In this document: positions 1-64,000 of the stretch, piece after piece | Layout of the letters: every line of letters starts with the position of its first letter | Numbering within the stretch: position 1 is the stretch's first letter | NCBI GenBank assembly: GCA_038883335.1 | Contig: JAVZMI010000001.1 | Coordinates: forward strand, 51,696-115,695 | Direction of reading: 5' to 3' | Length of the DNA: 64,000 nt | From: Candidatus Bathyarchaeia archaeon | GTDB taxonomy: Archaea > Thermoproteota > Bathyarchaeia > Hecatellales > Hecatellaceae | Notes under the pieces: generated by a model | What the model was told of the DNA's origin: nothing | Seen by the model: the letters and a program-made list of their open reading frames with translations, nothing else | Database searches by the model: none | Position numbers and translations under genes: made by a program

Positions 1-165
1 CTTTAAACCTTGGTTATCGCCGCGCCCTAGCTTCGCTAAGACCTTCCGGCCAGCCTCCTCCTCCACCTTTAGAACTTTAGCTTTGTCCTCCTGAGCCAGA
101 TGATAGACAGCTCTAACTCCTCTCCGCCCTTTCAACCATTCTATAACTCGATCGACTGTAGCCAT
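1..165 (-). CDS. Partial hypothetical protein, N-terminal 55 aa; the ORF runs off the window start
   Basis: The reverse strand reads ATG(163-165) MATVDRVIEWLKGRRGVRAVYHLAQEDKAKVLKVEEEAGRKVLAKLGRGDNQG... with no stop before position 1. No family was recognised. Confidence 0.25.
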   Translation of the reverse strand, partial: MATVDRVIEWLKGRRGVRAVYHLAQEDKAKVLKVEEEAGRKVLAKLGRGDNQGLK

Positions 166-345
166 AAGTCTGCCCGTTTTGCGTAAGCCTGAAGGTTGGT
201 TAATTTTATAAAGATAACTTTTAAAAACTAGTCTTTTAAAACTAGTGCGAATGGCCCCTCCTCGGGGCTATTCACTAGGTTATATGCGTTTAGGTGGTGA
301 AGCTAAATTTCCACTCTAAGAGAAGGATCTGGCAGTCTTCCTTCT

Positions 346-3021
346 ATGGCGGAGGTAAATTGGCACACGCTTAAGAAAGAAGAGGTTTTAAGTTTACTTA
401 AGTCGCGGAGGGATGGCCTACGAGATGAGGAAGCCGAAGAGCGGCTTATGATATATGGCCCTAACGAGCTGCGGAGAATGAAGGGCTCTTCACCTCTTAA
501 AATCCTCTTAGATCAGTTTAAAGACCTACTGATTTCAATTATATTGTTTGCCACAGCCATCTCATATATGCTTGGAGAGGTGGCTGACGCTTTAGTTATC
601 TTCGCCATAGTGGTCGCTACGGTGGTTCTAGGCTTCGTCCAGGAATATAAAGCTGAGAGAGCTACCGACGCGCTGAGGCGGATGATCCCCGCCAAAGCGA
701 GAGTTCTTCGCGGTGGAGAGGAGAAAAAAATTGACGCGGTGAGGGTAGTACCCGGAGATATTCTGTTAATATCTTCAGGCGATCGAATAGTAGCCGACGG
801 TTACCTGCTCGAAGACCATAACCTACAGGTTGATGAGGCTCCTCTCACTGGGGAGGCAGTCCCGGTGGAGAAGGAGGGGGATGTAGTACTAGCCCCCGAA
901 ACTCCGCTAGGGGACAGGGTTAACTGTATCTTCTCCGGAACGACTGTAACTTATGGGCATGCAGTGGCTGTAGTCACCGCAACCGGGATGAATACTCAGC
1001 TAGGTAAGATCGCCGGGCTACTTCAAGAGATTAAAGAGGAGAAGACTCCGCTGGAGAAGAGAATAGAGCATGTAGGGAGGTGGCTGGCCGGTTTTAGTGT
1101 CATAGTTGTGATGGTCGTCTCAAGTTTAGGTGTCTTACGCGGATATGGTTTATTGGAAATGTTTCTTTGGGGTGTAAGTCTGCTAGTAGCTGCTGTGCCA
1201 GAGGCTCTGCCAGCTATCATCACCGGCGGGCTGGCTATAGGGATGCAACAGATGGCCAAGCGGAAAGCGATTGTTAGGAAGCTACGTGCAGTTGAGGCTC
1301 TGGGTAGCATTGATGTTATTTGCTCTGATAAGACTGGCACCCTAACCAAGGGGGAGATGACTGTGAAGCAAGTATACGCGGAGGGTAGACTCTTCGAGGT
1401 CAAAGGGGTAGGCTACGACCCTAAAGGTGAGGTCGTTGATGGAGAGTCTCTGAAATCCAGCCCTCTGCCTCTGATAGCTGTACTCTGTAATAACGCTAGA
1501 CTTGTGAAGTCGAATGGCACCTATAGCGTTGATGGTCAGTCCACGGAAGGAGCACTAATTGTACTAGCCAAGAAGATTGGCATTTCAGTGGAAGAGGTGA
1601 GGAATCAATACCCTAAGGTGGGAGAGATCCCTTTCAGCTCTAACAGGAAATGTATGAGTACCATACACGCCACACCAGATGGGCGAGCCCTCGCGTTTGT
1701 CAAAGGAGCACCAGAAGTGGTAATTGCCAGATGTAACAGGATACATCTTAGTGGAGGAGTTCGAATACTAACGGAGGAAGATAGAAGGGAAATCTATAGG
1801 ATAAATGACGAACTGGCGAAGAAAGCTCTCCGAACTCTAGCCCTAGCCTACAAGGAGGCTCAGATTCAGGAGAAATATTCGGCGGAGATAGAGGAAGATC
1901 TCATTTTCTGCGGGCTTGTGGGGATGATCGACCCTCCAAGGGAGGAAGCTAAGGATGCGGTGCAAATCTGTAAGCAGGCTAGTATAAAAACAGTAATGGT
2001 TACAGGCGATCACAAGTTAACCGCGAACGCGATAGCCCAGGAACTAGGAATACTGGATGGTTTATCGGTAACTGGCGATGAGCTAGACCGGATGAGTGAT
2101 AACGAACTCGATGCGAAGATTGAAGATATAGCGGTATTCTCTCGAGTCTCGCCTGAACACAAGCTGAGAATTGTTAAATCTCTAAAAAAGAGGGGGCACA
2201 TAGTGGCAGTTACAGGTGACGGTGTAAATGATGCACCAGCACTCAGGCGTGCAGATATAGGAGTCGCTATGGGGATCACTGGCACCGATGTTAGCAAAGA
2301 GGCTGCTGACGTGATTCTCATGGACGATAACTTTGCAACAATCGTTGCCGCAGTACTCCAGGGTAGAGTGATCTATGAGAACATTAAGAAATACCTGGCC
2401 TACTTGGTTTCTAAGAATCTGGGAGAGATTCTTATAATGCTTGTAGCAGCCCTTATCGGGATGCCTCTGCCCTTACTGACGGCGCAGATCCTCTGGGTTA
2501 ATCTTGTCACGGATGGGCTGCCAGCCATGGCACTTGGCGTAGACCCACCAGACCCCGACGTAATGAACCGACCACCTCGTCCGCCTAGGGAATCAATTTT
2601 CGCAGAAGGTGTGAAGGCGATCATACTCGTTGCAAGCGTAATAATTACTATGGTCACCCTTCCGATCTTCGGCTGGTACCTCAGTTTGGAAGATGGCGAA
2701 GATTTAGCGAAGGCGCGTACTATAGTTTTTACTTTAATAGTTATGTTCGGCATGTTCAACGCTTTCAACTGCCGTTCGATAAGACATTCGATCTTCAAAG
2801 TAGGATTGTTTAAGAATAGATACCTACTTGGCGCAGTCGCCTCCTCCACCCTGCTTCAAATAATCGTGGTCTACGTGCCTCTACTCCAACCATACTTTGG
2901 GACTGTGCCTCTCGATGCTGATGATTGGCTGCTCATAGGTGCGGCATCCTCAACAGTGTTGCTTGGGATGGAAATGGCCAAAGCCTTAAGAAGAAACTTT
3001 AAGCGTTTCGGAACTGAATGA
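346..3021 (+). CDS. P-type cation-transporting ATPase (Ca2+/cation pump, type II-like)
   Basis: 891 aa. It has the phosphorylation motif ICSDKTGTLT and the hinge motif VTGDGVNDAPAL, plus a TGES-like actuator region and about 10 predicted TM helices at the N- and C-termini. Confidence 0.9.
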   Translation: MAEVNWHTLKKEEVLSLLKSRRDGLRDEEAEERLMIYGPNELRRMKGSSPLKILLDQFKDLLISIILFATAISYMLGEVADALVIFAIVVATVVLGFVQEYKAERATDALRRMIPAKARVLRGGEEKKIDAVRVVPGDILLISSGDRIVADGYLLEDHNLQVDEAPLTGEAVPVEKEGDVVLAPETPLGDRVNCIFSGTTVTYGHAVAVVTATGMNTQLGKIAGLLQEIKEEKTPLEKRIEHVGRWLAGFSVIVVMVVSSLGVLRGYGLLEMFLWGVSLLVAAVPEALPAIITGGLAIGMQQMAKRKAIVRKLRAVEALGSIDVICSDKTGTLTKGEMTVKQVYAEGRLFEVKGVGYDPKGEVVDGESLKSSPLPLIAVLCNNARLVKSNGTYSVDGQSTEGALIVLAKKIGISVEEVRNQYPKVGEIPFSSNRKCMSTIHATPDGRALAFVKGAPEVVIARCNRIHLSGGVRILTEEDRREIYRINDELAKKALRTLALAYKEAQIQEKYSAEIEEDLIFCGLVGMIDPPREEAKDAVQICKQASIKTVMVTGDHKLTANAIAQELGILDGLSVTGDELDRMSDNELDAKIEDIAVFSRVSPEHKLRIVKSLKKRGHIVAVTGDGVNDAPALRRADIGVAMGITGTDVSKEAADVILMDDNFATIVAAVLQGRVIYENIKKYLAYLVSKNLGEILIMLVAALIGMPLPLLTAQILWVNLVTDGLPAMALGVDPPDPDVMNRPPRPPRESIFAEGVKAIILVASVIITMVTLPIFGWYLSLEDGEDLAKARTIVFTLIVMFGMFNAFNCRSIRHSIFKVGLFKNRYLLGAVASSTLLQIIVVYVPLLQPYFGTVPLDADDWLLIGAASSTVLLGMEMAKALRRNFKRFGTE

Positions 3022-3128
3022 AAGGATATAATTTTATTAGGTGCAAAGCCCAGCAAACCCTTAAATTCTCCAGTTTTACTCATTCAGCTGGATTAAAATC
3101 TCGGCTATTAACTATATCTTCGGGAAAG

Positions 3129-4253
3129 ATGGCTGGCAGGACAGGTATCTTCGAGCTCTCTTTGCATGGAGGGAAGGCGCCTCACTGGCTACTTTCTAGG
3201 ATGAAGGGGTTAGCTAAGGGTATATTGAAGGTTATGGCAGACGATTATGGCGTTGAAGAGATTCTATGCAGGCTCTCAGATCCCCTCTGGTTTCAGGCGC
3301 TAGCCTGCTTGTTAGCCTTCGACTGGGATAGTAGCGGAACGACAACCGTAACTTCAGCCGTCCTAAAGAGTATCTTAGGAGAGATGGATCTTGGGCTTAG
3401 GGTTGCAGGTGGGAAGGGTGCGTATTCACGTAGGACACCTGTGGAAATTTTGGCTATAGGAGAGGAGTTCAACCTCCCACATCACAGGGTCGCAGAGTTG
3501 AGTTACGCCAGTAGGATGAGTGCAAAGGTCGATAACGCCGCTATTCAAGCTGGCTACCAACTCTACCACCATACAATCTTCATATCTGAGAGGGGAGACT
3601 GGGCTGTTGTTCAACAGGGGTTCAACTCTGAAGCTAAGACGGCGAGGAGATATCACTGGCTCTCAAAAGAGTTGAAGGGCTTCGTCGACGAACCTCATAG
3701 AGGGATCGTGGGGCAGGTTATTCACGGCGACGTTTTAGACATGACTGCTAAATCGAGTGAAGAGTGTAGAAAGGTATGTACCGACATTGCCAAAATGAAG
3801 ACATCGAATGTTAGACAGCAATATTTATCCATCCGTAGTGCAAACCAGCCATCCCTCAACCGGTGGCTGGGGGTGTGTCCTGAACCTGCCTTACATCCTC
3901 ACTACCGGTTCATCCCAGAGAATGTTAACTGGAAGGCTCTGGAAGAGGCTTACGAGTTGAGTCCAAACAACTTTGAGGAAGTCCTGTCTGTTAAAGGAAT
4001 TGGGCCGGCTACGGTGAGGGGGTTAGCCTTGATGGCTGAACTTATCTATGGCTCTAAGCCAAGTTGGAGAGACCCTGTGCGTTTCTCTTTCGCCTTCGGA
4101 GGGAAAGATGGCGTACCCTACCCCGTCAATAGGAAGGCGATGGATGATGCGATAATAGTTTTGAGAGAGGCAGTGGAGGCGGCTGAGATAGGGAATAGAG
4201 AAAAGGTGGACGCGATAAAGAGGCTCAGAGATTTCGCCTCCACAGCAGTGTAG
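3129..4253 (+). CDS. Conserved archaeal protein, DUF763-like (function unknown)
   Basis: The ORF 3018..4253 overlaps the ATPase stop. The internal ATG at 3129 (MAGRTGIFELSLHGGKAPHWLLSRMKGLA...) fits the conserved N-terminus of the DUF763 family, as recalled from memory. Confidence 0.4.
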   Translation: MAGRTGIFELSLHGGKAPHWLLSRMKGLAKGILKVMADDYGVEEILCRLSDPLWFQALACLLAFDWDSSGTTTVTSAVLKSILGEMDLGLRVAGGKGAYSRRTPVEILAIGEEFNLPHHRVAELSYASRMSAKVDNAAIQAGYQLYHHTIFISERGDWAVVQQGFNSEAKTARRYHWLSKELKGFVDEPHRGIVGQVIHGDVLDMTAKSSEECRKVCTDIAKMKTSNVRQQYLSIRSANQPSLNRWLGVCPEPALHPHYRFIPENVNWKALEEAYELSPNNFEEVLSVKGIGPATVRGLALMAELIYGSKPSWRDPVRFSFAFGGKDGVPYPVNRKAMDDAIIVLREAVEAAEIGNREKVDAIKRLRDFASTAV

Positions 4254-4279
4254 GTCCAGTATGGTGGTCAACCGGAGGT

Positions 4280-5251
4280 TTGCTTGCCACGAATTTAAAA
4301 TTGAAGAAAACAGTGGTGGGAAGTTTCCCGAAGCAACCCCTACCAGTGCCCGACGCTATAAGATATCTTGCAGACCTGCAAATCCGCCATGGCATTAACC
4401 CTGTATCTGACGGGGAGCAACGTAACGATATGATTGGGTATTTTGACCAGATACCAGGTCTGGGGTGGTCTTCTCTCAGACTTTGCGTCTTAGACGAGAT
4501 ACATCCCATGGAACATACGGACGCCTTCTATAAAATAGAGGACTATCTCTTCCTCAGGAGGTATCTGGATGGAATCGGCAGTGGCGATGTGGGCATCAAG
4601 ACAGCCATAACAGGTCCCGTTACACTAGGTTTCACTTGCGCCGCTCATGGAGTTAAACACTACCAGGGAGTCTGTGACATTAATCTATATAGTGACCTTT
4701 CGAAGGCGTTGAAACCTATTATAGAGAGGTTGCTGGACCTTGGCGCGCATGTTCAGATAGATGAGCCTGGACTGTCGGCTGGGTACATGAATCCAAAGGT
4801 GGCTGTATCGATAATTAACGAGGTGCTCTCTGGTATCCGTGAGAGTTCGCTGGAAAGGTTAAGCGTACACGTCTGCGGTGATCTATCGAAAGTGCGTGGA
4901 TTACTTGACAGTTTTCTCGATCTCAGGCCAAAAATCCTGAGTCTTGCCTTCAGCGGTAGAGATGAGAGAAGGAATGCTCAGCTACTTTCTAGGGCGCATT
5001 TGGAGACCTCCCAGAAGAAGGTTGGGGTAGGATGCGTAGCTACCTCCACAGATGAAGTTGGGGAAGTCGAGGGCGTAGAAGAGATTATAAATAGGTTGGT
5101 AGATCTGGAAGAGAAGTTTGGTTTAGAGAATATAGCCTACTTCCATCCAGATTGTGGCTTTAAGAATTTATCAATCGAGGTAGCCTCCAAGATTTTGGAG
5201 AACATGGTAGCTGCGGTTGACATCCTAGCAAGTAGACTAAGTAGCCTTTAA
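4280..5251 (+). CDS. Cobalamin-independent methionine synthase (MetE C-terminal domain)-like protein
   Basis: 323 aa. The N-terminal KKTVVGSFPK motif and the length are typical of short archaeal MetE-like, UroD-fold proteins. Confidence 0.5.
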   Translation: MLATNLKLKKTVVGSFPKQPLPVPDAIRYLADLQIRHGINPVSDGEQRNDMIGYFDQIPGLGWSSLRLCVLDEIHPMEHTDAFYKIEDYLFLRRYLDGIGSGDVGIKTAITGPVTLGFTCAAHGVKHYQGVCDINLYSDLSKALKPIIERLLDLGAHVQIDEPGLSAGYMNPKVAVSIINEVLSGIRESSLERLSVHVCGDLSKVRGLLDSFLDLRPKILSLAFSGRDERRNAQLLSRAHLETSQKKVGVGCVATSTDEVGEVEGVEEIINRLVDLEEKFGLENIAYFHPDCGFKNLSIEVASKILENMVAAVDILASRLSSL

Positions 5252-5471
5252 TCTCGGAAGGCGTATAGGAAAATTAAAATCCTCCTAAATAAAATTTCAT
5301 GGCAACAGAGAGTTCATACCGAGCGTTAGGGGGAATTTAAACTTGGCGAAGAAGAACGAGAGAAGAACCAAAGCTAACATGAGAGGCAGAGAGCCGCGTA
5401 ATATCCCTCTGGCTGAAGAGGAGGAGCCCCCCATCTACGTCGTATAGGCAGAGGCTTCACCCAAAAGTCAT

Positions 5472-6095
5472 TTAATATGGGGGCTTCTCCTCTGCAGTTT
5501 TGCTACGCGTATAACATAGTCGGGAGATGATTTTTTGACTCCTGACTATGAGTGTATCCACATCCACTTTCATTACAATGACCATGATTAACGATGTTAA
5601 GGTTATGGAAGCCAGCACTACGGCAACATTTCCAAAAGAGGACCCGACTAGGCTTCGCGTGATGAAGCCTAGGTAAGCACCAGGCAGACCAATCGCAAAT
5701 TTTCCCAGAAAGTAGCTGACACAAAATTTTACTGGATTATATTTCATAAGGGCCATTGGAATCATAATAGGCTCATCGGGTAGGGGGGTGGCTGCTACAG
5801 CAAAGTTAGCCGCGAAAGCCCAGCGGCCTATCTTTGAGAAGTACTTATCGAGCCTAACGGATTTATCTTGGCCTATCACTTTCCTTAAGAAGAAAATAGC
5901 CAGGTAGTGAATTGATTTGGCGGCGGTAGCACCGCCGGCGACTATTAGCCCAACAGCTAGGGGGTCTAAGGCAAACAAGGAAGTGACGTTCATCGCGATT
6001 AGCAGGTTCGAGGGTCCCATGAAGGGTATAATGTTTAAGACGAATACAGTTATGAAAGCTCCAAGTAGCTCTAAGTCAGTCAGCTGCTCAAACAA
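5472..6095 (-). CDS. Integral membrane protein, DedA/VTT-domain-like
   Basis: 207 aa with 5-6 hydrophobic helices. The ATPLPDEPIMIPMALMKYNPVKF segment resembles the VTT/SNARE-associated domain. Confidence 0.35.
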   Translation of the reverse strand: MFEQLTDLELLGAFITVFVLNIIPFMGPSNLLIAMNVTSLFALDPLAVGLIVAGGATAAKSIHYLAIFFLRKVIGQDKSVRLDKYFSKIGRWAFAANFAVAATPLPDEPIMIPMALMKYNPVKFCVSYFLGKFAIGLPGAYLGFITRSLVGSSFGNVAVVLASITLTSLIMVIVMKVDVDTLIVRSQKIISRLCYTRSKTAEEKPPY

Positions 6096-6300
6096 CCCTT
6101 AACCATCCCTATAAGAGGGAAAATTCGTGAGGTAATAATTCTTGCGGTAGAGCTGGTAGGGTCTTTACAGCTGGTTCCTTAGTTGCTCGGTTCCTAGTGT
6201 GAAGGAATGCCAGGGACTTAAGGTTTCATCTGACCAAGGTTTGCTTAAGTTGTAGTCGATGGAAAATACATATATCTCGAATCTAATATGAGTGTTGAAG

Positions 6301-6310
6301 CTAAAATATT
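6301..6310 (+). promoter_or_regulatory. Candidate TATA box (ctaaaatatt) about 30 nt upstream of the porG start; the mRNA is probably leaderless
   Basis: An A/T-rich octamer sits at the archaeal TATA-box spacing relative to the ATG at 6338. No other A/T tract lies in the preceding 40 nt. Confidence 0.3.
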
Positions 6311-6337
6311 CGGAATCCCAGCGAGAGGCTATGTTAG

Positions 6338-6889
6338 ATGCTTGTGGAGATTAGATGGCATGGGAGAGGGGGGCAAGGGGTCGTAACCGCTGGTCGAATT
6401 CTGGCTGAGGCCGCTTTGTTAGATGGAAAGTATATTCAAGCCTTCCCAGAGTTTGGACCTGAGAGAACTGGCGCCCCTGTTCGCAGTTTCACGCGGATAA
6501 GTGACAAGCCGATCAACTTGCATAGTCAGATTTATAATCCAGACGTGGTGGCAGTCATTGATCCTACAGTACTCTCTCCCGAAGTCTACAGAGACATTAA
6601 AATGAGTGGTAAATTGATTGTCAACAGCAACAGGGCACCAGAAGAGTTAGCTGGGGATATTGGATGCGGCAGCCTAAAGCTTTACACGGTTAACGCTATC
6701 CGAATCGCGTTGGACATTCTAGGCCGCCCCATTTATAACACACCAATAATAGGAGCTTTAATCAAGGCGACTGGTGTGGCATCTCTTGATTCGGTGATAA
6801 AAGCGGTCTCTCAGCGTTTTCTAAGTACATTGGCAGAGAGGAATATTAAAGCAATAGTGAGAGCGTACGACGAGGTGAAGGGGTCTTGA
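6338..6889 (+). CDS. porG: Pyruvate/2-oxoacid:ferredoxin oxidoreductase, gamma subunit
   Basis: 183 aa. The N-terminus EIRWHGRGGQGVVTAGRILAEAALLDGKYIQAFPEFGPERTGAPV is characteristic of the POR gamma subunit. It is the first gene of a 4-gene operon with overlapping stops and starts. Confidence 0.85.
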   Translation: MLVEIRWHGRGGQGVVTAGRILAEAALLDGKYIQAFPEFGPERTGAPVRSFTRISDKPINLHSQIYNPDVVAVIDPTVLSPEVYRDIKMSGKLIVNSNRAPEELAGDIGCGSLKLYTVNAIRIALDILGRPIYNTPIIGALIKATGVASLDSVIKAVSQRFLSTLAERNIKAIVRAYDEVKGS

Positions 6890-7173
6890 AGAAGATCACT
6901 CCAGCTTCCGGGTGGCGTGACCTCCCCCTAGGCGGCTACATCTTGGAGCCTGGGTCCGCCCTCGAGTATAAAACTGGAGATTGGAAAGCTTTTAAGCCTA
7001 TTGTGGACGAGAATGCGTGCGTTAATTGTCTACTCTGTTGGATATACTGCCCTGATGCGGCCATTAAGAGGAGGGACAAGAAGGTCTACGTTGACTATGA
7101 TTACTGTAAAGGGTGTGGCATCTGTGCTCAGGTATGCCCTGTACATGCAATTAAGATGATTGAAGAGAGGTAG
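6886..7173 (+). CDS. porD: Pyruvate:ferredoxin oxidoreductase, delta subunit (2x[4Fe-4S] ferredoxin)
   Basis: 95 aa with two CxxCxxCxxxCP clusters (CVNCLLCWIYCP and CKGCGICAQVCP). Confidence 0.85.
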   Translation: MKKITPASGWRDLPLGGYILEPGSALEYKTGDWKAFKPIVDENACVNCLLCWIYCPDAAIKRRDKKVYVDYDYCKGCGICAQVCPVHAIKMIEER

Positions 7174-7180
7174 CCGAGCG

Positions 7181-8353
7181 ATGATTGTTGGTTTAACTGG
7201 GAATGAAGCTGTCGCTCAAGCTGTGAAGCAATGCAATGTAGACTTGGTAGCCGCCTATCCGATCACACCCTCAACAGTTGTGGTTGAGAAGATAAGCGAA
7301 TATGTGGCAAACGGCGAGATCAATACGGAGTTCATCTGTGTAGAATCAGAGCATTCAGCCATGTCAGCGTGCATTGGTGCAAGCTTGGCGGGCGCTAGAG
7401 TCTTCACAGCCACCTCAAGCCAAGGCTTGGCCTATATGCATGAGATGCTCTACATAACCTCAGGCCTCCGTTGCCCTGTAGTCATGTCCGTCGCAAACCG
7501 CGCTCTCTCAGCACCGATAAACATACACTGCGACCATTCAGATGCATTCGGCTCTCGCGACTGCGGCTGGATACAACTATGGGCTGAGGATGTTCAAGAG
7601 ACTTACGACTGCATCTTTGAGGCCTTTAGGATAGCTGAGAGTCCAGAGGTCACGTTACCTACAATGGTTTGCTACGACGGCTTCATAATCTCCCATGCAT
7701 TGGAACGCGTGAACCTATTGAGTGACGATGACGTTAAGCGGTTCTTACCTGGGAGGGAAGCTGCCTACACGCTTAACCCAAAAAAGCCAATAACAGTCGG
7801 CGCCCTAGTTCTACCCGACTATTATTTCGAGATTAAACGCCAACAAGAAGAAGCTTTGAGAGCCTCTATAGCCACCATACGCACTACCAAAGAGGAGTTC
7901 AAGAAGGTTAGCGGGAGGGAGCATGCTATCATACAATCGTATATGATGGAGGATGCTGAGTCAGCTGTCATATGCCTCGGAAGCACTGCAGGCCAAGCGC
8001 GGGTGGCTGTAGACGAGCTACGTAAGGAGGGCAAGAAGGTCGGTGTGCTGAAGCTCCATCTCTACCGGCCTTTCCCAGCTAGAGAGGTGGTTAAAGCGTT
8101 GAGGGGGTTGAAGGTTTTAGCCGTATTGGATCGAGCCTATAGCCCAGGCGCCGTAGGGGGGCCACTTTTTAGTGATGTCTGCGCAGCAATGTATGGGATA
8201 AGAGATGGACCTTACATATTCGATGTAGCCTATGGACTTGGAGGTCGCGACATATCGACTGCAGACTTCAGGAAGATATTTGATAAGTCGTTTGATGTTC
8301 TTAGAGCGGGACGGGTAGATGAGCCTCTGATTCAAGTAGGGGTGAGGGAGTAA
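7181..8353 (+). CDS. porA: Pyruvate:ferredoxin oxidoreductase, alpha subunit
   Basis: The ORF is 7160..8353, and the internal ATG at 7181 (MIVGLTGNEAVAQA...) avoids overlap with porD. It has the typical POR alpha N-terminal domain and is followed directly by the beta subunit. Confidence 0.85.
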   Translation: MIVGLTGNEAVAQAVKQCNVDLVAAYPITPSTVVVEKISEYVANGEINTEFICVESEHSAMSACIGASLAGARVFTATSSQGLAYMHEMLYITSGLRCPVVMSVANRALSAPINIHCDHSDAFGSRDCGWIQLWAEDVQETYDCIFEAFRIAESPEVTLPTMVCYDGFIISHALERVNLLSDDDVKRFLPGREAAYTLNPKKPITVGALVLPDYYFEIKRQQEEALRASIATIRTTKEEFKKVSGREHAIIQSYMMEDAESAVICLGSTAGQARVAVDELRKEGKKVGVLKLHLYRPFPAREVVKALRGLKVLAVLDRAYSPGAVGGPLFSDVCAAMYGIRDGPYIFDVAYGLGGRDISTADFRKIFDKSFDVLRAGRVDEPLIQVGVRE

Positions 8354-9270
8354 TGGTTAAGCTAGCTGAATTACCGCAGGAAGAACTCTTCACGTCAGGC
8401 CACAGGCTTTGTGCTGGGTGTGGCCCGGCTGTGGCTATGCGGATAATGACAAAAGCCCTCCGAGGACCAACGATAATCACCACCTCAACAGGCTGTGTCG
8501 AGGTGGGGTCAACTATCTACCCCTACACTTGCTGGAATATACCTTGGGTGCACTCAGCATTTGAGAATGCCGCCTCTACAGCTGCAGGCATTGAGGGCGC
8601 ATTAAAGGCATTGAGCAGGCGAGGCATCATCAACGAAAAAATCGACATCGTCGCCATTGGAGGCGATGGAGGAACCTTTGATATAGGGTTGCAGGCTCTC
8701 TCTGGGGCTTTGGAGAGGAGACATGACTTCCTTTATGTTTGCTATGACAATGAGGCGTACATGAATACAGGAGTTCAACGTTCCGGTGCGACGCCTTACG
8801 GGGCCTCCACGACAACTAGCCCAGCTGGGAGGGCCATCCCCGGGAAGTTAGTCTGGAAGAAGAATATAGCGGCCATCGCGGCCGCCCATGGAGTACCCTA
8901 TGTTGCCACAGCCTCCATCGCATACTGGAATGATTATATCTCAAAGGTTAGGAGAGGGCTCGAGGTGGATGGGCCGGCATTCGTTCACGTCTATGCGCCC
9001 TGCCCTCTTGGCTGGAGAATTCCAAGTGAGGCGACTATTCAGCTAGCCCAGTTGGCAGTTCAGACTAGGGTCTTTCCCTTATACGAGATTATAGATGGGC
9101 GTTATGTGCTGAGCCTAGACATCCCTAAGCCTAAGCCAGTAGAAGAATACCTGAAGATACAAGGGAGATTTAAACACCTGTTCACGCCGGAGTGTAGGGG
9201 CGAGGTCGATGTGATTCAAGCGGATGTTGAAAGGCGTTGGGCTGCCTTGAAAAAACTCTGTAGCCAATAG
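8353..9270 (+). CDS. porB: Pyruvate:ferredoxin oxidoreductase, beta subunit (TPP-binding)
   Basis: 305 aa with CAGCG, the TPP-binding motif GGDGGTFDIG and the YDNEAYMNTG region. Confidence 0.85.
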   Translation: MVKLAELPQEELFTSGHRLCAGCGPAVAMRIMTKALRGPTIITTSTGCVEVGSTIYPYTCWNIPWVHSAFENAASTAAGIEGALKALSRRGIINEKIDIVAIGGDGGTFDIGLQALSGALERRHDFLYVCYDNEAYMNTGVQRSGATPYGASTTTSPAGRAIPGKLVWKKNIAAIAAAHGVPYVATASIAYWNDYISKVRRGLEVDGPAFVHVYAPCPLGWRIPSEATIQLAQLAVQTRVFPLYEIIDGRYVLSLDIPKPKPVEEYLKIQGRFKHLFTPECRGEVDVIQADVERRWAALKKLCSQ

Positions 9271-9325
9271 TGTTGTAAGGATCCCGGAAGCGTATATTAG
9301 TTAGTAGAAAATTCCGTTTCGGTAG

Positions 9326-9766
9326 CTAAGTTACATGTATTACCTCCGGCTTCAGCGACTCCAAGATTCTGAGACGTATCCTTTTTAACGCTTCATGGGA
9401 GTCAAGTTGCCTCTCACTCGTAAGAGCTTGAAGCTCCTTCATAACCGCTAGAGACACATCCAGCCTATGTATCCATGTACAGTCTTTGCAGCTCCAGACC
9501 GCAAGTCCAGGCTGGTTAGCTTTCACATACCGCCCGCCAGTGAGTTCGTCCTCACATGGATAAAATGGGCAATAACACCAAGTGCAATCTTCTAGGTTCT
9601 TATGGCATGGAAAGTAATCGCAAGACACGTTGATACCTAAAATTTTCCCAGCTCTAATGAGCTCCATGAGACAGTCGCAGTCTTCCCCCTTTTTTGTGGC
9701 TTCCAAATGGTTCGTCACGGCCCACCGACCTATGCTTTGAATATGCGAGTTTAGTTTATAAAACAT
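9326..9766 (-). CDS. Cysteine-rich small protein, putative metal-binding; function unknown
   Basis: 146 aa with 13 Cys in CDC, CxxxxC, CxxCxC and CxxC patterns. It resembles the Cysteine-rich small domain proteins of archaea, as recalled from memory. Confidence 0.35.
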   Translation of the reverse strand: MFYKLNSHIQSIGRWAVTNHLEATKKGEDCDCLMELIRAGKILGINVSCDYFPCHKNLEDCTWCYCPFYPCEDELTGGRYVKANQPGLAVWSCKDCTWIHRLDVSLAVMKELQALTSERQLDSHEALKRIRLRILESLKPEVIHVT

Positions 9767-10017
9767 TGGATGGATTATCCATATCGAATATAATGCAGCG
9801 CTTCAGCTGAAGCCTCTACAAAGCGAGAATTTCGGCTGTAGCATAAGTTGTTTGTAATTATTTTCAGGTACGCCTCCTTTTCATTCACTTTGTCTTTCAG
9901 AAATTCGGCTATCAGAAAAATTCTAGCGAGTTAGTTAGAAAGTGCACTATTAAACAGGGATGGACGGGTGGGGAATAAGATGGAGGCTATACACGCGTGG
10001 CTAGGGCTTTGGGAGGA

Positions 10018-10647
10018 TCACTCTACCTTTATCGAGACGCCTTTAGGCTTCTTCTCCTCGACCTTAGGTAGAGTTACCTCGAGGACGCCATTGATATAGG
10101 TCGACTTCGCAGACTTCACATCAACTTTAACCGGTAGATCTACCTCTTTGTAATATTTACGCCCAGGTGTATCTACAGAGATGATTAGTTTGTCTTCCAA
10201 GCCGCTCAAATTTATGTCCTGCTTATTGACCCCAGGCAACTCGGCTATTACCTTGATCTCTCCATTTGTAGGCATAACATCTACCAATGGTTCTCTTGCA
10301 TCCTTGATATCTAGGGAGGGTCTTATACCTCCAGTTCTAGTGGCTCTAGCTATCGGCTTAATATTTCCAAACTCTCTTATCTGCGGTTTGCCGTCAGGGC
10401 CCACGGTCATTGAATATCCATACACAAACGGGCCAAAAATTCGCTCAACGCTACCGTCGGGAAGTTTCCGCTCCCTAATGAAGTCCTGAGGTATCGCTTC
10501 ACCGAGTTCCTTGAATATCTCCTCCATTCTCCGCTCCATCTCCTTGAACATCTCATCCACATCTTTAGAGAAGAAGGGTAAGCCGAATATACCCCAGTCA
10601 AAAAAAGGCCGCCGCTTACGTTTCTCGAACCATTCATCCCAAGACAT
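10018..10647 (-). CDS. Small heat-shock protein, Hsp20/alpha-crystallin family
   Basis: 209 aa. The C-terminal alpha-crystallin domain reads IKVIAELPGVNKQDINLSGLEDKLIISV...YINGVLEVTLPK. Confidence 0.85.
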   Translation of the reverse strand: MSWDEWFEKRKRRPFFDWGIFGLPFFSKDVDEMFKEMERRMEEIFKELGEAIPQDFIRERKLPDGSVERIFGPFVYGYSMTVGPDGKPQIREFGNIKPIARATRTGGIRPSLDIKDAREPLVDVMPTNGEIKVIAELPGVNKQDINLSGLEDKLIISVDTPGRKYYKEVDLPVKVDVKSAKSTYINGVLEVTLPKVEEKKPKGVSIKVE

Positions 10648-10866
10648 ACAACAACCCTACTAAATTAAGAACACATACTATTAAATCCCTTTCGGTTTTA
10701 TGTTACCAAAAGAATTTTTTGGTATTAAGTTCCAAGTTAAGGGGGCAATGGATGGAATTATGACTGATACTAAAAATTTTAGGGTTTAGCATGCCGATGT
10801 GAGCTGTAAATCAGGATAGAAAAAGGATTTACGAAAGTTTCACTCTCTATTATTAGTTGAGAGCGA

Positions 10867-11811
10867 ATGTCGGTTCGTCTAGAGGATTTGATAACGGATC
10901 TTGCAAAGGAGCGTATAGTCGGAAGTGTCAAAGTGACGCTTGCATGCCTCGGAGCTATCGGTGGCTTAAGCCTAAACTCGCCTGCGGCAACACGCGAAGA
11001 TTTCGTGAGAAGCATACTTAATGCTTGCAACCGTTTACGCGAAGTGCGACCAACTCTTTTTCTACTCCAGAATGGGCTCCAATATGTGCTGGATCATCTG
11101 AGGTCAGCTTTTGATAGGGGTGCAGATTTAGAGGAGCTTAAGAAAGTAGTCTCATCTAGCGCTGGAAACTTTTCTAATATGGTGAGAGACTCGGTAGATA
11201 GGATTGGGGTGGTTGGGTCCAGTTACATCTCCGATGGGGACACAATCTTAACTCATGGTTGCAGCACAACAGTCTTATCGGTTATAAGTAGGGCACAGCA
11301 GTCCGGTAAGCGTCTGGAAGTTATAACGACTGAGACCCGCCCCGAGTTTCACGGTAGACTCTTCGCGATGGCTGTTGCGGATCTAGGAATCCCGGTTACA
11401 CTTATAATTGATTCCGCCCATCGCCATGTCATGGGTCGAGTGAATAAAGTTCTGTTGGGAGCTACAGCTATCTTACTCGACGGGGCTGTTCTCGGCAGGA
11501 TAGGTACAGCGACGGTAGCTCACTCTGCCCGTGAGGCAGGCGTCAGTGTTTATGTCATGGCGAGTTTATGCAAAATATGCCCCGATGTGAAAATCGTCGA
11601 TAATATTCGTTTCGAAGAGCGGGAAACAGCTTCCATCCTGCCTCCAGAAGAGGCGCGGAGTCTGGGAATTAAAATTCTGAATCCAGTTTACGACTTGACG
11701 CCGCCGCAAGATGTCAGCTTACTCGTCACGGAAGATGGAGCCATACCGCCCTCAGCGGTCAGCTCTCTCGTGGAGAAAGTTCACACTCTGCTTCAACGCC
11801 CTCACGCGTAG
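10867..11811 (+). CDS. eIF-2B alpha/beta/delta family protein (aIF-2B subunit or ribose-1,5-bisphosphate isomerase)
   Basis: 314 aa with the family core ...GDTILTHGCS...LLGATAILLDGAVLGRIGTATVAHSAREAGVSVYVMASLCK. Sequence alone cannot resolve whether it is an initiation-factor subunit or the isomerase. Confidence 0.75.
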   Translation: MSVRLEDLITDLAKERIVGSVKVTLACLGAIGGLSLNSPAATREDFVRSILNACNRLREVRPTLFLLQNGLQYVLDHLRSAFDRGADLEELKKVVSSSAGNFSNMVRDSVDRIGVVGSSYISDGDTILTHGCSTTVLSVISRAQQSGKRLEVITTETRPEFHGRLFAMAVADLGIPVTLIIDSAHRHVMGRVNKVLLGATAILLDGAVLGRIGTATVAHSAREAGVSVYVMASLCKICPDVKIVDNIRFEERETASILPPEEARSLGIKILNPVYDLTPPQDVSLLVTEDGAIPPSAVSSLVEKVHTLLQRPHA

Positions 11812-11830
11812 ATGAAGGTGGCGCTCGTTA

Positions 11831-12379
11831 ATGATCGTCAGGAGGCTATCTCTCACCGAACTTTCTAAACTCCATATAGCAGCTGGCTTCAGCAGATGGG
11901 TGTCAACCGACGACGCGAAAGGTAAGATTGAACTTAAGCGGAAGCTTAAGAAGTTTATATCAGAGAAGAAAGATGTTTGGTGTGCAGTCGACAATGGTTA
12001 CCTTATAGGATACGGGATTGTCGATGACCTCGCGGAGCTGCCTGGGGGAAAAACCTTGGAGACTCTGGAGGTGGCTCAGAACTACAGGCGTAGAGGTATT
12101 GGGTCAATTATTTTAAATAGAATCCTCGGCGAGTATGGTGAGGCTCTTATGGCTGTGGTTCCTTTCCCAGAGTTTGGCTATGAAAAGGAGTTGGAGGAGT
12201 TCTATAGACGGCACGGCTTTAAAAAATTCTCTGAGGACTTGATGTTCCGATTTCCAAGCGACGCTGAGAAACTTAGAAAGTGGATAACATACTTGGACGA
12301 GTTACTTGATACCTACAAGACTTTGCGAAAGAAGATGGCTAGCGAGTTACCCTCGAGCATAAAGTTCAATCCACAATGA
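11831..12379 (+). CDS. GNAT-family N-acetyltransferase-like protein
   Basis: 182 aa. The acetyl-CoA-binding motif reads QNYRRRGIGSIILNRIL, followed by FYRRHGFK. Confidence 0.5.
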   Translation: MIVRRLSLTELSKLHIAAGFSRWVSTDDAKGKIELKRKLKKFISEKKDVWCAVDNGYLIGYGIVDDLAELPGGKTLETLEVAQNYRRRGIGSIILNRILGEYGEALMAVVPFPEFGYEKELEEFYRRHGFKKFSEDLMFRFPSDAEKLRKWITYLDELLDTYKTLRKKMASELPSSIKFNPQ

Positions 12380-12608
12380 TAATACGTGTGGTGCGGCATT
12401 TATACATCAATTAAATGCACGCTGAACTCTAGTTTTTTGAATCAAGGTCTCAGGGATTTGGCCATCAGCAACATGTTAAGGTAATGTTTTTAGAGACGAA
12501 CTGTAGGGTTAGAAATGTGATGGATAGCTAGAATTTTCACTCTCACTAGTCTCAGATAGTTACGTTTAGCAGTTTCACTACCTTTATAATCACTTTTAAG
12601 ATTATACG

Positions 12609-13721
12609 TTGGGGTTCGCTTTGAATGGAGAGATTCATTTGAAAGTCCGAGCTGTCTTGAATAGCTTTAAGCCATATGAGTGGGAGCCCACCGCTGAAGC
12701 GATCTCGGCAGAGTTCGGCATCGAAGCCGAAAGGGTACTAAGATTCGACACCAATACCCTTCCCTTCATTCCCTCAAAAGTTCTTTCGGAGTTGAGTAAT
12801 GTGCTAAGTAACCTCAAAGTGAACGAGTATCCAGATACATCATACGCATCACTACGCGAATCTATATCGAAGTATACCAGTGCCAGTATAGATCAGATCT
12901 CGGTCACCAACGGTGCAGATGAGGCTCTCGATATTATAGTTAAAACCTTCGTAGACGCTGGATCCATCGTAGTGACCTCTGAGCCGACGTATTCCATGTA
13001 CCGCGTAACAGCAGAGATAATGGGTGGGAAAGTTATCCAAGTTCCTAGGAACAGAGATTTTTCAGACGACGTAGACTCAGTCATAAGAACCGCAAAGGAG
13101 GCGAGATCTATTTTTCTCTGTAGCCCTAACAACCCAACTGGCAACTCTACTAGGAGGGAAGACGTTACGCGATTATTAAGGGAGGTGGATTTACCTGTTG
13201 TAGTTGATGAATCCTACTTCGAGTTCTGTGGCAAAACTGTAGCAGACCTCGTGAAGAAGCATGAAAATCTAATCGTAGTTAGGACTCTCTCTAAAGCCTT
13301 CGGCTTGGCTGGTATACGGGTCGGCTATGTACTTGCCAATCTTGAGACTATTAAAGCCCTCAACCGCGTCCGTCCTCCTAACAGTGTCGGTGTTATATCG
13401 GCAATCCTCGCCAAATTTGCCTTGGAGAATGTTAGTTACATGAGGAAAAACGTGGAGTTCATCATCGGTGAGAGGGAGAGGCTGGTGCGTGCTCTCAAAG
13501 AGTTAGATGCACTCCATGTTTACCCCTCCGAGGCGAACTTCATACTAATTAAGTTCAAACACTTATCTGGCTCTGAAGCTCATAAAAAGCTTCTAAGGTT
13601 AGGAATAGTGACACGTGATGTGAGCAGTCTCCCTATGTTGAAGCACTGCATAAGGGTTACTGTGCGGAATCCAGATGAGAATAACAAACTATTGGAGGCG
13701 TTGGGTAAGATCACAAGTTAA
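12609..13721 (+). CDS. hisC: Histidinol-phosphate aminotransferase
   Basis: 370 aa, class-II aminotransferase. The motifs are TNGADEALD, SPNNPTGN and the PLP-lysine region RTLSKAFGLAGIRVGY. The track start is a TTG codon, so the true start is uncertain. Confidence 0.8.
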   Translation: MGFALNGEIHLKVRAVLNSFKPYEWEPTAEAISAEFGIEAERVLRFDTNTLPFIPSKVLSELSNVLSNLKVNEYPDTSYASLRESISKYTSASIDQISVTNGADEALDIIVKTFVDAGSIVVTSEPTYSMYRVTAEIMGGKVIQVPRNRDFSDDVDSVIRTAKEARSIFLCSPNNPTGNSTRREDVTRLLREVDLPVVVDESYFEFCGKTVADLVKKHENLIVVRTLSKAFGLAGIRVGYVLANLETIKALNRVRPPNSVGVISAILAKFALENVSYMRKNVEFIIGERERLVRALKELDALHVYPSEANFILIKFKHLSGSEAHKKLLRLGIVTRDVSSLPMLKHCIRVTVRNPDENNKLLEALGKITS

Positions 13722-13768
13722 CCTCTCCTCGACGGTTAATGAAAATTAGCATTTTGAGGTGTTGATTT

Positions 13769-14035
13769 TTGGGTGAAGAGATAGTTGTGGTGGCACTTGG
13801 ACGCGATAAACCAGGCCTCGTAGCCGGTGTAACATCACTTATAGCTGAGGCTGGAGGTAACATCGAGGATATGGATCAAGTTGTGTTGAGTGGCATATTT
13901 GTTATGTCACTCGTAGTCAAATTCAACGAATCTTCAGCCAAGAAGGCGGAGTTGAAGAAAGAGTTAGTTAGAGAGGGGAAAAAACTCGGGTTGAAGGTCC
14001 AAGTTTATGAGAGAAGAGTTCTCGAGGTCTTATAG
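13769..14035 (+). CDS. Stand-alone ACT-domain protein
   Basis: 88 aa. The ACT fold reads VVVALGRDKPGLVAGVTSLIAEAGGNIEDMDQ. It overlaps the start of the next ACT-serB gene. Confidence 0.6.
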   Translation: MGEEIVVVALGRDKPGLVAGVTSLIAEAGGNIEDMDQVVLSGIFVMSLVVKFNESSAKKAELKKELVREGKKLGLKVQVYERRVLEVL

Positions 14036-14965
14036 ATGAAAAACTTGGTGGTTACCACCATAGGGAAGGATCGACCGGGCATAGTAGCAGGTTTCTCTAC
14101 ACTTCTAGCAAATTGTAGTGCTAACATCCTCAAGACCAGAGCCTCAGCTCTGGGTGACCTATTCGTGATGGTGATGCTGGTAGACATCTCCCACGCCAAC
14201 ATAACGCTGGCTGAGCTTATCTCTAAACTAAAAGAAAAAGGCGTCGAGTTAGGTTCAGGTGTCGCAGTCGAAGAGCCTGAGGCATTCCAGCGTGAGAGAA
14301 AACTGGTCGCTTTCGATCTCGACGGGACTCTAATCGACACTGAGATCATCAATGAGCTCGCGAAGATCAAAGGGGTTGAGAGAGAAGTCGCAGATATAAC
14401 TCGCAGGGCACTTGAGGGTGAGGTTAACTTTAGGGAGGCACTCGTGCAGAGGGTGAGGCTTCTCAAGGGTTTAAGAATGAAAGATTTGGAGGTGCTGAGG
14501 AAGGCGATTAAGGTTCTTCCAGGCGCGCAAGATCTTATAAGAGAACTTAAGAAGCTGGGCTTCGCCACTGCCATAATTACTGGAAGCTTCGGCTTCTTCG
14601 CGGAGGATGTTGGGCGCAAGCTAGGTGTAGATTATGTATACTCGAATAAGCTACTTATAGACGGAGGTCGCCTCACAGGTGAGTTCACAGGTGAAATTGT
14701 AGACGCTGAGTCTAAGTTAAGAGTGCTCAGAGAGATTGCCGCAAAGGAGAAGATCAGTCTTGACGAGTGCGTAGCAGTCGGCGATGGCGCTAACGATCTA
14801 TTGATTATAAAGAACTCAGGATTGGGAGTAGGGGTAAACCCGAAGAGGTTAGTGAAAGAGGAAGCCGATGCAATAATCGACGTGAAAAGCCTCACAGCCC
14901 TCCCTGCAATTATCGGGTTTGGGCCCGTGAAGAATGATGTGATTCGTAGGCTCAAATGTAGGTAG
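14036..14965 (+). CDS. serB: Phosphoserine phosphatase (HAD family) with an N-terminal ACT domain
   Basis: 309 aa. The N-terminal ACT domain reads VVTTIGKDRPGIVAGFSTLLA. The HAD motifs are DLDGTL, ...TGSFGFF and GDGANDL. Confidence 0.8.
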   Translation: MKNLVVTTIGKDRPGIVAGFSTLLANCSANILKTRASALGDLFVMVMLVDISHANITLAELISKLKEKGVELGSGVAVEEPEAFQRERKLVAFDLDGTLIDTEIINELAKIKGVEREVADITRRALEGEVNFREALVQRVRLLKGLRMKDLEVLRKAIKVLPGAQDLIRELKKLGFATAIITGSFGFFAEDVGRKLGVDYVYSNKLLIDGGRLTGEFTGEIVDAESKLRVLREIAAKEKISLDECVAVGDGANDLLIIKNSGLGVGVNPKRLVKEEADAIIDVKSLTALPAIIGFGPVKNDVIRRLKCR

Positions 14966-15215
14966 ACAGGTTAAATTTTTCAGCCCCACAAAACCCTTAA
15001 ATAAAAAAGAAGACATCTTTTCAGCGACCAATTACTGGGGCGCGTCGTCATCTGGACTGGAATTAGCCTCCCCCGACAGGCATCGACATGACGCCTGCTA
15101 TATTCGCGTACAGAACACATACTCTCCAATATTCACTTCATTCTTGAATCTTGTTCTACAAAGAGAAACTTTGCCGCGATTGGTTTCGAAACGGCTTATC
15201 TGAGGTTATGTAAAG

Positions 15216-16004
15216 GTGGGCTTCTTAGATCGAGTGATTGAATATACGCGACTGAGGGTTGAGGTCGAATGCGGTAGCTACACTCAGGCTACTTCTAAGT
15301 CTAGTACACCTAAGCACAGCCTCGTAGCAGCTATCAGCGATAGTTCGTTTGCTCCCTTAATCGGTGAAGTGAAGCCCGCTTCTCCTTCAGCAGGCTGGGT
15401 TTGTATGGGTATTGATGCTGGTGAGATCGCACTTAAGATGGTCCAGGCTGGTGCTGTGGGGGTGAGTGTCTTGACCGAGCCTGTATTCTTTCATGGGAGT
15501 ATTGAGAACCTTATTAAGGTTAGAGAGATGGTTGAAGTACCCGTCTTGATGAAAGACTTCATAATCGACGAGAGGCAGATTCTCAGAGCTTCCCAGCTTG
15601 GTGCAGACTCCATCCTTCTAATCCCTGAGATCTGCCCTGACATCTCAAAGCTCTATAAGCTAGCCCTCACTCTGGGTGTCGAGCCGTTACTCGAAGTACA
15701 CTGCGAGGAAGATCTAGATCGAATTGCTCCTCTCAATCCGCGACTGGTGGGGGTAAATAACCGCAACCTAGACACCCTAAAGGTTGATTTAAAAAAGACT
15801 CAAAGGCTTGCGCCTCTGATTCGGCGGCGTTGTCCGGAAGCCCTAGTGGTTTCTGAGAGCGGCGTGGAGACAGCTGATGATGTCAGATTCTTGTTAAGCT
15901 GCGGCGCTGACGCTGTCCTCGTTGGATCTTCACTTATGAGAGCGAAGGATGTAGTAGCTAAAGTTGAGGAGCTGGTAGGTGCCCTTAAGCTTGGTAAAGG
16001 TTAA
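15216..16004 (+). CDS. trpC: Indole-3-glycerol-phosphate synthase
   Basis: 262 aa with IGEVKPASPSAG, LTEPVFFHGS and the PVLMKDFIIDERQI motif. Confidence 0.85.
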   Translation: MGFLDRVIEYTRLRVEVECGSYTQATSKSSTPKHSLVAAISDSSFAPLIGEVKPASPSAGWVCMGIDAGEIALKMVQAGAVGVSVLTEPVFFHGSIENLIKVREMVEVPVLMKDFIIDERQILRASQLGADSILLIPEICPDISKLYKLALTLGVEPLLEVHCEEDLDRIAPLNPRLVGVNNRNLDTLKVDLKKTQRLAPLIRRRCPEALVVSESGVETADDVRFLLSCGADAVLVGSSLMRAKDVVAKVEELVGALKLGKG

Positions 16005-16668
16005 GATCTGTGGAATACGTGACCTCGCAATTCTGAGGGCGGCTGTGGGTTACGGAGCTGACGCCGTAGGGTTTGTAGTTAAATCGCCAAGCTCTCCTCG
16101 GAATATCAGCCTTGAGGTGGCTAAGGATCTCATCTCGGCAGCCCCTCCACTCATATACACCGTGGCTGTAACAGCCTCAACGTCTGTAGATGAGATCCTT
16201 GAAGCTGTGGAGAGGTTACGCCCCGACGCGGTTCAACTTCACAGCAGGATAGGTCTCGACGCTATCTCTGAGATCTCTGGGAGGCTGAGGGGTGGTGTTA
16301 AGCTTATCGGTGCTTTAGCGGTTGACGTTAACTCCAGGTATAGTGAGGTGATGGTTCGAGATCTGACATTAGAGGCGAAGGGGTTGGCGGGCTTAGTTGA
16401 CGCATTAATCGTCGACTCGGCGATAGGTGGCTTTATGGGTGGTACAGGGGTTAGGGGGAACTTTGAGGTCGCTAGGCGTATCCGCGACGCGGTGGCACCT
16501 TCGCCCCTCATTCTCGCAGGAGGATTAACCTCAGAGAACGTTGAGGAGGCTATCTCGGTGGTTGAGCCTTATGCAGTGGATGTCTCTTCAGGGGTTGAAT
16601 CTTCTCCTGGGGTGAAGGATCTTTCCAAAGTTAAGTTGTTCATCGAGAAGGTTAGGAGGCTGAATTGA
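15979..16668 (+). CDS. trpF: Phosphoribosylanthranilate isomerase
   Basis: 229 aa beginning VKICGIRDLAILRAAVGYGADAVGFVV. It overlaps the trpC stop. Confidence 0.8.
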   Translation: MPLSLVKVKICGIRDLAILRAAVGYGADAVGFVVKSPSSPRNISLEVAKDLISAAPPLIYTVAVTASTSVDEILEAVERLRPDAVQLHSRIGLDAISEISGRLRGGVKLIGALAVDVNSRYSEVMVRDLTLEAKGLAGLVDALIVDSAIGGFMGGTGVRGNFEVARRIRDAVAPSPLILAGGLTSENVEEAISVVEPYAVDVSSGVESSPGVKDLSKVKLFIEKVRRLN

Positions 16669-17874
16669 TTGAGCTGTGACGGTTCCAGCTACTATGGAAG
16701 GCACCCAGACGCTAATGGCAAGTTTGGTATTTATGGGGGAAGGTTTGTCCCAGAGGTTTTGATGTCAGCCCTCGAAGAGTTGGAAGAGGCATTCCATAAG
16801 TTCCAGCGTGATAAAGAGTCCCAGAAAGCTCTCGACCTATACCTAAGAGATTACGCTGGGAGACCCACACCTCTCTATTATGCGGCACGCTTCAGCGAGA
16901 GGGTCGGGTGCAAAGTCTACCTGAAGAGGGAGGATCTTGTCCACGGAGGTGCTCATAAGCTGAACAACACCCTAGGCCAAGGTCTCTTGGCTCTTAGGAT
17001 GGGTAAACGGCGCTTAATAGCTGAGACTGGGGCTGGGCAACATGGGCTTGCCACTGCGACGGCGGGGGCTGTCTTCGGGTTGAAGACTGAGATCTATATG
17101 GGGGAGGAGGATGTTGAGAGGCAGAGACATAACGTCTATCGGATGGAGCTTCTAGGCGCCGAGGTTCACTCTGTAAGGTCAGGTAGCAGAACTCTAAAAG
17201 ACGCCATAAATGAGGCACTAAGGGACTGGATTGCCAATGTTAGGCATACTTACTATGTTTTGGGATCTGTAGTGGGCCCCCACCCATACCCCCTCATAGT
17301 GAGGGAGTTCCAGCGGGTGATCGGTAAAGAACTCAAAGCCCAGATCCTAGAGAAGGAGGGACGTCTTCCAGACGCTATCGTAGCGTGTATTGGAGGTGGG
17401 AGCAACGCCCTAGGAGCCTTCTACGAGTTCATTGATGACGGAGGCGTCAGGCTGGTTGGGGTTGAGGCTGGGGGGAGGGGTCTCGACACTGGCAAGCATT
17501 CAGCCCCCCTCGCAGCTGGGAAGCCTGGCATACTCCACGGCGCATACACATACATCCTCCAAGATCAATACGGTCAAATTCAGACCTCCTACAGCGTCAG
17601 CGCTGGGCTTGACTATCCAGGTGTAGGCCCGGAACACGCCTACTTAATGGATGCAGGTCGAATTGAGGTTGCAACAGCAACAGACATGGAGGCTGTGGAA
17701 GCCTTCCGCCTACTCTGCCATTTGGAGGGGATAATCCCAGCCTTGGAGCCCTGCCACGCTCTTGCTCATGTTGTTAAGATGGGGGGAACCCTTGGCAAGG
17801 ATGGAGTGGTCGTCGTCAACTTATCGGGGAGGGGTGACAAGGACGTCGAGGTAGTTCGGAGGTTTGGGGGCTGA
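16669..17874 (+). CDS. trpB: Tryptophan synthase beta chain
   Basis: 401 aa with [37 protein letters not shown] (PLP lysine) and GGGSNALG. Confidence 0.9.
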
Positions 17875-18700
17875 GCCAGTGGGCGAGATAGCTGAGAAGT
17901 TCGGAGAACTACGGTCCAAGAGTGAGGGTGCACTCATATCCTATATTACGCTGGGGGATCCGACGGTTGAAGCCTCTCTAAAACTGGTGAAGATACTGAA
18001 TAAAAGCGGCGCTGACATAATTGAGCTGGGGTTCCCTTATTCAGACCCTCTAGCTGACGGCCCGACTATACAGGCAAGCCACCAGAGAGCTCTCTCGAAT
18101 GGTGTGAATACAGATGTTGCTTTTCGTCTAGTCGAGAAGGCACGGGGCATCACCACTAACCCGTTGGTTCTGCTAATCTACTATAATCTCGTCTTCCAGA
18201 GGGGTGTTGAGCGTTTCTTTAGAGAAGCAGCTGAGGCGAGGGTCGGCGGCATCATAATTCCCGATCTGCCAGTGGAGGAGTGTGGTGAGGCGCTCGAGGC
18301 TTCACGGAGGCATGGTGTCGACTTGATTCAGTTAGTCGCCCCTACAACTGGCGAGTTAAGGTTGCAGAAGATCCTCAAAGCTTCAAGCGGCTTCATCTAT
18401 TTGGTGGCAATACTGGGGGTGACTGGCGCCAGAGAAATTCTCTCAAATCTCACAATGGAAACCGTGAAGAGAATAACAAGGTATACGTGTGGAAAAATAC
18501 CCGTGGCTGTAGGCTTCGGTATATCTCGTCCATCCCATGTGAGGGATGTACTCGCAGCTGGCGCTGACGGTGTAATCGTGGGTTCAGTCATAATCGACCG
18601 TTACGCTACATCGCTGAATAACCTAGAGGCAGGTTTCTTGGCGGTGGGGGAGCTTGTTAGAGAGCTGAAGTCTGCGACTTACCGCCAAAATTGGGAGTAG
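17864..18700 (+). CDS. trpA: Tryptophan synthase alpha chain
   Basis: 278 aa, TIM barrel, with [15 protein letters not shown] and VGFGIS. Confidence 0.85.
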
Positions 18701-20185
18701 GTGGACTATAACTTGGTGGATCAGAGGGTAGAGTTTTTGGGGCGAAACTTCGAGGTTTTCAGCTTATTTAAGCATATTATAGACAGGTGTCCGTCAAATT
18801 ATTCCTTCCTCCTAGAATCCATCGGTGACGAGGACAAGCCTCTTTACTCCTTCATCTGCCTTGAACCCGACTACCTTCTTAGAGTGAAGGGCGACAGGGT
18901 TGAGGTTGAGGACATCTTTAACGAGAGGGGCGAAGCACTCTTCGCCGAGATGGGCGAGATTGGAAGTCGAACTTTGGTTAGGGCTACGGTTGACGACCGC
19001 GTCGAGAATAGGATTGAAGCTCTCAACATCCTAGCGAAGAGGATACCGCAGGTGAAACTTGCGAGGCCAGATATATTCCCTAGACAGGTTTTTTATGGAG
19101 GGTATCTAGGCTATCTGGCCTATGATATAGTCGCCCCTTGGGTTGGGTTTACGAGCCGAGCTGAGACACCCGACCTTCTGTTGGGGTTGCACTCGAGGGT
19201 CATTGTCTACGACCACAAGCGAGGGGAACTCTTTTACATAGACAATGCCGTGGACGGCAGGTGGGATGACGCCCGAGAGATTCGGGGGGCCCTAAGTTCA
19301 TATAAACGCCATCGTGATGAGACTCAAAGCGCCGTTGGGCTATCTGCCGTGAGCTTCAAGTCGAATACAAGCCGAGACGAATTCTCTGGGATGGTAGAGA
19401 AAGCTAAAGGATACATTTTAGAGGGTGACATCTTTCAGGTTGTTCTCTCTCGGAAGGTTTCTCGCCGAGTTGATGCAAGTGGGCTTGACATTTATGGGCA
19501 ACTCAGAAGGCTCAACCCCTCCCCCTACATGTACTACCTAAACTTCGGGGAACTATGCTTAGTAGGCAGTAGCCCTGAAGCTTTAGTCAGCTTGAATGGG
19601 CAGGAGATAACAACCGTCCCCATAGCTGGAACTAGGAGGCGGGGGAGAAGTTATGAGGATGAAGCAATAATGGAGCGAGAGCTGCTCACCGACCCGAAGG
19701 AGAGGGCTGAACACGTTATGCTCGTCGATTTAGCCAGGAACGATACATCCAAGGTTTCAGAGCCCGGCACAGTTAGGACTGTGGGTTTAATGACTCTTAA
19801 AAAGTATCGGCACGTAATGCATCTCACTACGAGTGTCCAGGGAGTCCTCAGGAGAGGGTTAACCTCAATAGATGTGCTCAAATGTGTCTTTCCCGCGGGA
19901 ACAGTTACCGGTGCACCGAAGCTCAGAGCTATGGAGATAATCGAGGAACTTGAAAAAGAGAGCAGAGGCATTTATGCTGGGGGCGTTGGATACATTGCCT
20001 TCAATTCTGACATGGACTGGGCAATAACTATTCGAACAATAGAGCTCCTAAGGAGAGAGGCGAGTGTTCAGGCTGGCGCCGGGATTGTTGCCGACTCCCA
20101 GCCTAGGCTTGAGTGGATAGAAACTGAGAACAAGATGCAAAGCATGTTGAGAGCCATAACAATGGCTGAGGAGGCAATGTCGTGA
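18701..20185 (+). CDS. trpE: Anthranilate synthase component I
   Basis: 494 aa. The chorismate-binding domain carries NPSPYMYYLNFGE...GSSPE and GTVTGAPKLRAMEIIEELE. Confidence 0.85.
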   Translation: MDYNLVDQRVEFLGRNFEVFSLFKHIIDRCPSNYSFLLESIGDEDKPLYSFICLEPDYLLRVKGDRVEVEDIFNERGEALFAEMGEIGSRTLVRATVDDRVENRIEALNILAKRIPQVKLARPDIFPRQVFYGGYLGYLAYDIVAPWVGFTSRAETPDLLLGLHSRVIVYDHKRGELFYIDNAVDGRWDDAREIRGALSSYKRHRDETQSAVGLSAVSFKSNTSRDEFSGMVEKAKGYILEGDIFQVVLSRKVSRRVDASGLDIYGQLRRLNPSPYMYYLNFGELCLVGSSPEALVSLNGQEITTVPIAGTRRRGRSYEDEAIMERELLTDPKERAEHVMLVDLARNDTSKVSEPGTVRTVGLMTLKKYRHVMHLTTSVQGVLRRGLTSIDVLKCVFPAGTVTGAPKLRAMEIIEELEKESRGIYAGGVGYIAFNSDMDWAITIRTIELLRREASVQAGAGIVADSQPRLEWIETENKMQSMLRAITMAEEAMS

Positions 20186-20748
20186 AGGTTCTGTTCATTA
20201 ACAACAAAGACTCTTTCGTCTATATCCTCGTCGATTACGTCGCTCAGCTGGGATCTGAGGTAATTGTGGTCGACAACTCCACGAGCCCAGGAGAAGTGAA
20301 GAGGATCAAACCTGATAAGATAATTATATCGCCCGGCCCAGGCCACCCCAGTAAGACTACTGGCAGAGTAACAGAGATAATCCGTTCGTATCCTACGGTC
20401 CCGATGCTAGGCGTTTGCTTAGGTCATCAGGCCATTGTAGAAGCATTTGGGGGGAGGGTTGGGCGTGCCCCAGTCGGTCCAATGCATGGAAAAGTCTCAC
20501 TTATATACCATGACGGGAAGACCATCTTCCGGGACCTCGCAAACCCGTTTGAGGCCGCTCGATACCACTCCTTGGCAGCTATCCAAGAAATGCTTCCTGA
20601 GACCCTAGAGGTCTCTGCTAGAGCGGAGGACGGGACAGTTATGGGGGTTAGGCATAGCAAGTATGTTATAGAGGGAGTTCAATTCCACCCTGAGAGCATA
20701 TTGACGAGGGATGGAATAAAGATAATTGCTAACTTCCTAAAACTCTGA
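20182..20748 (+). CDS. trpG: Anthranilate synthase component II (class-I glutamine amidotransferase)
   Basis: 188 aa with the catalytic GVCLGHQ motif and HPES. Confidence 0.85.
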   Translation: MKVLFINNKDSFVYILVDYVAQLGSEVIVVDNSTSPGEVKRIKPDKIIISPGPGHPSKTTGRVTEIIRSYPTVPMLGVCLGHQAIVEAFGGRVGRAPVGPMHGKVSLIYHDGKTIFRDLANPFEAARYHSLAAIQEMLPETLEVSARAEDGTVMGVRHSKYVIEGVQFHPESILTRDGIKIIANFLKL

Positions 20749-20898
20749 AAGTGCGATACGCCATAGCTATGCCCGTGTTGAACATGAACCACCACTAGGC
20801 TGTTAGACTTAGTAACACTATATGCCATATCTCCGTTCTATGAACGGAAACCTCCCCTAAGGAGGGAAGGTGTGTGTTAATTGAAAGGAGGTTAGGAC

Positions 20899-22200
20899 TT
20901 AGAGGATTCTCATATACTCGTAGGCTTTGATTTTCGAGTTGAAAGCATATTTTATGGTTTGGAATCTTCCAATAAACTCGCCGACCTCGCTTGCCACCTC
21001 CTTTTGGTCTCTACCATCTATAACTGTCTGCTTTATGAACTCGGCTACCTGTTGCATATCGGTCTCCTTCATCCCCAACCGCGTCACCTCCTGAACTCCA
21101 AGCCTTATTCCGCTGGGTGCATCTACCTTTTTCAAGTCGTCCCAGGGAAGGAGGTTCTTATTACATATTATATTAGCCTGCTCCAACATGCCTGATACGT
21201 AGTCCCCACCGCCAAACTTCGCCACATCGACCAAAACTTGGTGTGACTCAGTGAAGTCTTTGTGGCTACATAAAACATTGAACCCCAGACTGTGCAGAGC
21301 CTCTGCAAGCGCTTTGGCATTCTTAACGATTTGAGCTGCATACTCTTTTCCATACTTTTCCATCTCTGCCAGAGCAATAGCCAAACCTGCTAATCGGTGG
21401 AGGTGGTGGTTGCTAGTCAAACCTGGGAAGACAGCCTTGTCAACGTTCGCTTCAAGTTTCTTCTCACAGAATATTATGCCGCCTTGAGGGCCGGGAAATG
21501 TCTTATGAGTGCTTCCTGGTATGATATGTGCACCTTCTCTGTAGGGATCCTGAAACATCCCCCCAGCGATTAAACCTAGGACGTGAGCTGCGTCGTAACC
21601 CAGATAACCGCCATACTCTTCCACAGCCTCTCTCATCTCCCGTACAGGTTGTGGGAATAGAATGACGCTTCCACCAAGCAGAACTAGGGTAGGTTTCGTC
21701 TCGGTTATGCTCTTAACAGCGGCTTCCGTATCAATATTCATCTCCTTAGGGTCGAATGGGATGGGCTTAACCCTCAACCCTCGAACCCCAGCCCCCCCAA
21801 ACTCCATATAGCTTATATGCCCTCCATTCGGCACCCCCAAAGACATAATTGTATCACCTGGCTTAGTTAGGGCGTAGAACATGGCTAATACTGCTTGGCA
21901 TCCTGAGATAGGAACTACATTAACATGGTCAACCCTGAAAAGTCGTTCAGCCAACTGGACAGCTATGGTTTCTATCTCGTCTATGTATCTGGAGCCGCGG
22001 TAGTGTCTGTGGGAGGGTTTACCTTCAGCGTATCTGTGAGCTAAATCGGATGTTAGAACTTCTCGAATAGCTGGGCTTGTTATGTTCTCGCTTGCTATGA
22101 GGTTTATGCACCGCCCCCGCCATTCGTTATGCTTCATCACAAGGTCGCGTACCATCTCAACAACCGAGGTAGACAACGTGGACTTGGCGTCACCATGCAA
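20899..22200 (-). CDS. glyA: Serine hydroxymethyltransferase
   Basis: 433 aa with NLIASENITSPAIREVLTSDLAHRYAEG and the PLP-lysine region GSTHKTFPGPQGG. Confidence 0.9.
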   Translation of the reverse strand: MHGDAKSTLSTSVVEMVRDLVMKHNEWRGRCINLIASENITSPAIREVLTSDLAHRYAEGKPSHRHYRGSRYIDEIETIAVQLAERLFRVDHVNVVPISGCQAVLAMFYALTKPGDTIMSLGVPNGGHISYMEFGGAGVRGLRVKPIPFDPKEMNIDTEAAVKSITETKPTLVLLGGSVILFPQPVREMREAVEEYGGYLGYDAAHVLGLIAGGMFQDPYREGAHIIPGSTHKTFPGPQGGIIFCEKKLEANVDKAVFPGLTSNHHLHRLAGLAIALAEMEKYGKEYAAQIVKNAKALAEALHSLGFNVLCSHKDFTESHQVLVDVAKFGGGDYVSGMLEQANIICNKNLLPWDDLKKVDAPSGIRLGVQEVTRLGMKETDMQQVAEFIKQTVIDGRDQKEVASEVGEFIGRFQTIKYAFNSKIKAYEYMRIL

Positions 22201-22423
22201 AGCCTAACACCAAACCATGATAGATTAAAGCTGATCGCTAACTACTAACCAAAGGTAACCAATTTAAATATTACCTGTTGAAAGGGAGCATCGAACGAGT
22301 CAGCATATGCCAGCTCCGATTAGTGGCATGTTATTTTCAGATTTTAATAGATGGCATCCTAAAGGGGCATACCCGGAAAAACTCGGCTGGCTGGGTTATA
22401 TGTCTGCGGTTACCTCTTTTGCT

Positions 22424-23764
22424 CTACTTGGGTGGGGCGTCATTCTTAATCTCGAAACCCACCTTCCTTGCGAGTTCTTTAAATTCTTCCTCGGTGAATG
22501 CGAACCTTCGTTCTCCTCTCATAAACTCATCTCTGATTAGTTCGACGAGTTTGAGGAGTCTGCTGTCTTTTTCATCGACTTTTTCACCTATGACGTCTTC
22601 GACCTTCATCTGTATGCCATACTTCCCAGACCTCTTCCCAATCACAACCCTCCTCTCTTGGCCGACCAGCTCTGGCGGGAAAATCTCATAGGTGAGTGGG
22701 TGCATCTTTAACCCGAAGAGGTGAATACCCGACTCATGCTCAAACGCTGCATCGCCAACTATCGCTTTGTTTAGAGGGAGGTGATAGTTCAACGATGAGG
22801 CAAGAAAGTTGGCCATCTCTCTAAGATATTTGAGATTCCACTTCTTTACATTGTAGTGGAGGTAACAGTTCATTATAATTTTCTCTGTCTCCGCGTTCCC
22901 AGCTCGGTCACCTATCCCCAAGAAGGTTGTGCTCGCGTAGACCTTATCGTATAGCCCAGAAGCAGCCCTAATGGCAGCCATCGTATTTTCCACGGCATTA
23001 CCAAGATCGTCATGCGCGTGGATCTCGACGTACGGTATACGGGTTTCCTTTTTTATTCGCTTGATCTTCTCCGGTATACCGGCTGGGAGAGGTGCCTTTT
23101 GGTCTGATAATCCACAGCCTACAGTGTCGCATATGCGGTAAGTGATCGCCCCCGCATCGGCAACAGCGTTTATGAACTTCTTCTCAAAGCTCCAGTCAGC
23201 ACGTGTACTATCCTCCCCATGAACGAAGACTTGAAGGCCATGCTTCCGTGCATAAATTACGCTATCCACGACTTTATCAACCAGTTCTCCAAGGCTCTTC
23301 TCAGACCACTTTACAAAGTGGATATAGGATACAGGGTGAGAGATCCCAACCTGCTCGAAGCCAAACTTCAAAGCTATATCGATATCTTCTATTGCTGCTC
23401 GGCACCAAGCGGCAAGAAGCTTCCCTAATCCTGCATCCTGCATCTTCTTGACGGCTTCTTGGTCCGTCTTTGTGAAAGTCATCACCTCAATTCTCTCTAT
23501 GCCAATGTCTCTAAGCAAACAGCCGATCTTGCACATGTCGTCTGAGGATGGGGAAGTTAGTCCAGCCATCTGTAGTCCCTCCCGTAGGGTGGTGTCGTCC
23601 ATAATAACATCGGTCTGGAGGTTTCTCGGTTTATATATAAACTCCTTGAGTTCCTCCCATTTACCTGTCTCTAGTGGTTTCACACCCACAGATCTAATAT
23701 ACTCGGCGTAACGGAGACGCTTCGCATCCTCGGCCTTGAAGGATTGTTTACCCACCTTTTTCAC
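22424..23764 (-). CDS. HMGL-like (DRE-TIM metallolyase) enzyme of the 2-isopropylmalate/homocitrate/citramalate synthase family
   Basis: 446 aa. The N-terminal DDTTLREGLQ matches the DTTLRDGEQ motif, and HAHDDLGNAVENTMAAIRAAS matches HxHNDxG. Both motifs are divergent, so substrate specificity is unclear. There is an N-terminal extension of about 55 aa. Confidence 0.6.
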   Translation of the reverse strand: MKKVGKQSFKAEDAKRLRYAEYIRSVGVKPLETGKWEELKEFIYKPRNLQTDVIMDDTTLREGLQMAGLTSPSSDDMCKIGCLLRDIGIERIEVMTFTKTDQEAVKKMQDAGLGKLLAAWCRAAIEDIDIALKFGFEQVGISHPVSYIHFVKWSEKSLGELVDKVVDSVIYARKHGLQVFVHGEDSTRADWSFEKKFINAVADAGAITYRICDTVGCGLSDQKAPLPAGIPEKIKRIKKETRIPYVEIHAHDDLGNAVENTMAAIRAASGLYDKVYASTTFLGIGDRAGNAETEKIIMNCYLHYNVKKWNLKYLREMANFLASSLNYHLPLNKAIVGDAAFEHESGIHLFGLKMHPLTYEIFPPELVGQERRVVIGKRSGKYGIQMKVEDVIGEKVDEKDSRLLKLVELIRDEFMRGERRFAFTEEEFKELARKVGFEIKNDAPPK

Positions 23765-23922
23765 AGTTTAACCCTTCTATGTCTCTAACCGCTAGAACTC
23801 GTAGGGTCCTTTGGGTCGTAGAGCTAATCCACTAGATCTCCATTTAAATCTTTTCAAAACATGAACCATGCTAGAAACACTTTTAGCGTTAAACCTTGTA
23901 AGGTTAGTCAAGTTCAGGTTAT

Positions 23923-25167
23923 TTGGAGTATAGAGGGATGTTCCTCATAAGATGTATAGGTTGCGGAGAGATATACAGTAAAGAGGAGGTCGTATACACG
24001 TGTAGAAGATGCGGGGACCTCCTCAACATCGAGTATGACTACCCGGCAATCAAACGCGAACTTAGACTAGATGAGCTGAGTGAAAGACCCTTAGGCGTTT
24101 GGAAGTATAGGAAGCTCCTCCCAATCACCAATCCTCATCTAGCTGTCTCTCTTATGGAGGGTGGGACAAGACTGCACAGGTGCGAAGGCTTAGCTACTAA
24201 ACTGGGCGTCAGAGAGCTTTATGTAAAGAATGAAGGTGACAACCCAACGGGCTCCTTCAAGGACCGCGGAATGACCGTAGGGGTGACGAAGGCATTAGAA
24301 TTAAGAGCTAGGACGGTCATCTGTGCCTCTACAGGGAACACATCAGCCTCCCTCTCCGCCTACGCAGCTAAAGCAGGCTTAAGGTGTATCGTATTCATTC
24401 CTTCCGGTAAGATCGCCTATGGAAAGCTTGCTCAAGCTATGGTCTATGGCGCGGAGGTAATACAGATCCTCGGTAACTTTGATCATGCTCTCAAGTTGGC
24501 TAGGGAACTCTGTGATCGAAATAAGGAGATATACCTTCTAAACTCCATCAATCCGTATCGTGTCGAAGGACAGAAGACCTTGGCATATGAGCTCTGTGAG
24601 CAGCTAAACTTCAAGGTTCCAGATAAAGTCATAGTTCCTGTAGGGAATGCCGCAAACATTTCAGCTATCTGGAAAGGCTTCCTAGAGTTTAGAAAACTTG
24701 GTTTCACAGATTCTCTCCCGGAGATGGTTGGGATCCAAGCTGAGGGGGCGTCTCCAATAGTCAGAGCTTTCAAGGAGGGACGTGATACGATAGAACCGGT
24801 GAAGACGCCTGAGACAGTCGCCACAGCTATCAGAATAGGTCACCCAGTCAGCTGGAAGAAAGCTCTCCAAGCAATAAGAGACTCTGGCGGCACAGCGGAG
24901 GCTGTCACCGATGAGGAGATTCTTGAAGCGCAGAAACTTCTAGCTCGGAGGGAGGGACTCTTCGTGGAGCCGGCGAGCGCCTCCTCTATCGCTGGGCTGA
25001 GAAGGCTATTAGGGGAAGGCCGGATTGCCAAGGACGATCTCGTGGTATGCGTGGCTACAGGCCACGGGTTGAAGGATGCTGATATAGTTATCAAGACCTG
25101 TGAGAAGCCCGCAGAGATCGAAGCCAGCATGGAATCCGTTAAGAGGGCACTAGGTGTCCAAAGTTGA
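23923..25167 (+). CDS. thrC: Threonine synthase
   Basis: 414 aa. The N-terminal Zn-ribbon is CIGCGE...CRRCGD, and the PLP-lysine motif is NPTGSFKDRGMTV. Confidence 0.85.
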   Translation: MEYRGMFLIRCIGCGEIYSKEEVVYTCRRCGDLLNIEYDYPAIKRELRLDELSERPLGVWKYRKLLPITNPHLAVSLMEGGTRLHRCEGLATKLGVRELYVKNEGDNPTGSFKDRGMTVGVTKALELRARTVICASTGNTSASLSAYAAKAGLRCIVFIPSGKIAYGKLAQAMVYGAEVIQILGNFDHALKLARELCDRNKEIYLLNSINPYRVEGQKTLAYELCEQLNFKVPDKVIVPVGNAANISAIWKGFLEFRKLGFTDSLPEMVGIQAEGASPIVRAFKEGRDTIEPVKTPETVATAIRIGHPVSWKKALQAIRDSGGTAEAVTDEEILEAQKLLARREGLFVEPASASSIAGLRRLLGEGRIAKDDLVVCVATGHGLKDADIVIKTCEKPAEIEASMESVKRALGVQS

Positions 25168-26189
25168 GGATAATAATCGTTGGTTTCGGTGTAGTTGGGC
25201 AAAGCTTCGCAAGGATGCTGTCTCTACGCTCATCGGAACTCGCCAAAAAATATGGCGTCCGCCCGGTAATCGTAGCTGTAGTAGACAAGGGCGGCGCCGC
25301 GGTTGATGTAAAGGGCATCAATGTAGACAGGCTTCTTTCCACAAAAAGGGAGAGAGGTACTGTAGCAGCAGACCCGCATCATGGGAGACCTGAACTCTCG
25401 GCTTTAGAGATAATAAATGATGCTGCCGCCGAGGTTGTGGTGGAACTTACACCCACTAATATAAATGATGGGGAGCCGGGGTTATCTCACATAATGGCTG
25501 CCCTAAAAGCTGAAAAGCATGTGATAACTACAAATAAGGGTCCCTTAGCGCTCGCCTTCCCAGCTCTTCAGGAACTTGCCAACCATAACCGCAGGCTGTT
25601 GAGGTTCAGTGGGGCTGTGGGTGGAGGGACACCTATATTGGACTTCGCCAAGAAGTGTCTCCCCGGCGACGCTATACTCTCAGTTCGGGGCATCCTGAAT
25701 GGTACTACCAATTATATACTCTCCAAGATGGCCATGGAGAGAGTGTCATTTGACGAGGCATTAGCTGAGGCTCAGAGGCTTGGCTATGCGGAGAGGGATC
25801 CTTCCATGGATATCGATGGACTAGACACTGCCTGCAAACTGGTTATAATAGCCAACTGTGTCATGGGTTTGAGGGTTACACTTAAAGATGTGAGAGTAGA
25901 GGGTATTAGGAAAGTAACATCCAAAGCCGTAGAGGAGGCTGCAGCCAAGGGCTACGAAATAAAGCTCCTAGGGACAATAAACGGGGCTTTGAATGTTTCA
26001 CCTCAACTGATACCTAAAGGCGATCCTCTCTGTGTCAATGGCGTATTAAATGCGGTGACTTATGTCTCAAAGTACGCCGGGGAAGAGACTGTGATAGGTA
26101 GGGGCGCTGGAGGGGTTGAGACAGCTAGCGCCATCCTCAGAGATTTAATCGAGATAAAACGAAGCCTCTCCCAGCGGTATATTGATTGA
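25164..26189 (+). CDS. hom: Homoserine dehydrogenase
   Basis: 341 aa with the N-terminal Rossmann motif IIVGFGVVGQ and the catalytic-domain motif GTTNYILSKM. Confidence 0.85.
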   Translation: MRIIIVGFGVVGQSFARMLSLRSSELAKKYGVRPVIVAVVDKGGAAVDVKGINVDRLLSTKRERGTVAADPHHGRPELSALEIINDAAAEVVVELTPTNINDGEPGLSHIMAALKAEKHVITTNKGPLALAFPALQELANHNRRLLRFSGAVGGGTPILDFAKKCLPGDAILSVRGILNGTTNYILSKMAMERVSFDEALAEAQRLGYAERDPSMDIDGLDTACKLVIIANCVMGLRVTLKDVRVEGIRKVTSKAVEEAAAKGYEIKLLGTINGALNVSPQLIPKGDPLCVNGVLNAVTYVSKYAGEETVIGRGAGGVETASAILRDLIEIKRSLSQRYID

Positions 26190-26264
26190 ATTAAATAGCT
26201 GACCCGTGGTTTTGCATGTAAGGAAAATCTAAAGCGGAACAAGACTGGTCAATCTCTAGGAGGA

Positions 26265-27530
26265 GTGGCTGTGAAGTTTGTGTTGATAATCGGCGATGGC
26301 ATGGCAGATTACCCATTGGAAGAGCTGGATGGAAAAACACCATTACAAGTGGCGGAACACCCTAACATGGACCACCTAACCTCCCGTGGAGTTTGCGGAA
26401 CCCTGAGAACGCTCCCTAGAGGCTTGGACACTGGCACAGACGTAGCCACATTATCTATTTTAGGCTACGACCCTAGAATATGCTACACCGGGAGAGGTCC
26501 ACTCGAGGCTGCGAACATGGGACTCGCCCTCGGAGAGGGCGACATCGCTTTCAGATGCAATCTTGTGACGGTTAAGAACGATATTCTAGTTGACCACTCT
26601 GCAGGGCACATAAACTCTGAGTCTGCGCGGAAGCTGGTAAGCCGTCTAAAGGAGGTCTTCGCTAAGGAAGGTGAGGTGGAGTTTTATGCAGGGGTGAGCT
26701 TTCGAAATATCATGCTTTTGAAGGGTGGCAAATATTCGGAGAAGGTAAGGTGCACCCCACCCCACGACATTATAGGGAAGCCCTTCAAAAGACATCTTGT
26801 CAAACCCCTTGATGAGAGTGGCGCGGAGACAGCAAGCATTCTAAACGATATGGTAATCAGGTCTGAGAGGATTCTCTCCGAACATCCCATTAACCTAGAG
26901 AGGGTCAAGGCTGGGGTGAACCCTGGGAACTTGATGTGGCCCTGGGGTCACGGGAGAAAACCGCAGCTTCACCCTCTAAAAGAAAAATTTGGAGTCAGGG
27001 GTGCCGTCATCTCCGCTGTAGACATCGTAAACGGCATCGGCGTATGCGTTGGGATGGATGTGGTGAAGGTTCCAGGCGCCACAGGTTACCATGATACCAA
27101 CTATGAAGGAAAAGCTGACTACGCCTTGAAGAGCCTAGAAGACCACGATCTCGTCCTCGTACACGTAGAAGCACCCGATGAGGCCAGTCATATTGGAGAC
27201 CTAAAATTAAAGATTAAAACGATAGAGGATCTCGACAGGCGGCTTGTGGGAAGAATTCTCGGAGGCTTAAAAGGTGAGTATACCATTGCAGTTCTAACAG
27301 ACCATCTGACCCCAACCGCCAAAAGGACACATAGGAGGGGGCCTGTGCCGGTCGCAGTATACTCTACAGCCATAAACCGAGGGGACGGTGTGAAACATTT
27401 TGACGAATACTCCGTGAGGAAGGGGTCACTGCGTGTCCGGGAGGGCTATAAATTTATGCCACTCTTCCTAAGTATAGGTAGCCTTTCTAAGGGTAGGTGC
27501 AATAGTGGGAATATGCAAGGTATGCGGTAA
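26265..27530 (+). CDS. apgM: 2,3-bisphosphoglycerate-independent phosphoglycerate mutase, archaeal type
   Basis: 421 aa with the N-terminus KFVLIIGDGMADYPL and a metalloenzyme core typical of archaeal iPGM. Confidence 0.85.
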   Translation: MAVKFVLIIGDGMADYPLEELDGKTPLQVAEHPNMDHLTSRGVCGTLRTLPRGLDTGTDVATLSILGYDPRICYTGRGPLEAANMGLALGEGDIAFRCNLVTVKNDILVDHSAGHINSESARKLVSRLKEVFAKEGEVEFYAGVSFRNIMLLKGGKYSEKVRCTPPHDIIGKPFKRHLVKPLDESGAETASILNDMVIRSERILSEHPINLERVKAGVNPGNLMWPWGHGRKPQLHPLKEKFGVRGAVISAVDIVNGIGVCVGMDVVKVPGATGYHDTNYEGKADYALKSLEDHDLVLVHVEAPDEASHIGDLKLKIKTIEDLDRRLVGRILGGLKGEYTIAVLTDHLTPTAKRTHRRGPVPVAVYSTAINRGDGVKHFDEYSVRKGSLRVREGYKFMPLFLSIGSLSKGRCNSGNMQGMR

Positions 27531-28614
27531 AGATTCTCATCTCATATCTGACGGTCTGGGTGTATGTCTCGAATGTATCAGAAACAAGCCGGAAGAGGCT
27601 TTGAGAGTAACAGGCGAAGCCCACGCAGCCAGTAGGAGGAGTTTCAACCTTCCAGAATTTCCTCCAAGAAACCACGCCGGGCTTGTCTGCGGCGGCTGCG
27701 CTAACGACTGTAAAATCGGCGAAGGACAGCTTGGCTACTGTGGGCTTGTTATCAATGTTGAGGGTAGGCTTCTTCGTTATGGTGGAACACATCAAGAGGC
27801 CGTCTTGGAGTGGTACTATGATCCTCTCCCAACTAATTGTGTAGCTTGGTGGTTCTGCCCAGGCTGCACCGGAGCCGGATACCCAAAATACGCCTACACA
27901 TCAGGTCCTGAGGTTGGCCGGTTTAATCTCGCGGTCTTTTATGGCGCCTGCTCTTACGACTGTCTTTACTGCCAGAACTGGCACTACCGCCGCAATGCTT
28001 CATTGCGGAGCCCAAGGATGAGCGCCGAGGAGTTAGCCTCGAAGGTTACCTCTGATGTTTCATGTATCTGCTTCTTCGGGGGAGACCCAAGTCCTCAGAT
28101 GCCTCATGCCCTGAAGACAAGCGAGATCGCCATTGAGAGGGCCGCCGGAGGTATCCTGCGGATCTGTTGGGAGTCAAACGGCCACATGAGGAGAGAATAC
28201 GCTAGACGTGCCGCTGAGCTCTCGCTGAAGAGCGGTGGCAACATTAAGTTTGATCTAAAGAGTTGGAGTGAATCTCTAAATATGGCTCTCTGCGGGGTCT
28301 CAAATAGGCTAGCGTTAGAGAACTTTGAGATGATCGGGAGAGAGTTCTTCGAGGCTAGGGCTGAACTCCCTCTCCTCAATGCAAGCACCCTACTTGTCCC
28401 CGGGTACATAGATGAGGCTGAGGTATACTCGATAGCTTCTTTCATCGCGGGGATAAACCCCAGGATACCTTATACGCTTTTGGGTTTCTGCCCAAGATTC
28501 GTTATGGGTGATCTGCCTACTACCAGACGTAAGACAGCTTACGCGTGCCTCGAGGCCGCTAAGCGTGCCGGGCTTGAGAAGATTAGGATAGGGAACATTC
28601 ACCTACTCCATTAA
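27505..28614 (+). CDS. Radical SAM enzyme, AmmeMemoRadiSam-type (pyruvate-formate-lyase-activase-like)
   Basis: 369 aa. The radical SAM cluster motif is CSYDCLYCQNW. The preceding cysteine motif CGGCANDCKIGEGQLGYCGL is typical of the AmmeMemoRadiSam subfamily. A further N-terminal Zn-ribbon reads CKVCG...CLEC. Confidence 0.7.
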   Translation: MGICKVCGKDSHLISDGLGVCLECIRNKPEEALRVTGEAHAASRRSFNLPEFPPRNHAGLVCGGCANDCKIGEGQLGYCGLVINVEGRLLRYGGTHQEAVLEWYYDPLPTNCVAWWFCPGCTGAGYPKYAYTSGPEVGRFNLAVFYGACSYDCLYCQNWHYRRNASLRSPRMSAEELASKVTSDVSCICFFGGDPSPQMPHALKTSEIAIERAAGGILRICWESNGHMRREYARRAAELSLKSGGNIKFDLKSWSESLNMALCGVSNRLALENFEMIGREFFEARAELPLLNASTLLVPGYIDEAEVYSIASFIAGINPRIPYTLLGFCPRFVMGDLPTTRRKTAYACLEAAKRAGLEKIRIGNIHLLH

Positions 28615-28634
28615 TATGTGAGAGAACAGGTGTC

Positions 28635-28856
28635 TCATGAGGAGCTTTGCTTTCTGTCTCGCCTCATCAGCAGATATCCACAGATGGAGAAGACCATGGG
28701 TGTATATACAATGAATATGTTAAACTCGGATGTAAATAGCCTTACAACCACATTGTAATATCCCAACACATCCCAGCATAAAGTTAAGATGCCAACTGCT
28801 GTCAGTATGATGGTCGCAATCCGCCAACTTTTAAGGTCTTCCAAGTTTAGCGTCAC
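28635..28856 (-). CDS. Small hydrophobic protein (two predicted TM helices), hypothetical
   Basis: 73 aa ORF with hydrophobic stretches and no recognisable motif. Confidence 0.2.
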   Translation of the reverse strand: MTLNLEDLKSWRIATIILTAVGILTLCWDVLGYYNVVVRLFTSEFNIFIVYTPMVFSICGYLLMRRDRKQSSS

Positions 28857-28900
28857 TCACATAAGCAATGTTAAGGTAGGTATTATGCTTTAGCGATGTC

Positions 28901-29170
28901 TTATCCCCGACAAATTTTTTGCACGTCAACATCAGATGTGGTGCCGTCTGGTAGTTGTCTTCTTATCGTGATTGGGAGGACGCCTTTTCTAAGTTCAAGT
29001 ATGGCGAGATCTATAGGTTTAGTGACCCCTTTTGGTGGGGTTATGAGGAGTGGGGCTCCGAGCGCTATCTGTAATGCGCGGGCTCCTATAATTCTAGCCT
29101 CCTCGAATCTGGTAAGTTTTGGTGGTCCTATTATCGCGGTATCGTTACTATCGAAAACTGTTGAGGTTAT
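28901..29170 (-). CDS. rpoK: DNA-directed RNA polymerase subunit Rpo6/K (omega-like)
   Basis: It is absent from the ORF track. The reverse-strand frame reads ...[68 protein letters not shown]...*. This matches the Rpo6 consensus ([15 protein letters not shown], GVLPITIRR). No ATG/GTG/TTG lies in frame between the upstream stop and the conserved core, so the start codon is unresolved (ATA at 29170 or 29134 would be needed). Confidence 0.6.
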
Positions 29171-29385
29171 ACCCAGTTACACATCACCGCATTAGAATTT
29201 CTAAATGCACCTTTTCGAATTATATTTTCTAATATAAAACTTACCATGGGGCTAGATTCAAAGTGTGATAATAGGCTACACTGGTGGTTACCGGTATTTT
29301 GTTCTGAAAGAGACGGATCTCTTATATACCTGTTGCCAACACGAATAATCAATTATCCTATAATAATCGATTAATATTAGGGCAG

Positions 29386-30519
29386 ATGTGTGGAGAATTG
29401 CGCAGAATTATTCCAATAGCCCACCCCCTGATTGGAAGGGAGGAGATAGACGCTGTAACCTCCGTCTTGAAGAGCGGGATACTTACGAGCAAACATGGAG
29501 ACGGCCCCTATGTGAAAAGATTCGAAGAGACCTTTGCGAAGTACATCGGGGTCAAGTATGCTCTGACTATGAGTTCTGGAACGGCTGCCTTGCATGCCTC
29601 TCTCATGGCTGCAGAGGTGCAGAGTGGTGATGAGGTGATAGTTCCCAGTTTCGCTTTTGCTGCTGTCTCTGAGGCTGTAGTGCTTGCAGGAGCTAAACCA
29701 GTCTTCGTGGATATTGATCCACAAACTTTCTGCATGGATCCCTCCTCTTTCGAGTCAGCTATTACGAGTAAAACGCGTGCAGTCATTCCAGTGCACCTGT
29801 TTGGTCTCATGGCTGATATGGAGAAAATATGTGAAATCGCTAGGAAGCATGATATAATTATAATCGAAGACTGTGCTCAAGCTCATGGAGCTGCGTATAA
29901 TGGGAGGAAAGCTGGTTCCATAGGGGATTTCGGCTGCTTCAGCTTCTACGCGTCAAAGAATATGACTACAGGTGAAGGCGGTATGGTGACTGTGAACCGT
30001 AGAGAGTATGCGGAGGCTCTTGCGTCGATAAGGAACCATGGGGAAGGTAAGCTCTACAACAGCGAAAGAGTGGGTCATAACTATAGGATGTCTGAGGTTG
30101 CTGCCGCTATAGGTTATAACCAGCTTTTAAAACTTCCAAGGTTTAATGATGCGCGAAGGCGGAATGCGAATAAATTAACATCACTACTCGAGGCATCGGG
30201 GAAACTTATACTCCCTCAAGAGCCGCAGGGATACAGCCACAGCTGGTATGTTTATACTGTAAGGTTGAGGGGCAGTAGGGCTGGTGAGAGGGATAAGGTA
30301 GTAGATAAACTCGTAAATTCTGGAATCCAGGCTGCAGTCTACTATCGCACGCCACTTCACCTCTCGCCGTTGTATAGAAGGAGATATGGTTACAGACGTG
30401 GGGCACTACCAAAGACTGAGACTGCGGCGAGGCAGGTTTTCTCTCTCCCAGTCCACCCCGGGCTCACAGACGAAGACCTAGAGTTTATCGCTCAGAGGCT
30501 GAGTAAGGTAATCGATTAA
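29386..30519 (+). CDS. DegT/DnrJ/EryC1/StrS-family PLP-dependent sugar aminotransferase
   Basis: 377 aa with GDEVIVPSFAFAAVSEAV, the PLP-lysine region FSFYASKNMTTGEGGMV and HGEGKLYNSERVGHNYRMSE. Confidence 0.85.
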   Translation: MCGELRRIIPIAHPLIGREEIDAVTSVLKSGILTSKHGDGPYVKRFEETFAKYIGVKYALTMSSGTAALHASLMAAEVQSGDEVIVPSFAFAAVSEAVVLAGAKPVFVDIDPQTFCMDPSSFESAITSKTRAVIPVHLFGLMADMEKICEIARKHDIIIIEDCAQAHGAAYNGRKAGSIGDFGCFSFYASKNMTTGEGGMVTVNRREYAEALASIRNHGEGKLYNSERVGHNYRMSEVAAAIGYNQLLKLPRFNDARRRNANKLTSLLEASGKLILPQEPQGYSHSWYVYTVRLRGSRAGERDKVVDKLVNSGIQAAVYYRTPLHLSPLYRRRYGYRRGALPKTETAARQVFSLPVHPGLTDEDLEFIAQRLSKVID

Positions 30520-30766
30520 GTAATTGGCCAGTCTATCATTTAGACTACTCAGGAACTGATGATACAGAATAACGAGGAGGGGCATGTTACTGCATTAAAA
30601 ATTCCCAGTTATACTGAGTTTATGTAGGCGTCACATAGGTGCCTTCTAGGTTTGGTTTTTCGATTATCTTTATATGTTGGTTTGCGGTTATAGGGTAATC
30701 GGTGTCTCTTTCGCGGCTGCCCTCATCTTGGGGTTATCTTTGCTGGATAAGCCGCGTCTGAGGTCG

Positions 30767-30966
30767 GGATGCATAGCGAAAATCCCAACAAAGGGAATTG
30801 AAACTGTTGTAGACCCTGAAATTAAGACGCTCTACCGAAACTACGGATGCATAGCGAAAATCCCAACAAAGGGAATTGAAACTTTTAAATAAGCTTCAAT
30901 TGCGGTGTTTTGGCTCATTATCGCGGGGGGATGCATAGCGAAAATCCCAACAAAGGGAATTGAAAG
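30767..30966 (+). CRISPR. Orphan CRISPR mini-array with three 38-nt repeats (GGATGCATAGCGAAAATCCCAACAAAGGGAATTGAAAC) and two spacers (40 and 46 nt)
   Basis: The repeats lie at 30767-30804, 30845-30882 and 30929-30966. The last repeat ends G instead of C. The repeat ends in ATTGAAAC, the typical 8-nt 5' handle of Cas6-processed crRNA. No cas genes occur in the window. Confidence 0.6.
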
Positions 30967-31038
30967 ATATGGGAAAGGTTTAACCGTGAATTACACGCTA
31001 AAAAGCTTTATATTGCGATATTGTTCTTCGTTTTTTGT

Positions 31039-31210
31039 CCCGCGGTAGCTCAGCCTGGAAGAGCTTCCGATCCTCGTGAAATAGCTGGGGAGGAGATGCT
31101 GTAGAGTTTGCCCGACGGGTAGACCCACCAGCCTTCCAGGCCAACAGAAACCGGAGTGTCGCAGGCTCAAAACTTCCACCGCGAAGGTGAGAATCCTGCC
31201 CGCGGGACCA
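31039..31210 (+). tRNA. Intron-containing tRNA gene (pre-tRNA about 172 nt), identity unresolved
   Basis: The 5' end carries acceptor stem CCCGCGG, then U8A9 and the D-arm GCUC-AGCCUGGAA-GAGC. The 3' end carries ...GCAGG...CCUGC-CCGCGGG-A-CCA, a 7-bp acceptor complement with an encoded CCA. About 95 nt of extra sequence lies between the halves, probably one intron in the anticodon region and one in the T-loop. The anticodon could not be assigned by eye. Confidence 0.5.
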
Positions 31211-31211
31211 A

Positions 31212-31919
31212 TTAAACTATCAGAAATTCATCAAGACACCTTAGTACAGCTAAGAGATCCTTAACTTCATGATCCGGTCTAGTTTGATCCCGAAATACAC
31301 GCTCACCTCTTCTATTAACCCAAATAGCCTTAACCCCCACTGCCTTCGCGGGTAGGATGTCGTGGGTGAGGTTGTCTCCTATGGTGACAGTCTCTCCTGG
31401 CTGCGAGTTAGAGAACTCCAAGGCTTCGCTGTAGAAGCGCGGGTCACTCTTACGGTAGCCTAAGATTTTCTCCTCCAAGGCTAATTCAAAATACACCCTA
31501 GACCCGAACTTCTCGACGCATTCAACCTTCTCTTGAGCGTGGCTCCCGGTTGCCAAACAGAGTTTGTATCCACGATCCTTAAGCATGTTAAGGAAATGGA
31601 AGGTCTCAGGATAGAAGGTAGGATTCCTCCAACAGTCCACCTCAGCCTCATAGTAGCCTTCTAAGATGCGTCTAACAGAAGACCTGTCGTAGGGGATGCC
31701 GAGATACTTGAAGAGCAACTTGCAATGAAATTCCCCATCGTCATGCCTCTCCGGGTAGAACTCGTGGACAAGTTCCCTATGGATATAGTAACAGTAGAGC
31801 TCCCAAAGCTTTGCCCCGCTAATGGGGAGTATGCCTTCAAGCCGCTCAGCAAACTTTGAATCCGAGTTGTGAAGCGTATTATCGTAATCTAACAGCACAG
31901 TCTTGATGTGCCGAACCAT
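31212..31919 (-). CDS. HAD-superfamily hydrolase
   Basis: 235 aa with the N-terminal nucleophile motif LLDYDNTLH and the C-terminal TIGDNLTHDILPAKAVGVKAIWVNR (motifs III/IV). Confidence 0.7.
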   Translation of the reverse strand: MVRHIKTVLLDYDNTLHNSDSKFAERLEGILPISGAKLWELYCYYIHRELVHEFYPERHDDGEFHCKLLFKYLGIPYDRSSVRRILEGYYEAEVDCWRNPTFYPETFHFLNMLKDRGYKLCLATGSHAQEKVECVEKFGSRVYFELALEEKILGYRKSDPRFYSEALEFSNSQPGETVTIGDNLTHDILPAKAVGVKAIWVNRRGERVFRDQTRPDHEVKDLLAVLRCLDEFLIV

Positions 31920-31954
31920 AAGTTTTCTAATATGACGAGGTTATATTTAGCAGT

Positions 31955-34195
31955 CTACTCGAATTCTGAGAGAGCCCTCTGCTCCGACTTTTCAGCTTTC
32001 AGCATACCTAACTCCTCCCTCTTGATAAGCCCCCCAACCTGCTCCTTTATCACCTTAGCTATCCGTGAACCTATACCAGGCACAGCCATAAGCTCAGACA
32101 CACTAGCCCGCCTCAACTCGCCGAGACTCCGAAGCCCCCGACTGTAGAGAGCACGAGCCCTAACCCTCCCCACACCCTCCAGTGCTACCAGAGGTATGAG
32201 CTCAGCCTTGACGCCGTACTGAACCCGAATCTTCAACTCACCTATCCTCGGAAGGAGATCCTCGCACTTGAAGAGAGACGCCAACTCATGGGTGGCGTAG
32301 AGCAGCCAACTAACCGTCTCAACCAGCCTGTAAAGGTCACCTGGCTCAACCTTGTATAACTCCAAGATGTCATTCTCCTTAGCTTCCTCAATCCAATGCA
32401 TAATAACATTAACGCACTTCAACTCTCCTAAGAAGGTCTCATATTCAACATAGTTATGCCAAGGGTCAGGCGCTTTAAACACCAGCTCATCCTCATGTTC
32501 CCCAAGAAAAACCTGAAGATCCTGCAATTCTCGACGGCTGGGGTAGAGCCTAGGGGCCACATCCGGCGTGTGGCAGACGATATTGAGCAGGCTCACATCA
32601 GTAAGGCGTGAAGCGCGGTTCAGCAAGCCGTCCCTTATGGTCACGGCGGATTCAGGGTCGATGTAAAGTTCTGAAGTTCTACGGCCAAAGCTAGTGGCCT
32701 CTATAAACTTCCCCCTAGGCTTCACCAGTCCATTATCTATAAGGTAGTCTAAAGCCTCAAGAACTGGCCGCTTCACAATCTTCGCCCCATATTGGTGCGC
32801 GTAAAATGTCTCGCTGAAAAAATCTAAGAGGCCAGCTTCCGTATTGGCGAAGCCTGAGGCGATGGTGGCTAGGGTGTGTGATCTGAGAACTCTACCTATG
32901 GCCAGCTTCGACTGGATCTTTTCAGGTTCAGCGCATATATACGCTTCCATGAGACTCTCCTGTTCGTCGAATGTTTTAGCTATCAGAATAGCCTCCCCGA
33001 ACTCGTCATACTTCGGCCGGCCAGCCCTCCCAGCCATCTGCTTATACTCAAATGTGGGGATCTCAACTCGACCGTAACCAGGTTCGTAACGGAGGTAGCT
33101 ATTTATGATGACGGCTCTAGCTGGGAGGTTTACACCTGCCGCAAGCGTCGGAGTGGCCACAAGCAGTTTTATAACTCCTCTACGGAAATAGTCCTCTAAG
33201 ATCTTCCTGTGGCGATGATGGATTCCAGCATGGTGGACAGCTACACCGCCCCTTACAAGTTCGGCTATCAACTCGCTGAGCCGCGTCCTCTCGCTAACCT
33301 CCAAGATCTCCTCAGAGATGGCGGCTAGGGATCTCTTCTGGCTTGGGGAGAGTAGTTCTTTTATGGCAGAGGAGCCTTTCTGGGCTAGGGTCATGGCGGC
33401 TTTCCGAGTCTCAGCAAAGATCAAAGCTTGCCCACCCTCCTTTACAGTCTTAACCGCGAGGTTCAGAGCTTGGTTTGGATGGAAACGTGTAATCTTGACT
33501 GAGCCACCGTCCTTGTAGAAGATCTGGTCGTGGATGAGAACTCCTTCCCTCAGCGGAATTGGGCGCCAATCCGTCTTTACACAGTCGCCCCCCAGCCACT
33601 CAGCCACTTCCTCAGCATTACGGACTGTGGCGCTGAGTGCAAGGATGTGCAAGCTTGGGTTTATATGCTTGAGTCGTGCTAAGGCAACCTCTAGAGTAGG
33701 CCCCCTATCACTATCTTGGAGTAGGTGAACTTCATCCGCAACTACAAGAGAGACATCCCCAACCCAGTAAGCTCTGTGACGGATTAGACTCTCAACTTTC
33801 TCGTTGGTAGCAATAATCAAGTCGTATTTTGCAAGATAGGAGTCGCTACTATCATAGTCCCCCGTTGATATAGCTATGCGTATAGGGTCTCCATTCGCCT
33901 TTCTGAGACGTGTATACTTCCGAAAATCATCAAACTTCTCAGAGGCGAGAGCCCTTAAGGGTGTTAGATAAAGGACTTTGCCGTCCTTCTCAAGGATGTG
34001 TTTCAGCGCACAGAGCTCCGCAATAAGGGTCTTCCCAGAGGCGGTAGGACTCGCCAAGACAAGATTACGGCCTTGAAGTACCCCTTTCCTAATAGCCTCC
34101 TCCTGAGGTGGATACAGTTCACTATATCCTGCAGCCGAAAGGACTTCTTTAGCCTCTTTAGGAATCTCCAAATCTTCGATGCGCAAAGATCTCAA
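31955..34195 (-). CDS. Hel308/Hjm-type Ski2-like DNA helicase
   Basis: 746 aa with Walker A ASPTASGKT, a DEVH box and a C-terminal winged-helix/HhH region (MAVPGIGSRIAKVIKE). Confidence 0.85.
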   Translation of the reverse strand: MRSLRIEDLEIPKEAKEVLSAAGYSELYPPQEEAIRKGVLQGRNLVLASPTASGKTLIAELCALKHILEKDGKVLYLTPLRALASEKFDDFRKYTRLRKANGDPIRIAISTGDYDSSDSYLAKYDLIIATNEKVESLIRHRAYWVGDVSLVVADEVHLLQDSDRGPTLEVALARLKHINPSLHILALSATVRNAEEVAEWLGGDCVKTDWRPIPLREGVLIHDQIFYKDGGSVKITRFHPNQALNLAVKTVKEGGQALIFAETRKAAMTLAQKGSSAIKELLSPSQKRSLAAISEEILEVSERTRLSELIAELVRGGVAVHHAGIHHRHRKILEDYFRRGVIKLLVATPTLAAGVNLPARAVIINSYLRYEPGYGRVEIPTFEYKQMAGRAGRPKYDEFGEAILIAKTFDEQESLMEAYICAEPEKIQSKLAIGRVLRSHTLATIASGFANTEAGLLDFFSETFYAHQYGAKIVKRPVLEALDYLIDNGLVKPRGKFIEATSFGRRTSELYIDPESAVTIRDGLLNRASRLTDVSLLNIVCHTPDVAPRLYPSRRELQDLQVFLGEHEDELVFKAPDPWHNYVEYETFLGELKCVNVIMHWIEEAKENDILELYKVEPGDLYRLVETVSWLLYATHELASLFKCEDLLPRIGELKIRVQYGVKAELIPLVALEGVGRVRARALYSRGLRSLGELRRASVSELMAVPGIGSRIAKVIKEQVGGLIKREELGMLKAEKSEQRALSEFE

Positions 34196-34212
34196 CCGGT
34201 CATTAGAGAGGG

Positions 34213-36273
34213 TTAAGCCCGAGCCCTTTTCACATAGCCATCCCGAGGGGTATATATGGTGCCATCACTCTTCAGCCGCCGCACATAGCCCTCAGCGTTA
34301 CTCCTACTTATCTTGTATTCGGCTTCGAGACGTTGATAGAGCACTTCAAGGTCAACCTCACCTGCCTCTTTCTCTATTTCTCCTATCAACTTTAACGTGG
34401 TGGTCAAACCTTCTTTCACAGTCTTAGGAACCCCAGTCATCACAACATCAATGTCCACCAACCCTGCCTCCCTAACCGCGCCAACATCTCTGAGGGACTT
34501 CTCCATTATCTTGATTGCCGCCTCAGCATCCATAGCAGTCACAGTGTCCCTCAGAGCAGCTCTCGCTCTGGCCTCAGCCAACCTGACTAAAGCCTCCAGC
34601 TGCCGCGCAGTTATAGCGATGGGGGACTCTTCCAGATCGCTACCAGATGACTCCCTCATCTTCAAATAGAAGCTTCTAAGCCGCTTAGCCGCCTCCTCAC
34701 TTAGCTTGGGGTGTACCCTTGTTTTAGCGTAGCTTATGTATTTTCTTAGGAGATCAGCAGGTATCGGTGGCGCGGCAGCTGAGCCGGCTGACCTGTGAAC
34801 TTTTAGGATGTGCTCCGAGAGAGCCTCGTCGAAATCCCTAGCTGGTTTGTCTTTCTGTATGAATATAAGGTCGAATCTTGAAAGTATGACTATGGGGATG
34901 TTAATATTCTCGGATACTGTCAACCGGTCCTCATACCGCCCGAACTTTGGGTTTGCCGCAGCCAGTATCGACGCCCGCGCATTCAAGGTAGCCACGATAC
35001 CAGCCTTAGCCACGCTGACAGTCTGCTGCTCCATCATCTCATGCATAGCTACACGATCCTCATCTCTCATCTTGTCGATCTCGTCCACTGAAGCTAAACC
35101 TTTATCGGCGAGTACAAGAGCGCCAGCCTCAAGTGCCATTCCCCCACTTTTCTCCCTCAGAACCGCTGCGGTGAGGCCGGCGGCGGTAGTTCCACGCCCA
35201 GTCGTGAAAAGCCCTCGAGGTGATAGGCGGGCTACATATCGCAGTAGCTGAGACTTCGCCGTTCCCGGATCTCCCACTAAAAGTACATGAATATCTCCAC
35301 GTATCGAGACACCCTCTGGTGTTGTCTTGGGCACGCCTCCAAAGAGGAGGTATACGATAGCTTCTTTGATGTCCTCATACCCATAGATAGTCGGCGCAAT
35401 TGAGTCTACAAGATCTTTGTAAAGAAATTCTCTCCTAGCAATCTCCTTTATTTTCCTCTCGTCTTCCGGAGATATCTCTACCTCACCAGTCTCGGTGCTG
35501 ACCGTCTCGATGTGGTTTGCGTCGATTGAAACAGTGAAAGTCCTGAGGCGTCCTTTCCCTGGGATGAACTCTGGCTTAGCCCTGACGACGCCGGTCACTT
35601 TTACCCGATCCCCAGGTCTCGCTGTATCTACAAGGTCGTCTAGAGCTGTAACTTCGATGAAACGGGGAAGCTGCCCTGGAGGTAGATCTTCAGGTCTCTC
35701 CTGAACCCTGAATTCCTGGCAATCCATAAACATGGACTTCTCAACGATGAGTTCGAAGCCTCTCTCCCTCCGGCAGGAGGGGTTCTCGCATCGCGAGGGC
35801 GGTCTAACAAAGGGGCCCTCTTGGTGTTTGAAGATTGTCTCTCCACAGCGGCACTTGAAGGCTGCCTCTACGAGTAAAGGGCGCACTGGGGTGGCGCGTA
35901 TTACAATCCCATCAAAGGAGACCAGTCGGTCAATCTGGTCGGAGCATATCTTTCTGAGGGATGTAGGCTCTAGAAGATTCTTGAATCTAACATAGATTCG
36001 CGTCTTCTTGACAGTCTCAGCATACTCAGGCGCCTCCACCCTCAATTGTGCTAGGAGGGCCTCTCTCGCTTCCTCTTGGTAGGTATCAAAGTTTTTTTGC
36101 AACTTCTGCGCAATGCTACTGTCGAAGATAGATAGATCTAGAAAATCAACTTCGAGAGAACGTCTACCCTCTACCGCCATTTGTTTGATCAGCGTCCTAT
36201 ATTTATTTCCTCTAAAGAACTCTTGGAGCTTTTCCTTAACGTCAAGCGAGGTCTCAACAGCCAACTCATTCAT
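34213..36273 (-). CDS. mcm: MCM replicative helicase
   Basis: 686 aa with the N-terminal Zn finger CRCGE...C..C, Walker A GDPGTAKSQLL, Walker B IDEIDKM and an arginine-finger region. Confidence 0.9.
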   Translation of the reverse strand: MNELAVETSLDVKEKLQEFFRGNKYRTLIKQMAVEGRRSLEVDFLDLSIFDSSIAQKLQKNFDTYQEEAREALLAQLRVEAPEYAETVKKTRIYVRFKNLLEPTSLRKICSDQIDRLVSFDGIVIRATPVRPLLVEAAFKCRCGETIFKHQEGPFVRPPSRCENPSCRRERGFELIVEKSMFMDCQEFRVQERPEDLPPGQLPRFIEVTALDDLVDTARPGDRVKVTGVVRAKPEFIPGKGRLRTFTVSIDANHIETVSTETGEVEISPEDERKIKEIARREFLYKDLVDSIAPTIYGYEDIKEAIVYLLFGGVPKTTPEGVSIRGDIHVLLVGDPGTAKSQLLRYVARLSPRGLFTTGRGTTAAGLTAAVLREKSGGMALEAGALVLADKGLASVDEIDKMRDEDRVAMHEMMEQQTVSVAKAGIVATLNARASILAAANPKFGRYEDRLTVSENINIPIVILSRFDLIFIQKDKPARDFDEALSEHILKVHRSAGSAAAPPIPADLLRKYISYAKTRVHPKLSEEAAKRLRSFYLKMRESSGSDLEESPIAITARQLEALVRLAEARARAALRDTVTAMDAEAAIKIMEKSLRDVGAVREAGLVDIDVVMTGVPKTVKEGLTTTLKLIGEIEKEAGEVDLEVLYQRLEAEYKISRSNAEGYVRRLKSDGTIYTPRDGYVKRARA

Positions 36274-36826
36274 CCTCCTGCAAAGGCCAAACTGCTGACT
36301 GCCACTTCTCTACCTCTCCACGAAGTCTCTCATAGAGGGCTCTCTCTTCAGGGGTTAGATTCTGGAATATTGTATCAGATTTACTGTTTAGAGAGGTAAA
36401 GAGAAGGATCTTATTGAGGCGACAGGTGAGAATGTCAATGGACAGCTGGACTGCTTTCTGTAACTCAGCCGCTTTTGCAGGGTTCGCGTAACTTTCTTCC
36501 CTGAGAACTTTAATGAACCTCTTTAAACGTGGGTAGAAATTTTCTGGGAGACCGGAGAGGCGTCGACTGGTTTGCATTGTCTCTTTTAAGTGAATCTTGT
36601 GGAGCTCTGCTAGGTTTATGGGTTCTCTTTCGGGCTGCAACCGTGCCAGACCTAACTTTATGAGCGCCTCAGCTACCCACATCCTAACCTTGAACTGTGT
36701 GTTCTCCACATAAGGGCCGATCTCCTCTCCGGCTACAGTAAGTTTTGGGATTTTCTTCGAAGCTATTAACGCTGCAGGACTGTGTTCATACCGTATATTA
36801 TACACGGTGAAGGGATGCGAAGACAT
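36266..36826 (-). CDS. Putative GINS subunit (Gins23-like), co-operonic with mcm
   Basis: 186 aa. Its stop overlaps the mcm start by 8 nt, as in crenarchaeal gins23-mcm operons. Sequence similarity to GINS was not verified. Confidence 0.35.
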   Translation of the reverse strand: MSSHPFTVYNIRYEHSPAALIASKKIPKLTVAGEEIGPYVENTQFKVRMWVAEALIKLGLARLQPEREPINLAELHKIHLKETMQTSRRLSGLPENFYPRLKRFIKVLREESYANPAKAAELQKAVQLSIDILTCRLNKILLFTSLNSKSDTIFQNLTPEERALYERLRGEVEKWQSAVWPLQEDE

Positions 36827-37319
36827 AGTTTAAACCGATTTGAGAGAGAAGCTTCTATATAATAGTCTTTTCTGGACAGACATTTTTACTGAATGCTACT
36901 GGTTCTTCTATCTTGGACTTTAAGCCGCTCAAAACATCTGACTTAAATAAACTGAGCCCTTTTCGTCGACGTGTTCCAAACTATTTTGAGGTTTACTCTT
37001 CTCCAAGAGGTCAGCGGAGGTACTTCTCCTCATCGGCCCTCTGTAGAGGGTCTAGGAGCAGGTCAGTCCACATCATCTAGAATGGTAAGATCTGGGTTAA
37101 TATTTAAACTTTTGACACATACAACCGCGGTAACTTGCACAGTGAACCGCCGGTAAAGCTTTCAAGGAAAGCTATTTTTACAGGTTTAACCGGCTGATAG
37201 CTAGCTCAATTGCCTCAAAAAGGGCACAAGAATGGAGGCTTCTACATGTCCTTTACTGGTTATGGAGCACCACTGAGATGTTGTTAATTCAAACCAGTAG
37301 TGCCATGTTAGCGGAGCGG

Positions 37320-37844
37320 TTATAGCTCGCCTCTTAGTAGGCGACTAAACCATAGCCTACAGTAACGGCGGAACTTGGAGAGGGTGGGGAAGACTTTTCT
37401 GGAGAAAAACTTCCAGCGCCATTCAATTAGAGCGCACGTGGTAGATGTTATCTCGAGTGCGAAGTATTGAAGCGTTGATAGGATGGATATTACACGTTCG
37501 ACGCCAGCGATATAACATGACGCCCCCACTAAGACAAGTAAAGCTAAAAAGAGGTCAAACGGAGCAATAGGTAGTCTTCTGTGTTGTTTAGCACTCGTTT
37601 CAGGCCGAACTGGGCTTGTATCCAAACGTTCTAGGCGATCTAAATCCTCCAAATACTTTATCCAGGCGGTGTAGCGGATGTTGTGACCTGGGCGAATCAT
37701 TATCCACTGCCTATTGTAGTCGCCTATAGCTGGATCGTAACCTTCAGGCGGCTTTCCGTATTTTTTAGCCAGCATCCTGAGTTTGTATTTTCTAATCTCT
37801 TCGGGGGAGAAATCGGACAAATTTTTTCTCAACTGAAATTTCAA
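37320..37844 (-). CDS. Hypothetical membrane protein
   Basis: 174 aa with a basic N-terminus and 2 predicted TM helices. Confidence 0.3.
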   Translation of the reverse strand: MKFQLRKNLSDFSPEEIRKYKLRMLAKKYGKPPEGYDPAIGDYNRQWIMIRPGHNIRYTAWIKYLEDLDRLERLDTSPVRPETSAKQHRRLPIAPFDLFLALLVLVGASCYIAGVERVISILSTLQYFALEITSTTCALIEWRWKFFSRKVFPTLSKFRRYCRLWFSRLLRGEL

Positions 37845-38024
37845 CAGCCACTCGTATAAGTATTTCTAACCGTCTACATGGAAGTGTTAGAATGCTTTGG
37901 CAAGCTGCAGAGGGTATATTAATTCGCTTAGGAGGGACAATCTATCCGGGGCTTGGTTAAGTAACTCTTTTAAGAAGGGGTAAAGAGCTTCATATCTTGC
38001 GAGTTAAGGGGTAAGTTTGGGTGA

Positions 38025-38420
38025 TTGGTGATGGGTTCCGAGGCTGATGCTGACCTGGAAATGTTGAAGATGAGGAAGCTTTTAGAGATAAGGCGGAAGC
38101 TTAAGGAGGCAACAGCCGCGCCTAAGCCCCCTCACATCGTAGATAACTGGGCAATCGTAGGTGCCAAACTTGTCGGCAGAGGGAGAGAAGTGTTAGAGGC
38201 GGCGAAGGCTCAGTACCCTACGGAGACAGAGTTCATCGTGAAACAGCTTGCAGACCTTATAGTTACTAAGAAACTCGATGAGCCTCTTACAGGAGATGTT
38301 TTATTTGCACTATTTCGCCGTTTGGGGTTGAATTTGAGACTGGAAACTAAGATAGTATTCAGCGAACATGGCAAAGTTAAAAGTCTGGCTGAGAAACTAA
38401 TGGACACAAAGCTTACTTGA
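38025..38420 (+). CDS. Putative PDCD5/TFAR19-like dsDNA-binding protein
   Basis: 131 aa with an acidic N-terminus, then a helical LEMLKMRKLLEIRRKLKEA stretch. The pattern resembles the archaeal PDCD5 family. Confidence is low. Confidence 0.35.
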   Translation: MVMGSEADADLEMLKMRKLLEIRRKLKEATAAPKPPHIVDNWAIVGAKLVGRGREVLEAAKAQYPTETEFIVKQLADLIVTKKLDEPLTGDVLFALFRRLGLNLRLETKIVFSEHGKVKSLAEKLMDTKLT

Positions 38421-38424
38421 ATCT

Positions 38425-38781
38425 TCACCGTACGAGCCATGTTTCCTCTTCTTTCAAGCTAGCCGAGTCTGAAAATAGACGACGGAAGACGGCTACGTAT
38501 CCACGAAACTCAAGTTTGATCATCTCCTTTCCTCTCTGAGTTAGTCCATAGAGCTTTTTCTCAGCATTAGGAAGACTTTCGATTAGTCCATCTCTCCTCA
38601 ACGCTTCAATCGACGGGTAGACTGTGCCTGGGCTTAGTAGAACCATGAAGTGATTATGAATATAGCTGAGCACATCGTAACCGCACTTCGGGGAATCCTC
38701 TAGGGCTATAAGTATCAATAGATCTTTGAGGTTTTTCACACACCGTGTATAAACGTCCCTTGGAACTGGAATAACGGCCAC
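38425..38781 (-). CDS. PadR-family transcriptional regulator
   Basis: 118 aa with the wHTH ILIALEDSPKCGYDVLSYIHNHF...LSPGTVYPSIEALRRDGLIES (PadR signature). Confidence 0.7.
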   Translation of the reverse strand: MAVIPVPRDVYTRCVKNLKDLLILIALEDSPKCGYDVLSYIHNHFMVLLSPGTVYPSIEALRRDGLIESLPNAEKKLYGLTQRGKEMIKLEFRGYVAVFRRLFSDSASLKEEETWLVR

Positions 38782-38790
38782 CCACCCCCA

Positions 38791-39477
38791 TCAAGGAGTT
38801 GTATTTGAATTTATCCGTGGAGATAACTCCTCACGCTTGAAAGCAATGGTTGGATCTGGGGAAGATGCTGTAGAGTTTTTGAGGTTAGAGTTGCGTCCTT
38901 CAGAGTTTATGTGTGGGAAAGGTTGCTGGCAATATTTTGTCACGGGGCAGCCTTGGCATCGATTTTTCTGGTAGAAGAAGCACTCGAGGCAGCTATTCCC
39001 ACATGGGGTTCTTTCCAGCATTTCGGAGATTTTGAGTAGCGGCAGATGCGTTGGTTTCTCAAAGTTTCCAAAACTGACCTCTATATTCTTGAAAAGTGGA
39101 TTTAGGCGGAAATTCCTTTCAATCACCGCGCACAATGTATTGTAATCTTCAGCGGCTACCGTGGCTACTAAATTGTGAGCCCCAGTGCACGTGACTAAGC
39201 TCAGAACTCGTGGGCAGGCTTCTAGTACTTCGATGTATTGAGTGAGCCCATTTAAGTCGCTGCATGAGCAACTTACAACAGCTATTGATAGTGCAAGCCT
39301 CTCAATGTGAACTAGAGGGGTGAATTTTATAATGTTCGACGAGACCAAATATGTGAGACGTCTCTTAACCTCTGTATCTGAGACTCCAACTAGGTAAGCT
39401 ATCGCCTTGAGTTTAAGTCTCCCGTTATCCGATAGTGCTCTAATGATCTTTGTGTCCGTTTCAGTCAATACCCTCAT
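38791..39477 (-). CDS. Lrp/AsnC-family regulator (HTH plus RAM domain) with a C-terminal Cys-rich, TRASH-like putative metal-binding extension
   Basis: 228 aa. Residues 1-60 form the HTH (TKIIRALSDNGRLKLKAIAYLVGVSDTEVKRRL). Residues 60-140 form the RAM domain. Then comes CGNSCLECFFYQKNRCQGCPVTKYC, six Cys in about 26 aa. Confidence 0.65.
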   Translation of the reverse strand: MRVLTETDTKIIRALSDNGRLKLKAIAYLVGVSDTEVKRRLTYLVSSNIIKFTPLVHIERLALSIAVVSCSCSDLNGLTQYIEVLEACPRVLSLVTCTGAHNLVATVAAEDYNTLCAVIERNFRLNPLFKNIEVSFGNFEKPTHLPLLKISEMLERTPCGNSCLECFFYQKNRCQGCPVTKYCQQPFPHINSEGRNSNLKNSTASSPDPTIAFKREELSPRINSNTTP

Positions 39478-39491
39478 CTTCTCAACCCTTT

Positions 39492-40316
39492 TTAGACTAT
39501 AACCTCAATCGGCTGTTGACTCACCACACCACACCCACCAGTGTAATCTACTGCAGTTTCCATTACAGGCTTGTGAGGCTGGGATAAATTCATAGCTATA
39601 CAGTCTGTCTTCTCCACTATCAACTCAATAGCCCTTCTCCAAAGTGGAGATTCAGCCAAGCATGGGAGGTAAACCTCCAGAGTATACTTGGCTCCCTTCG
39701 CGGTCAGCTTGAAATACCTAGAACTTGACCTCTCCTCTACTATAAAGCTCTCAAAGACTAGATCGGAGATAATCTCACACAACCTATCATAATTAAGCCA
39801 AGTTCCTGGATGAGAACTAGCAACCAAACCTTCTGGAGACCGAATGGCCCTTTCAGCCTCCAAATATTTGAGACAGTTATAGATCCAAGCTGCGGATGGC
39901 TTCGACAAACATGTTGGAATTTTAGACGCTCTCTCCCGTCTTAGTATCAGGTAAAGAATGAGCCCCCTTAAGGCCTCTTGTATACCTGCAGGCTGGTTCA
40001 CTAAAGATTTTAAGCGCTGAACTTCTTCGCTGAGAGAATAATGACTCCCCCAGGTTCCGAAGGCCTTATCCCCATAATCCTTGATCCTAGATAGCCCTAA
40101 ACCCGGCTCACTAACTGATCCGTCATCACACAGCTCAGCCACTTGCACATAATCAAGCGACGGTCTGCCGTCAAGGCGGCTCTGTGCCATCGTTAAGGAC
40201 GCTCTCTCTGCAAGGAAGTGGAGCCCTACAAGATAGCTTGAGTAATTTAATGAGTAATTTATCATACGCAACAGACTTGACTGTCTACTTACGACTGGTT
40301 CAACGATGAACCACAC
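39492..40316 (-). CDS. Hypothetical protein
   Basis: 274 aa with no recognised motif. It sits in the same operon as the Lrp-like and PadR regulators. Confidence 0.3.
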   Translation of the reverse strand: MWFIVEPVVSRQSSLLRMINYSLNYSSYLVGLHFLAERASLTMAQSRLDGRPSLDYVQVAELCDDGSVSEPGLGLSRIKDYGDKAFGTWGSHYSLSEEVQRLKSLVNQPAGIQEALRGLILYLILRRERASKIPTCLSKPSAAWIYNCLKYLEAERAIRSPEGLVASSHPGTWLNYDRLCEIISDLVFESFIVEERSSSRYFKLTAKGAKYTLEVYLPCLAESPLWRRAIELIVEKTDCIAMNLSQPHKPVMETAVDYTGGCGVVSQQPIEVIV

Positions 40317-40321
40317 ATCGG

Positions 40322-40624
40322 TCAGTCTGTCTCTGTGAGTGGGGTTTTTTCACCTTGGAAGTGGGCTTCTCTAGAGTTTAAGTATATAAGCTTCAGCCTT
40401 GGGAAGACTTGTTTTAGACCAGCTGTCTCAAAATAACTGTCTCTGGATCCTAAGAGGGCGGTGTACTCTTTTTTAGGATCCAACCCAAGGTTATCAATTA
40501 TATCGTATCCTAATTCTTTCCCAAGTTCCATGGAGGCGAAAGCAACTTTCGTCGGGGATATACTTCGCCTTATGATTGTTATACATTTCCTAGCTACAGG
40601 CGACTTCGAGATGTAAATTTTCAT
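40322..40624 (-). CDS. Hypothetical protein
   Basis: 100 aa. It is the first gene of the minus-strand operon 40624->38425. Confidence 0.25.
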   Translation of the reverse strand: MKIYISKSPVARKCITIIRRSISPTKVAFASMELGKELGYDIIDNLGLDPKKEYTALLGSRDSYFETAGLKQVFPRLKLIYLNSREAHFQGEKTPLTETD

Positions 40625-40843
40625 TCAACATTCCTCTACGCAGCATTTTCTTTCCATTATTTTACGAGTATAGATCTATTATGAGGTTATTTATAAATTT
40701 TGTGCACGTATAACTAAAATAATTGAAAAATAATCTATTAAAATCAATATTTTTTTAAAATAGATGTTTTTTGAGGTTATTTTTTATGTTTTTAACTCTC
40801 GGGCTTCAGAAAATATAAATTCTGAATTCCTGAATATTATTAT

Positions 40844-41158
40844 GTGGCAAGGTTGTCCGAAGAGAACCTTTGGAGTCAACTTAGACTCCTATCTCAAAAG
40901 GATGTAAGAAGAGTTTTATGCGAACTTTGCTTAGCCCCTGGTAGGAAAATGTCGCTTAAAGACCTAGCCTCTAGAACAGGGATCCCTTACACAACCGTAT
41001 ACCAGAAGATACAAGCAATGAGATCCGCAAGCCTGATTGATATGAAAGGAACGAAAAGAGAAGGCTTCACTGTCTATTTGAGAGACTTCGAACTACCGCC
41101 ACTTACCCCTGAAAGAATATGCGAGTTGGAGGGACGACCACTACCCAACATATTATGA
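40844..41158 (+). CDS. Winged-helix transcriptional regulator (ArsR/MarR-like)
   Basis: 104 aa with the HTH MSLKDLASRTGIPYTTVYQKIQAMRSASLI. Confidence 0.5.
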   Translation: MARLSEENLWSQLRLLSQKDVRRVLCELCLAPGRKMSLKDLASRTGIPYTTVYQKIQAMRSASLIDMKGTKREGFTVYLRDFELPPLTPERICELEGRPLPNIL

Positions 41159-41823
41159 GAGGGCAGATCTTGAAAGGAAACTATGTGGTCGTAGGGCTCA
41201 CCAATGAAAATGTTTGGAAAGAAGCTTTAAGATGCATTCGTAGAAATGGAGAATATATTACGGACCCTCAAAATCTAGAGAAAACCCAGGAGGTTCTAAA
41301 TCTAATCACCAGCATATTGAAGCCCTCTAACACGCTGCCTAGAGCATTCTCTAGAGACACGAAGATCAACGATCACCCCCACCTATTAGAAGGTCTAGTC
41401 AGACCTATCCCCGGCTTTAGCCCAGGAACACATCTCTGGGAATGGGCACTCCCTAGAGGACGACTGAATCAGATCGAAGATAACGTGACGAAAGTTCTCA
41501 GAAACAATCTACTCAGCCGCCGTGCAGTGGCATTAACTTTCCATCCAGGGATGGACTCTGAGCACATCCTCAACCCCCGCTATAGCTTCCCAGCTATACA
41601 GATTGTTGACTTCAAGTATAGGGAAGGGAGTCTACATCTGACCGCCTACCTGAGGTCTTGTGACATATATTCTTGGTGGCCGATAAACGTCGTCCAAGCC
41701 TACAGACTCCTCAAGAAAGTAGGAGAGAAACTTGACTTAAGTATAGGAACGCTCACATTGATGATCAGTAGCGCCCATGTCAAAGCAAGAAACCTAAAAA
41801 GGATTGAAACAATACTAGTTTAA
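41155..41823 (+). CDS. Thymidylate synthase (ThyA-fold) homolog lacking the catalytic cysteine
   Basis: 222 aa. It aligns by eye to E. coli ThyA. RRAVALTFHPG matches RRIIVSAWN, AYLRSCDIYSWWPINVVQAYRLL matches [22 protein letters not shown], and GTLTLMISSAHV matches GDFVWTGGDTHLY. The nucleophile motif P-C-H is replaced by P-R-Y. The start was taken at the internal ATG 41155; the ORF begins at 41119. Confidence 0.6.
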   Translation: MRGQILKGNYVVVGLTNENVWKEALRCIRRNGEYITDPQNLEKTQEVLNLITSILKPSNTLPRAFSRDTKINDHPHLLEGLVRPIPGFSPGTHLWEWALPRGRLNQIEDNVTKVLRNNLLSRRAVALTFHPGMDSEHILNPRYSFPAIQIVDFKYREGSLHLTAYLRSCDIYSWWPINVVQAYRLLKKVGEKLDLSIGTLTLMISSAHVKARNLKRIETILV

Positions 41824-42107
41824 CTTAGAAGTTTCAAACTGATGGAAAATTCTACTAAAAAAATAGGGGTATACATTCACCTTTTCCAATTTTTCTATTA
41901 GGAGTGGGGGGTTCTGGGGGAAATAAATAAAGTTGACAATTACCCAACAGTTTATCAACCTCATTTTAAATAATTAAAGAAATGGTGAGAAAGCTTGGCT
42001 AAGTCGAGGTCGACATATTGGGTTTTCCCCTACGCTAATGTTGTGGTTAAAACCCAAGAGCGGCAAGAGCGGAAGTAACCCCGTTCCCCCTATCCTTCCA
42101 CCAGCCT

Positions 42108-42818
42108 CTACTTCACTGGGTGATACCGAACCTCGAAACCTACCTCTTTTTTGGGTGGAAAGAAATAGTCACGCATTTTGATCAGGATGTTAACCATTTC
42201 TTTCGCCCAAGGCAACAGTTTAACCTCTTCACCAGTCTCTTCCAACCTTCGGAGACAGTTAACGAACCGCTCAGCCTCTTCTCTTCCTACATCAGAACTA
42301 TGGGGGGAAGGAGACGTGGAAACCTTCCATTCGACCCAAAACAGTAGAGGCACATAGTCGGAAACTTCGAGCTCTTCAAAGTTCACCTTTAACAGGATGC
42401 CGTAGAAGACCTCGGGGAATGTTTTTCTCAAAAACTTGAACAGTGCGTCTACTGCAGTTTTTAACGGCTCATGGCTTACTGGGAAATTCTCCATCAGAGT
42501 ATAGTTGACGTTATGTTTCTCTTCGACCTGTGCCACCTTGGAGATGGGTAGGAGCCCCCACCTTAGAAGGTTAACCACACCATGTTGAGTTAAACCGTAA
42601 AGTTCACGTCTACGACCCCAAGAGCCCTTCTCTCTCACTGGAAGAGCGAAGCCTTTTTTCTCTATGAACCGAGCCCATTTTGACATGAAAATGTGCATAT
42701 AGCCCCTACCAACTATGTCTGCCAGCTCACTCCAACAGAGAGGACCTCTCTCAATAAGCCTCAAAAAGGCTTCTTTTGCTTTTTTATGTCTTAAAAGAGG
42801 AGATTGACCAACCAACAT
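42108..42818 (-). CDS. Hypothetical protein with a possible N-terminal wHTH
   Basis: 236 aa. The N-terminus LRLIERGPLCWSELADIVG is HTH-like. The rest was not recognised. Confidence 0.3.
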   Translation of the reverse strand: MLVGQSPLLRHKKAKEAFLRLIERGPLCWSELADIVGRGYMHIFMSKWARFIEKKGFALPVREKGSWGRRRELYGLTQHGVVNLLRWGLLPISKVAQVEEKHNVNYTLMENFPVSHEPLKTAVDALFKFLRKTFPEVFYGILLKVNFEELEVSDYVPLLFWVEWKVSTSPSPHSSDVGREEAERFVNCLRRLEETGEEVKLLPWAKEMVNILIKMRDYFFPPKKEVGFEVRYHPVK

Positions 42819-42896
42819 AATGGTTCACTAGATCCTAAGATTCACTATACCATTACTATTATATAAGGTTTTCGCTCATTTTTAATTTGACCAACT

Positions 42897-43100
42897 ATGG
42901 ATAAAGGAAAAGGGGTTAATCGACTCATCTATCTTCCAAACCAGATAGATGAAATCGTAGAAACCACTAGAAGAAGACTTGGCTATTCGAGAAGTAGCTT
43001 CTACCGTTACGCCGTAACGCTCCTTCTCCAAGACCTCAACATTCTAACGAAGACCGTGAACGCTTCAATCGAGAAGGAGGGGGAAACGAAAAATGTCTGA
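42897..43100 (+). CDS. Ribbon-helix-helix (CopG/Arc/MetJ-like) DNA-binding protein
   Basis: 67 aa. VNRLIYLPNQIDEIVETTRRRLGYSRSSFYRYAV fits the beta-strand plus two helices of an RHH. Such proteins are common in archaeal plasmids and viruses. Confidence 0.45.
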   Translation: MDKGKGVNRLIYLPNQIDEIVETTRRRLGYSRSSFYRYAVTLLLQDLNILTKTVNASIEKEGETKNV

Positions 43101-43348
43101 GACCAACCCACGCCTAGAACTGTGCCCAGAATGCGGAAGAAAGCTCAGGGAACTCCTTTTGCCGAAGCTCGAGCGGCTAGAAGCACTTCTCAAGTCGAGA
43201 TAACAAAGAAAAAGAGGAGGAAAAACGTGGTAAATAAGTATAAACATAAAGAGGCTTTTAAACGTTTCTTTAAGGAATTATGCCCCTTCGCCATCGAAGC
43301 CAATGGATCCGTTAACTGCTTCGCCATCGAAGACGCCATCGGGTTCTG

Positions 43349-45709
43349 TTGTTGCCCACGTCTCCTCAACGCTCTGAGAGAAACCCCCCCATCAACCAAA
43401 AAGGTGAAACGGAGATGAGCGAAGCGGCTAACCAAACTTGTAAAACATGCGGAGCGATCATGGAGCGGGGGAAGTGCCCCAAATGCACACCTTTTGAAGA
43501 GTTTATTAACCTTCCACTGGCGTCATGTGTGAATTGCGGTCACTATTTAGGCTTAGAGTGCCCCAGAGCTTCAATACACCAAGAGAATAGGCGAACCCGC
43601 ACCTTCACTGCAGACGACTATAAAATCTGTGAAAAGTGGACGTTAGCCATCAGAACTGCGGATGGCACAGTTTATAGACCTCTGGTGAACAAGGGAATCT
43701 CCGCTCATCCAGCCTCTCTCTTCCATAGCGGAGAAAACGGCATCATAGTTGGTGAGCTGACCTTCGCCCGTTCAGAAGTGGAAAAAACAAAGAAGGAAGA
43801 CCCAATAAAGACTAGAGAGATAACCGTTTATCTTTTTTGGTGCCACCACCACAACCACGAGCTCCAACTTTACTTTAAATCGCTCAGTGCAGTGGACGCC
43901 ATTCCCTATGGTGATAAAGAGATCTACCTCGAGAAGGATAACCTTGTGAAAGACCCAATTCAGACGTTGATACCGTTAGAGACTGTGGAGCGGGTTGCGG
44001 CTAGCCCTGAAGAGGCAAACAAAGAAGCGGAGTTCCCCGCAATTTTCAGACAGGTAAAGACAGAGCTCAGACGTTTTCTCAACCTAGAGTGGGATCCACG
44101 GCTTTACGATTTATTGGCATGTTACATTATCGCAACATACTTCTTCGACGCATTCCAAACGTTCCCATGGCTTTATTTCTATGGCTTTCAGGGATGCGGA
44201 AAAACAAGAGGAGCCCTAACGGTCACATATATGGCTAGACACGGTCACATGGTCACAAAACCGAGTGACGCTTCCATCTTCCGACTATGCCACGCCATCA
44301 AGCCCACCTTATGTGTGGACGAGGGACTGTTAGGACGGTCAGCTTGGAGTTTCGCCCGATCCACATTCAAGAAAGGCGTCAAGGTTCCACGAGTCGAGAA
44401 GACCCCACGAGAAGAGTTCGTTATTTCGCTCTTCGACTTGTACATGCCACTAGTCTTCGCTTCAACTAAGAAGCCCACTGAAGCGGGGGGGTTGAATGCG
44501 GATGAGGCACGTGCAATATTCATCCACATGGAACGAGCTCGAGACCCTATAGGTCGGGATCCCACGCCAGAAGACTTTGCCGCTCTAAGAGATCGGCTCT
44601 ACATGTTGCGGCTCTTCAAGGCTAAATGTGTCGTCGAGACGTCTAAGAACATTAATGTTCCGTTTCTGGGACATGAACGAGAAATATGGACGCCCATCTT
44701 CACGATTGCCAACTTAGTTGGGAAGGACGTTCTCTCTTCTCTCTATAAACTAGCAAACGACCTGTACGCTTCAAAGTTTGTAGAGTTAAATGTGAAAGAG
44801 AAGACAATACTTGACGCCATAGCCCTCCTATTCAAAGAAACGAACGAAAAAATTGTGTGTTTCACACCTTCTTCTCTTCAAGCGTACATCAAAACTGTGC
44901 TTATAGAAAGCGGAGAGTACGACGAACTCCACTTTCCAAAGATATGGAACGTGTATCTCATAGGCAGGCTCCTTTCAAGGATGAAACTCACACCCAAACG
45001 GGACACGGCTCGAAAATACTATATCACCCAGCCTCAGTTCGCCAAGCTTGAAAAACAATTTGGTATAGAGCTCGACGTTTTCGACGTTTTCGACGTTAAT
45101 GTGGAAGAACCATCTACCCCCACTTCAGACCCCAATACCCTATCCCTAAAATTAACGTCGAATTCGTCGAATTCGTCGAACGATAAAAAAGAAAGCTTAG
45201 ACAACGCCTCTTTAAACGAAAAAACCTTAGAAAAAGGCGAATTTAGAGATAGTGTTAAAAATAAAGCTTCTCAACCTGAAATAGAAGCTAAAAAAGACGA
45301 ACAGACCGCTCTAGAGAGTGAAAGTTTCGACGTTTTCGACGTTTTCGACGTTAATGTGGAAGAACCCCCTACCCCCACTTCAGACCCCAATACCCTATCC
45401 CTAAAATTAACGTCGAATTCGTCGAATTCGTCGAACGACGAGAGGGGGAACGGCTCTCATGGTGGCTTTAATGATGTTTCTTGCGGCACTTCTAACAGTG
45501 GTTCTGTTGGCGTTTCTAGTGAGGTTTCTAGTTGCACTGTAGAGAAGCACCACTGTCTCACAACGGAGGGTAGTGAACCTCAACCGATGGTCAGTGGAGT
45601 ACCAGGTCTCCCACCAAGGTTCAAATGTGAGATCTGTGGACGGAAGTTCCGTTTCCCCTACGATGTGCTCTCACATAAGCAAACCGACCACGGTTTAAAG
45701 GTGGTCTAA
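43349..45709 (+). CDS. Element-encoded Zn-finger/P-loop NTPase (putative replication helicase or initiator) with a C-terminal tandem-repeat region and a C2H2 zinc finger
   Basis: 786 aa. The N-terminal Zn-ribbons are CKTCG...CPKC and CVNCGH...C. Walker A is GFQGCGKT and Walker B is LCVDEG. It is followed by two copies of FDVFDVFDVNVEEP(S/P)TPTSDPNTLSLKLTSNSSNSSND and a terminal C2H2 finger FKCEICGRKFRFPYDVLSHKQTDH. Confidence 0.55.
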   Translation: MLPTSPQRSERNPPINQKGETEMSEAANQTCKTCGAIMERGKCPKCTPFEEFINLPLASCVNCGHYLGLECPRASIHQENRRTRTFTADDYKICEKWTLAIRTADGTVYRPLVNKGISAHPASLFHSGENGIIVGELTFARSEVEKTKKEDPIKTREITVYLFWCHHHNHELQLYFKSLSAVDAIPYGDKEIYLEKDNLVKDPIQTLIPLETVERVAASPEEANKEAEFPAIFRQVKTELRRFLNLEWDPRLYDLLACYIIATYFFDAFQTFPWLYFYGFQGCGKTRGALTVTYMARHGHMVTKPSDASIFRLCHAIKPTLCVDEGLLGRSAWSFARSTFKKGVKVPRVEKTPREEFVISLFDLYMPLVFASTKKPTEAGGLNADEARAIFIHMERARDPIGRDPTPEDFAALRDRLYMLRLFKAKCVVETSKNINVPFLGHEREIWTPIFTIANLVGKDVLSSLYKLANDLYASKFVELNVKEKTILDAIALLFKETNEKIVCFTPSSLQAYIKTVLIESGEYDELHFPKIWNVYLIGRLLSRMKLTPKRDTARKYYITQPQFAKLEKQFGIELDVFDVFDVNVEEPSTPTSDPNTLSLKLTSNSSNSSNDKKESLDNASLNEKTLEKGEFRDSVKNKASQPEIEAKKDEQTALESESFDVFDVFDVNVEEPPTPTSDPNTLSLKLTSNSSNSSNDERGNGSHGGFNDVSCGTSNSGSVGVSSEVSSCTVEKHHCLTTEGSEPQPMVSGVPGLPPRFKCEICGRKFRFPYDVLSHKQTDHGLKVV
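45072..45438. repeat. Two 112-nt near-identical direct repeats (45072-45183 and 45327-45438, period 255 nt) inside the 786-aa ORF, with embedded micro-repeats (tcgacgtttt x2.5; tcgaattcg x2)
   Basis: The copies were aligned directly. They differ only in ccatct versus ccccct. They encode the duplicated low-complexity protein segment. Confidence 0.8.
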
Positions 45710-46657
45710 ATGCGGAGAGAAGACTTCTGGTTTGAGTGGTTCGGCTTGTTCGGCAGAGAGGTTGGTAACCCGTTTCGGTTCTTCGTAGACAACCCTATAG
45801 ATTTCGTCAAGTTTGTTGAGAAATGTGAAGCGGCGAAGTCTCCAGTCTTCATGTCAGTGAACCATTATCGGGATCGAGACACGGTTTACGCTCTCGACAA
45901 GCTTTTCTTCGATTTTGACAACGCAACAGAGCCTGAGAAAGCCATCTATGAGGCTCTCCAGTTCGCAGAGATTTTAAAACGGTTCTACCATGCGGAGCCC
46001 TTAATCGTTCGCTCAGGTCTCAAAGGTGCGGGTGTCTACGTTTTCTTTCCACAAGCCATAACTGGAGCCCCCGAAGACTTAGCAGAGGTCTATCGCAAAG
46101 TCGCCAGCCTCATCTTGAAGGGTCTCCAGTTCTCCACGTTAGACCATCAGGTTCTGGGGGACGTTAAACGGCTAAGTCGGGTTCCTTATACACGCCACGA
46201 GAAGAGCGGTCAAATGTGCATCCCCATAAACGAGAAAGGAGTGGAAGTCAACCTGAGCGGGGAAGACTTGGCGAAAATCAGAGAGAGAAGCCCCCTACCC
46301 GCTCACATGCTCAAACTTGCATGGCACCACATCTTCTTGGAGCGGAAGGTGAGAGCGGGGGAAGGAAACCGCAACCAAGCCCCCCCTTTCAATAAGATTA
46401 GAACACCAGTTCAAGACCTCATATTGTTAGCTAAGGCTGGAGCCCACCTTTCCCACCACGGATACCTAGCCATACTCTTCGAACTCATCAACAACGGTTA
46501 CACAGACGACCAGATCCTTTCCCTCTTTAGAACGCTCTTCAAATCCAAGTTTAACGAGAAAGAGACCCGCTACTTCATCACGCATGCCCGAAAGAAACGC
46601 TACCTACCCTTCAGCATCTCACGGGTAAAACATGAACTAAATCTACTCTCACCTTAG
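45710..46657 (+). CDS. Archaeo-eukaryotic primase (AEP/prim-pol) superfamily protein
   Basis: 315 aa. It has the catalytic acidic motif LFFDFDN (hhhDhD), SGLKGAGVYVFF (SGxRG-like motif II) and LSRVPYTRHEKSG (motif III). Its start abuts the stop of the upstream NTPase gene. Confidence 0.6.
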   Translation: MRREDFWFEWFGLFGREVGNPFRFFVDNPIDFVKFVEKCEAAKSPVFMSVNHYRDRDTVYALDKLFFDFDNATEPEKAIYEALQFAEILKRFYHAEPLIVRSGLKGAGVYVFFPQAITGAPEDLAEVYRKVASLILKGLQFSTLDHQVLGDVKRLSRVPYTRHEKSGQMCIPINEKGVEVNLSGEDLAKIRERSPLPAHMLKLAWHHIFLERKVRAGEGNRNQAPPFNKIRTPVQDLILLAKAGAHLSHHGYLAILFELINNGYTDDQILSLFRTLFKSKFNEKETRYFITHARKKRYLPFSISRVKHELNLLSP

Positions 46658-46669
46658 GGGGACAGGCAT

Positions 46670-46972
46670 ATGAAGAAACATGTTCAACCATGCGGAAGAG
46701 GCAAAACTAAGCCTCAGACCCCTACCCTCCAAACGAAAAAACCCCCCGAAAAAACCGTGAAACCCGAACCGAACAAGAAGCGGAGAAGAGAAAAGAGAGC
46801 CCGCACACCAGTAGAATACCTCGTAGCATTCGAGAACGCCAACCTCATAGTGGAAGCCTCTTTCGCTACACCACCAAATAGAGCCGCACATAAAATTTTC
46901 CAGATTCAACAAGGTCTCCGCAAGTTCAACAGAAGCACCCGCACAGTGAAGAGAAAACTTGGCATAGTATAA
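46670..46972 (+). CDS. Small lysine/arginine-rich protein, hypothetical
   Basis: 100 aa, very basic and proline-rich at the N-terminus (KKPPEKTVKPEPNKKRRREKRAR). It may be nucleic-acid binding. Confidence 0.25.
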   Translation: MKKHVQPCGRGKTKPQTPTLQTKKPPEKTVKPEPNKKRRREKRARTPVEYLVAFENANLIVEASFATPPNRAAHKIFQIQQGLRKFNRSTRTVKRKLGIV

Positions 46973-47171
46973 CCCCCCGCTTCACGCTTGCGAGGTGAAA
47001 AAGATGGGTAAGAAACTCAAGAAGAAAGATTAAACCGTGAAGGTTAGAGGCACCCCCTCATCCCCCAACCTTTTTTCTCTCTTCAACCATATGCCTTAAG
47101 GAGAGGTCTCATCCAGTATGGTTGGGGAACCCATACAACCAGTTCATCCACGTCTCACTCAACTCACTCTG

Positions 47172-47244
47172 TCATATTATAATATGACAAAGTGTCTTAA
47201 ACTTGAAAAGTATGGATATTGAACAAAAGAATGATTTTGTTCAA
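47172..47244. promoter_or_regulatory. Two perfect palindromes in the element intergenic region: tgtcatattataatatgaca (20 bp) and ttgaacaaaa-gaatga-ttttgttcaa (10-bp arms)
   Basis: Both were read directly from the sequence. They lie in a 410-nt non-coding stretch downstream of the convergent gene pair 46670..46972 and int. Confidence 0.35.
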
Positions 47245-47385
47245 TGGGTCTCAGTCTTCCCATACAGAGTCGGCTTTTTAGTGTAGATTGAGAACCAATG
47301 TTCCCCTTCTACACATGTGATCCTGTTATTGTTAGTTAAGGTAAACTGGTTATTTTAGAGGCTTCTATTAGTTAAAATAAACTGG

Positions 47386-48633
47386 TTAAGTTAGAAGCTT
47401 CCTTATCTCCGCAACCTCTTCCAACGCCCTGTTAATCCTTCCAGTGAGCTCCGTGTTCTCCAACTCCAACCTTGCCATCCTGCTCTTAAGCTCCAAGTTT
47501 TCTGCAGAGAGGTTCTCTATCACCTTCTGGAGGCTTTGGATGCGTTCATCCACCTTGGCGTCAACCTTCCTCTCAATCTCCGACGGGTCGACTGGAGGGG
47601 GGGTTATGCTCAGTAAGCGTTCCCGTTCGAGATACATCTTCCTGAGGCTCTCAAACTGGAGCCCTTTATACGCTTCCGCCATCTCTCCGATTGCATGCCC
47701 TAACCAGAAGTCAACTATGGTGTCTGGTACGCCTGAGTTAATCATTATGCTACCGAAGCTTTCACGCAAGGCATGGGGACTTAACGGGTTGATGTCTCTA
47801 CCGTTATTATAGGGGTCTATGAAGCCCGCCTTTAATGCCACCTCTCTCAACATGTTCTGGACTAGGTGTGGTTGAAGTGGAGCCCCATGTGGTCGTTCCC
47901 TTTGGAATAGTGGCGAACCGTCTTGAAGCTTCACACCTCTGGCTTCAAGGTCTCGGAGGTAGACTTTGACTGCTTCTATTGCGTCACGCCCAAGGAATGT
48001 GAAATATTCCACTCCAGTTTTCGGTCGGTAGAGGTCTAGCTTGAGGGGGATCTCTCCAGACTCGAGACCTCTCCGTATGTCTCCATATTTGAGACTGCAC
48101 AGTGTCGAGACATCCATCCCGCTTTGAAACATGGTGAGAATGACGGCTTTGTCACGGGGGTTCCTTGCATGATCCACCAACAACTTGACCTGACTAGAGC
48201 TCAACCTCATCCTTCGGTTGGTTACCTTCGGTTTGGGAAGCCTGTAGCGGCCCTTAAGGCGCACTTCAACGTCGAAAGTCGAGTAGAAGCTTCTTATGGC
48301 GGTTATGTAGAGGTTTGCGGCTTTATCGCTCAAACCCTTCTTGACTTCTGTATGTTCGCATCTTCCACGCCTTTTTATGGGGTAATCCTTTTTCAAATAT
48401 TGGTAGAACCCGACTATCCTGTTGAGGACTATGCCACGCCTTTGGCGTATGTCTCTGGTTTGGTCTTCTACGGCTTCGTCGATGAGTTGGCTTGCGGTTA
48501 GACCTGTGAAGGCTAGGTATGCTCTGATGGCGGTTTTGTAGCTTGCTTTGGTAGACGGTTTAGTTACGGGGTCAAGCCACCTTGATATGGCGGGGTCTTC
48601 TAAGTTTATCAGCTCAATTTGTGGAGACGACAT
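47386..48633 (-). CDS. int: Tyrosine recombinase/integrase (phage-integrase family), full length
   Basis: 415 aa with an N-terminal SAM-like domain. The C-terminal catalytic domain has R...HALRESFGS (H-x-x-R)...GHAIGEMAEAYKG with a terminal Tyr region. The gene is not split, which points to a pNOB8-type integrase. Confidence 0.8.
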   Translation of the reverse strand: MSSPQIELINLEDPAISRWLDPVTKPSTKASYKTAIRAYLAFTGLTASQLIDEAVEDQTRDIRQRRGIVLNRIVGFYQYLKKDYPIKRRGRCEHTEVKKGLSDKAANLYITAIRSFYSTFDVEVRLKGRYRLPKPKVTNRRMRLSSSQVKLLVDHARNPRDKAVILTMFQSGMDVSTLCSLKYGDIRRGLESGEIPLKLDLYRPKTGVEYFTFLGRDAIEAVKVYLRDLEARGVKLQDGSPLFQRERPHGAPLQPHLVQNMLREVALKAGFIDPYNNGRDINPLSPHALRESFGSIMINSGVPDTIVDFWLGHAIGEMAEAYKGLQFESLRKMYLERERLLSITPPPVDPSEIERKVDAKVDERIQSLQKVIENLSAENLELKSRMARLELENTELTGRINRALEEVAEIRKLLT

Positions 48634-48853
48634 TTACTCCTCCTCATATCCTTTCTGGAAAATAAATAACTTCATTGAATTTAAAGGTTATGTTACAGGT
48701 TAAACTAGACAATACTCAAATAAATCAGGTCGGATGTTCGATGAATACCTATGTAATCCTATACTGAATGATTAAGTTTAAGCCTTTTTGATTATTCCCT
48801 CGGTGGGGAAAATGTAATATGCTAATACGTCGTTAATTCGTATTTGAGTCGAA

Positions 48854-49090
48854 ATGAGAGCCTACGTGTTAATCACCACCAAACCAGGGACCTCCGAAGA
48901 AGTCCTCAGACAGATCAAGACTACACGGGAGATCAAAGGTGTTATTCTGGCCGACTCGGTCTACGGTCGGTTTGATGCAGTAGTCGTGATCGAGGCGGAA
49001 AACCTAGAGACCATAACCGACATCATATACAAGGTGATAGAGAAATACCCGAACATAACTCACACCGAAACACTTTTGACCTTATTCTGA
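48854..49090 (+). CDS. Stand-alone RAM (Lrp/AsnC C-terminal ligand-binding) domain protein
   Basis: 78 aa. MRAYVLITTKPGTSEEV...GRFDAVVVIEAENLETITDIIYKVIEKYPNITHTETL fits the RAM beta-alpha-beta-beta-alpha-beta pattern. Confidence 0.55.
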   Translation: MRAYVLITTKPGTSEEVLRQIKTTREIKGVILADSVYGRFDAVVVIEAENLETITDIIYKVIEKYPNITHTETLLTLF

Positions 49091-49122
49091 ACCCTCAGTC
49101 TACGTTGGGAAGGTTTACCTTA

Positions 49123-49362
49123 TCAAGGAGGATGGAAGAGCGCGACAAGGGTCTCGGTATGGATGATGTTAGGGGCTTTCTCAATCATCTCGTAGATTAT
49201 CTTGGATAATTCTTCAAAGTCCGCCGCCTCGATCACAGCTACTGCATCAAACCGACCTAGGACTGAGTTAATCATCTTCACCCCCCTAATCCGTCTAGCC
49301 TTAACAAGCTCTTCCGAAGTTCCCGGCTTAGTTGTAACCAGCACGAAGGCACGAACCGGCAA
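49123..49362 (-). CDS. Stand-alone RAM domain protein, a paralog of 48854..49090 in convergent orientation
   Basis: 79 aa, MPVRAFVLVTTKPGTSEEL...GRFDAVAVIEAADFEELSKIIYEMIEKAPNIIHTETL. It is about 55% identical to its neighbour. Confidence 0.55.
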   Translation of the reverse strand: MPVRAFVLVTTKPGTSEELVKARRIRGVKMINSVLGRFDAVAVIEAADFEELSKIIYEMIEKAPNIIHTETLVALFHPP

Positions 49363-49446
49363 CTGTCACCCTCACCATGAACGTCGACAGGTCAAGTTTC
49401 AAAGTTCAACCTATTAAAGGCTGCGTCCACAGTTTTGAGAGCATAC

Positions 49447-49827
49447 TTAGATGACATTAAACTTTAAAGTGTTACCGTCTCGATCAAATATGACTATATC
49501 CTCCTCGGTTTTGTAGGGGTAAGCTACAATCGCCATCAGGCTGCCGTAAAAATTGTTTAAATCCTCTATTGAGGGACGCTTAGCGCCAGATGGATGTGAA
49601 TGCGCCACCCCCACAATGGATGGATCTATTGGCAACATGAAGAATGGAAAGCTGGAGAAATTGTAGCTATGAGTGGCCAAAGGTGGTATCACGGTGCCAG
49701 TTATGTTGACAGCACCTTTCCGAGTCGTACCTCGCAGAAGAAGGATTCCCTCCTTTGGGTGAAATATCTGGGCATAACTAAGTAGACTATCGATGACCTC
49801 ACGTTTTATCGAGACAACCCTCCCCAA
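49447..49827 (-). CDS. JAMM/MPN+ (Mov34) family metalloprotease-like protein
   Basis: 126 aa with the JAMM motif E...HSHPSG-x6-PSxxD (VAHSHPSGAKRPSIEDL). Confidence 0.7.
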   Translation of the reverse strand: MGRVVSIKREVIDSLLSYAQIFHPKEGILLLRGTTRKGAVNITGTVIPPLATHSYNFSSFPFFMLPIDPSIVGVAHSHPSGAKRPSIEDLNNFYGSLMAIVAYPYKTEEDIVIFDRDGNTLKFNVI

Positions 49828-49982
49828 ATCAACCGCCGTAGGAACAGTAAACGCCTCCGGGAAGAAGCGCCTACTCAGTCCCTATTATAAATTGTTATTT
49901 ACACTTTTCCACCCTCTCTACCAAGTTGCAAGAGGACTGAATTGACGCAAGACATATTAGGCTTAATTTGAGATTCAAGTAT

Positions 49983-50125
49983 GCCCCGGTCAAGCCTCGG
50001 TTCCCTCGGTGAAGGGTGAGAGAGCGCAGCATGGTTGGCGCGTGGCCTTGGTAAAATATTAAAGCAAATTGATTGCACCTACAAAAAGGCTAAGGTCGCG
50101 GGTTCAAATCCCGCCCGGGGCTCCA
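49983..50125 (+). tRNA. tRNA-Thr(GGU) with two introns: a non-canonical one near positions 8/9 (about 32 nt, 49991-50022) and a canonical 37/38 intron (33 nt, 50054-50086)
   Basis: The deduced mature tRNA is GCCCCGG-UA-GCGC-AGCAUGGUUG-GCGC-G-UGGCC-UUGGUAA-GGCUA-AGGUC-GCGGG-UUCAAAU-CCCGC-CCGGGGC-U-CCA. The acceptor has 7 bp, and the D, anticodon (U33, GGU, A37) and T arms are canonical. The discriminator is U and the CCA is encoded. Confidence 0.75.
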
Positions 50126-50223
50126 TAAGACCTTCAACTGGAAAATGCCCCTAGATTGTCAATGGAGTATACCTAAAACTTTTATTATAACTCCTCACTA
50201 TTTGGAGGAAAAATTGGAGCGCA

Positions 50224-51600
50224 GTGATTGAAGTGATCGCCCTGGAAGAGATGCGAGAGATTGCACGCAGATATAAAAATCCGATGGGGTTAGTTTTAGG
50301 TTCCCACTCAGCCTTGGACGCGATGGCTGGGCTGAGGGACTACGGAATAAGGGGGCTCATCTATACGACTAAGGGTAGGGCTGAGATATATTTAAGGGAG
50401 CCCAGAGTTGGAAGACCTGAGGAGGAGATTGAGAATCTACCACAAGTAGTCGAGCGTGACCTCTACGTATCAGAAGACATCCGAGACATTGCTAGAAAAA
50501 AAGAGCGCTGGTCCGTTGCGATCCTAATCTTAGACCGTTATGATGAAATATTGAAGCCGGAGAACATTGACACGTTGCTTGAATTGGAGGCTATCCAGAT
50601 ACCTAACCGAGCCTTCGCCGTGTATGTTGGCGGAGATAATTGTGAGAAGATTGAGGATGACTTCTCCGTCCCGATCCTTGGCTCGCGGGGGCTCCTCAAG
50701 ATAGAAGACAGAGAGAAACTTGAGAAGAATTATTATTGGTACCTGGAGCAGGCGGGGATCCCCCACCCAACTCCATACAAATACGAAATTACTGGCGATG
50801 GGATAAAGTTTCCAAAGGAAATCGAGCAACCTCTAGTTCTAAAGATCCCCCACGCGGGAAGGAGACTTGAGAGAGGGTTCATATTTGCCGCTAATGGGGC
50901 TAGTTTGGAGGAGGAAGTGAGAAACGCCCTAGCATCAGGGGAGATTCTGTTCGAAGATCTGAAGGATGGGAGAGTCGAAGAATATATTCCAGGTGTAACC
51001 GCCAACCTAAACTTCTTCTATTCACCCCTATACGCAGAGGAGAACTGGGGAGTTGTAGAGAACTATGTAAGTAGAAGCAGGCTGGCGAACGAGTTTCTCT
51101 CAATAGATGAGAGGAGAGAAACAACTCACGACGGCATACTCCGCATGCTGGCAAGAGACCAGTTGAAAGCTGATTGGAGCAAGACCAACTACCCCATAAG
51201 CTTTGAGGTGACAGCTCACAGCTTAATCAGTCTGAGGGAGTCCCTTCTGAGAAAGATCTACCCGATAGCTGACGCTTTCGTCGAGTTTACCCAGAAGTCA
51301 GACCCGCCGGGAATGATTGGAGCCTATTGCATCCAGACATTGATAACCTTTGAAAAGCAACCATATGTCGAAGCAGTAACTCAAGGTGTCTACGACGCGG
51401 CTGGCAGCGCCTTCTACGATTTCGTCCCAAAAACGCAAGATGTGGCAGTTAGGCACGGTGGCGGAACCAACGTCCATCAAGGCATCGGCTCCCAGTATGC
51501 AAATGCAAAATATAAGCGAGTCATGAGTACAGGGGACAGAATCGCTTTGGAGATCGTCAGGGCGAAGAAGAAGGGCATGCTAGATAGGATAGTAACCTAA
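50224..51600 (+). CDS. PurP-like ATP-grasp enzyme (5-formaminoimidazole-4-carboxamide ribonucleotide synthetase family)
   Basis: 458 aa. The N-terminal LVLGSHSALDAMAGLRDYG resembles the PurP GSHSAL signature, and the ATP-grasp-like central region fits. It is longer than canonical PurP, which is about 360 aa. Confidence 0.5.
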   Translation: MIEVIALEEMREIARRYKNPMGLVLGSHSALDAMAGLRDYGIRGLIYTTKGRAEIYLREPRVGRPEEEIENLPQVVERDLYVSEDIRDIARKKERWSVAILILDRYDEILKPENIDTLLELEAIQIPNRAFAVYVGGDNCEKIEDDFSVPILGSRGLLKIEDREKLEKNYYWYLEQAGIPHPTPYKYEITGDGIKFPKEIEQPLVLKIPHAGRRLERGFIFAANGASLEEEVRNALASGEILFEDLKDGRVEEYIPGVTANLNFFYSPLYAEENWGVVENYVSRSRLANEFLSIDERRETTHDGILRMLARDQLKADWSKTNYPISFEVTAHSLISLRESLLRKIYPIADAFVEFTQKSDPPGMIGAYCIQTLITFEKQPYVEAVTQGVYDAAGSAFYDFVPKTQDVAVRHGGGTNVHQGIGSQYANAKYKRVMSTGDRIALEIVRAKKKGMLDRIVT

Positions 51601-51653
51601 GCTTTAGAGTATTAAGAACATTTTATTAAGCCTTAGTAGCTTAGATTGGTGGC

Positions 51654-51815
51654 ATGAGCAAGAAAGGGTCGAGCGGTAGGTTACTCAAATGTCCTAGATG
51701 TAGCTACACTTTTTCTATATCTTACGGTAGGACCTTCGCATGTGGCGGCTGCCCTTCAGCTTTTCAGTGTAGCTTAGCACGATGCCCCAGATGTGGGCAC
51801 GAATTTGAGATATAA
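51654..51815 (+). CDS. Small zinc-ribbon protein (53 aa)
   Basis: It reads MSKKGSSGRLLKCPRCSYTFSISYGRTFACGGCPSAFQCSLARCPRCGHEFEI, with CPRC...CGGC...CPRC. It is absent from the ORF track. Confidence 0.35.
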   Translation: MSKKGSSGRLLKCPRCSYTFSISYGRTFACGGCPSAFQCSLARCPRCGHEFEI

Positions 51816-51919
51816 CATGTACTCAAAACTCTTAATTGAAGCAAGCCTGTTGCTATCCCGCTCTTTGGATAAACGTAAATTTATTGCTACCCGTCCCAAA
51901 TAGTTTAGGGGTTGCGAAT

Positions 51920-53026
51920 ATGCTGAGGGCGGTTCTACTCCGTCAAGACAGGCTTGAAAAAATCGAACACATCTCCCAGAGCCAGCTTTCCTCTCTATCG
52001 GAGGCAGGTAATCTATGGCTCGACGGTTCTCCCTCCCCCCAAGAGAAGGAAATGCTCGTTAAGAAACTCGCCGTTTCGCCAGATATCTTTGAAGATTATA
52101 AAAGAGAGACGAAACCGCTCATGAAGACTAGCGAGGGATATAAGGTGCTGGTTCTTCAAGAGCTGTGTTACCTGGAGGAGTTACAAAGCTTCCCAGTGCT
52201 GGTTCTATTAGGTGATAAATTTCTTGTCACAGTACATGAGGGCTCAGAAGCCTGTGATGAAGTCTATGAAAACTTGGAAGATGAGATGAACCACTACGGC
52301 GTATACAGACTGGACGTTATACTCCACTTCATAATGGAACGCCTAGCCCAGCTATCTTTCCGCGTAGTTGAGAGATTAGAGGAGAAGAGTTGGGATGTCG
52401 AAGATGAACTCATCGGATCCAGCGAACTCGGAGCAGTCAGTAAAACAATTTCTCTTAGGAGAGAACTTGTAGCTGTTAACAAAGTCAACTATGGGCTGGC
52501 AGATATTCTGCTATCAACTCTGAGAGAGCTACCCCCCAGCCTCAGAGGTAGTAAGGTCAATGAACTCGTAGAGGAGGCTCATGATTCCCTTCTGAGGCAG
52601 ATCGGAACTGTTAACGAACTTCGTGAGATTTTGGTTGAGTGTCTCGAGATCCACAACTCGAAAGCGACCGCTGCGATAGTTGCTTCCTCTTATCGGTCCA
52701 ATGTCGAGATAAAGGATCTCACGATGGTGATGCTCTTTCTGACGGTAGTCGCAACCATATACTTATTCCCAAACACGGTCGCAACCGTGTTGGGGATAGC
52801 TAACCTAGGCGCCCGTCTAACCGTGGCTGAGATTCTCGTTATAATCGCTATCTCTGCAATCTTACCGACACTTTGGATACTGAGACAGAGGTGGGTAAAG
52901 AGACTTTTATCCAGCGGCTTTGAGATACCGGTTATACCCTTCATCCCATTCGTTGGAGTAGGAAAGAAGCACACAAAAGATAAGCATGAAAAGACTAGGA
53001 AAGAAGCTCAAGCGAGGCTGAGATAG
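51920..53026 (+). CDS. CorA-like divalent-cation transporter family protein with a divergent signature (GIAN in place of GMN)
   Basis: 369 aa from the internal ATG. It has a cytoplasmic alpha/beta domain plus coiled coil. Two C-terminal TM helices read LTVVATIYLFPNTVATVLGIANLGARL... (compare the CorA consensus LTIIATIFLPLTFIAGIYGMNF) and a basic C-terminus. Confidence 0.55.
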   Translation: MLRAVLLRQDRLEKIEHISQSQLSSLSEAGNLWLDGSPSPQEKEMLVKKLAVSPDIFEDYKRETKPLMKTSEGYKVLVLQELCYLEELQSFPVLVLLGDKFLVTVHEGSEACDEVYENLEDEMNHYGVYRLDVILHFIMERLAQLSFRVVERLEEKSWDVEDELIGSSELGAVSKTISLRRELVAVNKVNYGLADILLSTLRELPPSLRGSKVNELVEEAHDSLLRQIGTVNELREILVECLEIHNSKATAAIVASSYRSNVEIKDLTMVMLFLTVVATIYLFPNTVATVLGIANLGARLTVAEILVIIAISAILPTLWILRQRWVKRLLSSGFEIPVIPFIPFVGVGKKHTKDKHEKTRKEAQARLR

Positions 53027-53058
53027 AACCCGTCTAGGACCCTAAAGGTGGACGAACT

Positions 53059-54336
53059 TTGAGGGATGTTAGGGGAAAGGGATTCGCCAAACCGCTCAGA
53101 GTTAACGAAGCTTGGGATGTGTTCATGAGAGAGGCTAATCTAAAGCCTCTATCTCCCGAGGTGGTAGCACTCAGGGAGAGCTTGGGGAGGACTCTGGCTG
53201 ATGATATACAAGCCGAGCTGGATATACCTCCTTTTGATCGGGCTGCTGTAGACGGGTATGCTGTTAGAGCCGAAGACACCTACGGAGCTTCTGCTGCAAG
53301 CCCTATAGTCCTAAACGTAGTAGGGGTTGAAGAGGTAGGAGGTGAAACGTCATTGCATGTTGGGGAAGGGGAGGCTGCTCGGATTTCTACAGGCGCTCCT
53401 ATGCCGGTTGGGGCAGACTCTGTGGTTATGTACGAGTACACTAGTAGCATAGATGGGAGCAGAGTGGCGATCCAGAAGGCTACAGCCCCAGGCGATAATG
53501 TCTCGAAGAGAGGAGAGGATGTAAGGAAGGGGGAGACAGTCCTAAAGAGGGGGACGCTTTTGAAGCCATACGACCTCGGCATGCTGGCAGCTGCCGGAGT
53601 GACGAAAGTGAGCGTCATTAGGCGACCTAAGGTAGCAGTATTCTCGACTGGTAGTGAGTTAGTCGAGCCCGGCTGCAAACTGGGAGGTGGCAGAATCTTC
53701 GACGTTAACCGGTACACCCTTCAAGCATTAGTCAGGGAGATGGGGGGAGACCCCCTCGACTTTGGGATAGTACATGACAGCTTCAAACATGTAACGGCTA
53801 CTATAGAGCGGGCGTTGGAGAAGGCAGATTTGGTTCTCGGTAGCGGGGGGACTTCCGCAGGTTCGAAGGACATACTGCCTAATGCCGTGAATTCGCTGGG
53901 GGAGCCTGGAATCATAGTTCACGGTGTATCTATAAAGCCTGGGAGACCAGTTGCATTGGCGGTCATCCGAGGTAAGCCAGTTGTCCTGCTTCCAGGTCTC
54001 CCCGTGGCGGCAGTGGTAGCTTTCTTAGTCTTTGTAAGGCGAATTTTAGCTGTAATGTTGGGGTCGCCGAGCTTAGGGTTGGGGGGTGGAACTGTTCAGG
54101 CCAGGATGATTAGGAGTGTAGCTTCAACTCCAGGTGTAAGAAGTTACGTGAGAGTAGATTTGGAGAAGAAGAGGAACGGCTATGTTGCCATCCCTATCAT
54201 GGCTGGAGGCTCTGGAGTTATTTCGTCAATGACCAGGGCAAAGGGGATGGTGGTCATACCCGAGAATGTTGAGGGGCTGGCTGAGGGGGAGGAGGTAGAG
54301 GTAATCTTGTTGAGGCCCCTAGGTGAACCACTGTGA
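53059..54336 (+). CDS. moeA: Molybdopterin molybdenumtransferase MoeA
   Basis: 425 aa. The motifs are PPFDRAAVDGYAV, ISTGAPMP, the MoCF-biosynthesis domain GGTSAGSKD and PGLPVAAVVAF. Confidence 0.8.
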   Translation: MRDVRGKGFAKPLRVNEAWDVFMREANLKPLSPEVVALRESLGRTLADDIQAELDIPPFDRAAVDGYAVRAEDTYGASAASPIVLNVVGVEEVGGETSLHVGEGEAARISTGAPMPVGADSVVMYEYTSSIDGSRVAIQKATAPGDNVSKRGEDVRKGETVLKRGTLLKPYDLGMLAAAGVTKVSVIRRPKVAVFSTGSELVEPGCKLGGGRIFDVNRYTLQALVREMGGDPLDFGIVHDSFKHVTATIERALEKADLVLGSGGTSAGSKDILPNAVNSLGEPGIIVHGVSIKPGRPVALAVIRGKPVVLLPGLPVAAVVAFLVFVRRILAVMLGSPSLGLGGGTVQARMIRSVASTPGVRSYVRVDLEKKRNGYVAIPIMAGGSGVISSMTRAKGMVVIPENVEGLAEGEEVEVILLRPLGEPL

Positions 54337-54554
54337 GCCGCAAGGTCTTCAGGAAACTCGCCTCAATCGAGGAGGCGTTAGAGACACTTGAAAGACACTT
54401 CAACCCACACCCGATAGGGAGCGAGAACACCTCCCTCGAGAGGGCTGCCGGGAGAGTTCTAGCTGAGCACATCGCGGCACCGATAAATATACCTCCTTTT
54501 GATCGGGCTGCTGTAGACGGGTATGCTGTTAGAGCCGAAGACACCTACGGAGCT
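53222..54554. repeat. 68-nt identical direct repeat shared by the two tandem moeA paralogs (53222-53289 and 54487-54554)
   Basis: This is an exact DNA match. It encodes DIPPFDRAAVDGYAVRAEDTYGA in both genes. The flanking sequence is diverged. Confidence 0.85.
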
Positions 54555-56324
54555 GATGAGGGACGACCTAGAACTTTAAAGGTAGTTGGCAAGGTAGCCG
54601 CTGGGGATGAGCCCAAATTTGAGTTGGCTAGCGGGGAGGCTGTTGAGATCTCCACCGGCGCCCCTATCCCGATTGGGGCAAACGCAGTAGTGATGTTCGA
54701 ACACACATGGCGAGAGAATGCTCACGTGAACATAAGTAAAGTGTCTACTCCCGGTGAGAACATAATCGCTGCAGGCTCCGACATCCCAGTGGGGGAGAGG
54801 ATACTTAGAAGGGGAACCCTGCTGACATATAGAGAGACCGCCATCTTGGCGGCACTCGGAATAACTCATGTACCATGCTTCATTAAGCCAAAGGTTGCAG
54901 TCCTCTCCACAGGAGACGAACTCAAAAAGCCTGGGGAAAAATTAGATTACGGGCAAATATATGACGTGAACTCTAGGATGATCTGTGACGCCGTAACAAG
55001 CTGCGGCTGCGAACCTATCTTTATGGGTTTAGCTAAGGATGACTTTGCTGAGTTAACGCAGAAGGTATCTTCATCCCTCAAGCTTTGCGATGTAGTAGTA
55101 GTTTCTGGAGGCACCTCAGCTGGGTCAGAGGATCTGCTCTACAGGGTGACTGAAAACTTGGGTTCGCTAGGCGTGCTAGTTCACGGAATTGCTGTTAAGC
55201 CAGGAAAACCCACAATGATCGGCGTGGTGGCTGGGAAACCAGTCTTCGGTCTTCCTGGGTATCCAACATCAGCCATGATAACCTTCAAAATATTAGTCCA
55301 ACCCACACTGAGGCGGATGGCTGGGTTGAAGGTTGAGGTGGAGTCCAAGACGGTTGATGCGAGAATTGGGGAAAAGATCTATTCAGTGGCTGGGTGCAGG
55401 GAGTACGTGCCGGTAAGCCTCACACTAGCTGAAACTGGGGGGTATGTTGCATATCCAGTCCTAGGCGGGTCTGGCATTATAACATCTATCTCGAAGGCGG
55501 ATGGCATTGTAGAAGTTCCTGAAAGTGTAGTGATCCTCGAGCGTGGGGAGACAGTTAGAGTACAACTGTTCAGCTCCGAACTAAGACCTGCCAACTTGGT
55601 GATCGCCGGAAGCTACTGTGTGGGTGTGGATCTTATCTTGGATCTGATGCTTGAGAGTATGCCTGAGCTAAACCCGAGGGTGATTAATGTAGGTTTTTCT
55701 GGGGGTTTAGTGGCGTTAAGTAGAGGTGAGGCTGACATTGCAGGCGTTAATATTTTTAATCCTGACGCTGAAGAGTACAACCTACACTGTCTCAAGCGTT
55801 ACGGGCTAGCTGGGAAAATCATGCTCGTACGAGGTTATTTTCGAACTCAAGGGTTGCTACTCCGCAAGGGGAATCCAAAAAGTGTAAAGAGCTTAGAAGA
55901 CCTCCTAGATGGGAAGGTTTCCATGATCAACCGTGAACCCGGCTCTGGAGCGCGGTTAATTCTTGATCACCTCCTTCAGAGGCTAGCTAACAGTAAGAGG
56001 TTGGATCTTAAAGAGGTAACATCCAAGATAATAGGCTACAGCATTGTGGCTAAGTCTGATATCGCTGTAGCTATGGCGGTTATGCGTGGTACGGCTGATG
56101 TAGGGCTTGCAACCGAAACCACCGCCAACCTGTACGGGCTGGACTTCATACCTCTAGCCAAAGAGAGCTACGACTTTGCAATACTAAAGGGACGGCTGAC
56201 AAAACCAGCCGTGAAGCTATTCGTAGATACTTTAGGGTCGGAGTGGTTTAAGAGTGAACTGCCCCAGAAGTACCCGGGCCTCACCCCTACCGAGGAAACT
56301 GGCAAGATGATCCTTACAGCATAG
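54333..56324 (+). CDS. MoeA paralog fused to a C-terminal periplasmic-binding-protein-like (molybdate/tungstate-binding) domain
   Basis: 663 aa. The N-terminal 400 aa are MoeA-like (PPFDRAAVDGYAV, GGTSAGSED, GLPGYPTSAMITF). The C-terminal 240 aa form a PBP-like domain (NVGFSGGLVALSRGEADIAG...). Confidence 0.75.
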   Translation: MSRKVFRKLASIEEALETLERHFNPHPIGSENTSLERAAGRVLAEHIAAPINIPPFDRAAVDGYAVRAEDTYGADEGRPRTLKVVGKVAAGDEPKFELASGEAVEISTGAPIPIGANAVVMFEHTWRENAHVNISKVSTPGENIIAAGSDIPVGERILRRGTLLTYRETAILAALGITHVPCFIKPKVAVLSTGDELKKPGEKLDYGQIYDVNSRMICDAVTSCGCEPIFMGLAKDDFAELTQKVSSSLKLCDVVVVSGGTSAGSEDLLYRVTENLGSLGVLVHGIAVKPGKPTMIGVVAGKPVFGLPGYPTSAMITFKILVQPTLRRMAGLKVEVESKTVDARIGEKIYSVAGCREYVPVSLTLAETGGYVAYPVLGGSGIITSISKADGIVEVPESVVILERGETVRVQLFSSELRPANLVIAGSYCVGVDLILDLMLESMPELNPRVINVGFSGGLVALSRGEADIAGVNIFNPDAEEYNLHCLKRYGLAGKIMLVRGYFRTQGLLLRKGNPKSVKSLEDLLDGKVSMINREPGSGARLILDHLLQRLANSKRLDLKEVTSKIIGYSIVAKSDIAVAMAVMRGTADVGLATETTANLYGLDFIPLAKESYDFAILKGRLTKPAVKLFVDTLGSEWFKSELPQKYPGLTPTEETGKMILTA

Positions 56325-56453
56325 AAACCCAGATGAAAGAGGCGTATGCCAAAATGTTGGGGCTTGCAGAACAGATCAGTATCACGCCAGAAAGGCTTAT
56401 CAATGTTAAGCTTAATCTGAGCACTTCAGAGTAACAACGAAGTTGACGAACCA

Positions 56454-57365
56454 ATGAAAACTCTAGGCAGTTGCATTAGGCCAGTTAAGGAGCCTTTCTC
56501 AGGGTATCAAACCCAGTTTAACGAGGCTTCTTACGTAATATTTGGAGTGCCATACGATAAGACCAGCACATATCGTCTAGGTTCAAGGCTAGGACCTAAG
56601 GCCGTGAGAAGAGCTTCCCTCAACATTGAAACTTACAGCCCAAGAACTGACTTGTACGTCGAAGATTTGAAGATGTGTGATTTAGGAAATGTTAAGGTAG
56701 CAGGTAGCTTAGACTGTGTCACAGAGGTAACCTCTAAGATCTTGGATGCTGGCAAGATGCCGGTTATCCTCGGCGGCGAGCACACACTCACATATTACGC
56801 CCTAAATGCGCTACCTAGAGATACAGCGTTAGTCTCCTTCGATGCTCATTACGACCTCAGGGATGAGTACAACGGTAGGAAAATCTCACACGCCACGGTA
56901 ATGCGCCGAATAGTCGACAAATGCGGACCTGAGCGGATAATCTTTGCAGGCACAAGAGCTACCAGCAAAGAGGAGTTGAGCTTCGTTGAGAAGAATAAAA
57001 TTCACAACATAACAGCTCACAAAATACTCCATGACGGCTGGCGTGAGGCGGCTGACTCGATTAAAGATTCTCTTCAAAAATTTTCCCGATATTATCTGAC
57101 TCTTGATATGGATGTACTGGACCCAGCACATGCTCCAGAGGTTGGAAATCCTGAGCCTGAAGGGTTAGAAGTCACATCGCTCCTAAACATAATTCATGGT
57201 TTCTGCGATGAGAGGCTTGTGGGGTTCGACCTAGTCGAGGTTGCACCAAAGGGTGACTTCGGAATAACCGCAATCCAAGCGGCTAAGATTATCTTCGAGA
57301 TACTCTGCTTCATAGAAGCTGTGACACGTAGAGCGTACGAAGATTTTCTTGCAAGCTTCCGCTAA
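56454..57365 (+). CDS. speB: Agmatinase/arginase-family ureohydrolase
   Basis: 303 aa with the Mn-binding motifs GGEHTLT, SFDAHYDLRDEY and LTLDMDVLDPAHAPEVGNPEPEG. Confidence 0.8.
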   Translation: MKTLGSCIRPVKEPFSGYQTQFNEASYVIFGVPYDKTSTYRLGSRLGPKAVRRASLNIETYSPRTDLYVEDLKMCDLGNVKVAGSLDCVTEVTSKILDAGKMPVILGGEHTLTYYALNALPRDTALVSFDAHYDLRDEYNGRKISHATVMRRIVDKCGPERIIFAGTRATSKEELSFVEKNKIHNITAHKILHDGWREAADSIKDSLQKFSRYYLTLDMDVLDPAHAPEVGNPEPEGLEVTSLLNIIHGFCDERLVGFDLVEVAPKGDFGITAIQAAKIIFEILCFIEAVTRRAYEDFLASFR

Positions 57366-57393
57366 GATTATCTTCGAGATACTCTGCTTCATA
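57282..57393. repeat. 33-nt direct repeat (gctaagattatcttcgagatactctgcttcata) at 57282-57314 inside the speB 3' end and again at 57361-57393, overlapping the speB stop codon at 57363-57365
   Basis: This is an exact match read from the sequence. The copies are separated by 46 nt. Confidence 0.8.
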
Positions 57394-57441
57394 TAAACTA
57401 GAAGGAAGACATGAGATAAGCTTGGAAATAAAAAGAAATAT

Positions 57442-58782
57442 TTAGCCTTCCCTTCTAATCTTAGCTATGAAGCTGCCGTCCGAGTCGTGTAGATGAGGAT
57501 AAATCCTTACACAGTTGTGGAGCTCTCTAAAGGCCGGCCTTCCCACACCTCTCACCTCCACTAATCTAAAGTCGGGCTTCAAACTTAGGAAATGCTCCAA
57601 AACCATCTCATTCTCCTCCACCGTAATGCTGGATGTAATATAAATCACGACGCCACCGACCTTGACGTGTCTAGAAAATTCCTCCAAGGCACCAACTTGC
57701 TGAGCCATATTTTTCTTGATATCTTCAGGTTTAACGCTCCATCTAATAGACGGCTCAGTCCCGAAGATGCCGGTTAAGCTTGAAGGAGGGTTGACAACTA
57801 TAATATCGGCATCGATAGGGGCGGGTGAAGCTGTTTGAGTTTTAAGGCTGAGGGGTTTGGCTATTTTCACGCCAAGTCTCTTAATATCTCGCTCCAATGC
57901 TTTTGTCTTCTCAGGACGGGGCTCTGCATAGAGGATGACCCCACTGTTTTCCATCAGTTGAGCTAGGTGAGCAATCTTTGCTGCGCCGTCTGCAAACATG
58001 CCTAAGACTCTCATGCCTTTCTCTACGCCTGAAGCTGAGACAGCTAAATAGCTGCCTTTATCTTCGAGATAGAGGAGACCTTTCCTGTAAGCTTCAGTTC
58101 TCCATAGCAACCTACTCCCACCCGAAACAAGATGCAGGTGTAACATTTCAGGCATATGGCTGAGATTGATCCTCTCTCTGGTGAGCGCGGCGGTTATGGT
58201 TTCCTCGGACCCATGAAGTGTGTTTAGGTGGACGTAACTGGACACACCTTCAGCGGATTTCCGTAGTAGCCTCAATGCCTCTCGCCTTCCAAGGAGGCGG
58301 TAGCAGTACTTGACGAACCAGTCTGGATGAGAAGTCTCCAAGGCTGTCCTCTCAACATCGGCCAGACCTTCATAGATAGTAGCTGGCTCAAAAGTTAGAA
58401 GCCTGCCGAGAAACGCCTCCACCGGGTGTAGGGTTTTCCACCCCAAAATTTCCCTAGAAGCCTCAACTAGCTCTACACAACATTTACACGTCTGAGGCGA
58501 GAGTTTAGTTAAATAAGTGTAAATTCTAAGGAAACTTCTTACACCAGCTGTTACTTTGTGTAGAAGTTCAGAAGGGACGACAGTAGCCAGAATCCTCCCT
58601 ATTACAGCCTCTCTCCTAAGTGTCTCTTGGACGAGAGCATTGGCTGAAGCGATAACTGCCTCATCCCTAATGCCTAGCTGCTTTGCCGCTCTCATGGTGG
58701 CATAAGAAAGTCCAATGCCGCTCAACTCGATCCAGCTTAAAGCCTCGATAGCCGTAGCCAAGGCATTAGGTTCTATAGTCAA
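57442..58782 (-). CDS. NOL1/NOP2/Sun-fold RNA methyltransferase-like protein in which both catalytic cysteines are replaced by serine
   Basis: 446 aa with an N-terminal NusB-like region. The SAM-binding region reads VLGMFADGAAKIAHLAQLM. The motif IV equivalent is DIIVVNPPSSLTG, against the consensus DAPCSGTG. The motif VI equivalent is VIYITSSITVEENE, against the consensus YSTCSxxxEENE. The serine codons were verified on the DNA (tca agc). Confidence 0.7.
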   Translation of the reverse strand: MTIEPNALATAIEALSWIELSGIGLSYATMRAAKQLGIRDEAVIASANALVQETLRREAVIGRILATVVPSELLHKVTAGVRSFLRIYTYLTKLSPQTCKCCVELVEASREILGWKTLHPVEAFLGRLLTFEPATIYEGLADVERTALETSHPDWFVKYCYRLLGRREALRLLRKSAEGVSSYVHLNTLHGSEETITAALTRERINLSHMPEMLHLHLVSGGSRLLWRTEAYRKGLLYLEDKGSYLAVSASGVEKGMRVLGMFADGAAKIAHLAQLMENSGVILYAEPRPEKTKALERDIKRLGVKIAKPLSLKTQTASPAPIDADIIVVNPPSSLTGIFGTEPSIRWSVKPEDIKKNMAQQVGALEEFSRHVKVGGVVIYITSSITVEENEMVLEHFLSLKPDFRLVEVRGVGRPAFRELHNCVRIYPHLHDSDGSFIAKIRREG

Positions 58783-58916
58783 CTAGGTAACCCCAAAACT
58801 ATAGAACCCAAAATATCAACATTAATCTTACCGCAAACCTAAGGTGCACATTTAATTAGTGTGCATATCTTCTAAAAAATGTCCTCTCTTTAAAAAAAGA
58901 AAAAGGTAGGTGCTAC

Positions 58917-60848
58917 CTATCCTTCGGTTACTTTATTCTTTGCTTCTTCCACGGAGGTTTCATCCTCGAGGGTAGTTATATCTCCTATGCTCTCTCCCTT
59001 CTCGAGAGCGCGAAGCACCCTACGCATTATCTTACCACTTCTAGTCTTCGGCAGTTTTTCAACGAAGTATATCTCGTCGGGTACGGCTATCGGGCCTATC
59101 ATAGTCTTTATCTGATCCTTGAGCTCCTTTCTAAGATCTGCCGTCGGCTCTACGCCTTTTTTAAGTATAACGAAAGCAACAGGCACTTCGTCCTTAATTT
59201 CATGAGGTCGCCCTATGACCGCAGCTTCACTAACCGCCTTATGTGCAACCAATGCGCTTTCAAGTTCAGCTGTTCCCAGTCTGTGTCCCGCGACCTTTAG
59301 GACGTCGTCGACCCTGCCTAGCAACCACAAGTATCCGTCGTCATCTTTCATCGCTCCATCTCCGGTAAGGTAGACGCATCTGTCTTTAAACGCGCTCCAA
59401 TACCGCCTAATATACCCATCCGGATCCCTCCAGAGAGTCCGCAACATCGCGGGCCATGGTCTGGTTAAAATTAGCTTTCCACGCGTGTTAGGCGGCAGAG
59501 GTCTACCTTCGTCGTCTACGACTTCAGCTTTCACACTTGGGAATGGAAATGTCGCTGAGCCTGGCTTCAACTTTGTAACTCCAGGCAAAGGTGTTATAAG
59601 GATCATGCCTGTTTCAGTCTGCCACCAAGTGTCAACAATCGGGCAGTTGTCCTTACCGATATTTCTGTTATACCATCTCCATGCCTCAGGATTTATAGGC
59701 TCCCCAACCGTTCCGAGTAGCCTCAAAGTGCTCAAATCATGCTTTTTAACCCATTCTTCACCAAATCGCATAAATAGTCGAATCGCCGTGGGGGATGTAT
59801 AGAAGATGCTAACACCGTAATGCTCAATTATACTCCACCACCGATCCGGGTGCGGGTAGTCGGGTGCTCCTTCGTACATCAACACAGTTGCGCCGTTTGA
59901 GAACGGGCCGTAAACGACATAACTATGACCTGTGACCCAACCTATATCGGCTGTACACCAAAATATGTCCTCATCTTTAAGGTCGAATACCCATTTAGTT
60001 GTGATGTGAGTGCCAACATTGTAGCCGCCGTGGACATGCATGACACCCTTCGGCTTGCCTGTTGTGCCCGAGGTATAAAGGATATAAAGTGGATGCTCGC
60101 TGTCAACTACCTCCGCATCACATTTCGGCTCCACACCATCTTGGAAATCATCCCACCAGATGTCCCGATCATCCATAATGTTAACATCATGCCCTGTTCT
60201 TCGCATCACGATGACATTTTGAACGCTTGGTGCAAGTTCAATCGCCTCATCAACAATTCGCTTGGTCTCAACGATCCTACCTCTTCTATAGAAACCATCC
60301 ATTGTGATGACTAACTTGGCTTGAGCGTCATTTATTCTCTCCCGCAGTGCCGCGGCGGAGAACCCGCCGAAAACTACACTGTGAATTGCACCGATTCGGG
60401 CGCAGGCAAGCATTGCGACAGGTAGTTCTGGAACCATTCCCATGTAAATTGTAACTCTGTCACCTTTCGTTATTCCAAGCTGTTTTAGAGCGTTGGCGAA
60501 CCGTAGTACCCTCCTGTAAAGTTCATAGTAGGTTATGATTCTTCTATCGCCGTCAGGCTCGCCCTGCCATATTAACGCGACCTTGTTCTTCCTCCACGTA
60601 GCTATATGCCTGTCGAGGCAGTTGTAGGATATGTTCAGTTTGCCGCCGACGAACCATTTGTAGAAAGGCGCGTTGGTGTCATCTAGTACTTTCTCGTATG
60701 GCGTAAACCAGTTGACTTCTTTTTTGGCAATCTCATCCCAAAAAGAGATGTAGTCCTTCTCAGCCTTCTCGTATACGACACAGTTGTTTATCCACGCGTG
60801 AGCTTTGAAATGTTGCCTCGGCTCATAGATTTCTCCCACTCTGAGCAT
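58917..60848 (-). CDS. acs: Acetyl-CoA synthetase (AMP-forming)
   Basis: 643 aa with the AMP-binding motif [17 protein letters not shown]-like and C-terminal lysine regions, and a typical Acs N-terminus. Confidence 0.9.
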
Positions 60849-61126
60849 TTATCATATCCCCAACCTTTAGATAAGTCTGCCGAGCTAATTATACGCATAA
60901 AAATCCGATGACAACTTTATTAGTCATGGTTGTGATAAACCTGTTAGTAGAGGAATAATCTCTCCTTTCTCATACTTGTTCTTTCGCAGATGCCGGCTTG
61001 TTCACATAGACTCGTAGGTTTTCGTTTGTGGCTAGGTTTCTCAGGGTGCGAGGTAGATAGGCCCTTTGGGAAAGGTTTTTATATATCTTTTAGATACTAA
61101 CTTTTAGTTACCAACGGTGTAGGTGA

Positions 61127-63319
<2,193 letters not shown>

Positions 63320-63336
63320 CATTTTTTTGGAGCCTC

Positions 63337-64000
63337 TTATAGGGCATAGCGAAGAATCAAAAAAGTGTCAGCTAGGAGCAAGACCATGAGCGTTAAAGGT
63401 GCTGTAGTACGGAAATAAGATTTCCAACAGATGGGATGATTCATTCTGTTACAGATCGACAACCCTGCTATATTGGTAGCTGTGCCGAACGGGGTAGCGA
63501 CCCCCCCAAAGCATACACCTAAAGAGAGAGCCCAAGCCAGAGGAGCTAACTCCAAACCGTCGTAGACGGCGATGCCTTGAATTACCGGAATGAAAGCCGT
63601 TGCCAAGGCGACATTATCCACGAAAATTGAGAGAACTGCAGCTAGCAGGAATACTACTGTTATGGCGATTACTAGGTTCTCCCCAGTTACGCTCGATATA
63701 GCAGTTGCAACTAGGTTTAGAACTCCTGTGTTCTTCAGCCCCCCTACCACTACGAAAAGCCCACCGAAGAACAATAATATACTCCAATCAACCTTCTTAA
63801 TAATGCCGAAGGAGCCACGTAGGTCGAAGGCTAAGATTAGAGTAGCTGCAAAGATAGCAGCCATGGCTGCGGATATCCCTACAATCTCTTGGATGGCAAG
63901 CAGAGTCACGGCGAGGAAGAAAGCGAGCACGCTAACTTTGAGAAGTCTCCAATCGAGGATAGCGTCTTTAGGTTTATGTGTCAACCTATATTTGTGTATA
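63337..64000 (-). CDS. ArsB/NhaD-superfamily anion permease-like membrane protein, probably truncated by the window end
   Basis: The ORF is 63337..63984 and starts at a TTG. The reading frame stays open to position 64000. It is hydrophobic and contains DWSILLFFGGLFVVVGGLKNTG, typical of the C-terminal half of ArsB/NhaD transporters. Confidence 0.45.
   Translation of the reverse strand, partial: IHKYRLTHKPKDAILDWRLLKVSVLAFFLAVTLLAIQEIVGISAAMAAIFAATLILAFDLRGSFGIIKKVDWSILLFFGGLFVVVGGLKNTGVLNLVATAISSVTGENLVIAITVVFLLAAVLSIFVDNVALATAFIPVIQGIAVYDGLELAPLAWALSLGVCFGGVATPFGTATNIAGLSICNRMNHPICWKSYFRTTAPLTLMVLLLADTFLILRYAL

Follow-up and report, generated by a model that had tools for sequence, protein, structure and literature searches.

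The gene at positions 41155..41823 on the forward strand of a Candidatus Bathyarchaeia archaeon contig is named 'MAG: thymidylate synthase [Candidatus Bathyarchaeia archaeon]' by NCBI, and it encodes a protein that lacks the catalytic cysteine. Thymidylate synthase (TS) is among the best-studied enzyme folds, and to our knowledge all its characterised relatives (ThyA, the dCMP, dUMP and CMP hydroxymethylases, and the 5-hydroxy-dCMP synthases) use the same cysteine. What can a protein with this fold do without it? We analysed the gene within a window of 64,000 nucleotides, which is the whole stretch of DNA studied here. The open reading frame is intact and encodes 222 residues, and the protein is referred to below as pseudo-TS. 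NCBI places the start of the gene at position 41119, which gives 234 residues; the residue numbers used here are counted from the start at 41155.

The ThyA-type fold, recognised in an earlier sequence-only reading of this DNA, is borne out by a match to PF00303 above the Pfam gathering threshold, by a profile alignment and by a structure model. Residues 18–216 align to positions 9–200 of the 201 positions of the TIGR03283 model, which corresponds to a full-length architecture. The TIGR03283 score of 82.9 bits is less than half of the cut-off of 174.55, and the bacterial ThyA equivalog models all score at most 31 bits against cut-offs of 108–576. An AF2 model calculated from the single sequence was unusable (pLDDT 49), and an alignment-based model with a pLDDT of 95, which has the TS alpha/beta fold, was used instead. 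The architecture and fold are the same as those of the short 'methanogen-type' thymidylate synthases (TIGR03283, about 200 residues; PF00303), and the motifs SRRA, D-F-K, L-x-L-T-A-Y-x-R-S-x-D, W-P-x-N, and S-A-H are common to both. Unlike the short enzymes, pseudo-TS lacks the P-C nucleophile and the tyrosines of the Y-G and H-x-Y motifs, and has a five-residue insertion (Y-x-F) before the proline, a clade-specific tryptophan at position 174, and linkage to a winged helix-turn-helix (wHTH) gene.

Pseudo-TS contains only two cysteines, Cys27 (EALRCIRR) and Cys169 (RSCD), and there is none among residues 28–168. The sequence-only reading allowed that a profile alignment might reveal a cysteine at the position of the nucleophile, Cys146 of E. 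coli ThyA, after all; no alignment produced by phmmer, hhalign or MAFFT places one there. The same reading, which took the nucleophile motif to be P-R-Y, was right that the cysteine is absent, but it assigned the replacement to an arginine. When aligned to E. coli ThyA alone, phmmer and hhalign indeed put Arg142 (N-P-R-Y) under Cys146, which needs a five-residue gap in the following hairpin, whereas Ala147 (F-P-A) occupies this position once 150 closer homologues are included in a MAFFT alignment. The spacing between the nucleophile position and the equivalent of Arg166 is 20 residues without gaps in E. coli ThyA, canonical short thymidylate synthases, phage AfhB, and pseudo-TS, when counted from Ala147 to Arg167. 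Pro146, which precedes Ala147, occurs without exception in the 13 members of the pseudo-TS clade described below and in the 82 Cys-type relatives, and Pro141 and Arg142 show no conservation in the family alignment. In the model, residues 138–147 form a coil and the strand begins at residue 148. Because of the spacing, the invariant proline, and the strand register, the residue that replaces the nucleophile is most likely Ala147 (codon GCT, positions 41593–41595, forward strand), and we rejected Arg142 on the same grounds. The cysteine of the YLRSCD motif, Cys169, had been put forward as an alternative nucleophile. We rejected this candidate, because the position is occupied by cysteine in only six of the 13 clade members and by serine, leucine or isoleucine in the others. 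The equivalent Cys168 is present in E. coli ThyA and is non-catalytic there.

The loss extends to other catalytic residues. Tyr94 of ThyA, from the Y-G motif, is the general base for the abstraction of the C5 proton, and its counterpart in pseudo-TS is Pro90. His207 and Tyr209 of ThyA contact the 3'-OH group of the deoxyribose. The histidine is kept as His208 and the tyrosine is replaced by Lys210, so that the 'H.Y' block claimed from the letters actually reads H208-V-K210, as compared to His207-Leu-Tyr209 in E. coli. The phosphate-binding residues Arg122 and Arg123 (equivalent to Arg126 and Arg127), Arg167 (Arg166), and Ser168 (Ser167) are present, as are Asp170 (Asp169) and Asn178 (Asn177), which function in uracil recognition and cofactor contact. 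Judged from these residues, the pocket for a pyrimidine mononucleotide, of the type formed in the dimer, is retained. The protein is probably dimeric, since the equivalent of Arg127, which in ThyA reaches into the active site of the partner subunit, is invariant. Trp174 stands at the position of E. coli Gly173 and, according to the alignment, this residue gained in the clade would border what was once the cofactor site. The equivalents of the N-terminal residues Arg21 and Glu58 of E. coli ThyA are not reliably alignable. Glu46 was considered as the counterpart of Glu58, and dropped because the N-terminal halves align unreliably (Glu58 maps to Ser28 in the family comparison).

Relatives of pseudo-TS were found by an exhaustive HMMER scan, as word-indexed protein searches gave very few matches. 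About 13 metagenomic sequences lack the equivalents of Cys146 and Tyr94, and most of them also lack that of Tyr209, which makes the loss a trait of the clade. We compared the 13 members of this clade to 82 relatives of the Cys type. Position 146 is alanine in six members, isoleucine in two, proline in two, and threonine in one, with serine and arginine also present, and it is cysteine in 82 of the 82 Cys-type relatives. Position 94 is alanine, leucine, serine or proline in the clade and tyrosine in 78 of the 82. Arginine (six members), lysine (one) and histidine (one) occur at position 209, which is tyrosine in 74 of the Cys-type relatives; P0070 and P0094, two members of a sub-branch, retain the tyrosine. 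In contrast to these losses, the equivalents of Arg166 (Arg167), Asn177 (Asn178), and Arg127 (Arg123) are present in 13 of 13 members, aspartate or glutamate occupies the equivalent of position 169 (170) in 12 of 13, and Ser168 and His208 are kept in eight of 13. Trp174 and Gln181 are invariant in the pseudo-TS clade only. The gene is under constraint and not decaying, because sequences of about 30% identity keep these invariant residues and a fold predicted with a pLDDT of 95. The catalytic losses shared across the clade support the earlier statement that classical covalent methylation of dUMP is impossible for this protein. The NCBI name 'thymidylate synthase' is wrong. A second, larger clade without the cysteine has glycine or serine at the nucleophile position and is likewise mis-annotated as thymidylate synthase. 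Our search of the literature on Cys-less, inactive or pseudo-TS proteins returned nothing relevant, and such a clade is apparently undescribed.

The family is rare, and most of its members are located on singleton metagenomic contigs, so that the counts of gene contexts given below are small. The search for homologues in archaeal viruses and plasmids, which the sequence-only reading had recommended, gave none. No clade members were found by tblastn among isolated phages and PLSDB plasmids, where the only matches were distant canonical TS genes such as that of Methanobacterium virus PhiF1, with 25% identity. A scan of IMG/VR viral contigs and genome contigs with the clade alignments provided no confirmed relatives, and also missed the source genome.

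The gene upstream of pseudo-TS (40844..41158, forward strand) encodes a protein of 104 residues with an ArsR/HTH_20-like winged helix. It matches PF12840 (HTH_20) with 30.8 bits (cut-off 27, E=2.9e-7) and many other wHTH families more weakly, and PADLOC assigns it generic Csa3/CasR-type HTH matches only. In the tail that follows the wing, the motif F-x-[IL]-P-x-[LV]-T-P is conserved. The stop codon of the wHTH gene overlaps the start codon of pseudo-TS in the sequence ATGA. Homologues of the wHTH protein, with about 100 residues and about 33% identity, are encoded directly upstream of the TS-like gene and on the same strand in nine of nine independent lineages examined (that of the window, L001, L004, L005, L006, L010, L011, L013, and L016), and no other gene is common to all nine loci. 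The overlap, the HTH_20 match, and the recurrence of the pair confirm the operon with a wHTH regulator that had been proposed from the sequence of the window. The wHTH neighbour is absent from L003, the one locus examined for P0070 and P0094. An inverted repeat, TTCAGAA-N8-TTCTGAA, is positioned 18–39 nucleotides upstream of the GTG start of the wHTH gene (40805..40826, forward strand), and its spacer, AATATAAA, resembles a TATA box, which makes the repeat a candidate promoter or operator. An operator motif shared upstream of the wHTH genes was sought and set aside, as there is only a weak enrichment of TTCNGA, detected post hoc (12 matches as compared to 4.6 +/- 2.4).

The two genes are part of a mobile element. 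A tyrosine recombinase/integrase (47386..48633, reverse strand; PF00589, E=3e-18) marks an integrated element, and a primase-like protein is encoded at 45710..46657 on the forward strand (a weak DNA_primase_lrg match, PHROG 9660, and a primase PHROG). Between pseudo-TS and the primase-like gene, a forward-strand gene at 43349..45709 with an internal 112-nucleotide duplication encodes a 786-residue protein with zinc-ribbon-like CxxC pairs, a P-loop (GFQGCGKT), and a C-terminal C2H2 finger, which is probably the replication protein of the element. The GC content is 0.414 at 40–42 kb and 0.47–0.51 in the flanks. The integrase, the primase-like gene, and the dip in GC content agree with the mobile setting suggested earlier. 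No convincing direct att repeats flank the island, and the 64-kb window contains no tRNA gene that could provide a target. No glycosyltransferase, kinase or dNMP-modifying enzyme was found among the neighbours of the pseudo-TS gene, and relatives are lacking in isolated phages and plasmids; the DNA-modification role that had been suggested for it is thus without support.

In five of the nine loci, a divergently transcribed gene encodes a SAMHD1-like HD protein with conserved H..HD..DxDxLxY motifs and weak dGTPase matches. A hidden Markov model of this family matched none of the open reading frames of the window, from which the three-gene version is thus absent. A thymidylate kinase gene is located downstream in L005, and in L013 the TS-like gene lies in a region resembling a defence island (AIPR, BilD/ThiF, NYN, Dcm methylase, and PLD). 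In a sister clade, the Cys-less TS domain is fused to a DUF4062 NADase (P0145 and P0166) or to an alpha/beta-hydrolase, or its gene forms an operon with those for SIR2_2, radical SAM, and Nmad3 proteins. PADLOC recognised neither pseudo-TS nor the sister-clade fusions. DUF4062 is a TIR-like NADase, the flanking regions of which act as sensors (bioRxiv 10.64898/2026.05.01.722283, 10.64898/2026.06.25.731849). The words 'thymidylate' and 'ThyA' are absent from the main text of both preprints. The fusions of P0145 and P0166 match the sensor-plus-NADase logic of DUF4062/NIR defence proteins such as Swarozyc and Evangelion, whose sensor regions vary, whereas pseudo-TS of the window has no effector domain. 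The gene contexts as a whole point towards control of the nucleotide pool or defence rather than the anti-defence role considered previously.

We tentatively propose that pseudo-TS is a catalytically inactive TS-fold protein that senses a uracil or thymine nucleotide and acts through its wHTH partner. The retained pocket residues, the clade-wide loss of catalytic ones, and the wHTH gene in nine of nine lineages favour this function, which is among those that the sequence-only reading had listed (a pseudo-enzyme or a nucleotide-binding regulator). Pseudo-TS and the small winged-helix protein would be co-translated as a conserved two-gene module. The signal bound by pseudo-TS may be a (deoxy)nucleotide of the uracil or thymine type, for example dUMP, dTMP or a derivative made by a virus, and pseudo-TS would then alter transcription from the adjacent promoter or promoters by contacting the wHTH protein. 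Gene expression in the mobile element or island could thereby respond to changes in the deoxypyrimidine pool; in five lineages, the target of this regulation would be the neighbouring gene of the SAMHD1-like HD phosphohydrolase. A conceptual analogy is offered by PyrR, a homologue of uracil phosphoribosyltransferase that senses UMP and UTP and regulates the pyr genes: in both cases, a fold from nucleotide metabolism would keep its ligand pocket and serve regulation. PyrR has an unrelated fold and binds RNA itself, whereas pseudo-TS would rely on a separate wHTH protein to reach nucleic acid.

It is highly improbable that the gene encodes a thymidylate synthase which is simply divergent but otherwise ordinary, in line with the NCBI annotation, or the decaying relic of one. 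The protein passes the Pfam gathering threshold, and public sources call the gene and several of its relatives thymidylate synthase, but no alignment provides the nucleophile and the TIGR03283 score is far below its cut-off. Both an active enzyme and a pseudogene are hard to reconcile with a clade whose members, at about 30% identity, have the same losses in common, along with a conserved partner gene and invariant residues that are peculiar to it. It is also unlikely that pseudo-TS has remained an enzyme that needs no nucleophile of its own, and uses flavin or another cofactor in a reaction on a pyrimidine nucleotide, comparable to ThyX or the short TS-fold, flavin-dependent dCMP hydroxylases, or converts another substrate. 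All enzymatically verified TS homologues, including the new 5-hydroxy-dCMP synthases, retain Cys146, and the synthases combine it with the substitutions D169N and N177D, of which Asp177 confers cytosine specificity (PMC13326640). The pseudo-TS clade has neither the cysteine nor the substitutions, and pseudo-TS itself, with alanine, asparagine, and aspartate at positions 146, 177, and 169, does not carry the residue signature of a 5-hydroxy-dCMP synthase or hydroxymethylase. The phage flavin-dependent dCMP 5-hydroxylase (HY126 AfhB, PDB: 9iqu and 9iqc; RB69 gp48), with Cys146, Asn169, and Asp177, differs at all three positions, and its sequence identity to pseudo-TS is only 16%. The CMP and dCMP hydroxymethylases MilA (PDB: 5jnh and 5b6d) and T4 gp42 (6l18) are active enzymes with a cysteine nucleophile and Asp177, both of which are missing from pseudo-TS, and their contexts of antibiotic biosynthesis and phage DNA modification were not found around its gene. 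Furthermore, three catalytic or positioning residues were lost together, position 146 is more variable than would be expected if a new catalytic residue had been recruited there, Cys169 is retained in fewer than half of the clade members, and the partner is a DNA-binding protein, not an enzyme that supplies a cofactor or processes nucleotides.

It is rather unlikely that pseudo-TS, instead of being a regulator of the housekeeping type, serves a small immune or addiction module as its sensor or effector. As part of an immune module, it would detect a pyrimidine nucleotide made by a virus and activate defence, for example by the de-repression of a dNTP-depleting HD enzyme. In an addiction module, it would be a toxin or sponge that sequesters dUMP or poisons the dimeric thymidylate synthase of the host by forming heterodimers, and the wHTH protein would be the antitoxin or repressor. 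The location of the gene on an integrated element, the defence-island-like region of L013, the HD neighbours in five of nine loci, the sister clade that is fused to DUF4062 or adjoins SIR2_2, and the probable dimer indicated by the invariant Arg127 equivalent are consistent with such modules, and an HTH gene followed by a second gene with overlapping stop and start codons resembles a toxin–antitoxin layout. Against this stand the lack of a match of pseudo-TS to any PADLOC model, the lack of a universally linked effector gene, with none in the window, and the failure to find relatives in IMG/VR, isolated phages or plasmids. A broader and similarly doubtful idea is that the Cys-less TS fold is an unrecognised sensor domain for pyrimidine nucleotides, possibly modified by viruses, in prokaryotic conflict systems. 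The sister clade would then be wired to an NADase (DUF4062/NIR) or alpha/beta-hydrolase, or placed beside SIR2, and the clade of the window would signal through its wHTH partner, often beside a SAMHD1-like dNTPase. If this is true, such sensors would allow mobile elements and defence islands to follow the deoxypyrimidine pool, or to detect precursors of hypermodified DNA, and to switch genes or trigger immunity in response.

The annotation 'thymidylate synthase' would mislead the metabolic reconstruction of Bathyarchaeia and DPANN genomes. A clade that has lost the catalytic residues, keeps the pocket, and is genetically linked to a DNA-binding protein would provide the first pseudoenzyme with a TS fold, and makes pseudo-TS a candidate sensor of nucleotides. 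Considered alongside the NADase fusions of the sister clade, it suggests how archaeal mobile elements and defence islands may monitor deoxypyrimidine metabolism.

The TS-like gene (41155–41823, plus strand) is an intact reading frame of 222 residues. The NCBI start lies 36 nt further upstream, at 41119, and the resulting 234-residue protein, from a 207-kb contig, bears the public title 'MAG: thymidylate synthase [Candidatus Bathyarchaeia archaeon]'. Residues are numbered here from 41155, because its ATG overlaps the TGA of the preceding reading frame (40844–41158) as ATGA, and because the two genes also abut in relatives. The protein has a thymidylate-synthase (TS) fold, as the sequence-only reading had proposed. 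It matches PF00303 of Pfam above the gathering score (E=1.7e-10) over residues 101–220 only, PHROG TS families with a best value of 1.3e-14, and the short 'methanogen-type' TS model TIGR03283 over its full length (E=2e-23). An AlphaFold model from 101 homologues has a pLDDT of 95.2 and a pTM of 0.91, and Foldseek comparisons of this model with the PDB and with viral models are consistent with the TS fold; the single-sequence model (pLDDT 49) was not usable. The fold is shared with the ThyA enzyme family, but the protein fails three defining residues of that family and the curated score, since its 82.9 bits against TIGR03283 are less than half of the 174.55 cut-off.

The protein contains only two cysteines, C27 and C169, the latter in an RSCD motif. 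Alignment to E. coli ThyA alone by phmmer and hhalign places N-P-R142-Y beneath A-P-C146-H, the register chosen by eye in the sequence-only reading, but has to open five residues in the hairpin that follows. When 1.84 billion representatives were scanned exhaustively with HMMER, 417 relatives emerged, and the MAFFT alignment of the best 150 of these places F-P-A147 beneath P-C146. The nucleophile position and the equivalent of Arg166 lie exactly 20 residues apart, ungapped, in E. coli ThyA, canonical short TSs (for example P0012), phage AfhB, and, from A147 to R167, the query, the five extra residues of which then fall in the preceding loop. Pro146 of the query is kept in all 13 members of its clade (clade C) and in all 82 Cys-type relatives. 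In the alignment-based model, residues 138–147 are coil and a strand runs from residue 148 on. Because of the ungapped spacing, the invariance of Pro146, and the start of the strand, we accept Ala147 as the probable occupant of the Cys146 position. Arg142, which had been named as the replacement, was rejected: Pro141 and Arg142 are not conserved, the additional hairpin gap is needed, and both spacing and strand register favor Ala147. The predicted change is thus Cys to Ala and not Cys to Arg. Neither alignment puts a cysteine at the nucleophile position, and so the claim that the nucleophile is missing stands with either residue.

Positions with 80% conservation or more among the 82 Cys-type relatives were compared with the 13 members of clade C, leaving out Arg21 and Glu58, as the N-terminal halves align unreliably with E. 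coli. Clade C has Ala, Ile, Pro, Thr, Ser, or Arg at position 146, Ala, Leu, Ser, or Pro at Tyr94 of the Y-G motif (Pro90 in the query), and Arg, Lys, or His at Tyr209. The block earlier read as H.Y is H-V-K, with Lys210 in place of Tyr209. The equivalents of Arg127 (R123), Arg166 (R167), and Asn177 (N178) are invariant, the Asp169 position is Asp or Glu, Ser167 and His207 are each kept in 8 of the 13 members, and the equivalent of Arg126 in 7. Trp174 (where E. coli has Gly173 and the other clades have Ala or Gly) and Gln181 are invariant in clade C only. The Cys of the RSCD motif, proposed as a substitute nucleophile, does not qualify: it occurs in 6/13 members, and E. coli ThyA also has this Cys, with no catalytic role. 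In TS enzymes, covalent catalysis and the grip on the deoxyribose 3'-OH depend on Cys146, Tyr94, and Tyr209, and the residues retained in clade C serve for phosphate binding and for recognition of the uracil face. The loss of the former together with the retention of the latter points, at the level of sequence, to a role in binding and not in catalysis.

To our knowledge, Cys146 is retained in every TS-fold protein characterised so far: ThyA, the dCMP, dUMP, and CMP hydroxymethylases, and the 5-hydroxy-dCMP synthases (2025–26). For the 5-hydroxy-dCMP synthases (hydroxylases), this retention is stated explicitly (PMC13326640). A full-text literature search, with subscription journals outside its coverage, returned no description of inactive, Cys-less, or pseudo-TS proteins; an earlier mention in comparative genomics is possible.

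The short TS-like superfamily is divided into four groups in a neighbour-joining tree, the branching order of which is provisional because it is a quick distance tree. Group A comprises Cys/Tyr209 proteins, including MtrA-TS-DUF4346 fusions. In P0026, P0055, and P0025 (460–840 aa), a canonical Cys-containing short TS domain is joined to an N-terminal MtrA-like and a C-terminal PterinBD-DUF4346 part, a possible sign that the Cys-containing branch uses a pterin cofactor, of the methanopterin type or another. Group B (P0010/P0158 and about 50 other representatives), much larger than clade C, consists of archaeal TS-like proteins of ~215 aa, for example from Aenigmarchaeota, likewise annotated 'thymidylate synthase'. 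They keep Tyr94, Arg166, Asp169, Asn177, and His207, and have Gly, Ser, or Ala at position 146 and Phe at 209; at L007 5249–5905 (also L008, L009), the gene is flanked, in a conserved operon, by those of an unknown protein of 542 aa and a DUF429-like protein of 176 aa. Clade C contains P0001, P0003, P0004, P0005/P0152, P0006, P0007, P0008, P0013, P0015, P0054, P0071, and the P0070/P0094 sub-branch, which retains Tyr209. It is rare, nearly every member being a singleton cluster of metagenomic origin, and no member turned up when one-genome-per-species contigs, IMG/VR, isolated phages, and PLSDB plasmids were scanned. Its sister group includes P0024, P0145, P0084, and P0011.

Neighbourhoods were compared in nine independent main-branch lineages: the window and contigs L001, L004, L005, L006, L010, L011, L013, and L016. 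A reading frame of 97–133 aa lies directly upstream of the TS-like gene, on the same strand, in all nine. The encoded proteins are mutually homologous (~33% identity, BLAST E-values down to 1e-17) and share a post-wing tail motif, F-x-[IL]-P-x-[LV]-T-P; the window copy (40844–41158, plus strand) matches HTH_20 above threshold. This conservation and the ATGA overlap bear out the proposed operon with a wHTH gene. No further gene shared by all nine loci emerged from all-against-all BLAST clustering. A ~450-aa protein is encoded divergently to the pair in five lineages (L001 3461–4777, L004 1–1239, L006 2698–4056, L010 443–1810, and L011 4908–6329, all minus strand), and was not found in the window. 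Its conserved H..HD..DxDxLxY motifs resemble the SAMHD1/dGTPase metal site. The family has diverged beyond the reach of Pfam and NCBIfam, save for weak matches of the L001 copy (dGTP_triPase, E=4e-4; PADLOC dGTPase, E=3.7e-5). At L005, a thymidylate kinase gene (2051–2668) follows the pair on the same strand after ~500 nt. At L013 1–16741 (also L014, L015), the pair lies in a defence-island-like stretch with AIPR, BilD_N/ThiF-like E1, NYN, Dcm methylase, HhH-GPD, and PLDc_2 genes; a truncated class-II aaRS paralogue (tRNA-synt_2, 341 aa) is also present. The P0094 sub-branch locus, L003, has no wHTH neighbour. There (2247–8732), the P0094 gene (Cys to Ala, Tyr209 kept) has as neighbours genes for a flavin reductase and an HpaB-type flavin monooxygenase, a tRNA-synt_1b paralogue, and a radical SAM gene; together they may form a small biosynthetic cluster.

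In the window, the pair lies in an island between chromosomal replication genes on the left (Hel308-like helicase, MCM, and GINS, 31.9–36.8 kb) and PurP-like, CorA, and MoeA genes on the right. Several wHTH genes, GC down to 0.414, a 786-aa protein with a P-loop (GFQGCGKT) and a C-terminal C2H2 zinc finger (43349–45709), a primase-like gene, and a tyrosine integrase (47386–48633) support an integrated plasmid- or provirus-like element, in agreement with the mobile setting proposed earlier; a search for att repeats and a tRNA target found neither. The 786-aa frame contains a 112-nt direct repeat (45072–45183 and 45327–45438, 98% identical) that duplicates the peptide segment ...FDVFDVNVEEP.TPTSDPNTLSLKLTSNSSNSSND... 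On the left margin of the low-GC island, beside a PadR-like gene (38425–38781), lies an AsnC/Lrp-type regulator (38791–39477, minus strand), which has an additional Cys-rich segment at its C-terminus (…TPCGNSCLECFFYQKNRCQGCPVTKYC…). The inverted repeat TTCAGAA-N8-TTCTGAA (40805–40826), just upstream of the wHTH start, flanks a TATA-like AATATAAA and is a plausible candidate operator over the wHTH promoter. TTCNGA-type half-sites upstream of wHTH genes in other loci number 12, against 4.6 ± 2.4 in random windows, a modest, post hoc excess.

In the sister clade, to which locus L017 2355–3389 (also L018) belongs, the Cys-less TS domain (P-A-P-Q; Tyr94 to His, His207 to Tyr) of P0145 and P0166 is fused to DUF4062, and that of P0024, P0011, and P0167 to an alpha/beta-hydrolase-like domain. 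The unfused P0168 gene is part of an operon with the order peptidase_C1, 248-aa reading frame, SIR2_2, TS-like gene, radical SAM, Nmad3, with an adjoining IS element. Fusions and operon look like a conflict-system architecture. Recent work describes DUF4062 as an effector of anti-phage systems, a TIR-like NADase with accessory regions that act as sensors (bioRxiv 10.64898/2026.05.01.722283, 10.64898/2026.06.25.731849); a text search of both papers for thymidylate and ThyA found neither term. The fusions and this sensor role give indirect support, from a neighbouring clade, to the use of a Cys-less TS domain as a non-catalytic module beside effectors.

The TS-like protein is probably a pseudoenzyme and not a thymidylate synthase; a genuine or decaying TS is highly improbable. 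A cryptic enzyme with nucleophile-free chemistry would fit the nearest solved structure being a flavin enzyme; however, that enzyme retains its Cys, position 146 is variable in clade C, and we consider such chemistry unlikely. As a whole, an immune or addiction module with the protein as sensor, sponge, or poison subunit is rather doubtful, although its sensing step is common to the explanation that we prefer.

The best-supported reading, suggested already from the sequence as one of several options, is a pseudoenzyme acting as a nucleotide-binding regulator: catalytic residues are lost, phosphate and uracil residues are kept, and the wHTH partner is present in 9/9 lineages. The entire chain, from TS-fold pseudoenzyme through nucleotide binding to wHTH-mediated control of transcription, is a tentative proposal of somewhat less than even probability, and the neighbourhood counts behind it are small (nine lineages). 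We infer that the pseudoenzyme binds a uracil- or thymine-type nucleotide and that it would act through its wHTH partner on transcription. The genes of the element or island would thereby be coupled to the deoxypyrimidine pool, and in five lineages the controlled gene may be that of a SAMHD1-like HD enzyme.

Follow-up and report, generated by a model that had tools for sequence, protein, structure and literature searches.

The DNA analysed here is a 64-kb stretch of an archaeal MAG contig (hereafter the window), in which the gene of a predicted AAA+ initiator-helicase was examined together with its neighbours (Table 1). The probable start of the helicase is the ATG at 43415 (M23), which yields a protein of 764 aa and is also used in the public annotation. 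The protein was identical (100%) to the 764-aa NCBI Bathyarchaeia MAG protein P0001, and 18 homologues were found at 31–40% identity. One base past the helicase stop codon starts a primase-polymerase gene, which was assigned from matches to Pfam DNA_primase_lrg (1.3e-5) and DNA_primase_S (0.015) and to PHROG primases. A primase-polymerase gene was likewise located downstream of the helicase in five related loci (L002, L005, L007, L015 and L025). Homologues of the tyrosine integrase were also present in L002, L013, L015, L020, L027 and L031. The product of the small gene upstream of the helicase gave no Pfam match and is possibly a ribbon-helix-helix regulator, as judged from its sequence pattern alone. 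Around the element (36–51 kb), a search for tRNA genes returned none, and att-like direct repeats were limited to weak 18–32-nt matches. Assignment of the helicase gene to a mobile-element replication module is supported, in agreement with the initial annotation, which had called the protein element-encoded.

Table 1. Coordinates of genes and sequence features in the window.
Feature	Position	Strand	Description
wHTH gene	40844-41158		Small candidate DNA binder of the element
Small 67-aa gene upstream of helicase	42897..43100	+	Homologue upstream of helicase in L019
Initiator-helicase gene (predicted)	43349..45709	+	Maximal ORF, 786 aa, TTG start
N-terminal zinc-ribbon motif	43439..43486	+	CxxC-x8-CxxC (C31, C34, C43, C46), read from sequence
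AAA+ ATPase centre, Walker A to Walker B	44183..44323	+	Walker A 44183-44206, Walker B 44318-44323
Winged-helix-like end of conserved core	44852..45058	+	Helix IGRLLSRM, wing KLTPKRDTARKYYIT; AF2 secondary structure, model residues 480-548
Module 1, left array	45071..45097	+	3 x TTCGACGTT (first unit CTCGACGTT); translated (L)DVFDVFDV
Module 1, spacer	45098..45153	+	Top strand C-rich
Module 1, right array	45154..45180	-	3 inverted 9-mers; minus strand TTCGACGTT, TTCGACGAA, TTCGACGAA; translated SNSSNSSN
Inter-module segment	45184..45326	.	143 nt, A-rich/AT-rich; candidate unwinding region
Module 2, left array	45326..45352	+	3 x TTCGACGTT
Module 2, spacer	45353..45408	+	AT to CC at two adjacent bases relative to module 1
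Module 2, right array	45409..45435	-	3 inverted 9-mers
C-terminal C2H2-type zinc-finger motif	45620..45691	+	Residues 758-781; C-x2-C-x12-H-x4-H pattern in sequence
Primase-polymerase gene	45710..46657	+	AEP + PriL/PriCT-like C-terminus; Pfam and PHROG matches
Tyrosine integrase of the element	47386..48633	-	Pfam Phage_integrase 3e-18

The initial annotation had described a protein with a zinc ribbon, a Walker A/B P-loop core and a C2H2 finger at its end. The core and the zinc-ribbon motif were both recovered. Walker A was identified as GFQGCGKT (G279–T286) and Walker B as D324 and E325; the motifs GxxGxGK(T/S) and DE were invariant across the 19 sequences of the homologue alignment. In the AF2 model of the helicase the core reached pLDDT values of ~80–96, and the zinc-ribbon region was of low confidence. 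Similar N-terminal CxxC pairs were seen in relatives, one of which carries the NCBI name TFIIB-type zinc ribbon protein. Judged from its topology, the core appears to end in a winged helix; within this region W533, G539, L542 and Y557 were invariant, and it lies directly upstream of the repeats described below. The terminal finger is present as a sequence pattern, with a match to Pfam zf-C2H2 (PF00096; E 0.0035, 18.2 bits) that remained under the gathering threshold of 25.2. A match to ZNF692 in the PDB was weak (E 0.09). The description of the finger as eukaryote-like was not borne out, because at least one other family member carries one (tail of L020).

Single-sequence and profile searches with the helicase core returned no match in Pfam, PHROG, NCBIfam or PDB sequences. 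The family has no curated model and could not be joined by sequence profile to Pfam MCM, DUF927 or similar families, and its placement came only from structure comparison, in which the nearest neighbours were Cch, MCM and the Rep protein of Staphylococcus aureus pathogenicity islands (SaPI Rep). Closest in fold, and the best structural match, was staphylococcal SCCmec Cch, of which Cch2 is the paralogue in other SCCmec types; E1 and Rep40 were also among the structural matches. On this model-based comparison the protein is a predicted AAA+ initiator-helicase of Cch/MCM-like, self-loading type. The earlier suggestion of an SF3 or D5-like helicase with PriCT was not supported: Cch and MCM match better than SF3 helicases, and the core matched neither D5_N nor PriCT. 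A family profile recovered at least 244 clusters (50% identity) at E≤1e-30, the family numbers roughly 2,500 members at E≤1e-10, and the aligned homologues share a layout of core, linker and zinc-binding or winged-helix tail, so that the architecture is not the unusual one it had been taken for. Fusion partners seen in distant relatives are Prim-Pol, AEP-PriCT, a DnaG-type zinc ribbon and an MCM-type winged helix. Genetic coupling of helicase and primase was evident from adjacency, synteny and fusions in distant relatives. A scan of viral contigs yielded no relatives of the helicase.

Within the helicase ORF, two direct repeat copies of 112 nt each (45072–45183 and 45327–45438) start 255 nt apart, as initially annotated. 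The copies are identical at 110/112 positions (98%, instead of the ~95% first given), and both differences are adjacent, at copy positions 41–42 in the spacer. The micro-repeats reported inside the copies are real, and each copy contains both types (TCGACGTTT x2.9 and CGTCGAATT x2.8). Each copy is also an inverted repeat with 30-nt arms (87% complementary) and 50 nt between them, made up of three tandem 9-mers (TTCGACGTT), a spacer and three inverted 9-mers. Of the slipped or recombinational duplication that had been proposed, the recent age agrees with two differences per 112 nt, but a slippage linker misses the DNA palindrome: the FDVFDV and SNSSNS peptides, regarded at first as low-complexity linkers, are the two strands of one palindrome.

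An inverted-repeat scan of the whole window (24-nt arms, at least 20/24 complementary, spacer 10–140) gave exactly two matches, which were the two 112-nt copies. The 12 nine-mers in 45071–45435 hold 8/10 exact matches of the window; at ≤1 mismatch, 20 matches were counted in total vs 9.3 expected. For the 143 nt between the modules, a GC content of 0.34 was determined (0.47 for the gene), which falls in the lowest 1.2% of 143-nt windows. With 47% A, this segment is the most A-rich stretch of the window and ranks in the top 0.03% at that length. The module spacers themselves are not AT-rich (GC 0.50–0.54). Clustered short repeats and an adjoining AT-rich region, as expected of an iteron origin, were thus both found at the modules. 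The architecture of the window modules is atypical for the family; they have neither the inner single iterons nor half of the A-run/G-run box of most relatives. The 3' part of the module 1 spacer, ACCCTATCCCTAAAATT, is similar to the conserved box' of relatives (ACCCCTTTCAAAA).

Related loci were inspected for corresponding arrays. Period-9 inverted arrays were present at the same place, inside the ORF and just after the conserved core, in 31 of the 34 loci with readable sequence there. Metagenome and genome scans provided 24 loci with exactly one period-9 inverted repeat just past the core; a 25th (L025) had a strong inverted repeat past the core with period-9 arrays, and the inverted repeat past the core of L021 had a 148-nt spacer. 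Where the frame was defined, the module was inside the ORF, between core and C-terminal domain, in 18 of 19 loci. A protein-level test for reverse-complement tripeptides in 133 distant relatives gave 12 hits and was too strict, so eight of these relatives (E 1e-35 to 1e-99) were looked up at the DNA level; the module was present in six, and in L036 and L042 no such module was found. GC content between the arms was under that of the locus in most relatives (e.g. 0.38 vs 0.59 in L002), and in some the centres were just mildly AT-rich. Array duplications were also detected elsewhere (an 87-nt half-module tandem in L027, an extra right array in L022). The window duplication is one of several in the helicase family, and the earlier expectation that repeat copy number varies was borne out among relatives.

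The 9-mer varies by locus (~15 types), and both arms always co-vary: cognate arms matched at 21.5/24 positions on average, non-cognate arms at 13.9/24. With a period of 9, a multiple of 3, the arrays can be translated through into tripeptide repeats, which would belong to a disordered linker and occur in pairs such as DVF/SNS, GGL/PPN and GEV/TSP. Comparison of L011 with L014 revealed one G-to-T change in all eight iterons, converting Gly to Val and Pro to Thr, and the flanking boxes were identical despite the iteron change. L005 and L025 share a core with 95% identity, and their iterons are unrelated. Since the reverse-complement pairing of left and right arrays recurs with different 9-mers in 31/34 loci, selection appears to act on the DNA and not on the peptide. 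The tripeptide repeats would then be by-products of DNA-level selection, because the period-9 arrays keep their place and the arms co-vary as the 9-mers differ. A wing motif RTGKxRKY was seen with GACG-type iterons, an association that mostly follows phylogeny (neighbour-joining tree of the ATPase core) and physical linkage.

From the sequence pattern, the two 112-nt copies are probably palindromic iteron modules of a candidate replication origin, which would be situated within its own initiator-helicase gene, in the part coding for the linker that joins the AAA+/winged-helix core to the terminal zinc finger. In the proposed mechanism the integrase would excise the element, and helicase subunits would then bind the 9-mers via a DNA-binding domain. 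The likeliest one is the winged-helix-like domain encoded immediately upstream, which by analogy to SaPI Rep and Cch2 (PMC9371898, PMC7581432) is a candidate iteron reader. Mirror symmetry would direct two oligomers in opposite orientation to either side of the AT-rich centre; the centre would melt, the helicases would load, and the adjoining primase-polymerase would prime. The window duplication would have increased the iterons from 6 to 12 and the protein by 85 aa, and would have put the A-rich 143 nt, itself unduplicated, between two modules.

DNA-level selection and co-variation show only that something binds or pairs at the arrays. These might instead form a protein-binding site without a role in initiation, such as a roadblock or operator for autoregulation within the replication operon, a partition site resembling a centromere, or a handcuffing site for incompatibility/copy control, occupied by the helicase or a small DNA binder of the element. 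The 67-aa gene and the wHTH gene of the element encode small candidate binders, and a protein bound at the arrays, upstream of the co-transcribed primase gene, could throttle primase expression. In addition, in a circular 5.2-kb relative (L041, source run SRR27710319) a very AT-rich intergenic region (GC ~0.22, at about 1700–1900) contains a weak inverted repeat and could be the origin instead; GC skew in L041 tracks gene orientation and was uninformative. We nevertheless consider a non-initiation site unlikely: operators are normally found at promoters and not 1.7 kb within a gene, no ParA/ParB-like gene was seen beside the module, either here or in relatives, and the place after an initiator-helicase, the inverted iterons and the AT-rich centre are hallmarks of SaPI/SCCmec origins (PMC9371898, PMC7581432). 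Somewhat less likely still is selection on a folded single strand, either an mRNA hairpin affecting translation of the C-terminal domain or primase or RNA stability, or an ssDNA hairpin/cruciform serving as a priming or loading signal. Such folding would agree with the complementary arms, with the value of -24.8 kcal/mol obtained for each window module as ssDNA (z = -6.2 vs shuffles), with palindromes of 62–72-nt arms in some relatives, and with the arms of L024, which are mirror-identical (27/27) although the third unit differs from the first two and look like homogenisation by pairing. A stem, however, needs no three tandem 9-mers, and on either side the runs of A beside the arrays lie on the coding strand, which breaks complementarity. 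Arm mismatches were mostly at the unit junction and mostly A/T flips (51/94), and few were G.U-compatible (15/94 on the mRNA strand, 16 on the other strand); for half-palindromes as a whole, 50/390 mismatches were wobble-compatible on the mRNA strand, under the one-in-six expectation. Separate binding sites in duplex DNA account for this pattern better than a stem does. An Rfam search produced only a chance-level match to a miRNA model (E 0.56, 19 bits vs gathering score 211), and the mRNA hairpin was down-weighted because of the mismatch spectrum and the lack of an Rfam family match.

A repeat-induced expansion during MAG assembly, in which case the real element would have one module, appears very improbable. 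Short-read assemblers may resolve ~100-nt repeats wrongly, and the window comes from a MAG contig, but the copies differ at two bases and are separated by unique 143 nt that keep the frame open, and the duplications in L027 and L022 come from independent assemblies. An artefact would alter copy number alone and not the nature of the module. Least credible of all is a mere low-complexity protein linker, recently expanded by slippage or unequal recombination and devoid of DNA-level function. Although the segment is translated in frame between folded domains, varies in length among relatives and contains near-identical copies that imply a young duplication, constraint on a peptide cannot explain reverse-complement tripeptide pairing across ~15 9-mers, nor the same nucleotide change in eight iterons with non-conservative amino-acid effects. 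The mere-linker reading is already contradicted by the co-variation of the arms.

An integrase att site was also considered and rejected. Core att sites do not resemble tandem 9-mers in threes with spacers of 28–148 nt. The module also goes with the helicase and not with the integrase: many helicase loci with the module, most of them short contigs, show no integrase in the stretch covered.

The candidate origin was compared with known systems. The iterons bound by SaPI Rep and by SCCmec Cch2 lie just past the gene of each protein, and those of SaPIs are set in opposing orientation on the two sides of an AT-rich centre (PMC9371898, PMC7581432). The window helicase resembles SaPI Rep and SCCmec Cch in its self-loading AAA+ initiator-helicase type, its location in an integrated mobile element and its paired primase, all of them predicted here, and by analogy in having short iterons right after the DNA-binding C-terminal region (PMC9371898, PMC7581432). 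In SaPI and SCCmec, however, the iterons are 5–6 nt long and intergenic, past the stop codon, whereas here they are 9 nt long and within the ORF, which reads on into a zinc-finger domain (or, in relatives, a wHTH domain). The hosts here are archaeal, and binding, demonstrated for SaPI Rep and Cch2, is in our case inferred. No sequence-level relation of the window helicase to Cch was detectable with Pfam, NCBIfam or PDB sequences.

An origin inside an initiator gene is known from lambda O, and the candidate origin described here would be a variant of that arrangement with an AAA+ helicase. Lambda iterons are 4–6 direct 19-bp units, each internally symmetric, unlike the mirrored arrays of 9-mers in the window. 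In lambda and Stx phages, ori is located centrally within gene O, and the O protein gains residues when iterons are added (PMC7466680). A change in iteron number likewise lengthens the window protein, by 85 aa as against 13 aa in Stx phages (PMC7466680). Provided that the module is the origin, it shares with the lambda type a site within the initiator ORF that is translated as an inter-domain linker. Unlike the window helicase, lambda O is not an AAA+ helicase, recruits DnaB through P and belongs to bacterial hosts; given the AAA+ fold found here, the likeness is one of analogy only and not of homology. The origins of SV40 large T antigen, papillomavirus E1 and AAV Rep comprise palindromic short recognition elements beside an AT-rich tract and direct two opposed hexamers. 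The window shares with them palindromic short repeats next to an AT-rich tract, but in SF3 systems the origin is non-coding DNA, and the protein binds it through an N-terminal domain. The archaeal plasmids pTN2, pT26-2 and pRN1 have primase-polymerase/helicase cassettes with repeat-rich predicted origins (PMC2926602, PMC4234260), and the window primase resembles the AEP + PriL-like layout of PolpTN2 (PMC5862659). In contrast to the window, the predicted origins of these plasmids are intergenic or in downstream non-coding DNA, and none is described as translated through. In the literature searched, no origin within the ORF of an archaeal Cch-like helicase was described.

More tentatively, a large family of helicases from archaeal mobile elements (Bathyarchaeia, Methanomethylicia, Nitrososphaeria) may carry an in-frame origin. 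Origin and the adjacent winged-helix wing could then act as one portable specificity cassette, exchanged or retuned together; such changes might create new incompatibility groups, and transcription and translation through the origin might couple initiator expression to firing. In these terms, L005 and L025, whose cores are 95% identical, would differ by a cassette swap, and L011 and L014 would be a case of all eight iterons retuned by one base.

In archaeal mobile elements, the origin is otherwise mostly a guess based on AT-rich DNA between genes. If true, the in-frame origin would be a sequence-readable one for hundreds of uncultivated archaeal plasmid- and virus-like elements, and a helicase with built-in origin plus its primase would be a candidate minimal replicon for archaea that have no genetic tools. 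For annotators, reverse-complement-paired tripeptide repeats would be the signature of a DNA element and not a protein feature. In the elements themselves, a cis-acting site and its reader would be held together by nesting of the site in the reader's gene.

The ORF reported by the initial annotation (hereafter the helicase gene) exists, and its product is 100% identical to a hypothetical protein in the databases, from a metagenome-assembled Candidatus Bathyarchaeia genome. The two 112-nt copies described within it were recovered at the reported start-to-start spacing of 255 nt; their identity was given as about 95%, whereas 110/112 positions were measured, the two mismatches being adjacent and within the spacer. 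The described micro-satellites correspond to tandem 9-mers (iterons) at either end of each copy. Left 9-mers (TTCGACGTT x3) are the reverse complement of the right 9-mers (30-nt arms, 87% complementary, 50 nt apart), and each copy is thus a palindromic module. This relation, left out of the initial description, is the decisive feature. Scanned in full, the 64-kb window showed inverted repeats of such strength only in the two modules. The 143-nt segment between them has a GC content of 0.34 (lowest 1.2%) and 47% A (top 0.03%) relative to all 143-nt windows of the stretch. A weak 41-nt direct repeat, which may be due to chance, ties this segment to the start of a 100-aa basic ORF downstream of the primase.

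Positions of features in the window and in related helicase loci
Feature	Sequence	Position	Remark
Helicase ORF	window	43349-45709 (+)	database protein annotated from internal ATG 43415
Modules (direct repeat)	window	45072-45183; 45327-45438	
Candidate replication origin	window	45071-45435	
Degenerate right-hand A-run/G-run box	window	45135-45151	only copy retained
Weak 41-nt direct repeat	window	45186-45226; 46703-46743	71%; ends AAACGAAAAAACC
Primase-polymerase gene (AEP + PriL-like part)	window		starts on base after helicase stop codon
Tyrosine integrase	window		0.7 kb beyond primase-polymerase gene
Host MCM and GINS (Sld5-like) genes	window	34213-36826 (-)	
Thymidylate-synthase-like ORF and small wHTH gene	window	40844-41823	ORF of 234 aa
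Concerted iteron change	L011	2640-2795	all eight iterons
Concerted iteron change	L014	3215-3370	all eight iterons
Hybrid module region	L025	1130-1260	
Region compared with hybrid	L005	2060-2110	
Box and mirror	L009	1690-1705; 1750-1768	
Cas4-like nuclease gene	L039	3753-4373	weak Pfam match

For comparison with relatives, the helicase was aligned with 18 homologous proteins, 31-40% identical to it and drawn from Bathyarchaeia, Methanomethylicia and Nitrososphaeria. Nearly every aligned member carries a tripeptide repeat directly after the conserved core, and most carry a different one about 20-50 residues further on (DVF...SNS, GGL...PPN, GEV...TSP, VVS...TTQ, DGR...RPI). In each case the second tripeptide is the translation of the first repeat's reverse complement. 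Genome and metagenome collections supplied 35 loci for a check at the DNA level. Of these, 24 contain a single period-9 inverted repeat, always just past the core-coding part; L025 has a strong inverted repeat with visible period-9 arrays at the same place, and L021 a period-9 inverted repeat with a 148-nt spacer. No inverted repeat was found at this place in the frameshifted locus L028, and in the remaining 8 the sequence ends too early or only part of the core matched. Eight members at far greater distance (profile E-values 1e-35 to 1e-99) were looked at, and in six the module lies inside the gene. In 18 of 19 modules checked for reading frame it lies within the ORF, which runs on into a zinc-ribbon, C2H2 or winged-helix tail.

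The relatives use about 15 distinct 9-mers (including TTCGACGTT, GGTGGATTA, GTGACGGTT, GAGGTAGGG and GTCGGTCAA), and left and right arms co-vary: cognate arms agree at a mean of 21.5/24 positions, non-cognate arms at 13.9. Most layouts are richer than that of the window, with three outer iterons, an A-run/G-run box (AAAAAGGGGTAT), one reversed inner iteron, a centre and then the mirror image; the resulting palindromes are imperfect, and their arms reach 62-72 nt. The box is conserved regardless of iteron type; AAAA(N)GGGGGTAT and its mirror ATACCCCCTTTAAAA are kept across loci with differing iterons, and may for this reason be read by a conserved factor. In three distant loci (L038, L041, L043) the arrays are reversed (C-rich-strand unit first, G-rich second) with short spacers (0-66 nt), so array orientation is not fixed in the wider family.

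Array number is fluid in this family. A tandem duplication in L027 covers half a module (87 nt, copies 85% identical), an additional right array is present in L022, and L019 and L025 retain remnants of a second iteron type. The duplication in the window, rightly called recent by the initial annotation, is a further, young event of this kind. It doubled the iterons to 12, lengthened the linker by 85 residues and placed the A-rich segment between two modules, an arrangement similar to SaPI origins. That the second module is an assembly artefact is mildly argued against by the two differing bases and by parallel array changes in independent assemblies of relatives.

Two locus comparisons bear on whether the repeats are a mere protein linker. 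L011 and L014 are 79% identical over an aligned 1.16 kb (85% over the module region), and the same G-to-T change separates all eight iterons (GGTGGATT vs GGTGTATT), replacing Gly by Val in one arm and Pro by Thr in the opposite one. The boxes are identical. Here a multi-copy site has evolved in concert. The cores of L005 and L025 are 95% identical; starting at the wing of the final core domain the two loci differ strongly, and their iterons are unrelated. L025 has a GGGACGGTA module of its own plus two additional CCGTCCCC units, with an L005-type right array (ACATACACA x3) further downstream, and this hybrid looks like an intermediate of iteron replacement. Neither pattern has a peptide-level explanation, which leaves the linker far behind; selection acts on the DNA. 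The mismatch spectrum speaks against a base-paired RNA stem as the object of selection: there are 94 arm mismatches, of which 51 are A/T transversions, chiefly located where units join, and only 15 are G.U-compatible on the mRNA strand. An Rfam search gave no match. A single-strand hairpin signal is an alternative: each module folds as ssDNA with -24.8 kcal/mol (z = -6.2) and could extrude as a hairpin or cruciform, and in L024 the arms mirror each other perfectly, a hint that pairing has homogenised them to some extent. The other alternative is a protein-binding site with a different role, as an operator or roadblock, in partition or in copy control. The DNA-level element itself is close to certain.

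The best-supported reading, held with moderate confidence, is that the modules and the segment between them constitute the replication origin of the element. It draws on two precedents. Among systems studied by experiment, the staphylococcal SaPI Rep and SCCmec Cch2 come closest. These self-loading helicases use a C-terminal domain (in SaPI Rep, a winged helix) to bind short iterons that lie immediately downstream of their own genes; SaPI iterons run in opposite directions on the two flanks of an AT-rich centre (PMC9371898, PMC7581432). In the archaeal family the logic would be the same, except that the gene runs on through the iterons. In lambda and Stx phages the origin lies mid-gene in O, and additional iterons add residues to O (PMC7466680), a precedent for an origin inside a gene. 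Two palindromic sets of six 9-mers would thus place a pair of helicase assemblies, opposed in orientation, on the flanks of the A-rich 143 nt; this segment would melt, and the neighbouring primase-polymerase would start synthesis. Anatomy, conservation, arm co-variation and protein fold are established here, and the steps of binding, melting and priming are inferred.

The winged-helix-like core end, encoded right beside the arrays, could be the 9-mer reader; its wing diverges together with the arrays in L005/L025, which linkage and phylogeny could also explain. Terminal zinc-binding or wHTH domains are less plausible readers, since they vary among members with identical iterons. Foldseek agreed with the structural placement of the helicase and added ORC1 and the NrS-1 helicase region; no curated family covering the core was found. 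In a profile search of 1.84 billion representatives, 244 clusters passed E<=1e-30 and 2,575 passed E<=1e-10, with Prim-Pol, AEP-PriCT, DnaG-type zinc ribbon, DUF3854 and MCM-type winged helix as fusion partners in distant members. One homologue (P0012) is named 'ribosomal protein S27AE' in one source, evidently a misannotation due to its N-terminal zinc ribbon that could spread.

Several relatives share the helicase-primase pair and the integrase; in L039 the Cas4-like gene directly follows the helicase, in the primase's place. The contig ends of L041 (5207 nt) share a 30-nt direct overlap, which makes it a probable complete circle of about 5.2 kb. Besides the helicase gene it carries an HTH gene and some small ORFs, with no recognisable primase; its iterons are confined to the helicase gene, and it would be a good candidate minimal replicon. 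In the window, the element is integrated near chromosomal replication genes, host MCM (all MCM Pfam domains, E 4e-94) and GINS lying about 7 kb from its helicase. For the thymidylate-synthase-like ORF, the Pfam match is confined to the model's C-terminal half (E 1.9e-10). The ORF overlaps a small wHTH gene at that gene's end, and it may be element cargo or a truncated or divergent ThyA.

In the literature searched, archaeal plasmid origins were placed only in non-coding DNA (PMC2926602, PMC4234260), and Cch-like helicases were noted in thaumarchaeal integrated elements (PMC6563490). The same literature gave no description of an in-frame palindromic module. The iteron origin of a self-loading helicase is already known; new would be its nesting in the helicase's own reading frame, the origin role itself being rather probable. 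The arrangement should interest those who study archaeal mobile elements and origins of replication.

Follow-up and report, generated by a model that had tools for sequence, protein, structure and literature searches.

The segment from 49983 to 50125 on the forward strand of the window, the 64,000-nt stretch of Candidatus Bathyarchaeia archaeon DNA analyzed here, was found to be a tRNA-Thr(GGU) gene disrupted by two introns, at tRNA positions 8/9 and 37/38, with the 5′ strand of its acceptor stem represented twice. That the tRNA-Thr gene and both intron positions are genuine is regarded as very likely. The explanation that best accounts for the locus as a whole, and the one favored on balance, is a functional, BHB-spliced, two-intron gene with a leader that would act as a decoy during splicing.

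Layout and in silico splicing of the tRNA-Thr(GGU) gene

The initial annotation of this locus had proposed a tRNA-Thr(GGU) gene with two introns, from which a clean cloverleaf emerged only upon removal of a 32-nt and a 33-nt insert. Both claims were borne out by in silico splicing and BHB scoring. Deletion of the two inserts yielded a 78-nt product with a flawless cloverleaf, called as tRNA-Thr(ggt) by ARAGORN (in the version that retains the upstream acceptor copy, here copy A), and no tRNA-Thr call was returned by ARAGORN for the unspliced sequence or after removal of only one insert. The description was therefore considered to be real and non-random; by an arithmetic estimate, the chance of a perfect 7-mer complement followed by T within about 40 nt is approximately 6 × 10−4. 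Standard gene finders were otherwise of little help at this locus. ARAGORN in its default mode reported zero tRNAs across the whole 64-kb window, and Rfam returned only a marginal tRNA match for the tRNA-Thr locus (30.3 bits, 50045-50122), which was a misfold that used GCCUUGG as an acceptor strand. When intron 1 was removed and ARAGORN was run with the -i option, a tRNA-Phe(aaa) with an intron at 33/34 was offered; this candidate was rejected, as its BHB was poor (with the last two positions of the H helix mismatched) and its body was of the Thr type.

The letters of 49983-50125 read GCCCCGG T CAA GCCTCGG T TCCCTCGGTGAAGGGTGAGAG AGCGC AGCATGGTTG GCGC G TGGCC TTGGTA [33 nt] A GGCTA AGGTC GCGGG TTCAAAT CCCGC CCGGGGC T CCA, with the anticodon stem-loop (TGGCC/TTGGTA) beginning at 50043. 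The features assigned to this sequence and to its surroundings are compiled in Table 1. Joining of the exons at T50001-A50023 and A50053-A50087 gives GCCUCGGU-AGCGC..., with a 7-bp acceptor stem that includes one U·G pair.

Table 1. Features of the tRNA-Thr(GGU) gene and of neighboring loci in the window
Feature	Position	Strand	Basis or remark
TATA-like box ACATATTA, putative promoter	49952-49959	+	Ends 23 nt before the upstream acceptor copy
Second TATA-like box CTTAATTT	49962-49969	+	24 nt before exon 1
Leader copy of the acceptor 5′ strand, GCCCCGG, proposed decoy	49983-49989	+	Fully complementary to the 3′ acceptor strand
TCAA spacer of the leader, separating the acceptor copies	49990-49993	+	4-10 nt and unconserved in the family
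Exon 1 (most likely): acceptor 5′ strand GCCTCGG (U4·G69 wobble) plus U8	49994-50001	+	Abutted by a strict BHB; GCCTCGGT identical in the ortholog L149
Intron 1, 21 nt, tRNA position 8/9	50002-50022	+	BHB scoring, covariation, RNAalifold
Exon 2: A9, D-arm (GCGC/AGCATGGTTG/GCGC), G26, anticodon stem 5′ strand TGGCC, loop TTGGTA (anticodon GGT)	50023-50053	+	Sequence, in silico splicing
Intron 2, 33 nt, canonical 37/38, relaxed BHB	50054-50086	+	BHB scoring
Exon 3: A38, anticodon stem 3′ strand GGCTA, variable loop AGGTC, T-arm (GCGGG/TTCAAAT/CCCGC), acceptor 3′ strand	50087-50122	+	Sequence, in silico splicing
Acceptor 3′ strand CCGGGGC; discriminator T	50115-50121; 50122	+	Part of exon 3
CCA end, genome-encoded	50123-50125	+	Sequence, in silico splicing
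tRNA-Tyr with three introns	31039-31210		Strict BHBs
Integrase	47386-48633	-	Pfam Phage_integrase, E = 3 × 10−18
AsnC	48854-49090
AsnC-like ORF	49123-49362
JAB	49447-49827
PurP	50224-51600

The identity of the tRNA body was examined by a scan for the 23-nt 3′ end in one genome per GTDB species. This 3′ half, GGGTTCAAATCCCGCCCGGGGCT, was common to at least 120 loci, nearly all of them archaeal, and among the matches listed every gene that was readable through its anticodon was a tRNA-Thr (CGT, TGT or GGT); the body of the tRNA is thus of the Thr type. Also among the matches listed, the GCCTCGG:CCGGGGC acceptor pairing occurs naturally in many intron-less archaeal tRNA-Thr genes. The canonical 33-nt anticodon-loop intron of the initial annotation was recovered at 37/38 as a relaxed BHB, in which three of the four pairs of the central helix are formed (with a G35·A mismatch) and the outer helix is supplied by the anticodon stem; three pairs followed by a mismatch are likewise seen in related genes (L103, L085 and L013). 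The anticodon GGU is fixed by the canonical BHB register of this intron. The exact tRNA-Thr sequence is rare in public data, based on the finding that neither a genome scan with a degenerate exon-2 pattern nor a metagenome scan with the anticodon-arm/T-arm junction returned a match.

Exon 1 and the BHB geometry of intron 1

The 32-nt insert was found to hold a second acceptor-like strand followed by U8, GCCTCGGT, at 49994-50001 (copy B). Both copies were evaluated as exon 1 by a BHB scoring scheme, calibrated on introns of related genes, that considers two bulges, 5′ (p-1, p, i1) and 3′ (i(n-1), i(n), p+1), and three helices, the central H of 4 bp, the outer h and the inner h′. When copy B is taken as exon 1, intron 1 is bounded by a strict hBHBh′ motif in which all 2+4+4 pairs and two 3-nt bulges are present, including: (i) the h helix of 2 bp, 49994-50025 and 49995-50024 (G1-C11, C2-G10); (ii) the H helix with four of four pairs, 49996-50020, 49997-50019, 49998-50018 and 49999·50017 (C3-G, U4-A, C5-G and a single wobble, G6·U); (iii) the h′ helix of 4 bp, 50003-50006 with 50013-50016 (CCCU/AGGG); and (iv) the bulges GUU (50000-50002, 5′) and AGA (50021-50023, 3′). 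The local energy of this register is -5.9 kcal/mol, and 10 pairs at fixed positions would arise by chance with a probability of about 5 × 10−5. With copy A (49983-49989) in its place, an inner helix is absent, the H helix reads C-G, C·A, C-G, G·U and the local energy rises to +1.0 kcal/mol. Folding of each exon-intron junction, which had been suggested as a check on the initial annotation, thus gave a mixed outcome: the copy-B junction was strict and that of intron 2 relaxed, whereas the junction proposed by the annotation for exon 1 carries a C·A mismatch.

The strict BHB is not the local minimum free energy structure, which is instead a register-shifted fold on a GAGAGAG run (-9.8 compared with -5.9 kcal/mol), and the z-scores were not significant; the case for intron 1 therefore rests on geometry together with comparison and covariation. 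Intron 1 was found to display the bulge and helix geometry of the BHB-intron class, a cloverleaf upon removal and compensatory changes among relatives. We consider it likely that exon 1 is GCCUCGGU (49994-50001), that intron 1 is 21 nt long and that the GCCCCGG at 49983-49989 is not an exon. The mature 5′ end is, by the same reading of the sequence, probably at G49994 rather than at G49983. Of the original description of this insert, the position at 8/9 stands, while its 32-nt length and the assignment of GCCCCGG plus U as exon 1 most likely do not, given the strict 21-nt BHB of copy B and a syntenic ortholog in which the upstream copy is followed by C. A hand check of the sequence revealed no second BHB able to excise the spacer and copy B after a first round of splicing.

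The promoter-like boxes bear on where the precursor begins. The window box ACATATTA aligns with GTATATTA in the ortholog L149, and related genes carry a TATA-like AAAGTTAATTA (or variants of it) 22-25 nt before the distal acceptor copy. The tRNA-Tyr gene of the window has a similar arrangement, with TTTATATT ending 24 nt before the mature 5′ end, a spacing like that from the TATA-like box to the leader copy of the tRNA-Thr gene. The spacing of the TATA-like box suggests that the transcript begins at the leader copy. The second box has the right spacing for a start at exon 1 and, if used, would leave the leader copy out of the transcript.

Conservation and covariation of the leader copy

The ortholog L149 (JGI Ga0366836_1024309) was reached through the JAB-AsnC-AsnC cluster, with a JAB protein 71% identical to that of the window, and its tRNA gene lies in the same divergent position beside these genes with the same 8/9 intron. 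It reads GCCCCGG-CTCC-GCCTCGGT/TCTCGCAGAGAGTGGGAG/AGCGCAGCGTGGTCGGCGCG TGGCC TTGGTA/24 nt/A GGCTA... (slashes at the intron borders), such that its intron 1 is 18 nt long and is followed by AGCGCAGC. The intron differs from that of the window, yet the BHB is retained, with a compensated h′ helix (CUC/GAG compared with CCCU/AGGG in the window). The upstream copy of L149 is followed by C and not U and so cannot supply U8. A second route to orthologs, through synteny with purP, was unproductive, as the relatives retrieved (L001-L003) have purM and no tRNA beside purP.

Further members of the family were identified by a metagenome scan whose pattern comprised one GCCYCGGT, a gap, YGRGNN and an exon 2 with anticodon GGT, and which found 25 tRNA-Thr(GGU) loci with an 8/9 intron. 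Addition of the window gene and of L103, which came from the genome scan, gives a set of 27 genes, all of one tRNA species and representing about 12 independent lineages at most. Their 8/9 introns are 13-26 nt long, and a canonical intron is additionally present in some and absent from others. The contigs of a marine branch (L125, L128 and others) have Thaumarchaeota/Nitrososphaerota MAGs as their closest named relatives. Since the scan did not require a leader copy, its occurrence in the set is free of ascertainment bias.

When the 45 nt upstream of exon 1 were searched, 24 of the 27 genes were found to have a 7-mer, 4-10 nt upstream of exon 1, that pairs at 7/7 positions with the gene's own 3′ acceptor strand (GCCCCGG, GCCTCGG, GCTCCGG or GTCCCGG); the leader of the remaining three, GCCCCAT, pairs at 5/7. 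By comparison, a 7/7 leader 7-mer was present in 3 of 111 control tRNA-Thr genes without the 8/9 intron, which is about the chance rate. The association of the leader copy with the 8/9 intron was highly significant by Fisher's test, both by gene (p = 2 × 10−20) and when counted as 11 of 12 lineages (p = 3 × 10−12). Outside the 7-mer, neither leader nor spacer can be aligned across the family. No other tRNA type with two close acceptor copies was detected among the 189 tRNA-like candidates in the collected loci, where the feature was confined to the tRNA-Thr family and L081.

Covariation was examined in a 41-column concatenation of the relevant segments with 18 distinct rows. Overall, 93.5% of the cells were paired, compared with 34-47% in controls with the partners slid by 1-3 columns. 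The helix between the leader and the 3′ strand was 96.8% paired, with position 4 represented by CG (14), UA (3) and UG (1), and the H helix was 100% paired over the 18 distinct sequences, with position 4 represented by CG (11), UA (6) and UG (1) and no instance of C·A. Double changes were observed in all four h′ pairs. An independent RNAalifold prediction from 17 unedited precursors joined the 3′ strand to the leader copy and the intron to C3-G6 of exon 1. The two copies are distinguishable in the window, L149, L133/L141 and L148, in which the leader copy fits the 3′ strand and mismatches the intron strand (C·A), while exon 1 is a perfect match to the intron strand and needs one wobble to pair with the 3′ strand.

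A proposed decoy for the 3′ acceptor strand and its alternatives

For the BHB of intron 1 to form, nucleotides 1-6 of the tRNA have to be paired to G10-C11 and to the 3′ portion of the intron. Nucleotides engaged in this way are unavailable to the 3′ acceptor strand, so the BHB competes with a 7-bp, G+C-rich acceptor stem. We propose that pairing of the leader copy to the 3′ strand removes the stronger competitor, which would make the BHB visible to the splicing endonuclease; that the true 5′ strand takes over the 3′ strand once both introns are excised and the exons ligated; and that RNase P then cuts off the 11-nt leader, irreversibly. In this scheme we infer where transcription starts, in which order the processing steps occur, the strand switch and the cleavage by RNase P. 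The odds lean slightly toward the upstream copy being a cis-acting decoy for the 3′ strand. An even balance is assigned to the broader proposal that introns abutting the acceptor stem (8/9) depend on a dedicated cis decoy at the 5′ end of the transcript, which would enforce splicing before RNase P and would be common to Bathyarchaeia and marine Nitrososphaerota-like lineages.

Folding energetics are in part consistent with this model. By partition-function folding of the 27 precursors, the leader copy occupied the 3′ strand with P ≥ 0.75 in 22, with the lowest values in the three 5/7 genes and L124; the probability of the H helix reached up to 0.96 among the 27 and was 0.12 in the window. When the leader copy was replaced in silico by A7, exon 1 moved onto the 3′ strand (P ≥ 0.93) and P(H) was ≤ 0.03 in all 27 genes. 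The constrained ensembles of the window were -51.6 kcal/mol for the BHB with the decoy paired, -51.2 kcal/mol for exon 1 on the 3′ strand and -39.2 kcal/mol for the BHB with the decoy blocked. After in silico removal of intron 1, the leader copy is still preferred as partner of the 3′ strand, with nearest-neighbor energies better by 0.1-7.6 kcal/mol; the strand switch would thus need tertiary structure or trapping and irreversible cleavage by RNase P.

The parse of the initial annotation, in which GCCCCGGU (49983-49990) is exon 1, a single 32-nt intron (49991-50022) lies at 8/9 and GCCTCGGT is mere intron sequence, was judged rather improbable. It draws on the perfect complementarity of copy A to the 3′ strand, on the T that follows copy A and on the perfect cloverleaf of the removal product; the distance from the promoter-like box to copy A is that of a normal tRNA 5′ end, and in the L126 group the two copies are identical and each is followed by T. 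These points are outweighed by the copy-A BHB, whose 4-bp helix is interrupted by a central C·A mismatch and which has the missing inner helix and less favorable energy noted above, and by the nucleotide after the distal copy, which is C, G or A in L149 and most of the family and would place a non-U at position 8. Moreover, copy B on the 3′ strand while copy A builds the BHB would be a pseudoknot. It is somewhat less improbable, but still unlikely, that our parse of the gene holds and that the upstream copy is a functionless remnant, left by a duplication or by the insertion of the intron. The copies, in tandem and separated by 4-10 nt, do resemble a local duplication, a third partial copy (CCCTCGGT) is found within the intron of the window, L081 has kept the leader GCCCTGG without an 8/9 intron, and the energetics after splicing disfavor release of the decoy. 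Against a relic, the 7-mer is kept in 11 of 12 lineages although the flanking leader and spacer cannot be aligned, and it is strongly associated with the 8/9 intron; in addition, the copies differ by C/U changes that lie opposite G and preserve pairing, and the leader copy and 3′ strand of the marine group have changed together, to U-A.

Two further explanations were given much lower weight than the decoy model. A decaying or non-functional pseudogene, or an assembly artifact with a tandem duplication, would be in keeping with the failure of ARAGORN and Rfam on the raw tRNA-Thr sequence and with the lack of an exact match to exon 2 and the anticodon-arm/T-arm junction in two large collections, but is very unlikely in view of the perfect tRNA-Thr cloverleaf once spliced, the same architecture with compensatory changes in a syntenic ortholog from an independent metagenome, the conserved promoter-like box and a second multi-intron tRNA with strict BHBs in the same window. 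Least probable of all, to the point of being nearly dismissed, is that the tRNA-Thr gene is the attachment site of an integrase-bearing element, as the initial annotation had surmised from its proximity to the integrase. Archaeal integration targets are commonly tRNA genes, and the integrase is 1.35 kb from this one; however, AsnC, the AsnC-like ORF and JAB, which form a conserved host cluster in L149 and L150, stand between the two. The contig L150 is collinear with the window from 49842 to 48835 and then jumps to 38405-38039, which indicates that the integrase block is a roughly 10.4-kb insertion at about 38.42-48.84 kb, away from the tRNA. No second copy of the tRNA-Thr 3′ half or exon 2 was present in the window with up to 3 mismatches allowed, where only chance-level 11-13-mers were found. 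The direct repeats D7 (38823, 50187) and D14 (38936, 48148) were rejected as att sites because their 12-mer cores are at chance level, and the intergenic DNA at the element junctions is too diverged from that of L150 for an att core to be read.

Host, related systems and implications

The initial annotation had also placed the locus in a lineage with multi-intron tRNAs similar to Thermoproteales/Thermofilaceae. Multiple introns are indeed not limited to the tRNA-Thr gene, as exemplified by the tRNA-Tyr gene at 31039-31210, for which Rfam had no match when run on 30950-31350. The lineage was not upheld: PurP and JAB are 100% identical to 'Candidatus Bathyarchaeia archaeon' MAG proteins, and their relatives at 60-88% identity are Bathyarchaeia/Bathyarchaeota. 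The host is, by these protein sequences, a member of the Bathyarchaeia and not of the Thermoproteales/Thermofilaceae.

Multi-intron tRNA genes with non-canonical BHB introns have been described in Thermoproteales and other Crenarchaeota (Sugahara et al. 2007/2008, reviewed in PMC4090602 and PMC4033280), and the intron positions given in these reviews (3/4, 20/21, 22/23, 25/26, 29/30, 30/31, 45/46, 53/54, 56/57, 59/60 'etc.') do not include 8/9. The window gene resembles the Thermoproteales genes in that helix-bulge-helix-bulge-helix introns occur anywhere in the tRNA, several per gene, and are missed by standard finders; it differs in its Bathyarchaeia host, in the 8/9 position and in the conserved extra acceptor strand in the leader. 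Non-canonical tRNA introns of Thaumarchaeota have a dedicated Thaum-BHB model in tRNAscan-SE 2.0, for which counts are given and no positions or leader features (PMC8450103). Similar to these, the introns of the present family are short non-canonical BHB introns in TACK archaea outside the Thermoproteales, and the marine branch of the family is related to Thaumarchaeota/Nitrososphaerota. A parallel can also be drawn with the split tRNA genes of Nanoarchaeum equitans and with permuted tRNAs, where non-mature leader or trailer sequence is essential in shaping the precursor for the splicing endonuclease (PMC4090602), a role proposed here for the leader copy. In both of these the extra sequence builds the BHB itself, whereas in the window it is proposed to hold the 3′ strand and so free the exon; the window gene is, unlike split and permuted tRNAs, contiguous and cis-spliced. 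The nearby integrase-bearing element is reminiscent of SSV-type and pNOB8-type integration into tRNAs, from which the window departs in that the tRNA is unduplicated, host genes intervene and the synteny break is elsewhere. No mention of the 8/9 position or of a leader acceptor copy was found in the open-access literature searched, and an earlier description is possible. The known part of this work is a multi-intron BHB archaeal tRNA gene, here in an under-studied lineage; the new part would be the leader copy that accompanies the 8/9 intron, with its conservation and covariation.

Disrupted tRNA genes have long been puzzling, and one question they raise is how an intron is tolerated where its splicing motif competes with the strongest helix of the tRNA. 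This locus and its 26 relatives suggest a testable answer, in that a spare acceptor strand in the leader occupies the 3′ end until splicing is complete. If true, this mechanism would account for introns beside the acceptor stem and would predict that the steps of processing follow a fixed order. It would also provide gene finders with a new signature for Bathyarchaeia tRNAs that are missed by ARAGORN and Rfam, of which there are two in this 64-kb window, and would correct the annotation of the mature 5′ end, with U4·G69 in place of C4-G69.

An inserted element and the gene order around purP

When the window was compared with a relative that is collinear with it on both sides of this block (L150), an insertion of ~10.4 kb was found at about 38420-48835. 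Four of its genes are listed in the table, while several other ORFs gave no Pfam match; G+C drops to 0.41 at 40-42 kb, within the insertion. No att sites were identified when the junctions were aligned with L150. A direct repeat of 112 nt (family D2), 98% identical between its copies at 45072-45183 and 45327-45438, was also detected, with both copies falling in the 786-aa ORF. Beyond the insertion, the local gene order was found to be rearranged, as purP adjoins purM in the relatives L001-L003, whereas in the window (50224-51600) it comes after tRNA-Thr and the JAB cluster instead.

Features of the inserted element, the tRNA-Thr upstream region and the tRNA-Tyr introns
Feature	Window position	Strand	Remark
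Integrase	47386-48633		inside the ~10.4-kb insertion
PriL-like gene	45710-46657		inside the ~10.4-kb insertion
786-aa ORF	43349-45709		inside the ~10.4-kb insertion
Thymidylate-synthase-like gene	41119-41823		inside the ~10.4-kb insertion
TATA-like box CTTAATTT	49962-49969		24 nt upstream of tRNA-Thr exon 1
TATA-like box ACATATTA			precedes the leader copy by 23 nt
tRNA-Tyr intron, position 30/31	31070-31097	+	28 nt, good BHB
tRNA-Tyr intron, canonical position	31105-31149	+	45 nt, good BHB
tRNA-Tyr intron, T-loop 59/60	31172-31193	+	22 nt, good BHB

A second disrupted tRNA and its upstream repeats

The second disrupted tRNA of the window is a tRNA-Tyr(GUA) gene with three introns (31039-31210, plus strand) and an acceptor end pair of C1-G72. 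The unspliced window sequence gave no call for this gene from ARAGORN and none from Rfam; after splicing in silico, the sequence was called tRNA-Tyr(gta) by ARAGORN. A 37-nt repeat, GGATGCATAGCGAAAATCCCAACAAAGGGAATTGAAA, occurs three times just upstream of the gene (30767-30985), with spacings of 78 and 84 nt; the cluster resembles a mini CRISPR array.

tRNA-Thr: upstream region, intron 1 and relatives in other archaea

The two TATA-like boxes, one positioned for exon 1 and the other for the leader copy (the spare acceptor 5′ strand upstream of it), suggest two possible alternative transcription starts of tRNA-Thr. A third, partial acceptor-like copy, CCCTCGGT, is held within intron 1 at 50003-50010; it provides the inner helix (h′) of the bulge-helix-bulge (BHB) motif and part of the loop, and may be a trace of the origin of this intron.

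The tRNA-Thr(GGU) of L081 (CAZWKG010000056.1, Bathyarchaeia) has no 8/9 intron and carries a leader 7-mer, GCCCTGG, 8 nt before its 5′ end; this 7-mer may be left over from an 8/9 intron that the gene once had. Among the matches listed from the genome scan, a tRNA-Thr-type 3′ end was found at L051, L077, L087, and L113 (two of the four from Nanohaloarchaea), with no matching 5′ acceptor strand within 230 nt; these may represent split genes, permuted genes or heavily interrupted ones. Also among the matches listed were three bathyarchaeial tRNA-Thr genes (L083, L085, and L111) with a canonical intron and a D-arm intron, the latter at 22/23 or 23/24 (a one-base ambiguity of the boundary), and with no leader copy upstream. 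Thus, multi-intron tRNA-Thr recurs in Bathyarchaeia, with the intron positions differing.

Follow-up and report, generated by a model that had tools for sequence, protein, structure and literature searches.

A naturally cysteine-less RsmB-type protein of Bathyarchaeia, probably retained as a pseudo-methyltransferase

What keeps a gene of an RsmB-type m5C methyltransferase in a genome once both catalytic cysteines have gone? The question is raised by a coding sequence in a stretch of Bathyarchaeia DNA of 64,000 nucleotides (the window), at positions 57442-58782 of the minus strand, which is complete from its TTG start to its stop codon and encodes 446 amino acids. Unless stated otherwise, all features described below lie on that strand. 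The product is identical in sequence to NCBI MEM3736571.1, which is labeled 'RsmB/NOP family class I SAM-dependent RNA methyltransferase', i.e., as an active enzyme. A sequence-only reading had proposed that both catalytic cysteines are replaced by serine in an otherwise intact fold, and that the protein could be a pseudo-methyltransferase, an RNA-binding paralog, or an enzyme with altered chemistry.

Membership in the superfamily is supported by homology, since residues 257 to 442 matched PF01189 (Methyltr_RsmB-F) at 2.8e-30, with a score of 105.9 bits where the gathering threshold is 27. The best solved relative was PH0851 of P. horikoshii (2yxl), aligned over the full length at 2e-31. An AF2 model of the query reached a pLDDT of 88.4 and a pTM of 0.83, on an input alignment of mostly canonical sequences, so that this confidence is no proof that the degenerate pocket folds as modelled. 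Using Foldseek, the model was matched over ~450 columns to 2yxl with a TM score of 0.87 and to E. coli RsmB (1sqf) with scores of 0.83-0.86, which agrees with the earlier proposal that the rest of the fold is intact. The architecture is that of RsmB, a NusB-like N-terminal domain followed by a methyltransferase core. The all-helical, NusB-like RNA-binding domain (residues 1-140; 58363-58782) was delimited by AF2 secondary structure, the structural match to 2yxl and 1sqf, and conservation, and it keeps the core residues E13, W17, E19, E53, R110, and I112-W115. It is followed by a linker with an RRM/ferredoxin-like subdomain (residues 141-230; 58093-58362), assigned from a weak PF22458 match, conservation, and the AF2 model, in which the conserved WFVKYCYRLLGR and NTL motifs are present. 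The Rossmann-fold methyltransferase core (residues 231-446; 57445-58092), assigned from PF01189, AF2, and Foldseek, keeps its fold and has lost its catalytic and cofactor-binding residues. The query fell below the NCBIfam RsmB equivalog cutoffs of NF011494, TIGR00563, and NF008149 (167.4/319, 109.8/269, and 85.1/375, respectively). As canonical Bathyarchaeia orthologs also miss the RsmB cutoff (261-286 versus 319), with the query ~100-120 bits under them, the whole orthogroup is, as judged by these profile scores, RsmB-like and not a formal RsmB equivalog.

Active m5C enzymes carry a nucleophilic cysteine in motif VI and a recycling cysteine in motif IV, and the query has neither. According to the alignments, motif IV, canonically DPPCTSTG, is degenerate and reads NPPSSLTG (residues 331-338; 57769-57792; codons AAC CCT CCT TCA AGC TTA ACC GGC), with Asn in place of Asp at 331 and Ser in place of the recycling Cys at 334 (codon TCA). 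Motif VI, likewise placed by alignments, reads YITSSITVEENE where canonical enzymes have YSTCSITVEENE (residues 381-392; 57607-57642). Its codons begin TAT ATT ACA TCC AGC, which puts Ser (codon TCC) at the nucleophile position 384, and its neighbors T383, S385, I386, and EENE have been kept. In four independent HMMER pairwise alignments, with 2yxl and three Nop2 structures, the Cys of PC(S/T) aligned with S334 and the Cys of TC with S384, and the same two serines stood at the Cys positions in MAFFT alignments of 15, 95, and 269 sequences. An offset or compensating cysteine was ruled out because inspection of the whole sequence found no Cys between residues 161 and 423. The five cysteines of the query are at positions 98, 100, 101, 160, and 424, and C160 and C424 are conserved in canonical enzymes too. 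The replacement of both cysteines, including its confirmation at the codon level, thus holds as it had been proposed.

To the question of whether the state is peculiar to this strain, the orthologs give a clear answer. The query (P0001) belongs to a dead clade of four proteins (P0001-P0004) that are 55-59% identical and read SS, SP, SS, and SP, respectively, at the motif IV and motif VI Cys positions. L089, the sole clade member added by the metagenome scan, reads SP. At motif IV, Ser is found in all four members and also in P0005; the clade shows no variation at S334 and S335, and the motif reads (N/D)PPS. At motif VI, Ser in the query is replaced by Pro in P0002, P0004, and L089, so that in the clade Ser is conserved at motif IV and not at motif VI, with Pro in two of the four. 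The clade ORFs are intact over four to five lineages, at 445-449 amino acids and with no stop or frameshift. Strain-specific inactivation, which Cys-bearing close relatives would indicate, and sequencing error were both ruled out, as the closest orthologs are also Cys-less and independent NCBI, JGI, and Logan assemblies have the same state. This uncultured lineage is rare, with a single representative at 50% identity in a set of 1.84 billion proteins. In a contig scan of the GTDB r232 representatives, the best 80 of 379 relatives were all 36-41% identical, from which it follows that the dead clade is absent from these representatives. A literature search for m5C enzymes of Bathyarchaeota or for naturally Cys-less prokaryotic RsmB proteins found none, and this absence is no proof of novelty.

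The loss extends to the SAM pocket, which the sequence-only reading had taken to be intact. As seen in the alignments, the SAM carboxylate loop of motif I (57973-58002) is degenerate, reading GMFADGAAKI versus the canonical DVCAAPGAKT, and ADGAAKI departs from the canonical loop AAPG(G/A)K(T/S). Within the clade, A265D and P266G are fixed, G267 is variable, and K269 is kept in three of the four members, including the query. Only the motif II region (LYAEPRPEKT; 57904-57933; alignments and conservation) remains compatible with SAM binding in the query, through E287 and K292. Here the ribose-binding acidic residue is conservatively replaced by Glu, but P0003 has Ala and P0004 has Val at this position. 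The motif III region (SLKTQTA; 57829-57849; alignments) has Lys (K314) in place of the Asp that binds the adenine N6, per the 2yxl and Nop2 alignments, and the motif IV Asp, which binds the SAM amine and the cytosine N3/N4, is N331. In NSUN6, SAM binding is abolished by each of the substitutions D266A, K271A, D293A, and D323A, so that Ala is not tolerated at the motif III Asp (D293A) or at the motif IV Asp, and the mutants K248A and F458A show no activity (PMC5499824); replacement of the motif IV Asp by Asn abolishes both SAM binding and activity (PMC12804707). Across P0001-P0004, these contacts differ: D287 is E, E, A, and V; D314 is K, D, N, and D; and D331 is N, D, N, and N. To judge from these alignments, such differences are the signature of a pocket released from selection.

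About half of the near-invariant canonical positions survive in the clade. Of 191 positions with at least 90% conservation over 88 canonical sequences, all four members keep 96, and another 47, lost from all four, cluster in motifs I, II, IV, and VI. Still invariant are the core of the N-terminal domain, QDK.S, the PP and TG of motif IV, T.SI..EENE, R.YPH, and the Phe that in NSUN6 packs against the flipped cytosine (F438 in the query). A new residue is fixed in all four members at 13 positions, including the former SAM loop, now Asp-Gly, and C245Y. The clade proteins are still basic (pI 8.8-9.2), and their net positive charge is down from about +14 to +5 to +9.

Next, the Cys states were compared over the wider family. 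Among 269 homologs, the motif VI Cys alone was lost in 7 and both were lost in 11, and among 80 metagenome loci the respective counts were 5 and 2. The motif IV Cys alone was lost in none of either set. The related orthologs thus form, as far as residue states can tell, a graded decay series: in every case the loss begins with the nucleophilic Cys, and the motif IV Cys is never missing by itself, which is the order expected if mutants lacking only the motif IV Cys trap RNA covalently.

The protein had also been suggested to be a paralog, and its genomic position speaks against this. The convergent neighbor of the query is an agmatinase of the arginase family (56454-57365, plus strand), which served as synteny anchor and rate calibrator. 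Not only the query but also P0003, P0004, P0005, and the canonical P0006 and P0051 are all convergent with agmatinase and adjoin MoeA genes. Agmatinase is inside the locus in 67 of 82 loci, being directly adjacent in 40, and synteny holds for every Cys-less variant that has flanking sequence long enough to judge it. The query therefore occupies the conserved slot of the canonical, Cys-bearing ortholog and is not an extra copy at a new site. Neither in the 64-kb window, searched by tblastn with the query, nor on any related contig was a second family member found; a weak tblastn match near 21.5 kb is a serine hydroxymethyltransferase. The best 80 of the 379 genome loci apparently come from 80 different assemblies, which is consistent with a canonical ortholog that is single-copy across Bathyarchaeia. 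Of 20 canonical matches compared, none has an NCBI accession close to MEM3736571.1, but most have no accession, which makes the comparison uninformative.

Upstream of the gene, two candidate expression signals were read from the sequence. A TTAATGTTGATA box (58814-58825), a putative archaeal BRE/TATA promoter element, lies 32-43 nt upstream of the TTG start, and all four clade members have it in the conserved form TTAATGTTnATA. A Shine-Dalgarno-like GGGG box (58791-58794), which is GAGG in the other three members, is separated by 8 nt from the TTG start at 58780-58782.

The strength of selection on the Cys-less gene was evaluated at two ranges. Within the clade, NG86 dN/dS was 0.17-0.19 at a dS of 1.1-1.8, a long-range estimate with saturated synonymous sites, and by domain the methyltransferase core was as constrained as the N-terminal domain (comparisons without L089). 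In a close strain pair, omega was 0.50 for the Cys-less gene, still different from neutrality (p = 0.037), versus 0.16 for agmatinase. Compared with canonical genomes, the Cys-less protein is about 39% identical and the neighboring agmatinase about 51%, whereas between canonical pairs the RsmB-like protein and agmatinase diverge equally. Constraint on the Cys-less gene is therefore relaxed, roughly three times weaker than on the neighboring gene. A pseudoenzyme is recognized by a loss that is conserved across orthologs and accompanied by purifying selection, and both were found here, in P0001-P0004 and L089, with low long-range dN/dS, intact ORFs, and conserved candidate expression signals.

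Several known proteins help to interpret this state. The query shares its length, its three-part architecture, and the non-catalytic motifs QDxxS, EENE, R.YPH, and a GFF-type Phe with PH0851 (2YXL) and E. coli RsmB/Fmu (1SQF/1SQG), from which it differs in the replacement of both Cys, the motif III and IV Asp residues, and the motif I P-G loop. In yeast, a Nop2 double-Cys mutant has no phenotype, although cells do not survive deletion of NOP2; substitutions that remove just the recycling Cys are 'frequently deleterious' (PMC4510066). Similarly, human NOP2 C513A, which lacks the nucleophilic Cys, rescues rRNA processing (PMC9561284). These mutants, Nop2DB and NOP2 C513A, have lost Cys residues that the query has lost too, in the same family, and their non-catalytic role survives, so that the query is effectively their natural version. 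However, they were made in the laboratory by point mutation, their SAM site is intact, and they are eukaryotic nucleolar proteins with long extensions, whereas in the archaeon the loss is natural and ancient and the SAM pocket has decayed. Vertebrate NSUN7 is naturally inactive as well, not binding SAM because its motif IV Asp is replaced, and it is retained for a non-catalytic function (PMC12804707). NSUN7 thus resembles the query in being an inactive member of the same superfamily with a replaced motif IV Asp, but it is a distinct paralog that keeps both Cys (LPRCS and motif VI), while the query is the ortholog itself, with both Cys lost and wider decay of the SAM site.

Taken together, these data make it probable, with real room for doubt on the whole, that the query is a dead RsmB-type m5C methyltransferase ortholog, most likely kept for a non-catalytic RNA-binding role. 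The two parts of this statement differ in strength: by comparison with characterized enzymes the query is very likely to be catalytically inactive, and a non-catalytic RNA-binding role, argued by analogy, has prospects that are even or slightly better. The protein has kept the full RsmB architecture and the canonical slot and has lost the motif VI nucleophilic Cys, both the recycling Cys and the Asp of motif IV, the motif III Asp, and the P-G loop of motif I. Going by the mechanism of NSUN6, Nop2, and RsmB, productive SAM binding and formation of the covalent C6 adduct would then both be out of its reach, and no m5C would be made. Purifying selection has nevertheless maintained the intact ORF across a clade with saturated synonymous sites. 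In the least certain step, the function retained would be non-catalytic: the protein would bind the RNA on which its active ancestor worked, probably rRNA or some other structured RNA, and serve as a chaperone or assembly factor. The same ortholog appears to have lost catalysis repeatedly within Bathyarchaeia, with the query clade as the most decayed end. The T. kodakarensis m5C paper names neither the PH0851 counterpart gene nor its target (PMC11344067), and hence a role in ribosome assembly, which the protein may have, is read by analogy with Nop2, NSUN4, and RsmB. Of the options in the sequence-only reading, the pseudo-methyltransferase or RNA-binding one is thus favored, given that both Cys and three SAM positions are gone and that their loss is conserved under purifying selection.

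Other explanations have to be weighed against the same evidence. The faster evolution of the gene relative to agmatinase, its higher omega in the closest strain pair, the free variation of SAM-site residues among clade members, and the rarity of the lineage would all suit a functionless relic that decays slowly to a pseudogene after methylation of its target site became dispensable. Nevertheless, such decay is quite unlikely when four to five lineages at this dS all have full-length ORFs, when long-range dN/dS is equally low in the methyltransferase core, when 96 of the 191 canonical-invariant positions are still invariant, and when the TATA-like and SD-like boxes are conserved upstream; by a rough estimate, neutrality would predict dozens of nonsense substitutions over this divergence. 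Non-catalytic subunits such as METTL14 for METTL3, Trm6 for Trm61, and DNMT3L for DNMT3A are precedents for another idea, namely, that an active m5C methyltransferase paralog is encoded elsewhere in the genome and has this protein as its partner or regulator. We know of no case in which RsmB-type enzymes or PH0851 work as heterodimers, the dead copy sits in the ortholog's own slot and does not derive from a duplication, and the window and related contigs held no second family member. This makes a partner role unlikely, even though the dead protein retains its RNA-binding modules, other family members may be present in this genome, and archaea can have several NSUN-like enzymes with overlapping targets, six being predicted in T. 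kodakarensis (PMC11344067).

The two remaining explanations assign a new activity to the protein. The invariance of S334/S335, a motif IV of the form (N/D)PPS, and the residues newly fixed in motif I (A265D and P266G) could point to altered chemistry, with Ser as nucleophile or an N-methyltransferase-like activity. The (D/N/S)PP(Y/F/W) amino-methyltransferases (N6-adenine and N4-cytosine) require an aromatic fourth residue in motif IV, and they have in common with the query a Rossmann methyltransferase fold and a superficial N-P-P. The resemblance of NPPS to (N/D)PP(Y/F) is real only to that extent: the PP is ancestral, inherited from the DPPC of canonical orthologs, the fourth residue is Ser and not aromatic, and motif I of the query is degenerate. 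An N-methyltransferase-like motif was thus rejected, and neither the Pfam profile, the alignments, nor Foldseek gave any sequence or fold affinity to these families. Moreover, Pro at motif VI in P0002, P0004, and L089 leaves no conserved nucleophile there, the clade members are not alike at the SAM contacts of motifs II, III, and IV, and the motif IV Asp-to-Asn change alone abolishes SAM binding in NSUN6 (PMC12804707), so that altered chemistry, although it had been offered as an option, is very improbable. A neofunctionalised protein could instead have turned from the ancestral RNA site to another partner, reading modified RNA or holding a different ligand in the remodelled pocket. The 13 newly fixed residues, including the Asp-Gly and C245Y, and the retention of the cytosine-contacting F438 and of K269 (in three of four) would fit it. 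However, no positive sign of any new ligand was seen, most former pocket residues are variable and not newly fixed, and four sequences are too few to separate fixation from shared ancestry, which leaves this explanation quite unlikely.

If the retained pseudo-methyltransferase is the correct reading, its meaning is wider than one gene. To our knowledge, catalysis-independent roles of Nop2, Dim1, Bud23, NSUN4, METTL15, and TrmA have come almost entirely from engineered mutants. The locus would offer a natural graded series in one chromosomal slot, in which first the nucleophile, then both Cys, and then the SAM pocket are lost, and would show an archaeal RsmB-type scaffold to be valuable beyond methylation. 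The order of loss would be evidence from evolution that the two-cysteine mechanism is right and that lacking only the motif IV Cys is toxic. It also flags a systematic mis-annotation, since database entries present the Cys-less proteins as active 'SAM-dependent RNA methyltransferases', and any m5C capacity inferred from gene content would consequently be wrong for these Bathyarchaeia. More tentatively, and with less than an even chance of being right, the main selected function of the Bathyarchaeia RsmB-type protein may be non-catalytic binding or chaperoning of structured RNA, probably in ribosome assembly, with methylation as a dispensable add-on. If so, dispensable methylation would explain why the nucleophile was lost repeatedly, in independent events (about 3-9% of the loci sampled), while the gene stays, and why the loss always took a non-toxic route, which starts with the motif VI Cys and reaches the motif IV Cys and the SAM pocket afterwards. 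These proteins would then be a natural prokaryotic counterpart, and possibly an evolutionary forerunner, of the essential role that eukaryotic Nop2/NSUN1 plays independently of methylation, and a ready-made series of natural separation-of-function alleles with which the role of the PH0851 family in archaea could be probed.

The RsmB-like coding sequence at 57442-58782 (-) encodes a 446-aa protein (P0001, the query) from a TTG start. An identical protein is deposited as NCBI MEM3736571.1, on a 207-kb contig of a Candidatus Bathyarchaeia MAG, under the name of an active 'RsmB/NOP family class I SAM-dependent RNA methyltransferase'. Homology and fold place the query in the RsmB/NOP2/NSUN superfamily. 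Its Pfam match is PF01189 (Methyltr_RsmB-F; 2.8e-30); among relatives with a solved structure, Pyrococcus horikoshii PH0851 is nearest (2yxl; full-length alignment, 2e-31), followed by Nop2 proteins of pre-60S structures. The query scores below the NCBIfam RsmB equivalog cutoffs, as do the canonical Bathyarchaeia orthologs, which carry both catalytic cysteines. An AlphaFold2 model, with an alignment of 95 homologs as input, was confident (pLDDT 88.4, pTM 0.83), although this says little about the degenerate pocket, since most aligned sequences are canonical. The model superposed on 2yxl (TM 0.87) and on E. coli RsmB/Fmu (TM 0.83-0.86) over the NusB-like N-terminal domain, RRM-like subdomain and Rossmann core.

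Motif IV of the query reads NPPSSLTG (residues 331-338, Ser codons TCA/AGC) and motif VI reads YITSSITVEENE (residues 381-392, Ser codons TCC/AGC). In all four independent HMMER pairings with solved enzymes, S334 lies opposite the motif IV PC(S/T) cysteine, the recycling residue, and S384 opposite the motif VI TC cysteine, the nucleophile. MAFFT alignments of 15, 95 and 269 homologs gave the same correspondence, confirming the double substitution, Ser codons included, that the sequence-only reading had claimed. The protein has five cysteines (positions 98, 100, 101, 160 and 424). Since the stretch 161-423 contains none of them, and C160 and C424 are conserved also in canonical enzymes, an offset or compensating cysteine is excluded, and the Cys loss stands in the profile alignments.

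The SAM site, which the same reading took to be intact, is degenerate. Motif I is GMFADGAAKI, versus DVCAAPGAKT in canonical Bathyarchaeia orthologs; Lys replaces the motif III Asp (K314) and Asn that of motif IV (N331), and motif II alone remains SAM-compatible (E287, K292). Structural work on NSUN6 showed that Ala at the acidic residue of motif II, III or IV abolishes SAM binding in each case (PMC5499824), and the motif IV Asp-to-Asn change alone results in no SAM binding and no activity (PMC12804707). Of the catalytic features expected in an active m5C methyltransferase, the query lacks every one tested except motif II.

Three relatives (P0002-P0004; 55-59% identity to the query) are likewise Cys-less and form with it a dead clade, found independently in NCBI, JGI and Logan assemblies. 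Their motif IV reads DPPSSRTG in P0002 and NPPSSRTG in P0003 and P0004, so that its Ser is conserved in all four members; motif VI is T-S-S in the query and P0003 (S/S, motif IV/motif VI residue) and T-P-S in P0002 and P0004 (S/P). Metagenome locus L089 is a further S/P member. Among 1.84 billion library representatives at 50% identity, the clade is covered by a single one, scoring 522 bits against 311 for the next match, which indicates a narrow and rare lineage; it is absent from the GTDB representative genome collection. The start codon is TTG in all four genes, each preceded by a TTAATGTTnATA box starting ~43 nt upstream of it and a GAGG/GGGG box ~8-9 nt from it (window 58780-58825 (-); equivalents in L001, L007 and L008). 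These boxes are consistent with a conserved, putative archaeal promoter and ribosome-binding site; at two canonical loci examined, the same TTAATGTTnATA-type box was not found.

In 88 canonical orthologs, 191 positions reach at least 90% conservation; all four dead-clade members keep 96 of these, all four differ at 47, and the other 48 are mixed. The lost positions cluster in motif I (V262, C263, A265, P266, G267, T271), motif II (D287, Y288), motif IV (L330, C334, T335, S336, and D331 in three of four) and motif VI (S382, C384). The clade keeps the N-terminal domain core, WF.KYC, NTL, QDK.S, P332-P333, T337-G338, W348, T383/S385/I386, EENE, R426/Y428/P429/H430 and F438. SAM contacts vary across P0001-P0004 (D287 is E, E, A, V; D314 is K, D, N, D; D331 is N, D, N, N), the pattern that marks a pocket freed from selection. 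The proteins are basic (pI 8.8-9.2), yet less so than canonical orthologs.

The query gene is convergent with an agmatinase gene (56454-57365 (+)), beyond which lie genes for MoeA fused to a C-terminal PBP-like solute-binding domain (54333-56324 (+)) and for MoeA. This arrangement is common to P0003, P0004 and the intermediate P0005, and the same convergent arrangement occurs at the canonical Cys-bearing P0006 and P0051. Agmatinase lay within the locus in 67 of 82 loci with enough flank, immediately convergent in 40, and each of the best 80 GTDB representative-genome matches apparently has an assembly of its own, in keeping with a single-copy gene. Given this shared slot and apparent single-copy pattern, the query is orthologous by position to the canonical enzyme rather than a duplicate that sits elsewhere. 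Of the earlier proposal of a 'pseudo-methyltransferase or RNA-binding paralog', the reading as a pseudo-methyltransferase or RNA-binding protein is supported, given the missing catalytic features, but not that as a paralog. Directly upstream, with a 134-nt spacer, is a co-directional acetyl-CoA synthetase gene (58917-60848 (-)); PolB or ThiF/PF1765-like genes occupy this side at canonical loci and HSP20/CDC48 at P0004, so synteny is conserved on the downstream agmatinase side only. The MoeA-PBP fusion adjoins dead-clade genes and P0005 (L001 12382-14376; L006 5146-7122; L008 3051-4928), versus two plain MoeA genes at the two canonical loci inspected (L002, L003), and may mark this deep lineage.

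A replication gene cluster (31955-36826 (-); Hel308-like helicase, 746 aa; MCM, 686 aa; GINS/Sld5-like, 186 aa) indicates an ordinary chromosomal context around the query gene, not a mobile element. Elsewhere in the window, a borderline Rfam tRNA match (50045-50122 (+); 30.3 bits, gathering score 29), where ARAGORN found no tRNA, lies 1.4 kb from a tyrosine-recombinase/integrase gene (47386-48633 (-)). Together with a low-GC region at ~36-46 kb (0.41-0.46 vs ~0.48), these may represent an integrated element. That region holds four ORFs without a Pfam match (37320-37844, 39492-40316, 42108-42818, 43349-45709) and a 234-aa ORF (41119-41823 (+)) whose only match, a weak one to thymidylate synthase (PF00303, 40.8 bits), covers just positions 106-221 of the 266-position profile.

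Loss of the catalytic cysteines recurs across the orthogroup. The 269 homologs comprised 244 with both cysteines, 7 lacking that of motif VI alone (CS, CN, CR, CH), 11 lacking both and 7 partial, unclassified sequences; the corresponding counts were 73, 5 and 2 in 80 metagenome loci and 78, 2 (CS, CR) and 0 in the best 80 GTDB genome loci. Loss of the motif IV Cys alone was seen in none of these three sets. This fits the mechanism, since an enzyme without its recycling Cys is covalently trapped on RNA, the basis of miCLIP (PMC9561284); mutants in that residue alone are 'frequently deleterious' (PMC4510066). Every variant with enough flank occupies the orthologous slot, and in a neighbor-joining tree the variants fall into several groups on long branches, surrounding a canonical Bathyarchaeia clade with short branches. 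Intermediates include P0025 (nucleophile alone lost, SAM site intact) and P0005 (both Cys lost, motif I kept). Loci L096/L105 (CN) and L133 (SN) share distinctive SESG and TNSV contexts, which suggests that the motif VI Cys was lost before the motif IV Cys in their lineage. In other Bathyarchaeia lineages, L005, L017, L056, L096, L105, L115, L143 and L150 have motif VI Cys replaced by S, N, R, Y or H and keep the motif IV Cys and an apparently intact SAM site; L133 and L006 lack both cysteines. The variants that lack only the nucleophile may still bind SAM and RNA but not turn over.

Slow decay of the gene is one rival to a retained function. ORFs are intact in all dead-clade copies (445-449 aa), and within-clade dN/dS is 0.17-0.19 (Nei-Gojobori) at a dS of 1.1-1.8; with synonymous sites this close to saturation, the true ratio is probably lower. 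Selection constrains the methyltransferase core (omega 0.13-0.22) as strongly as it does the N-terminal domain. Divergence in this gene equals that in agmatinase between canonical genomes (69% vs 67%; 64% vs 64%); identity is ~39% vs ~51% between query and canonical orthologs and 54-57% vs 66-71% within the dead clade. The closest strain pair (L001/L089, 97% nucleotide identity) gave an omega of 0.50 (14 synonymous, 23 non-synonymous differences), a departure from neutrality (p = 0.037), against 0.16 for agmatinase (Fisher p 0.051). Constraint on the dead-clade gene is thus relaxed, yet purifying selection is maintained long term.

The query might otherwise partner an active paralog; the 64-kb window holds no second family copy. 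Altered chemistry is a further rival: NPPS does superficially resemble the (N/D)PP(Y/F) string of N-methyltransferases, as first pointed out, but it is inherited from the DPPC of canonical orthologs. The protein could also be a neofunctionalised binder; its F438 aligns with NSUN6 Phe458, which packs against the flipped cytosine (PMC5499824).

The query retains the RsmB fold and architecture and the orthologous position and has lost the nucleophile, recycling Cys, Asp residues and P-G loop. By established enzymology, it would neither bind SAM nor form m5C. As the least certain step of the proposed mechanism, analogy with three precedents would give it a non-catalytic role in RNA binding, as an assembly factor or as a chaperone. 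A yeast Nop2 mutant without both Cys, the state natural to the query, 'caused no phenotypic effects', while NOP2 deletion is lethal (PMC4510066); human NOP2 C513A rescues rRNA processing and proliferation (PMC9561284); and vertebrate NSUN7 is, like the query, a natural SAM-blind member, with a non-catalytic role (PMC12804707).

Pseudo-methyltransferases as such, and NSUN7, have been described before. The literature searched gave no earlier description of such a loss, although this does not prove novelty. The apparently new element is the natural, clade-conserved loss of both cysteines and the SAM pocket in the archaeal ortholog itself, and likewise its setting in a recurrent series in which the nucleophile goes first.
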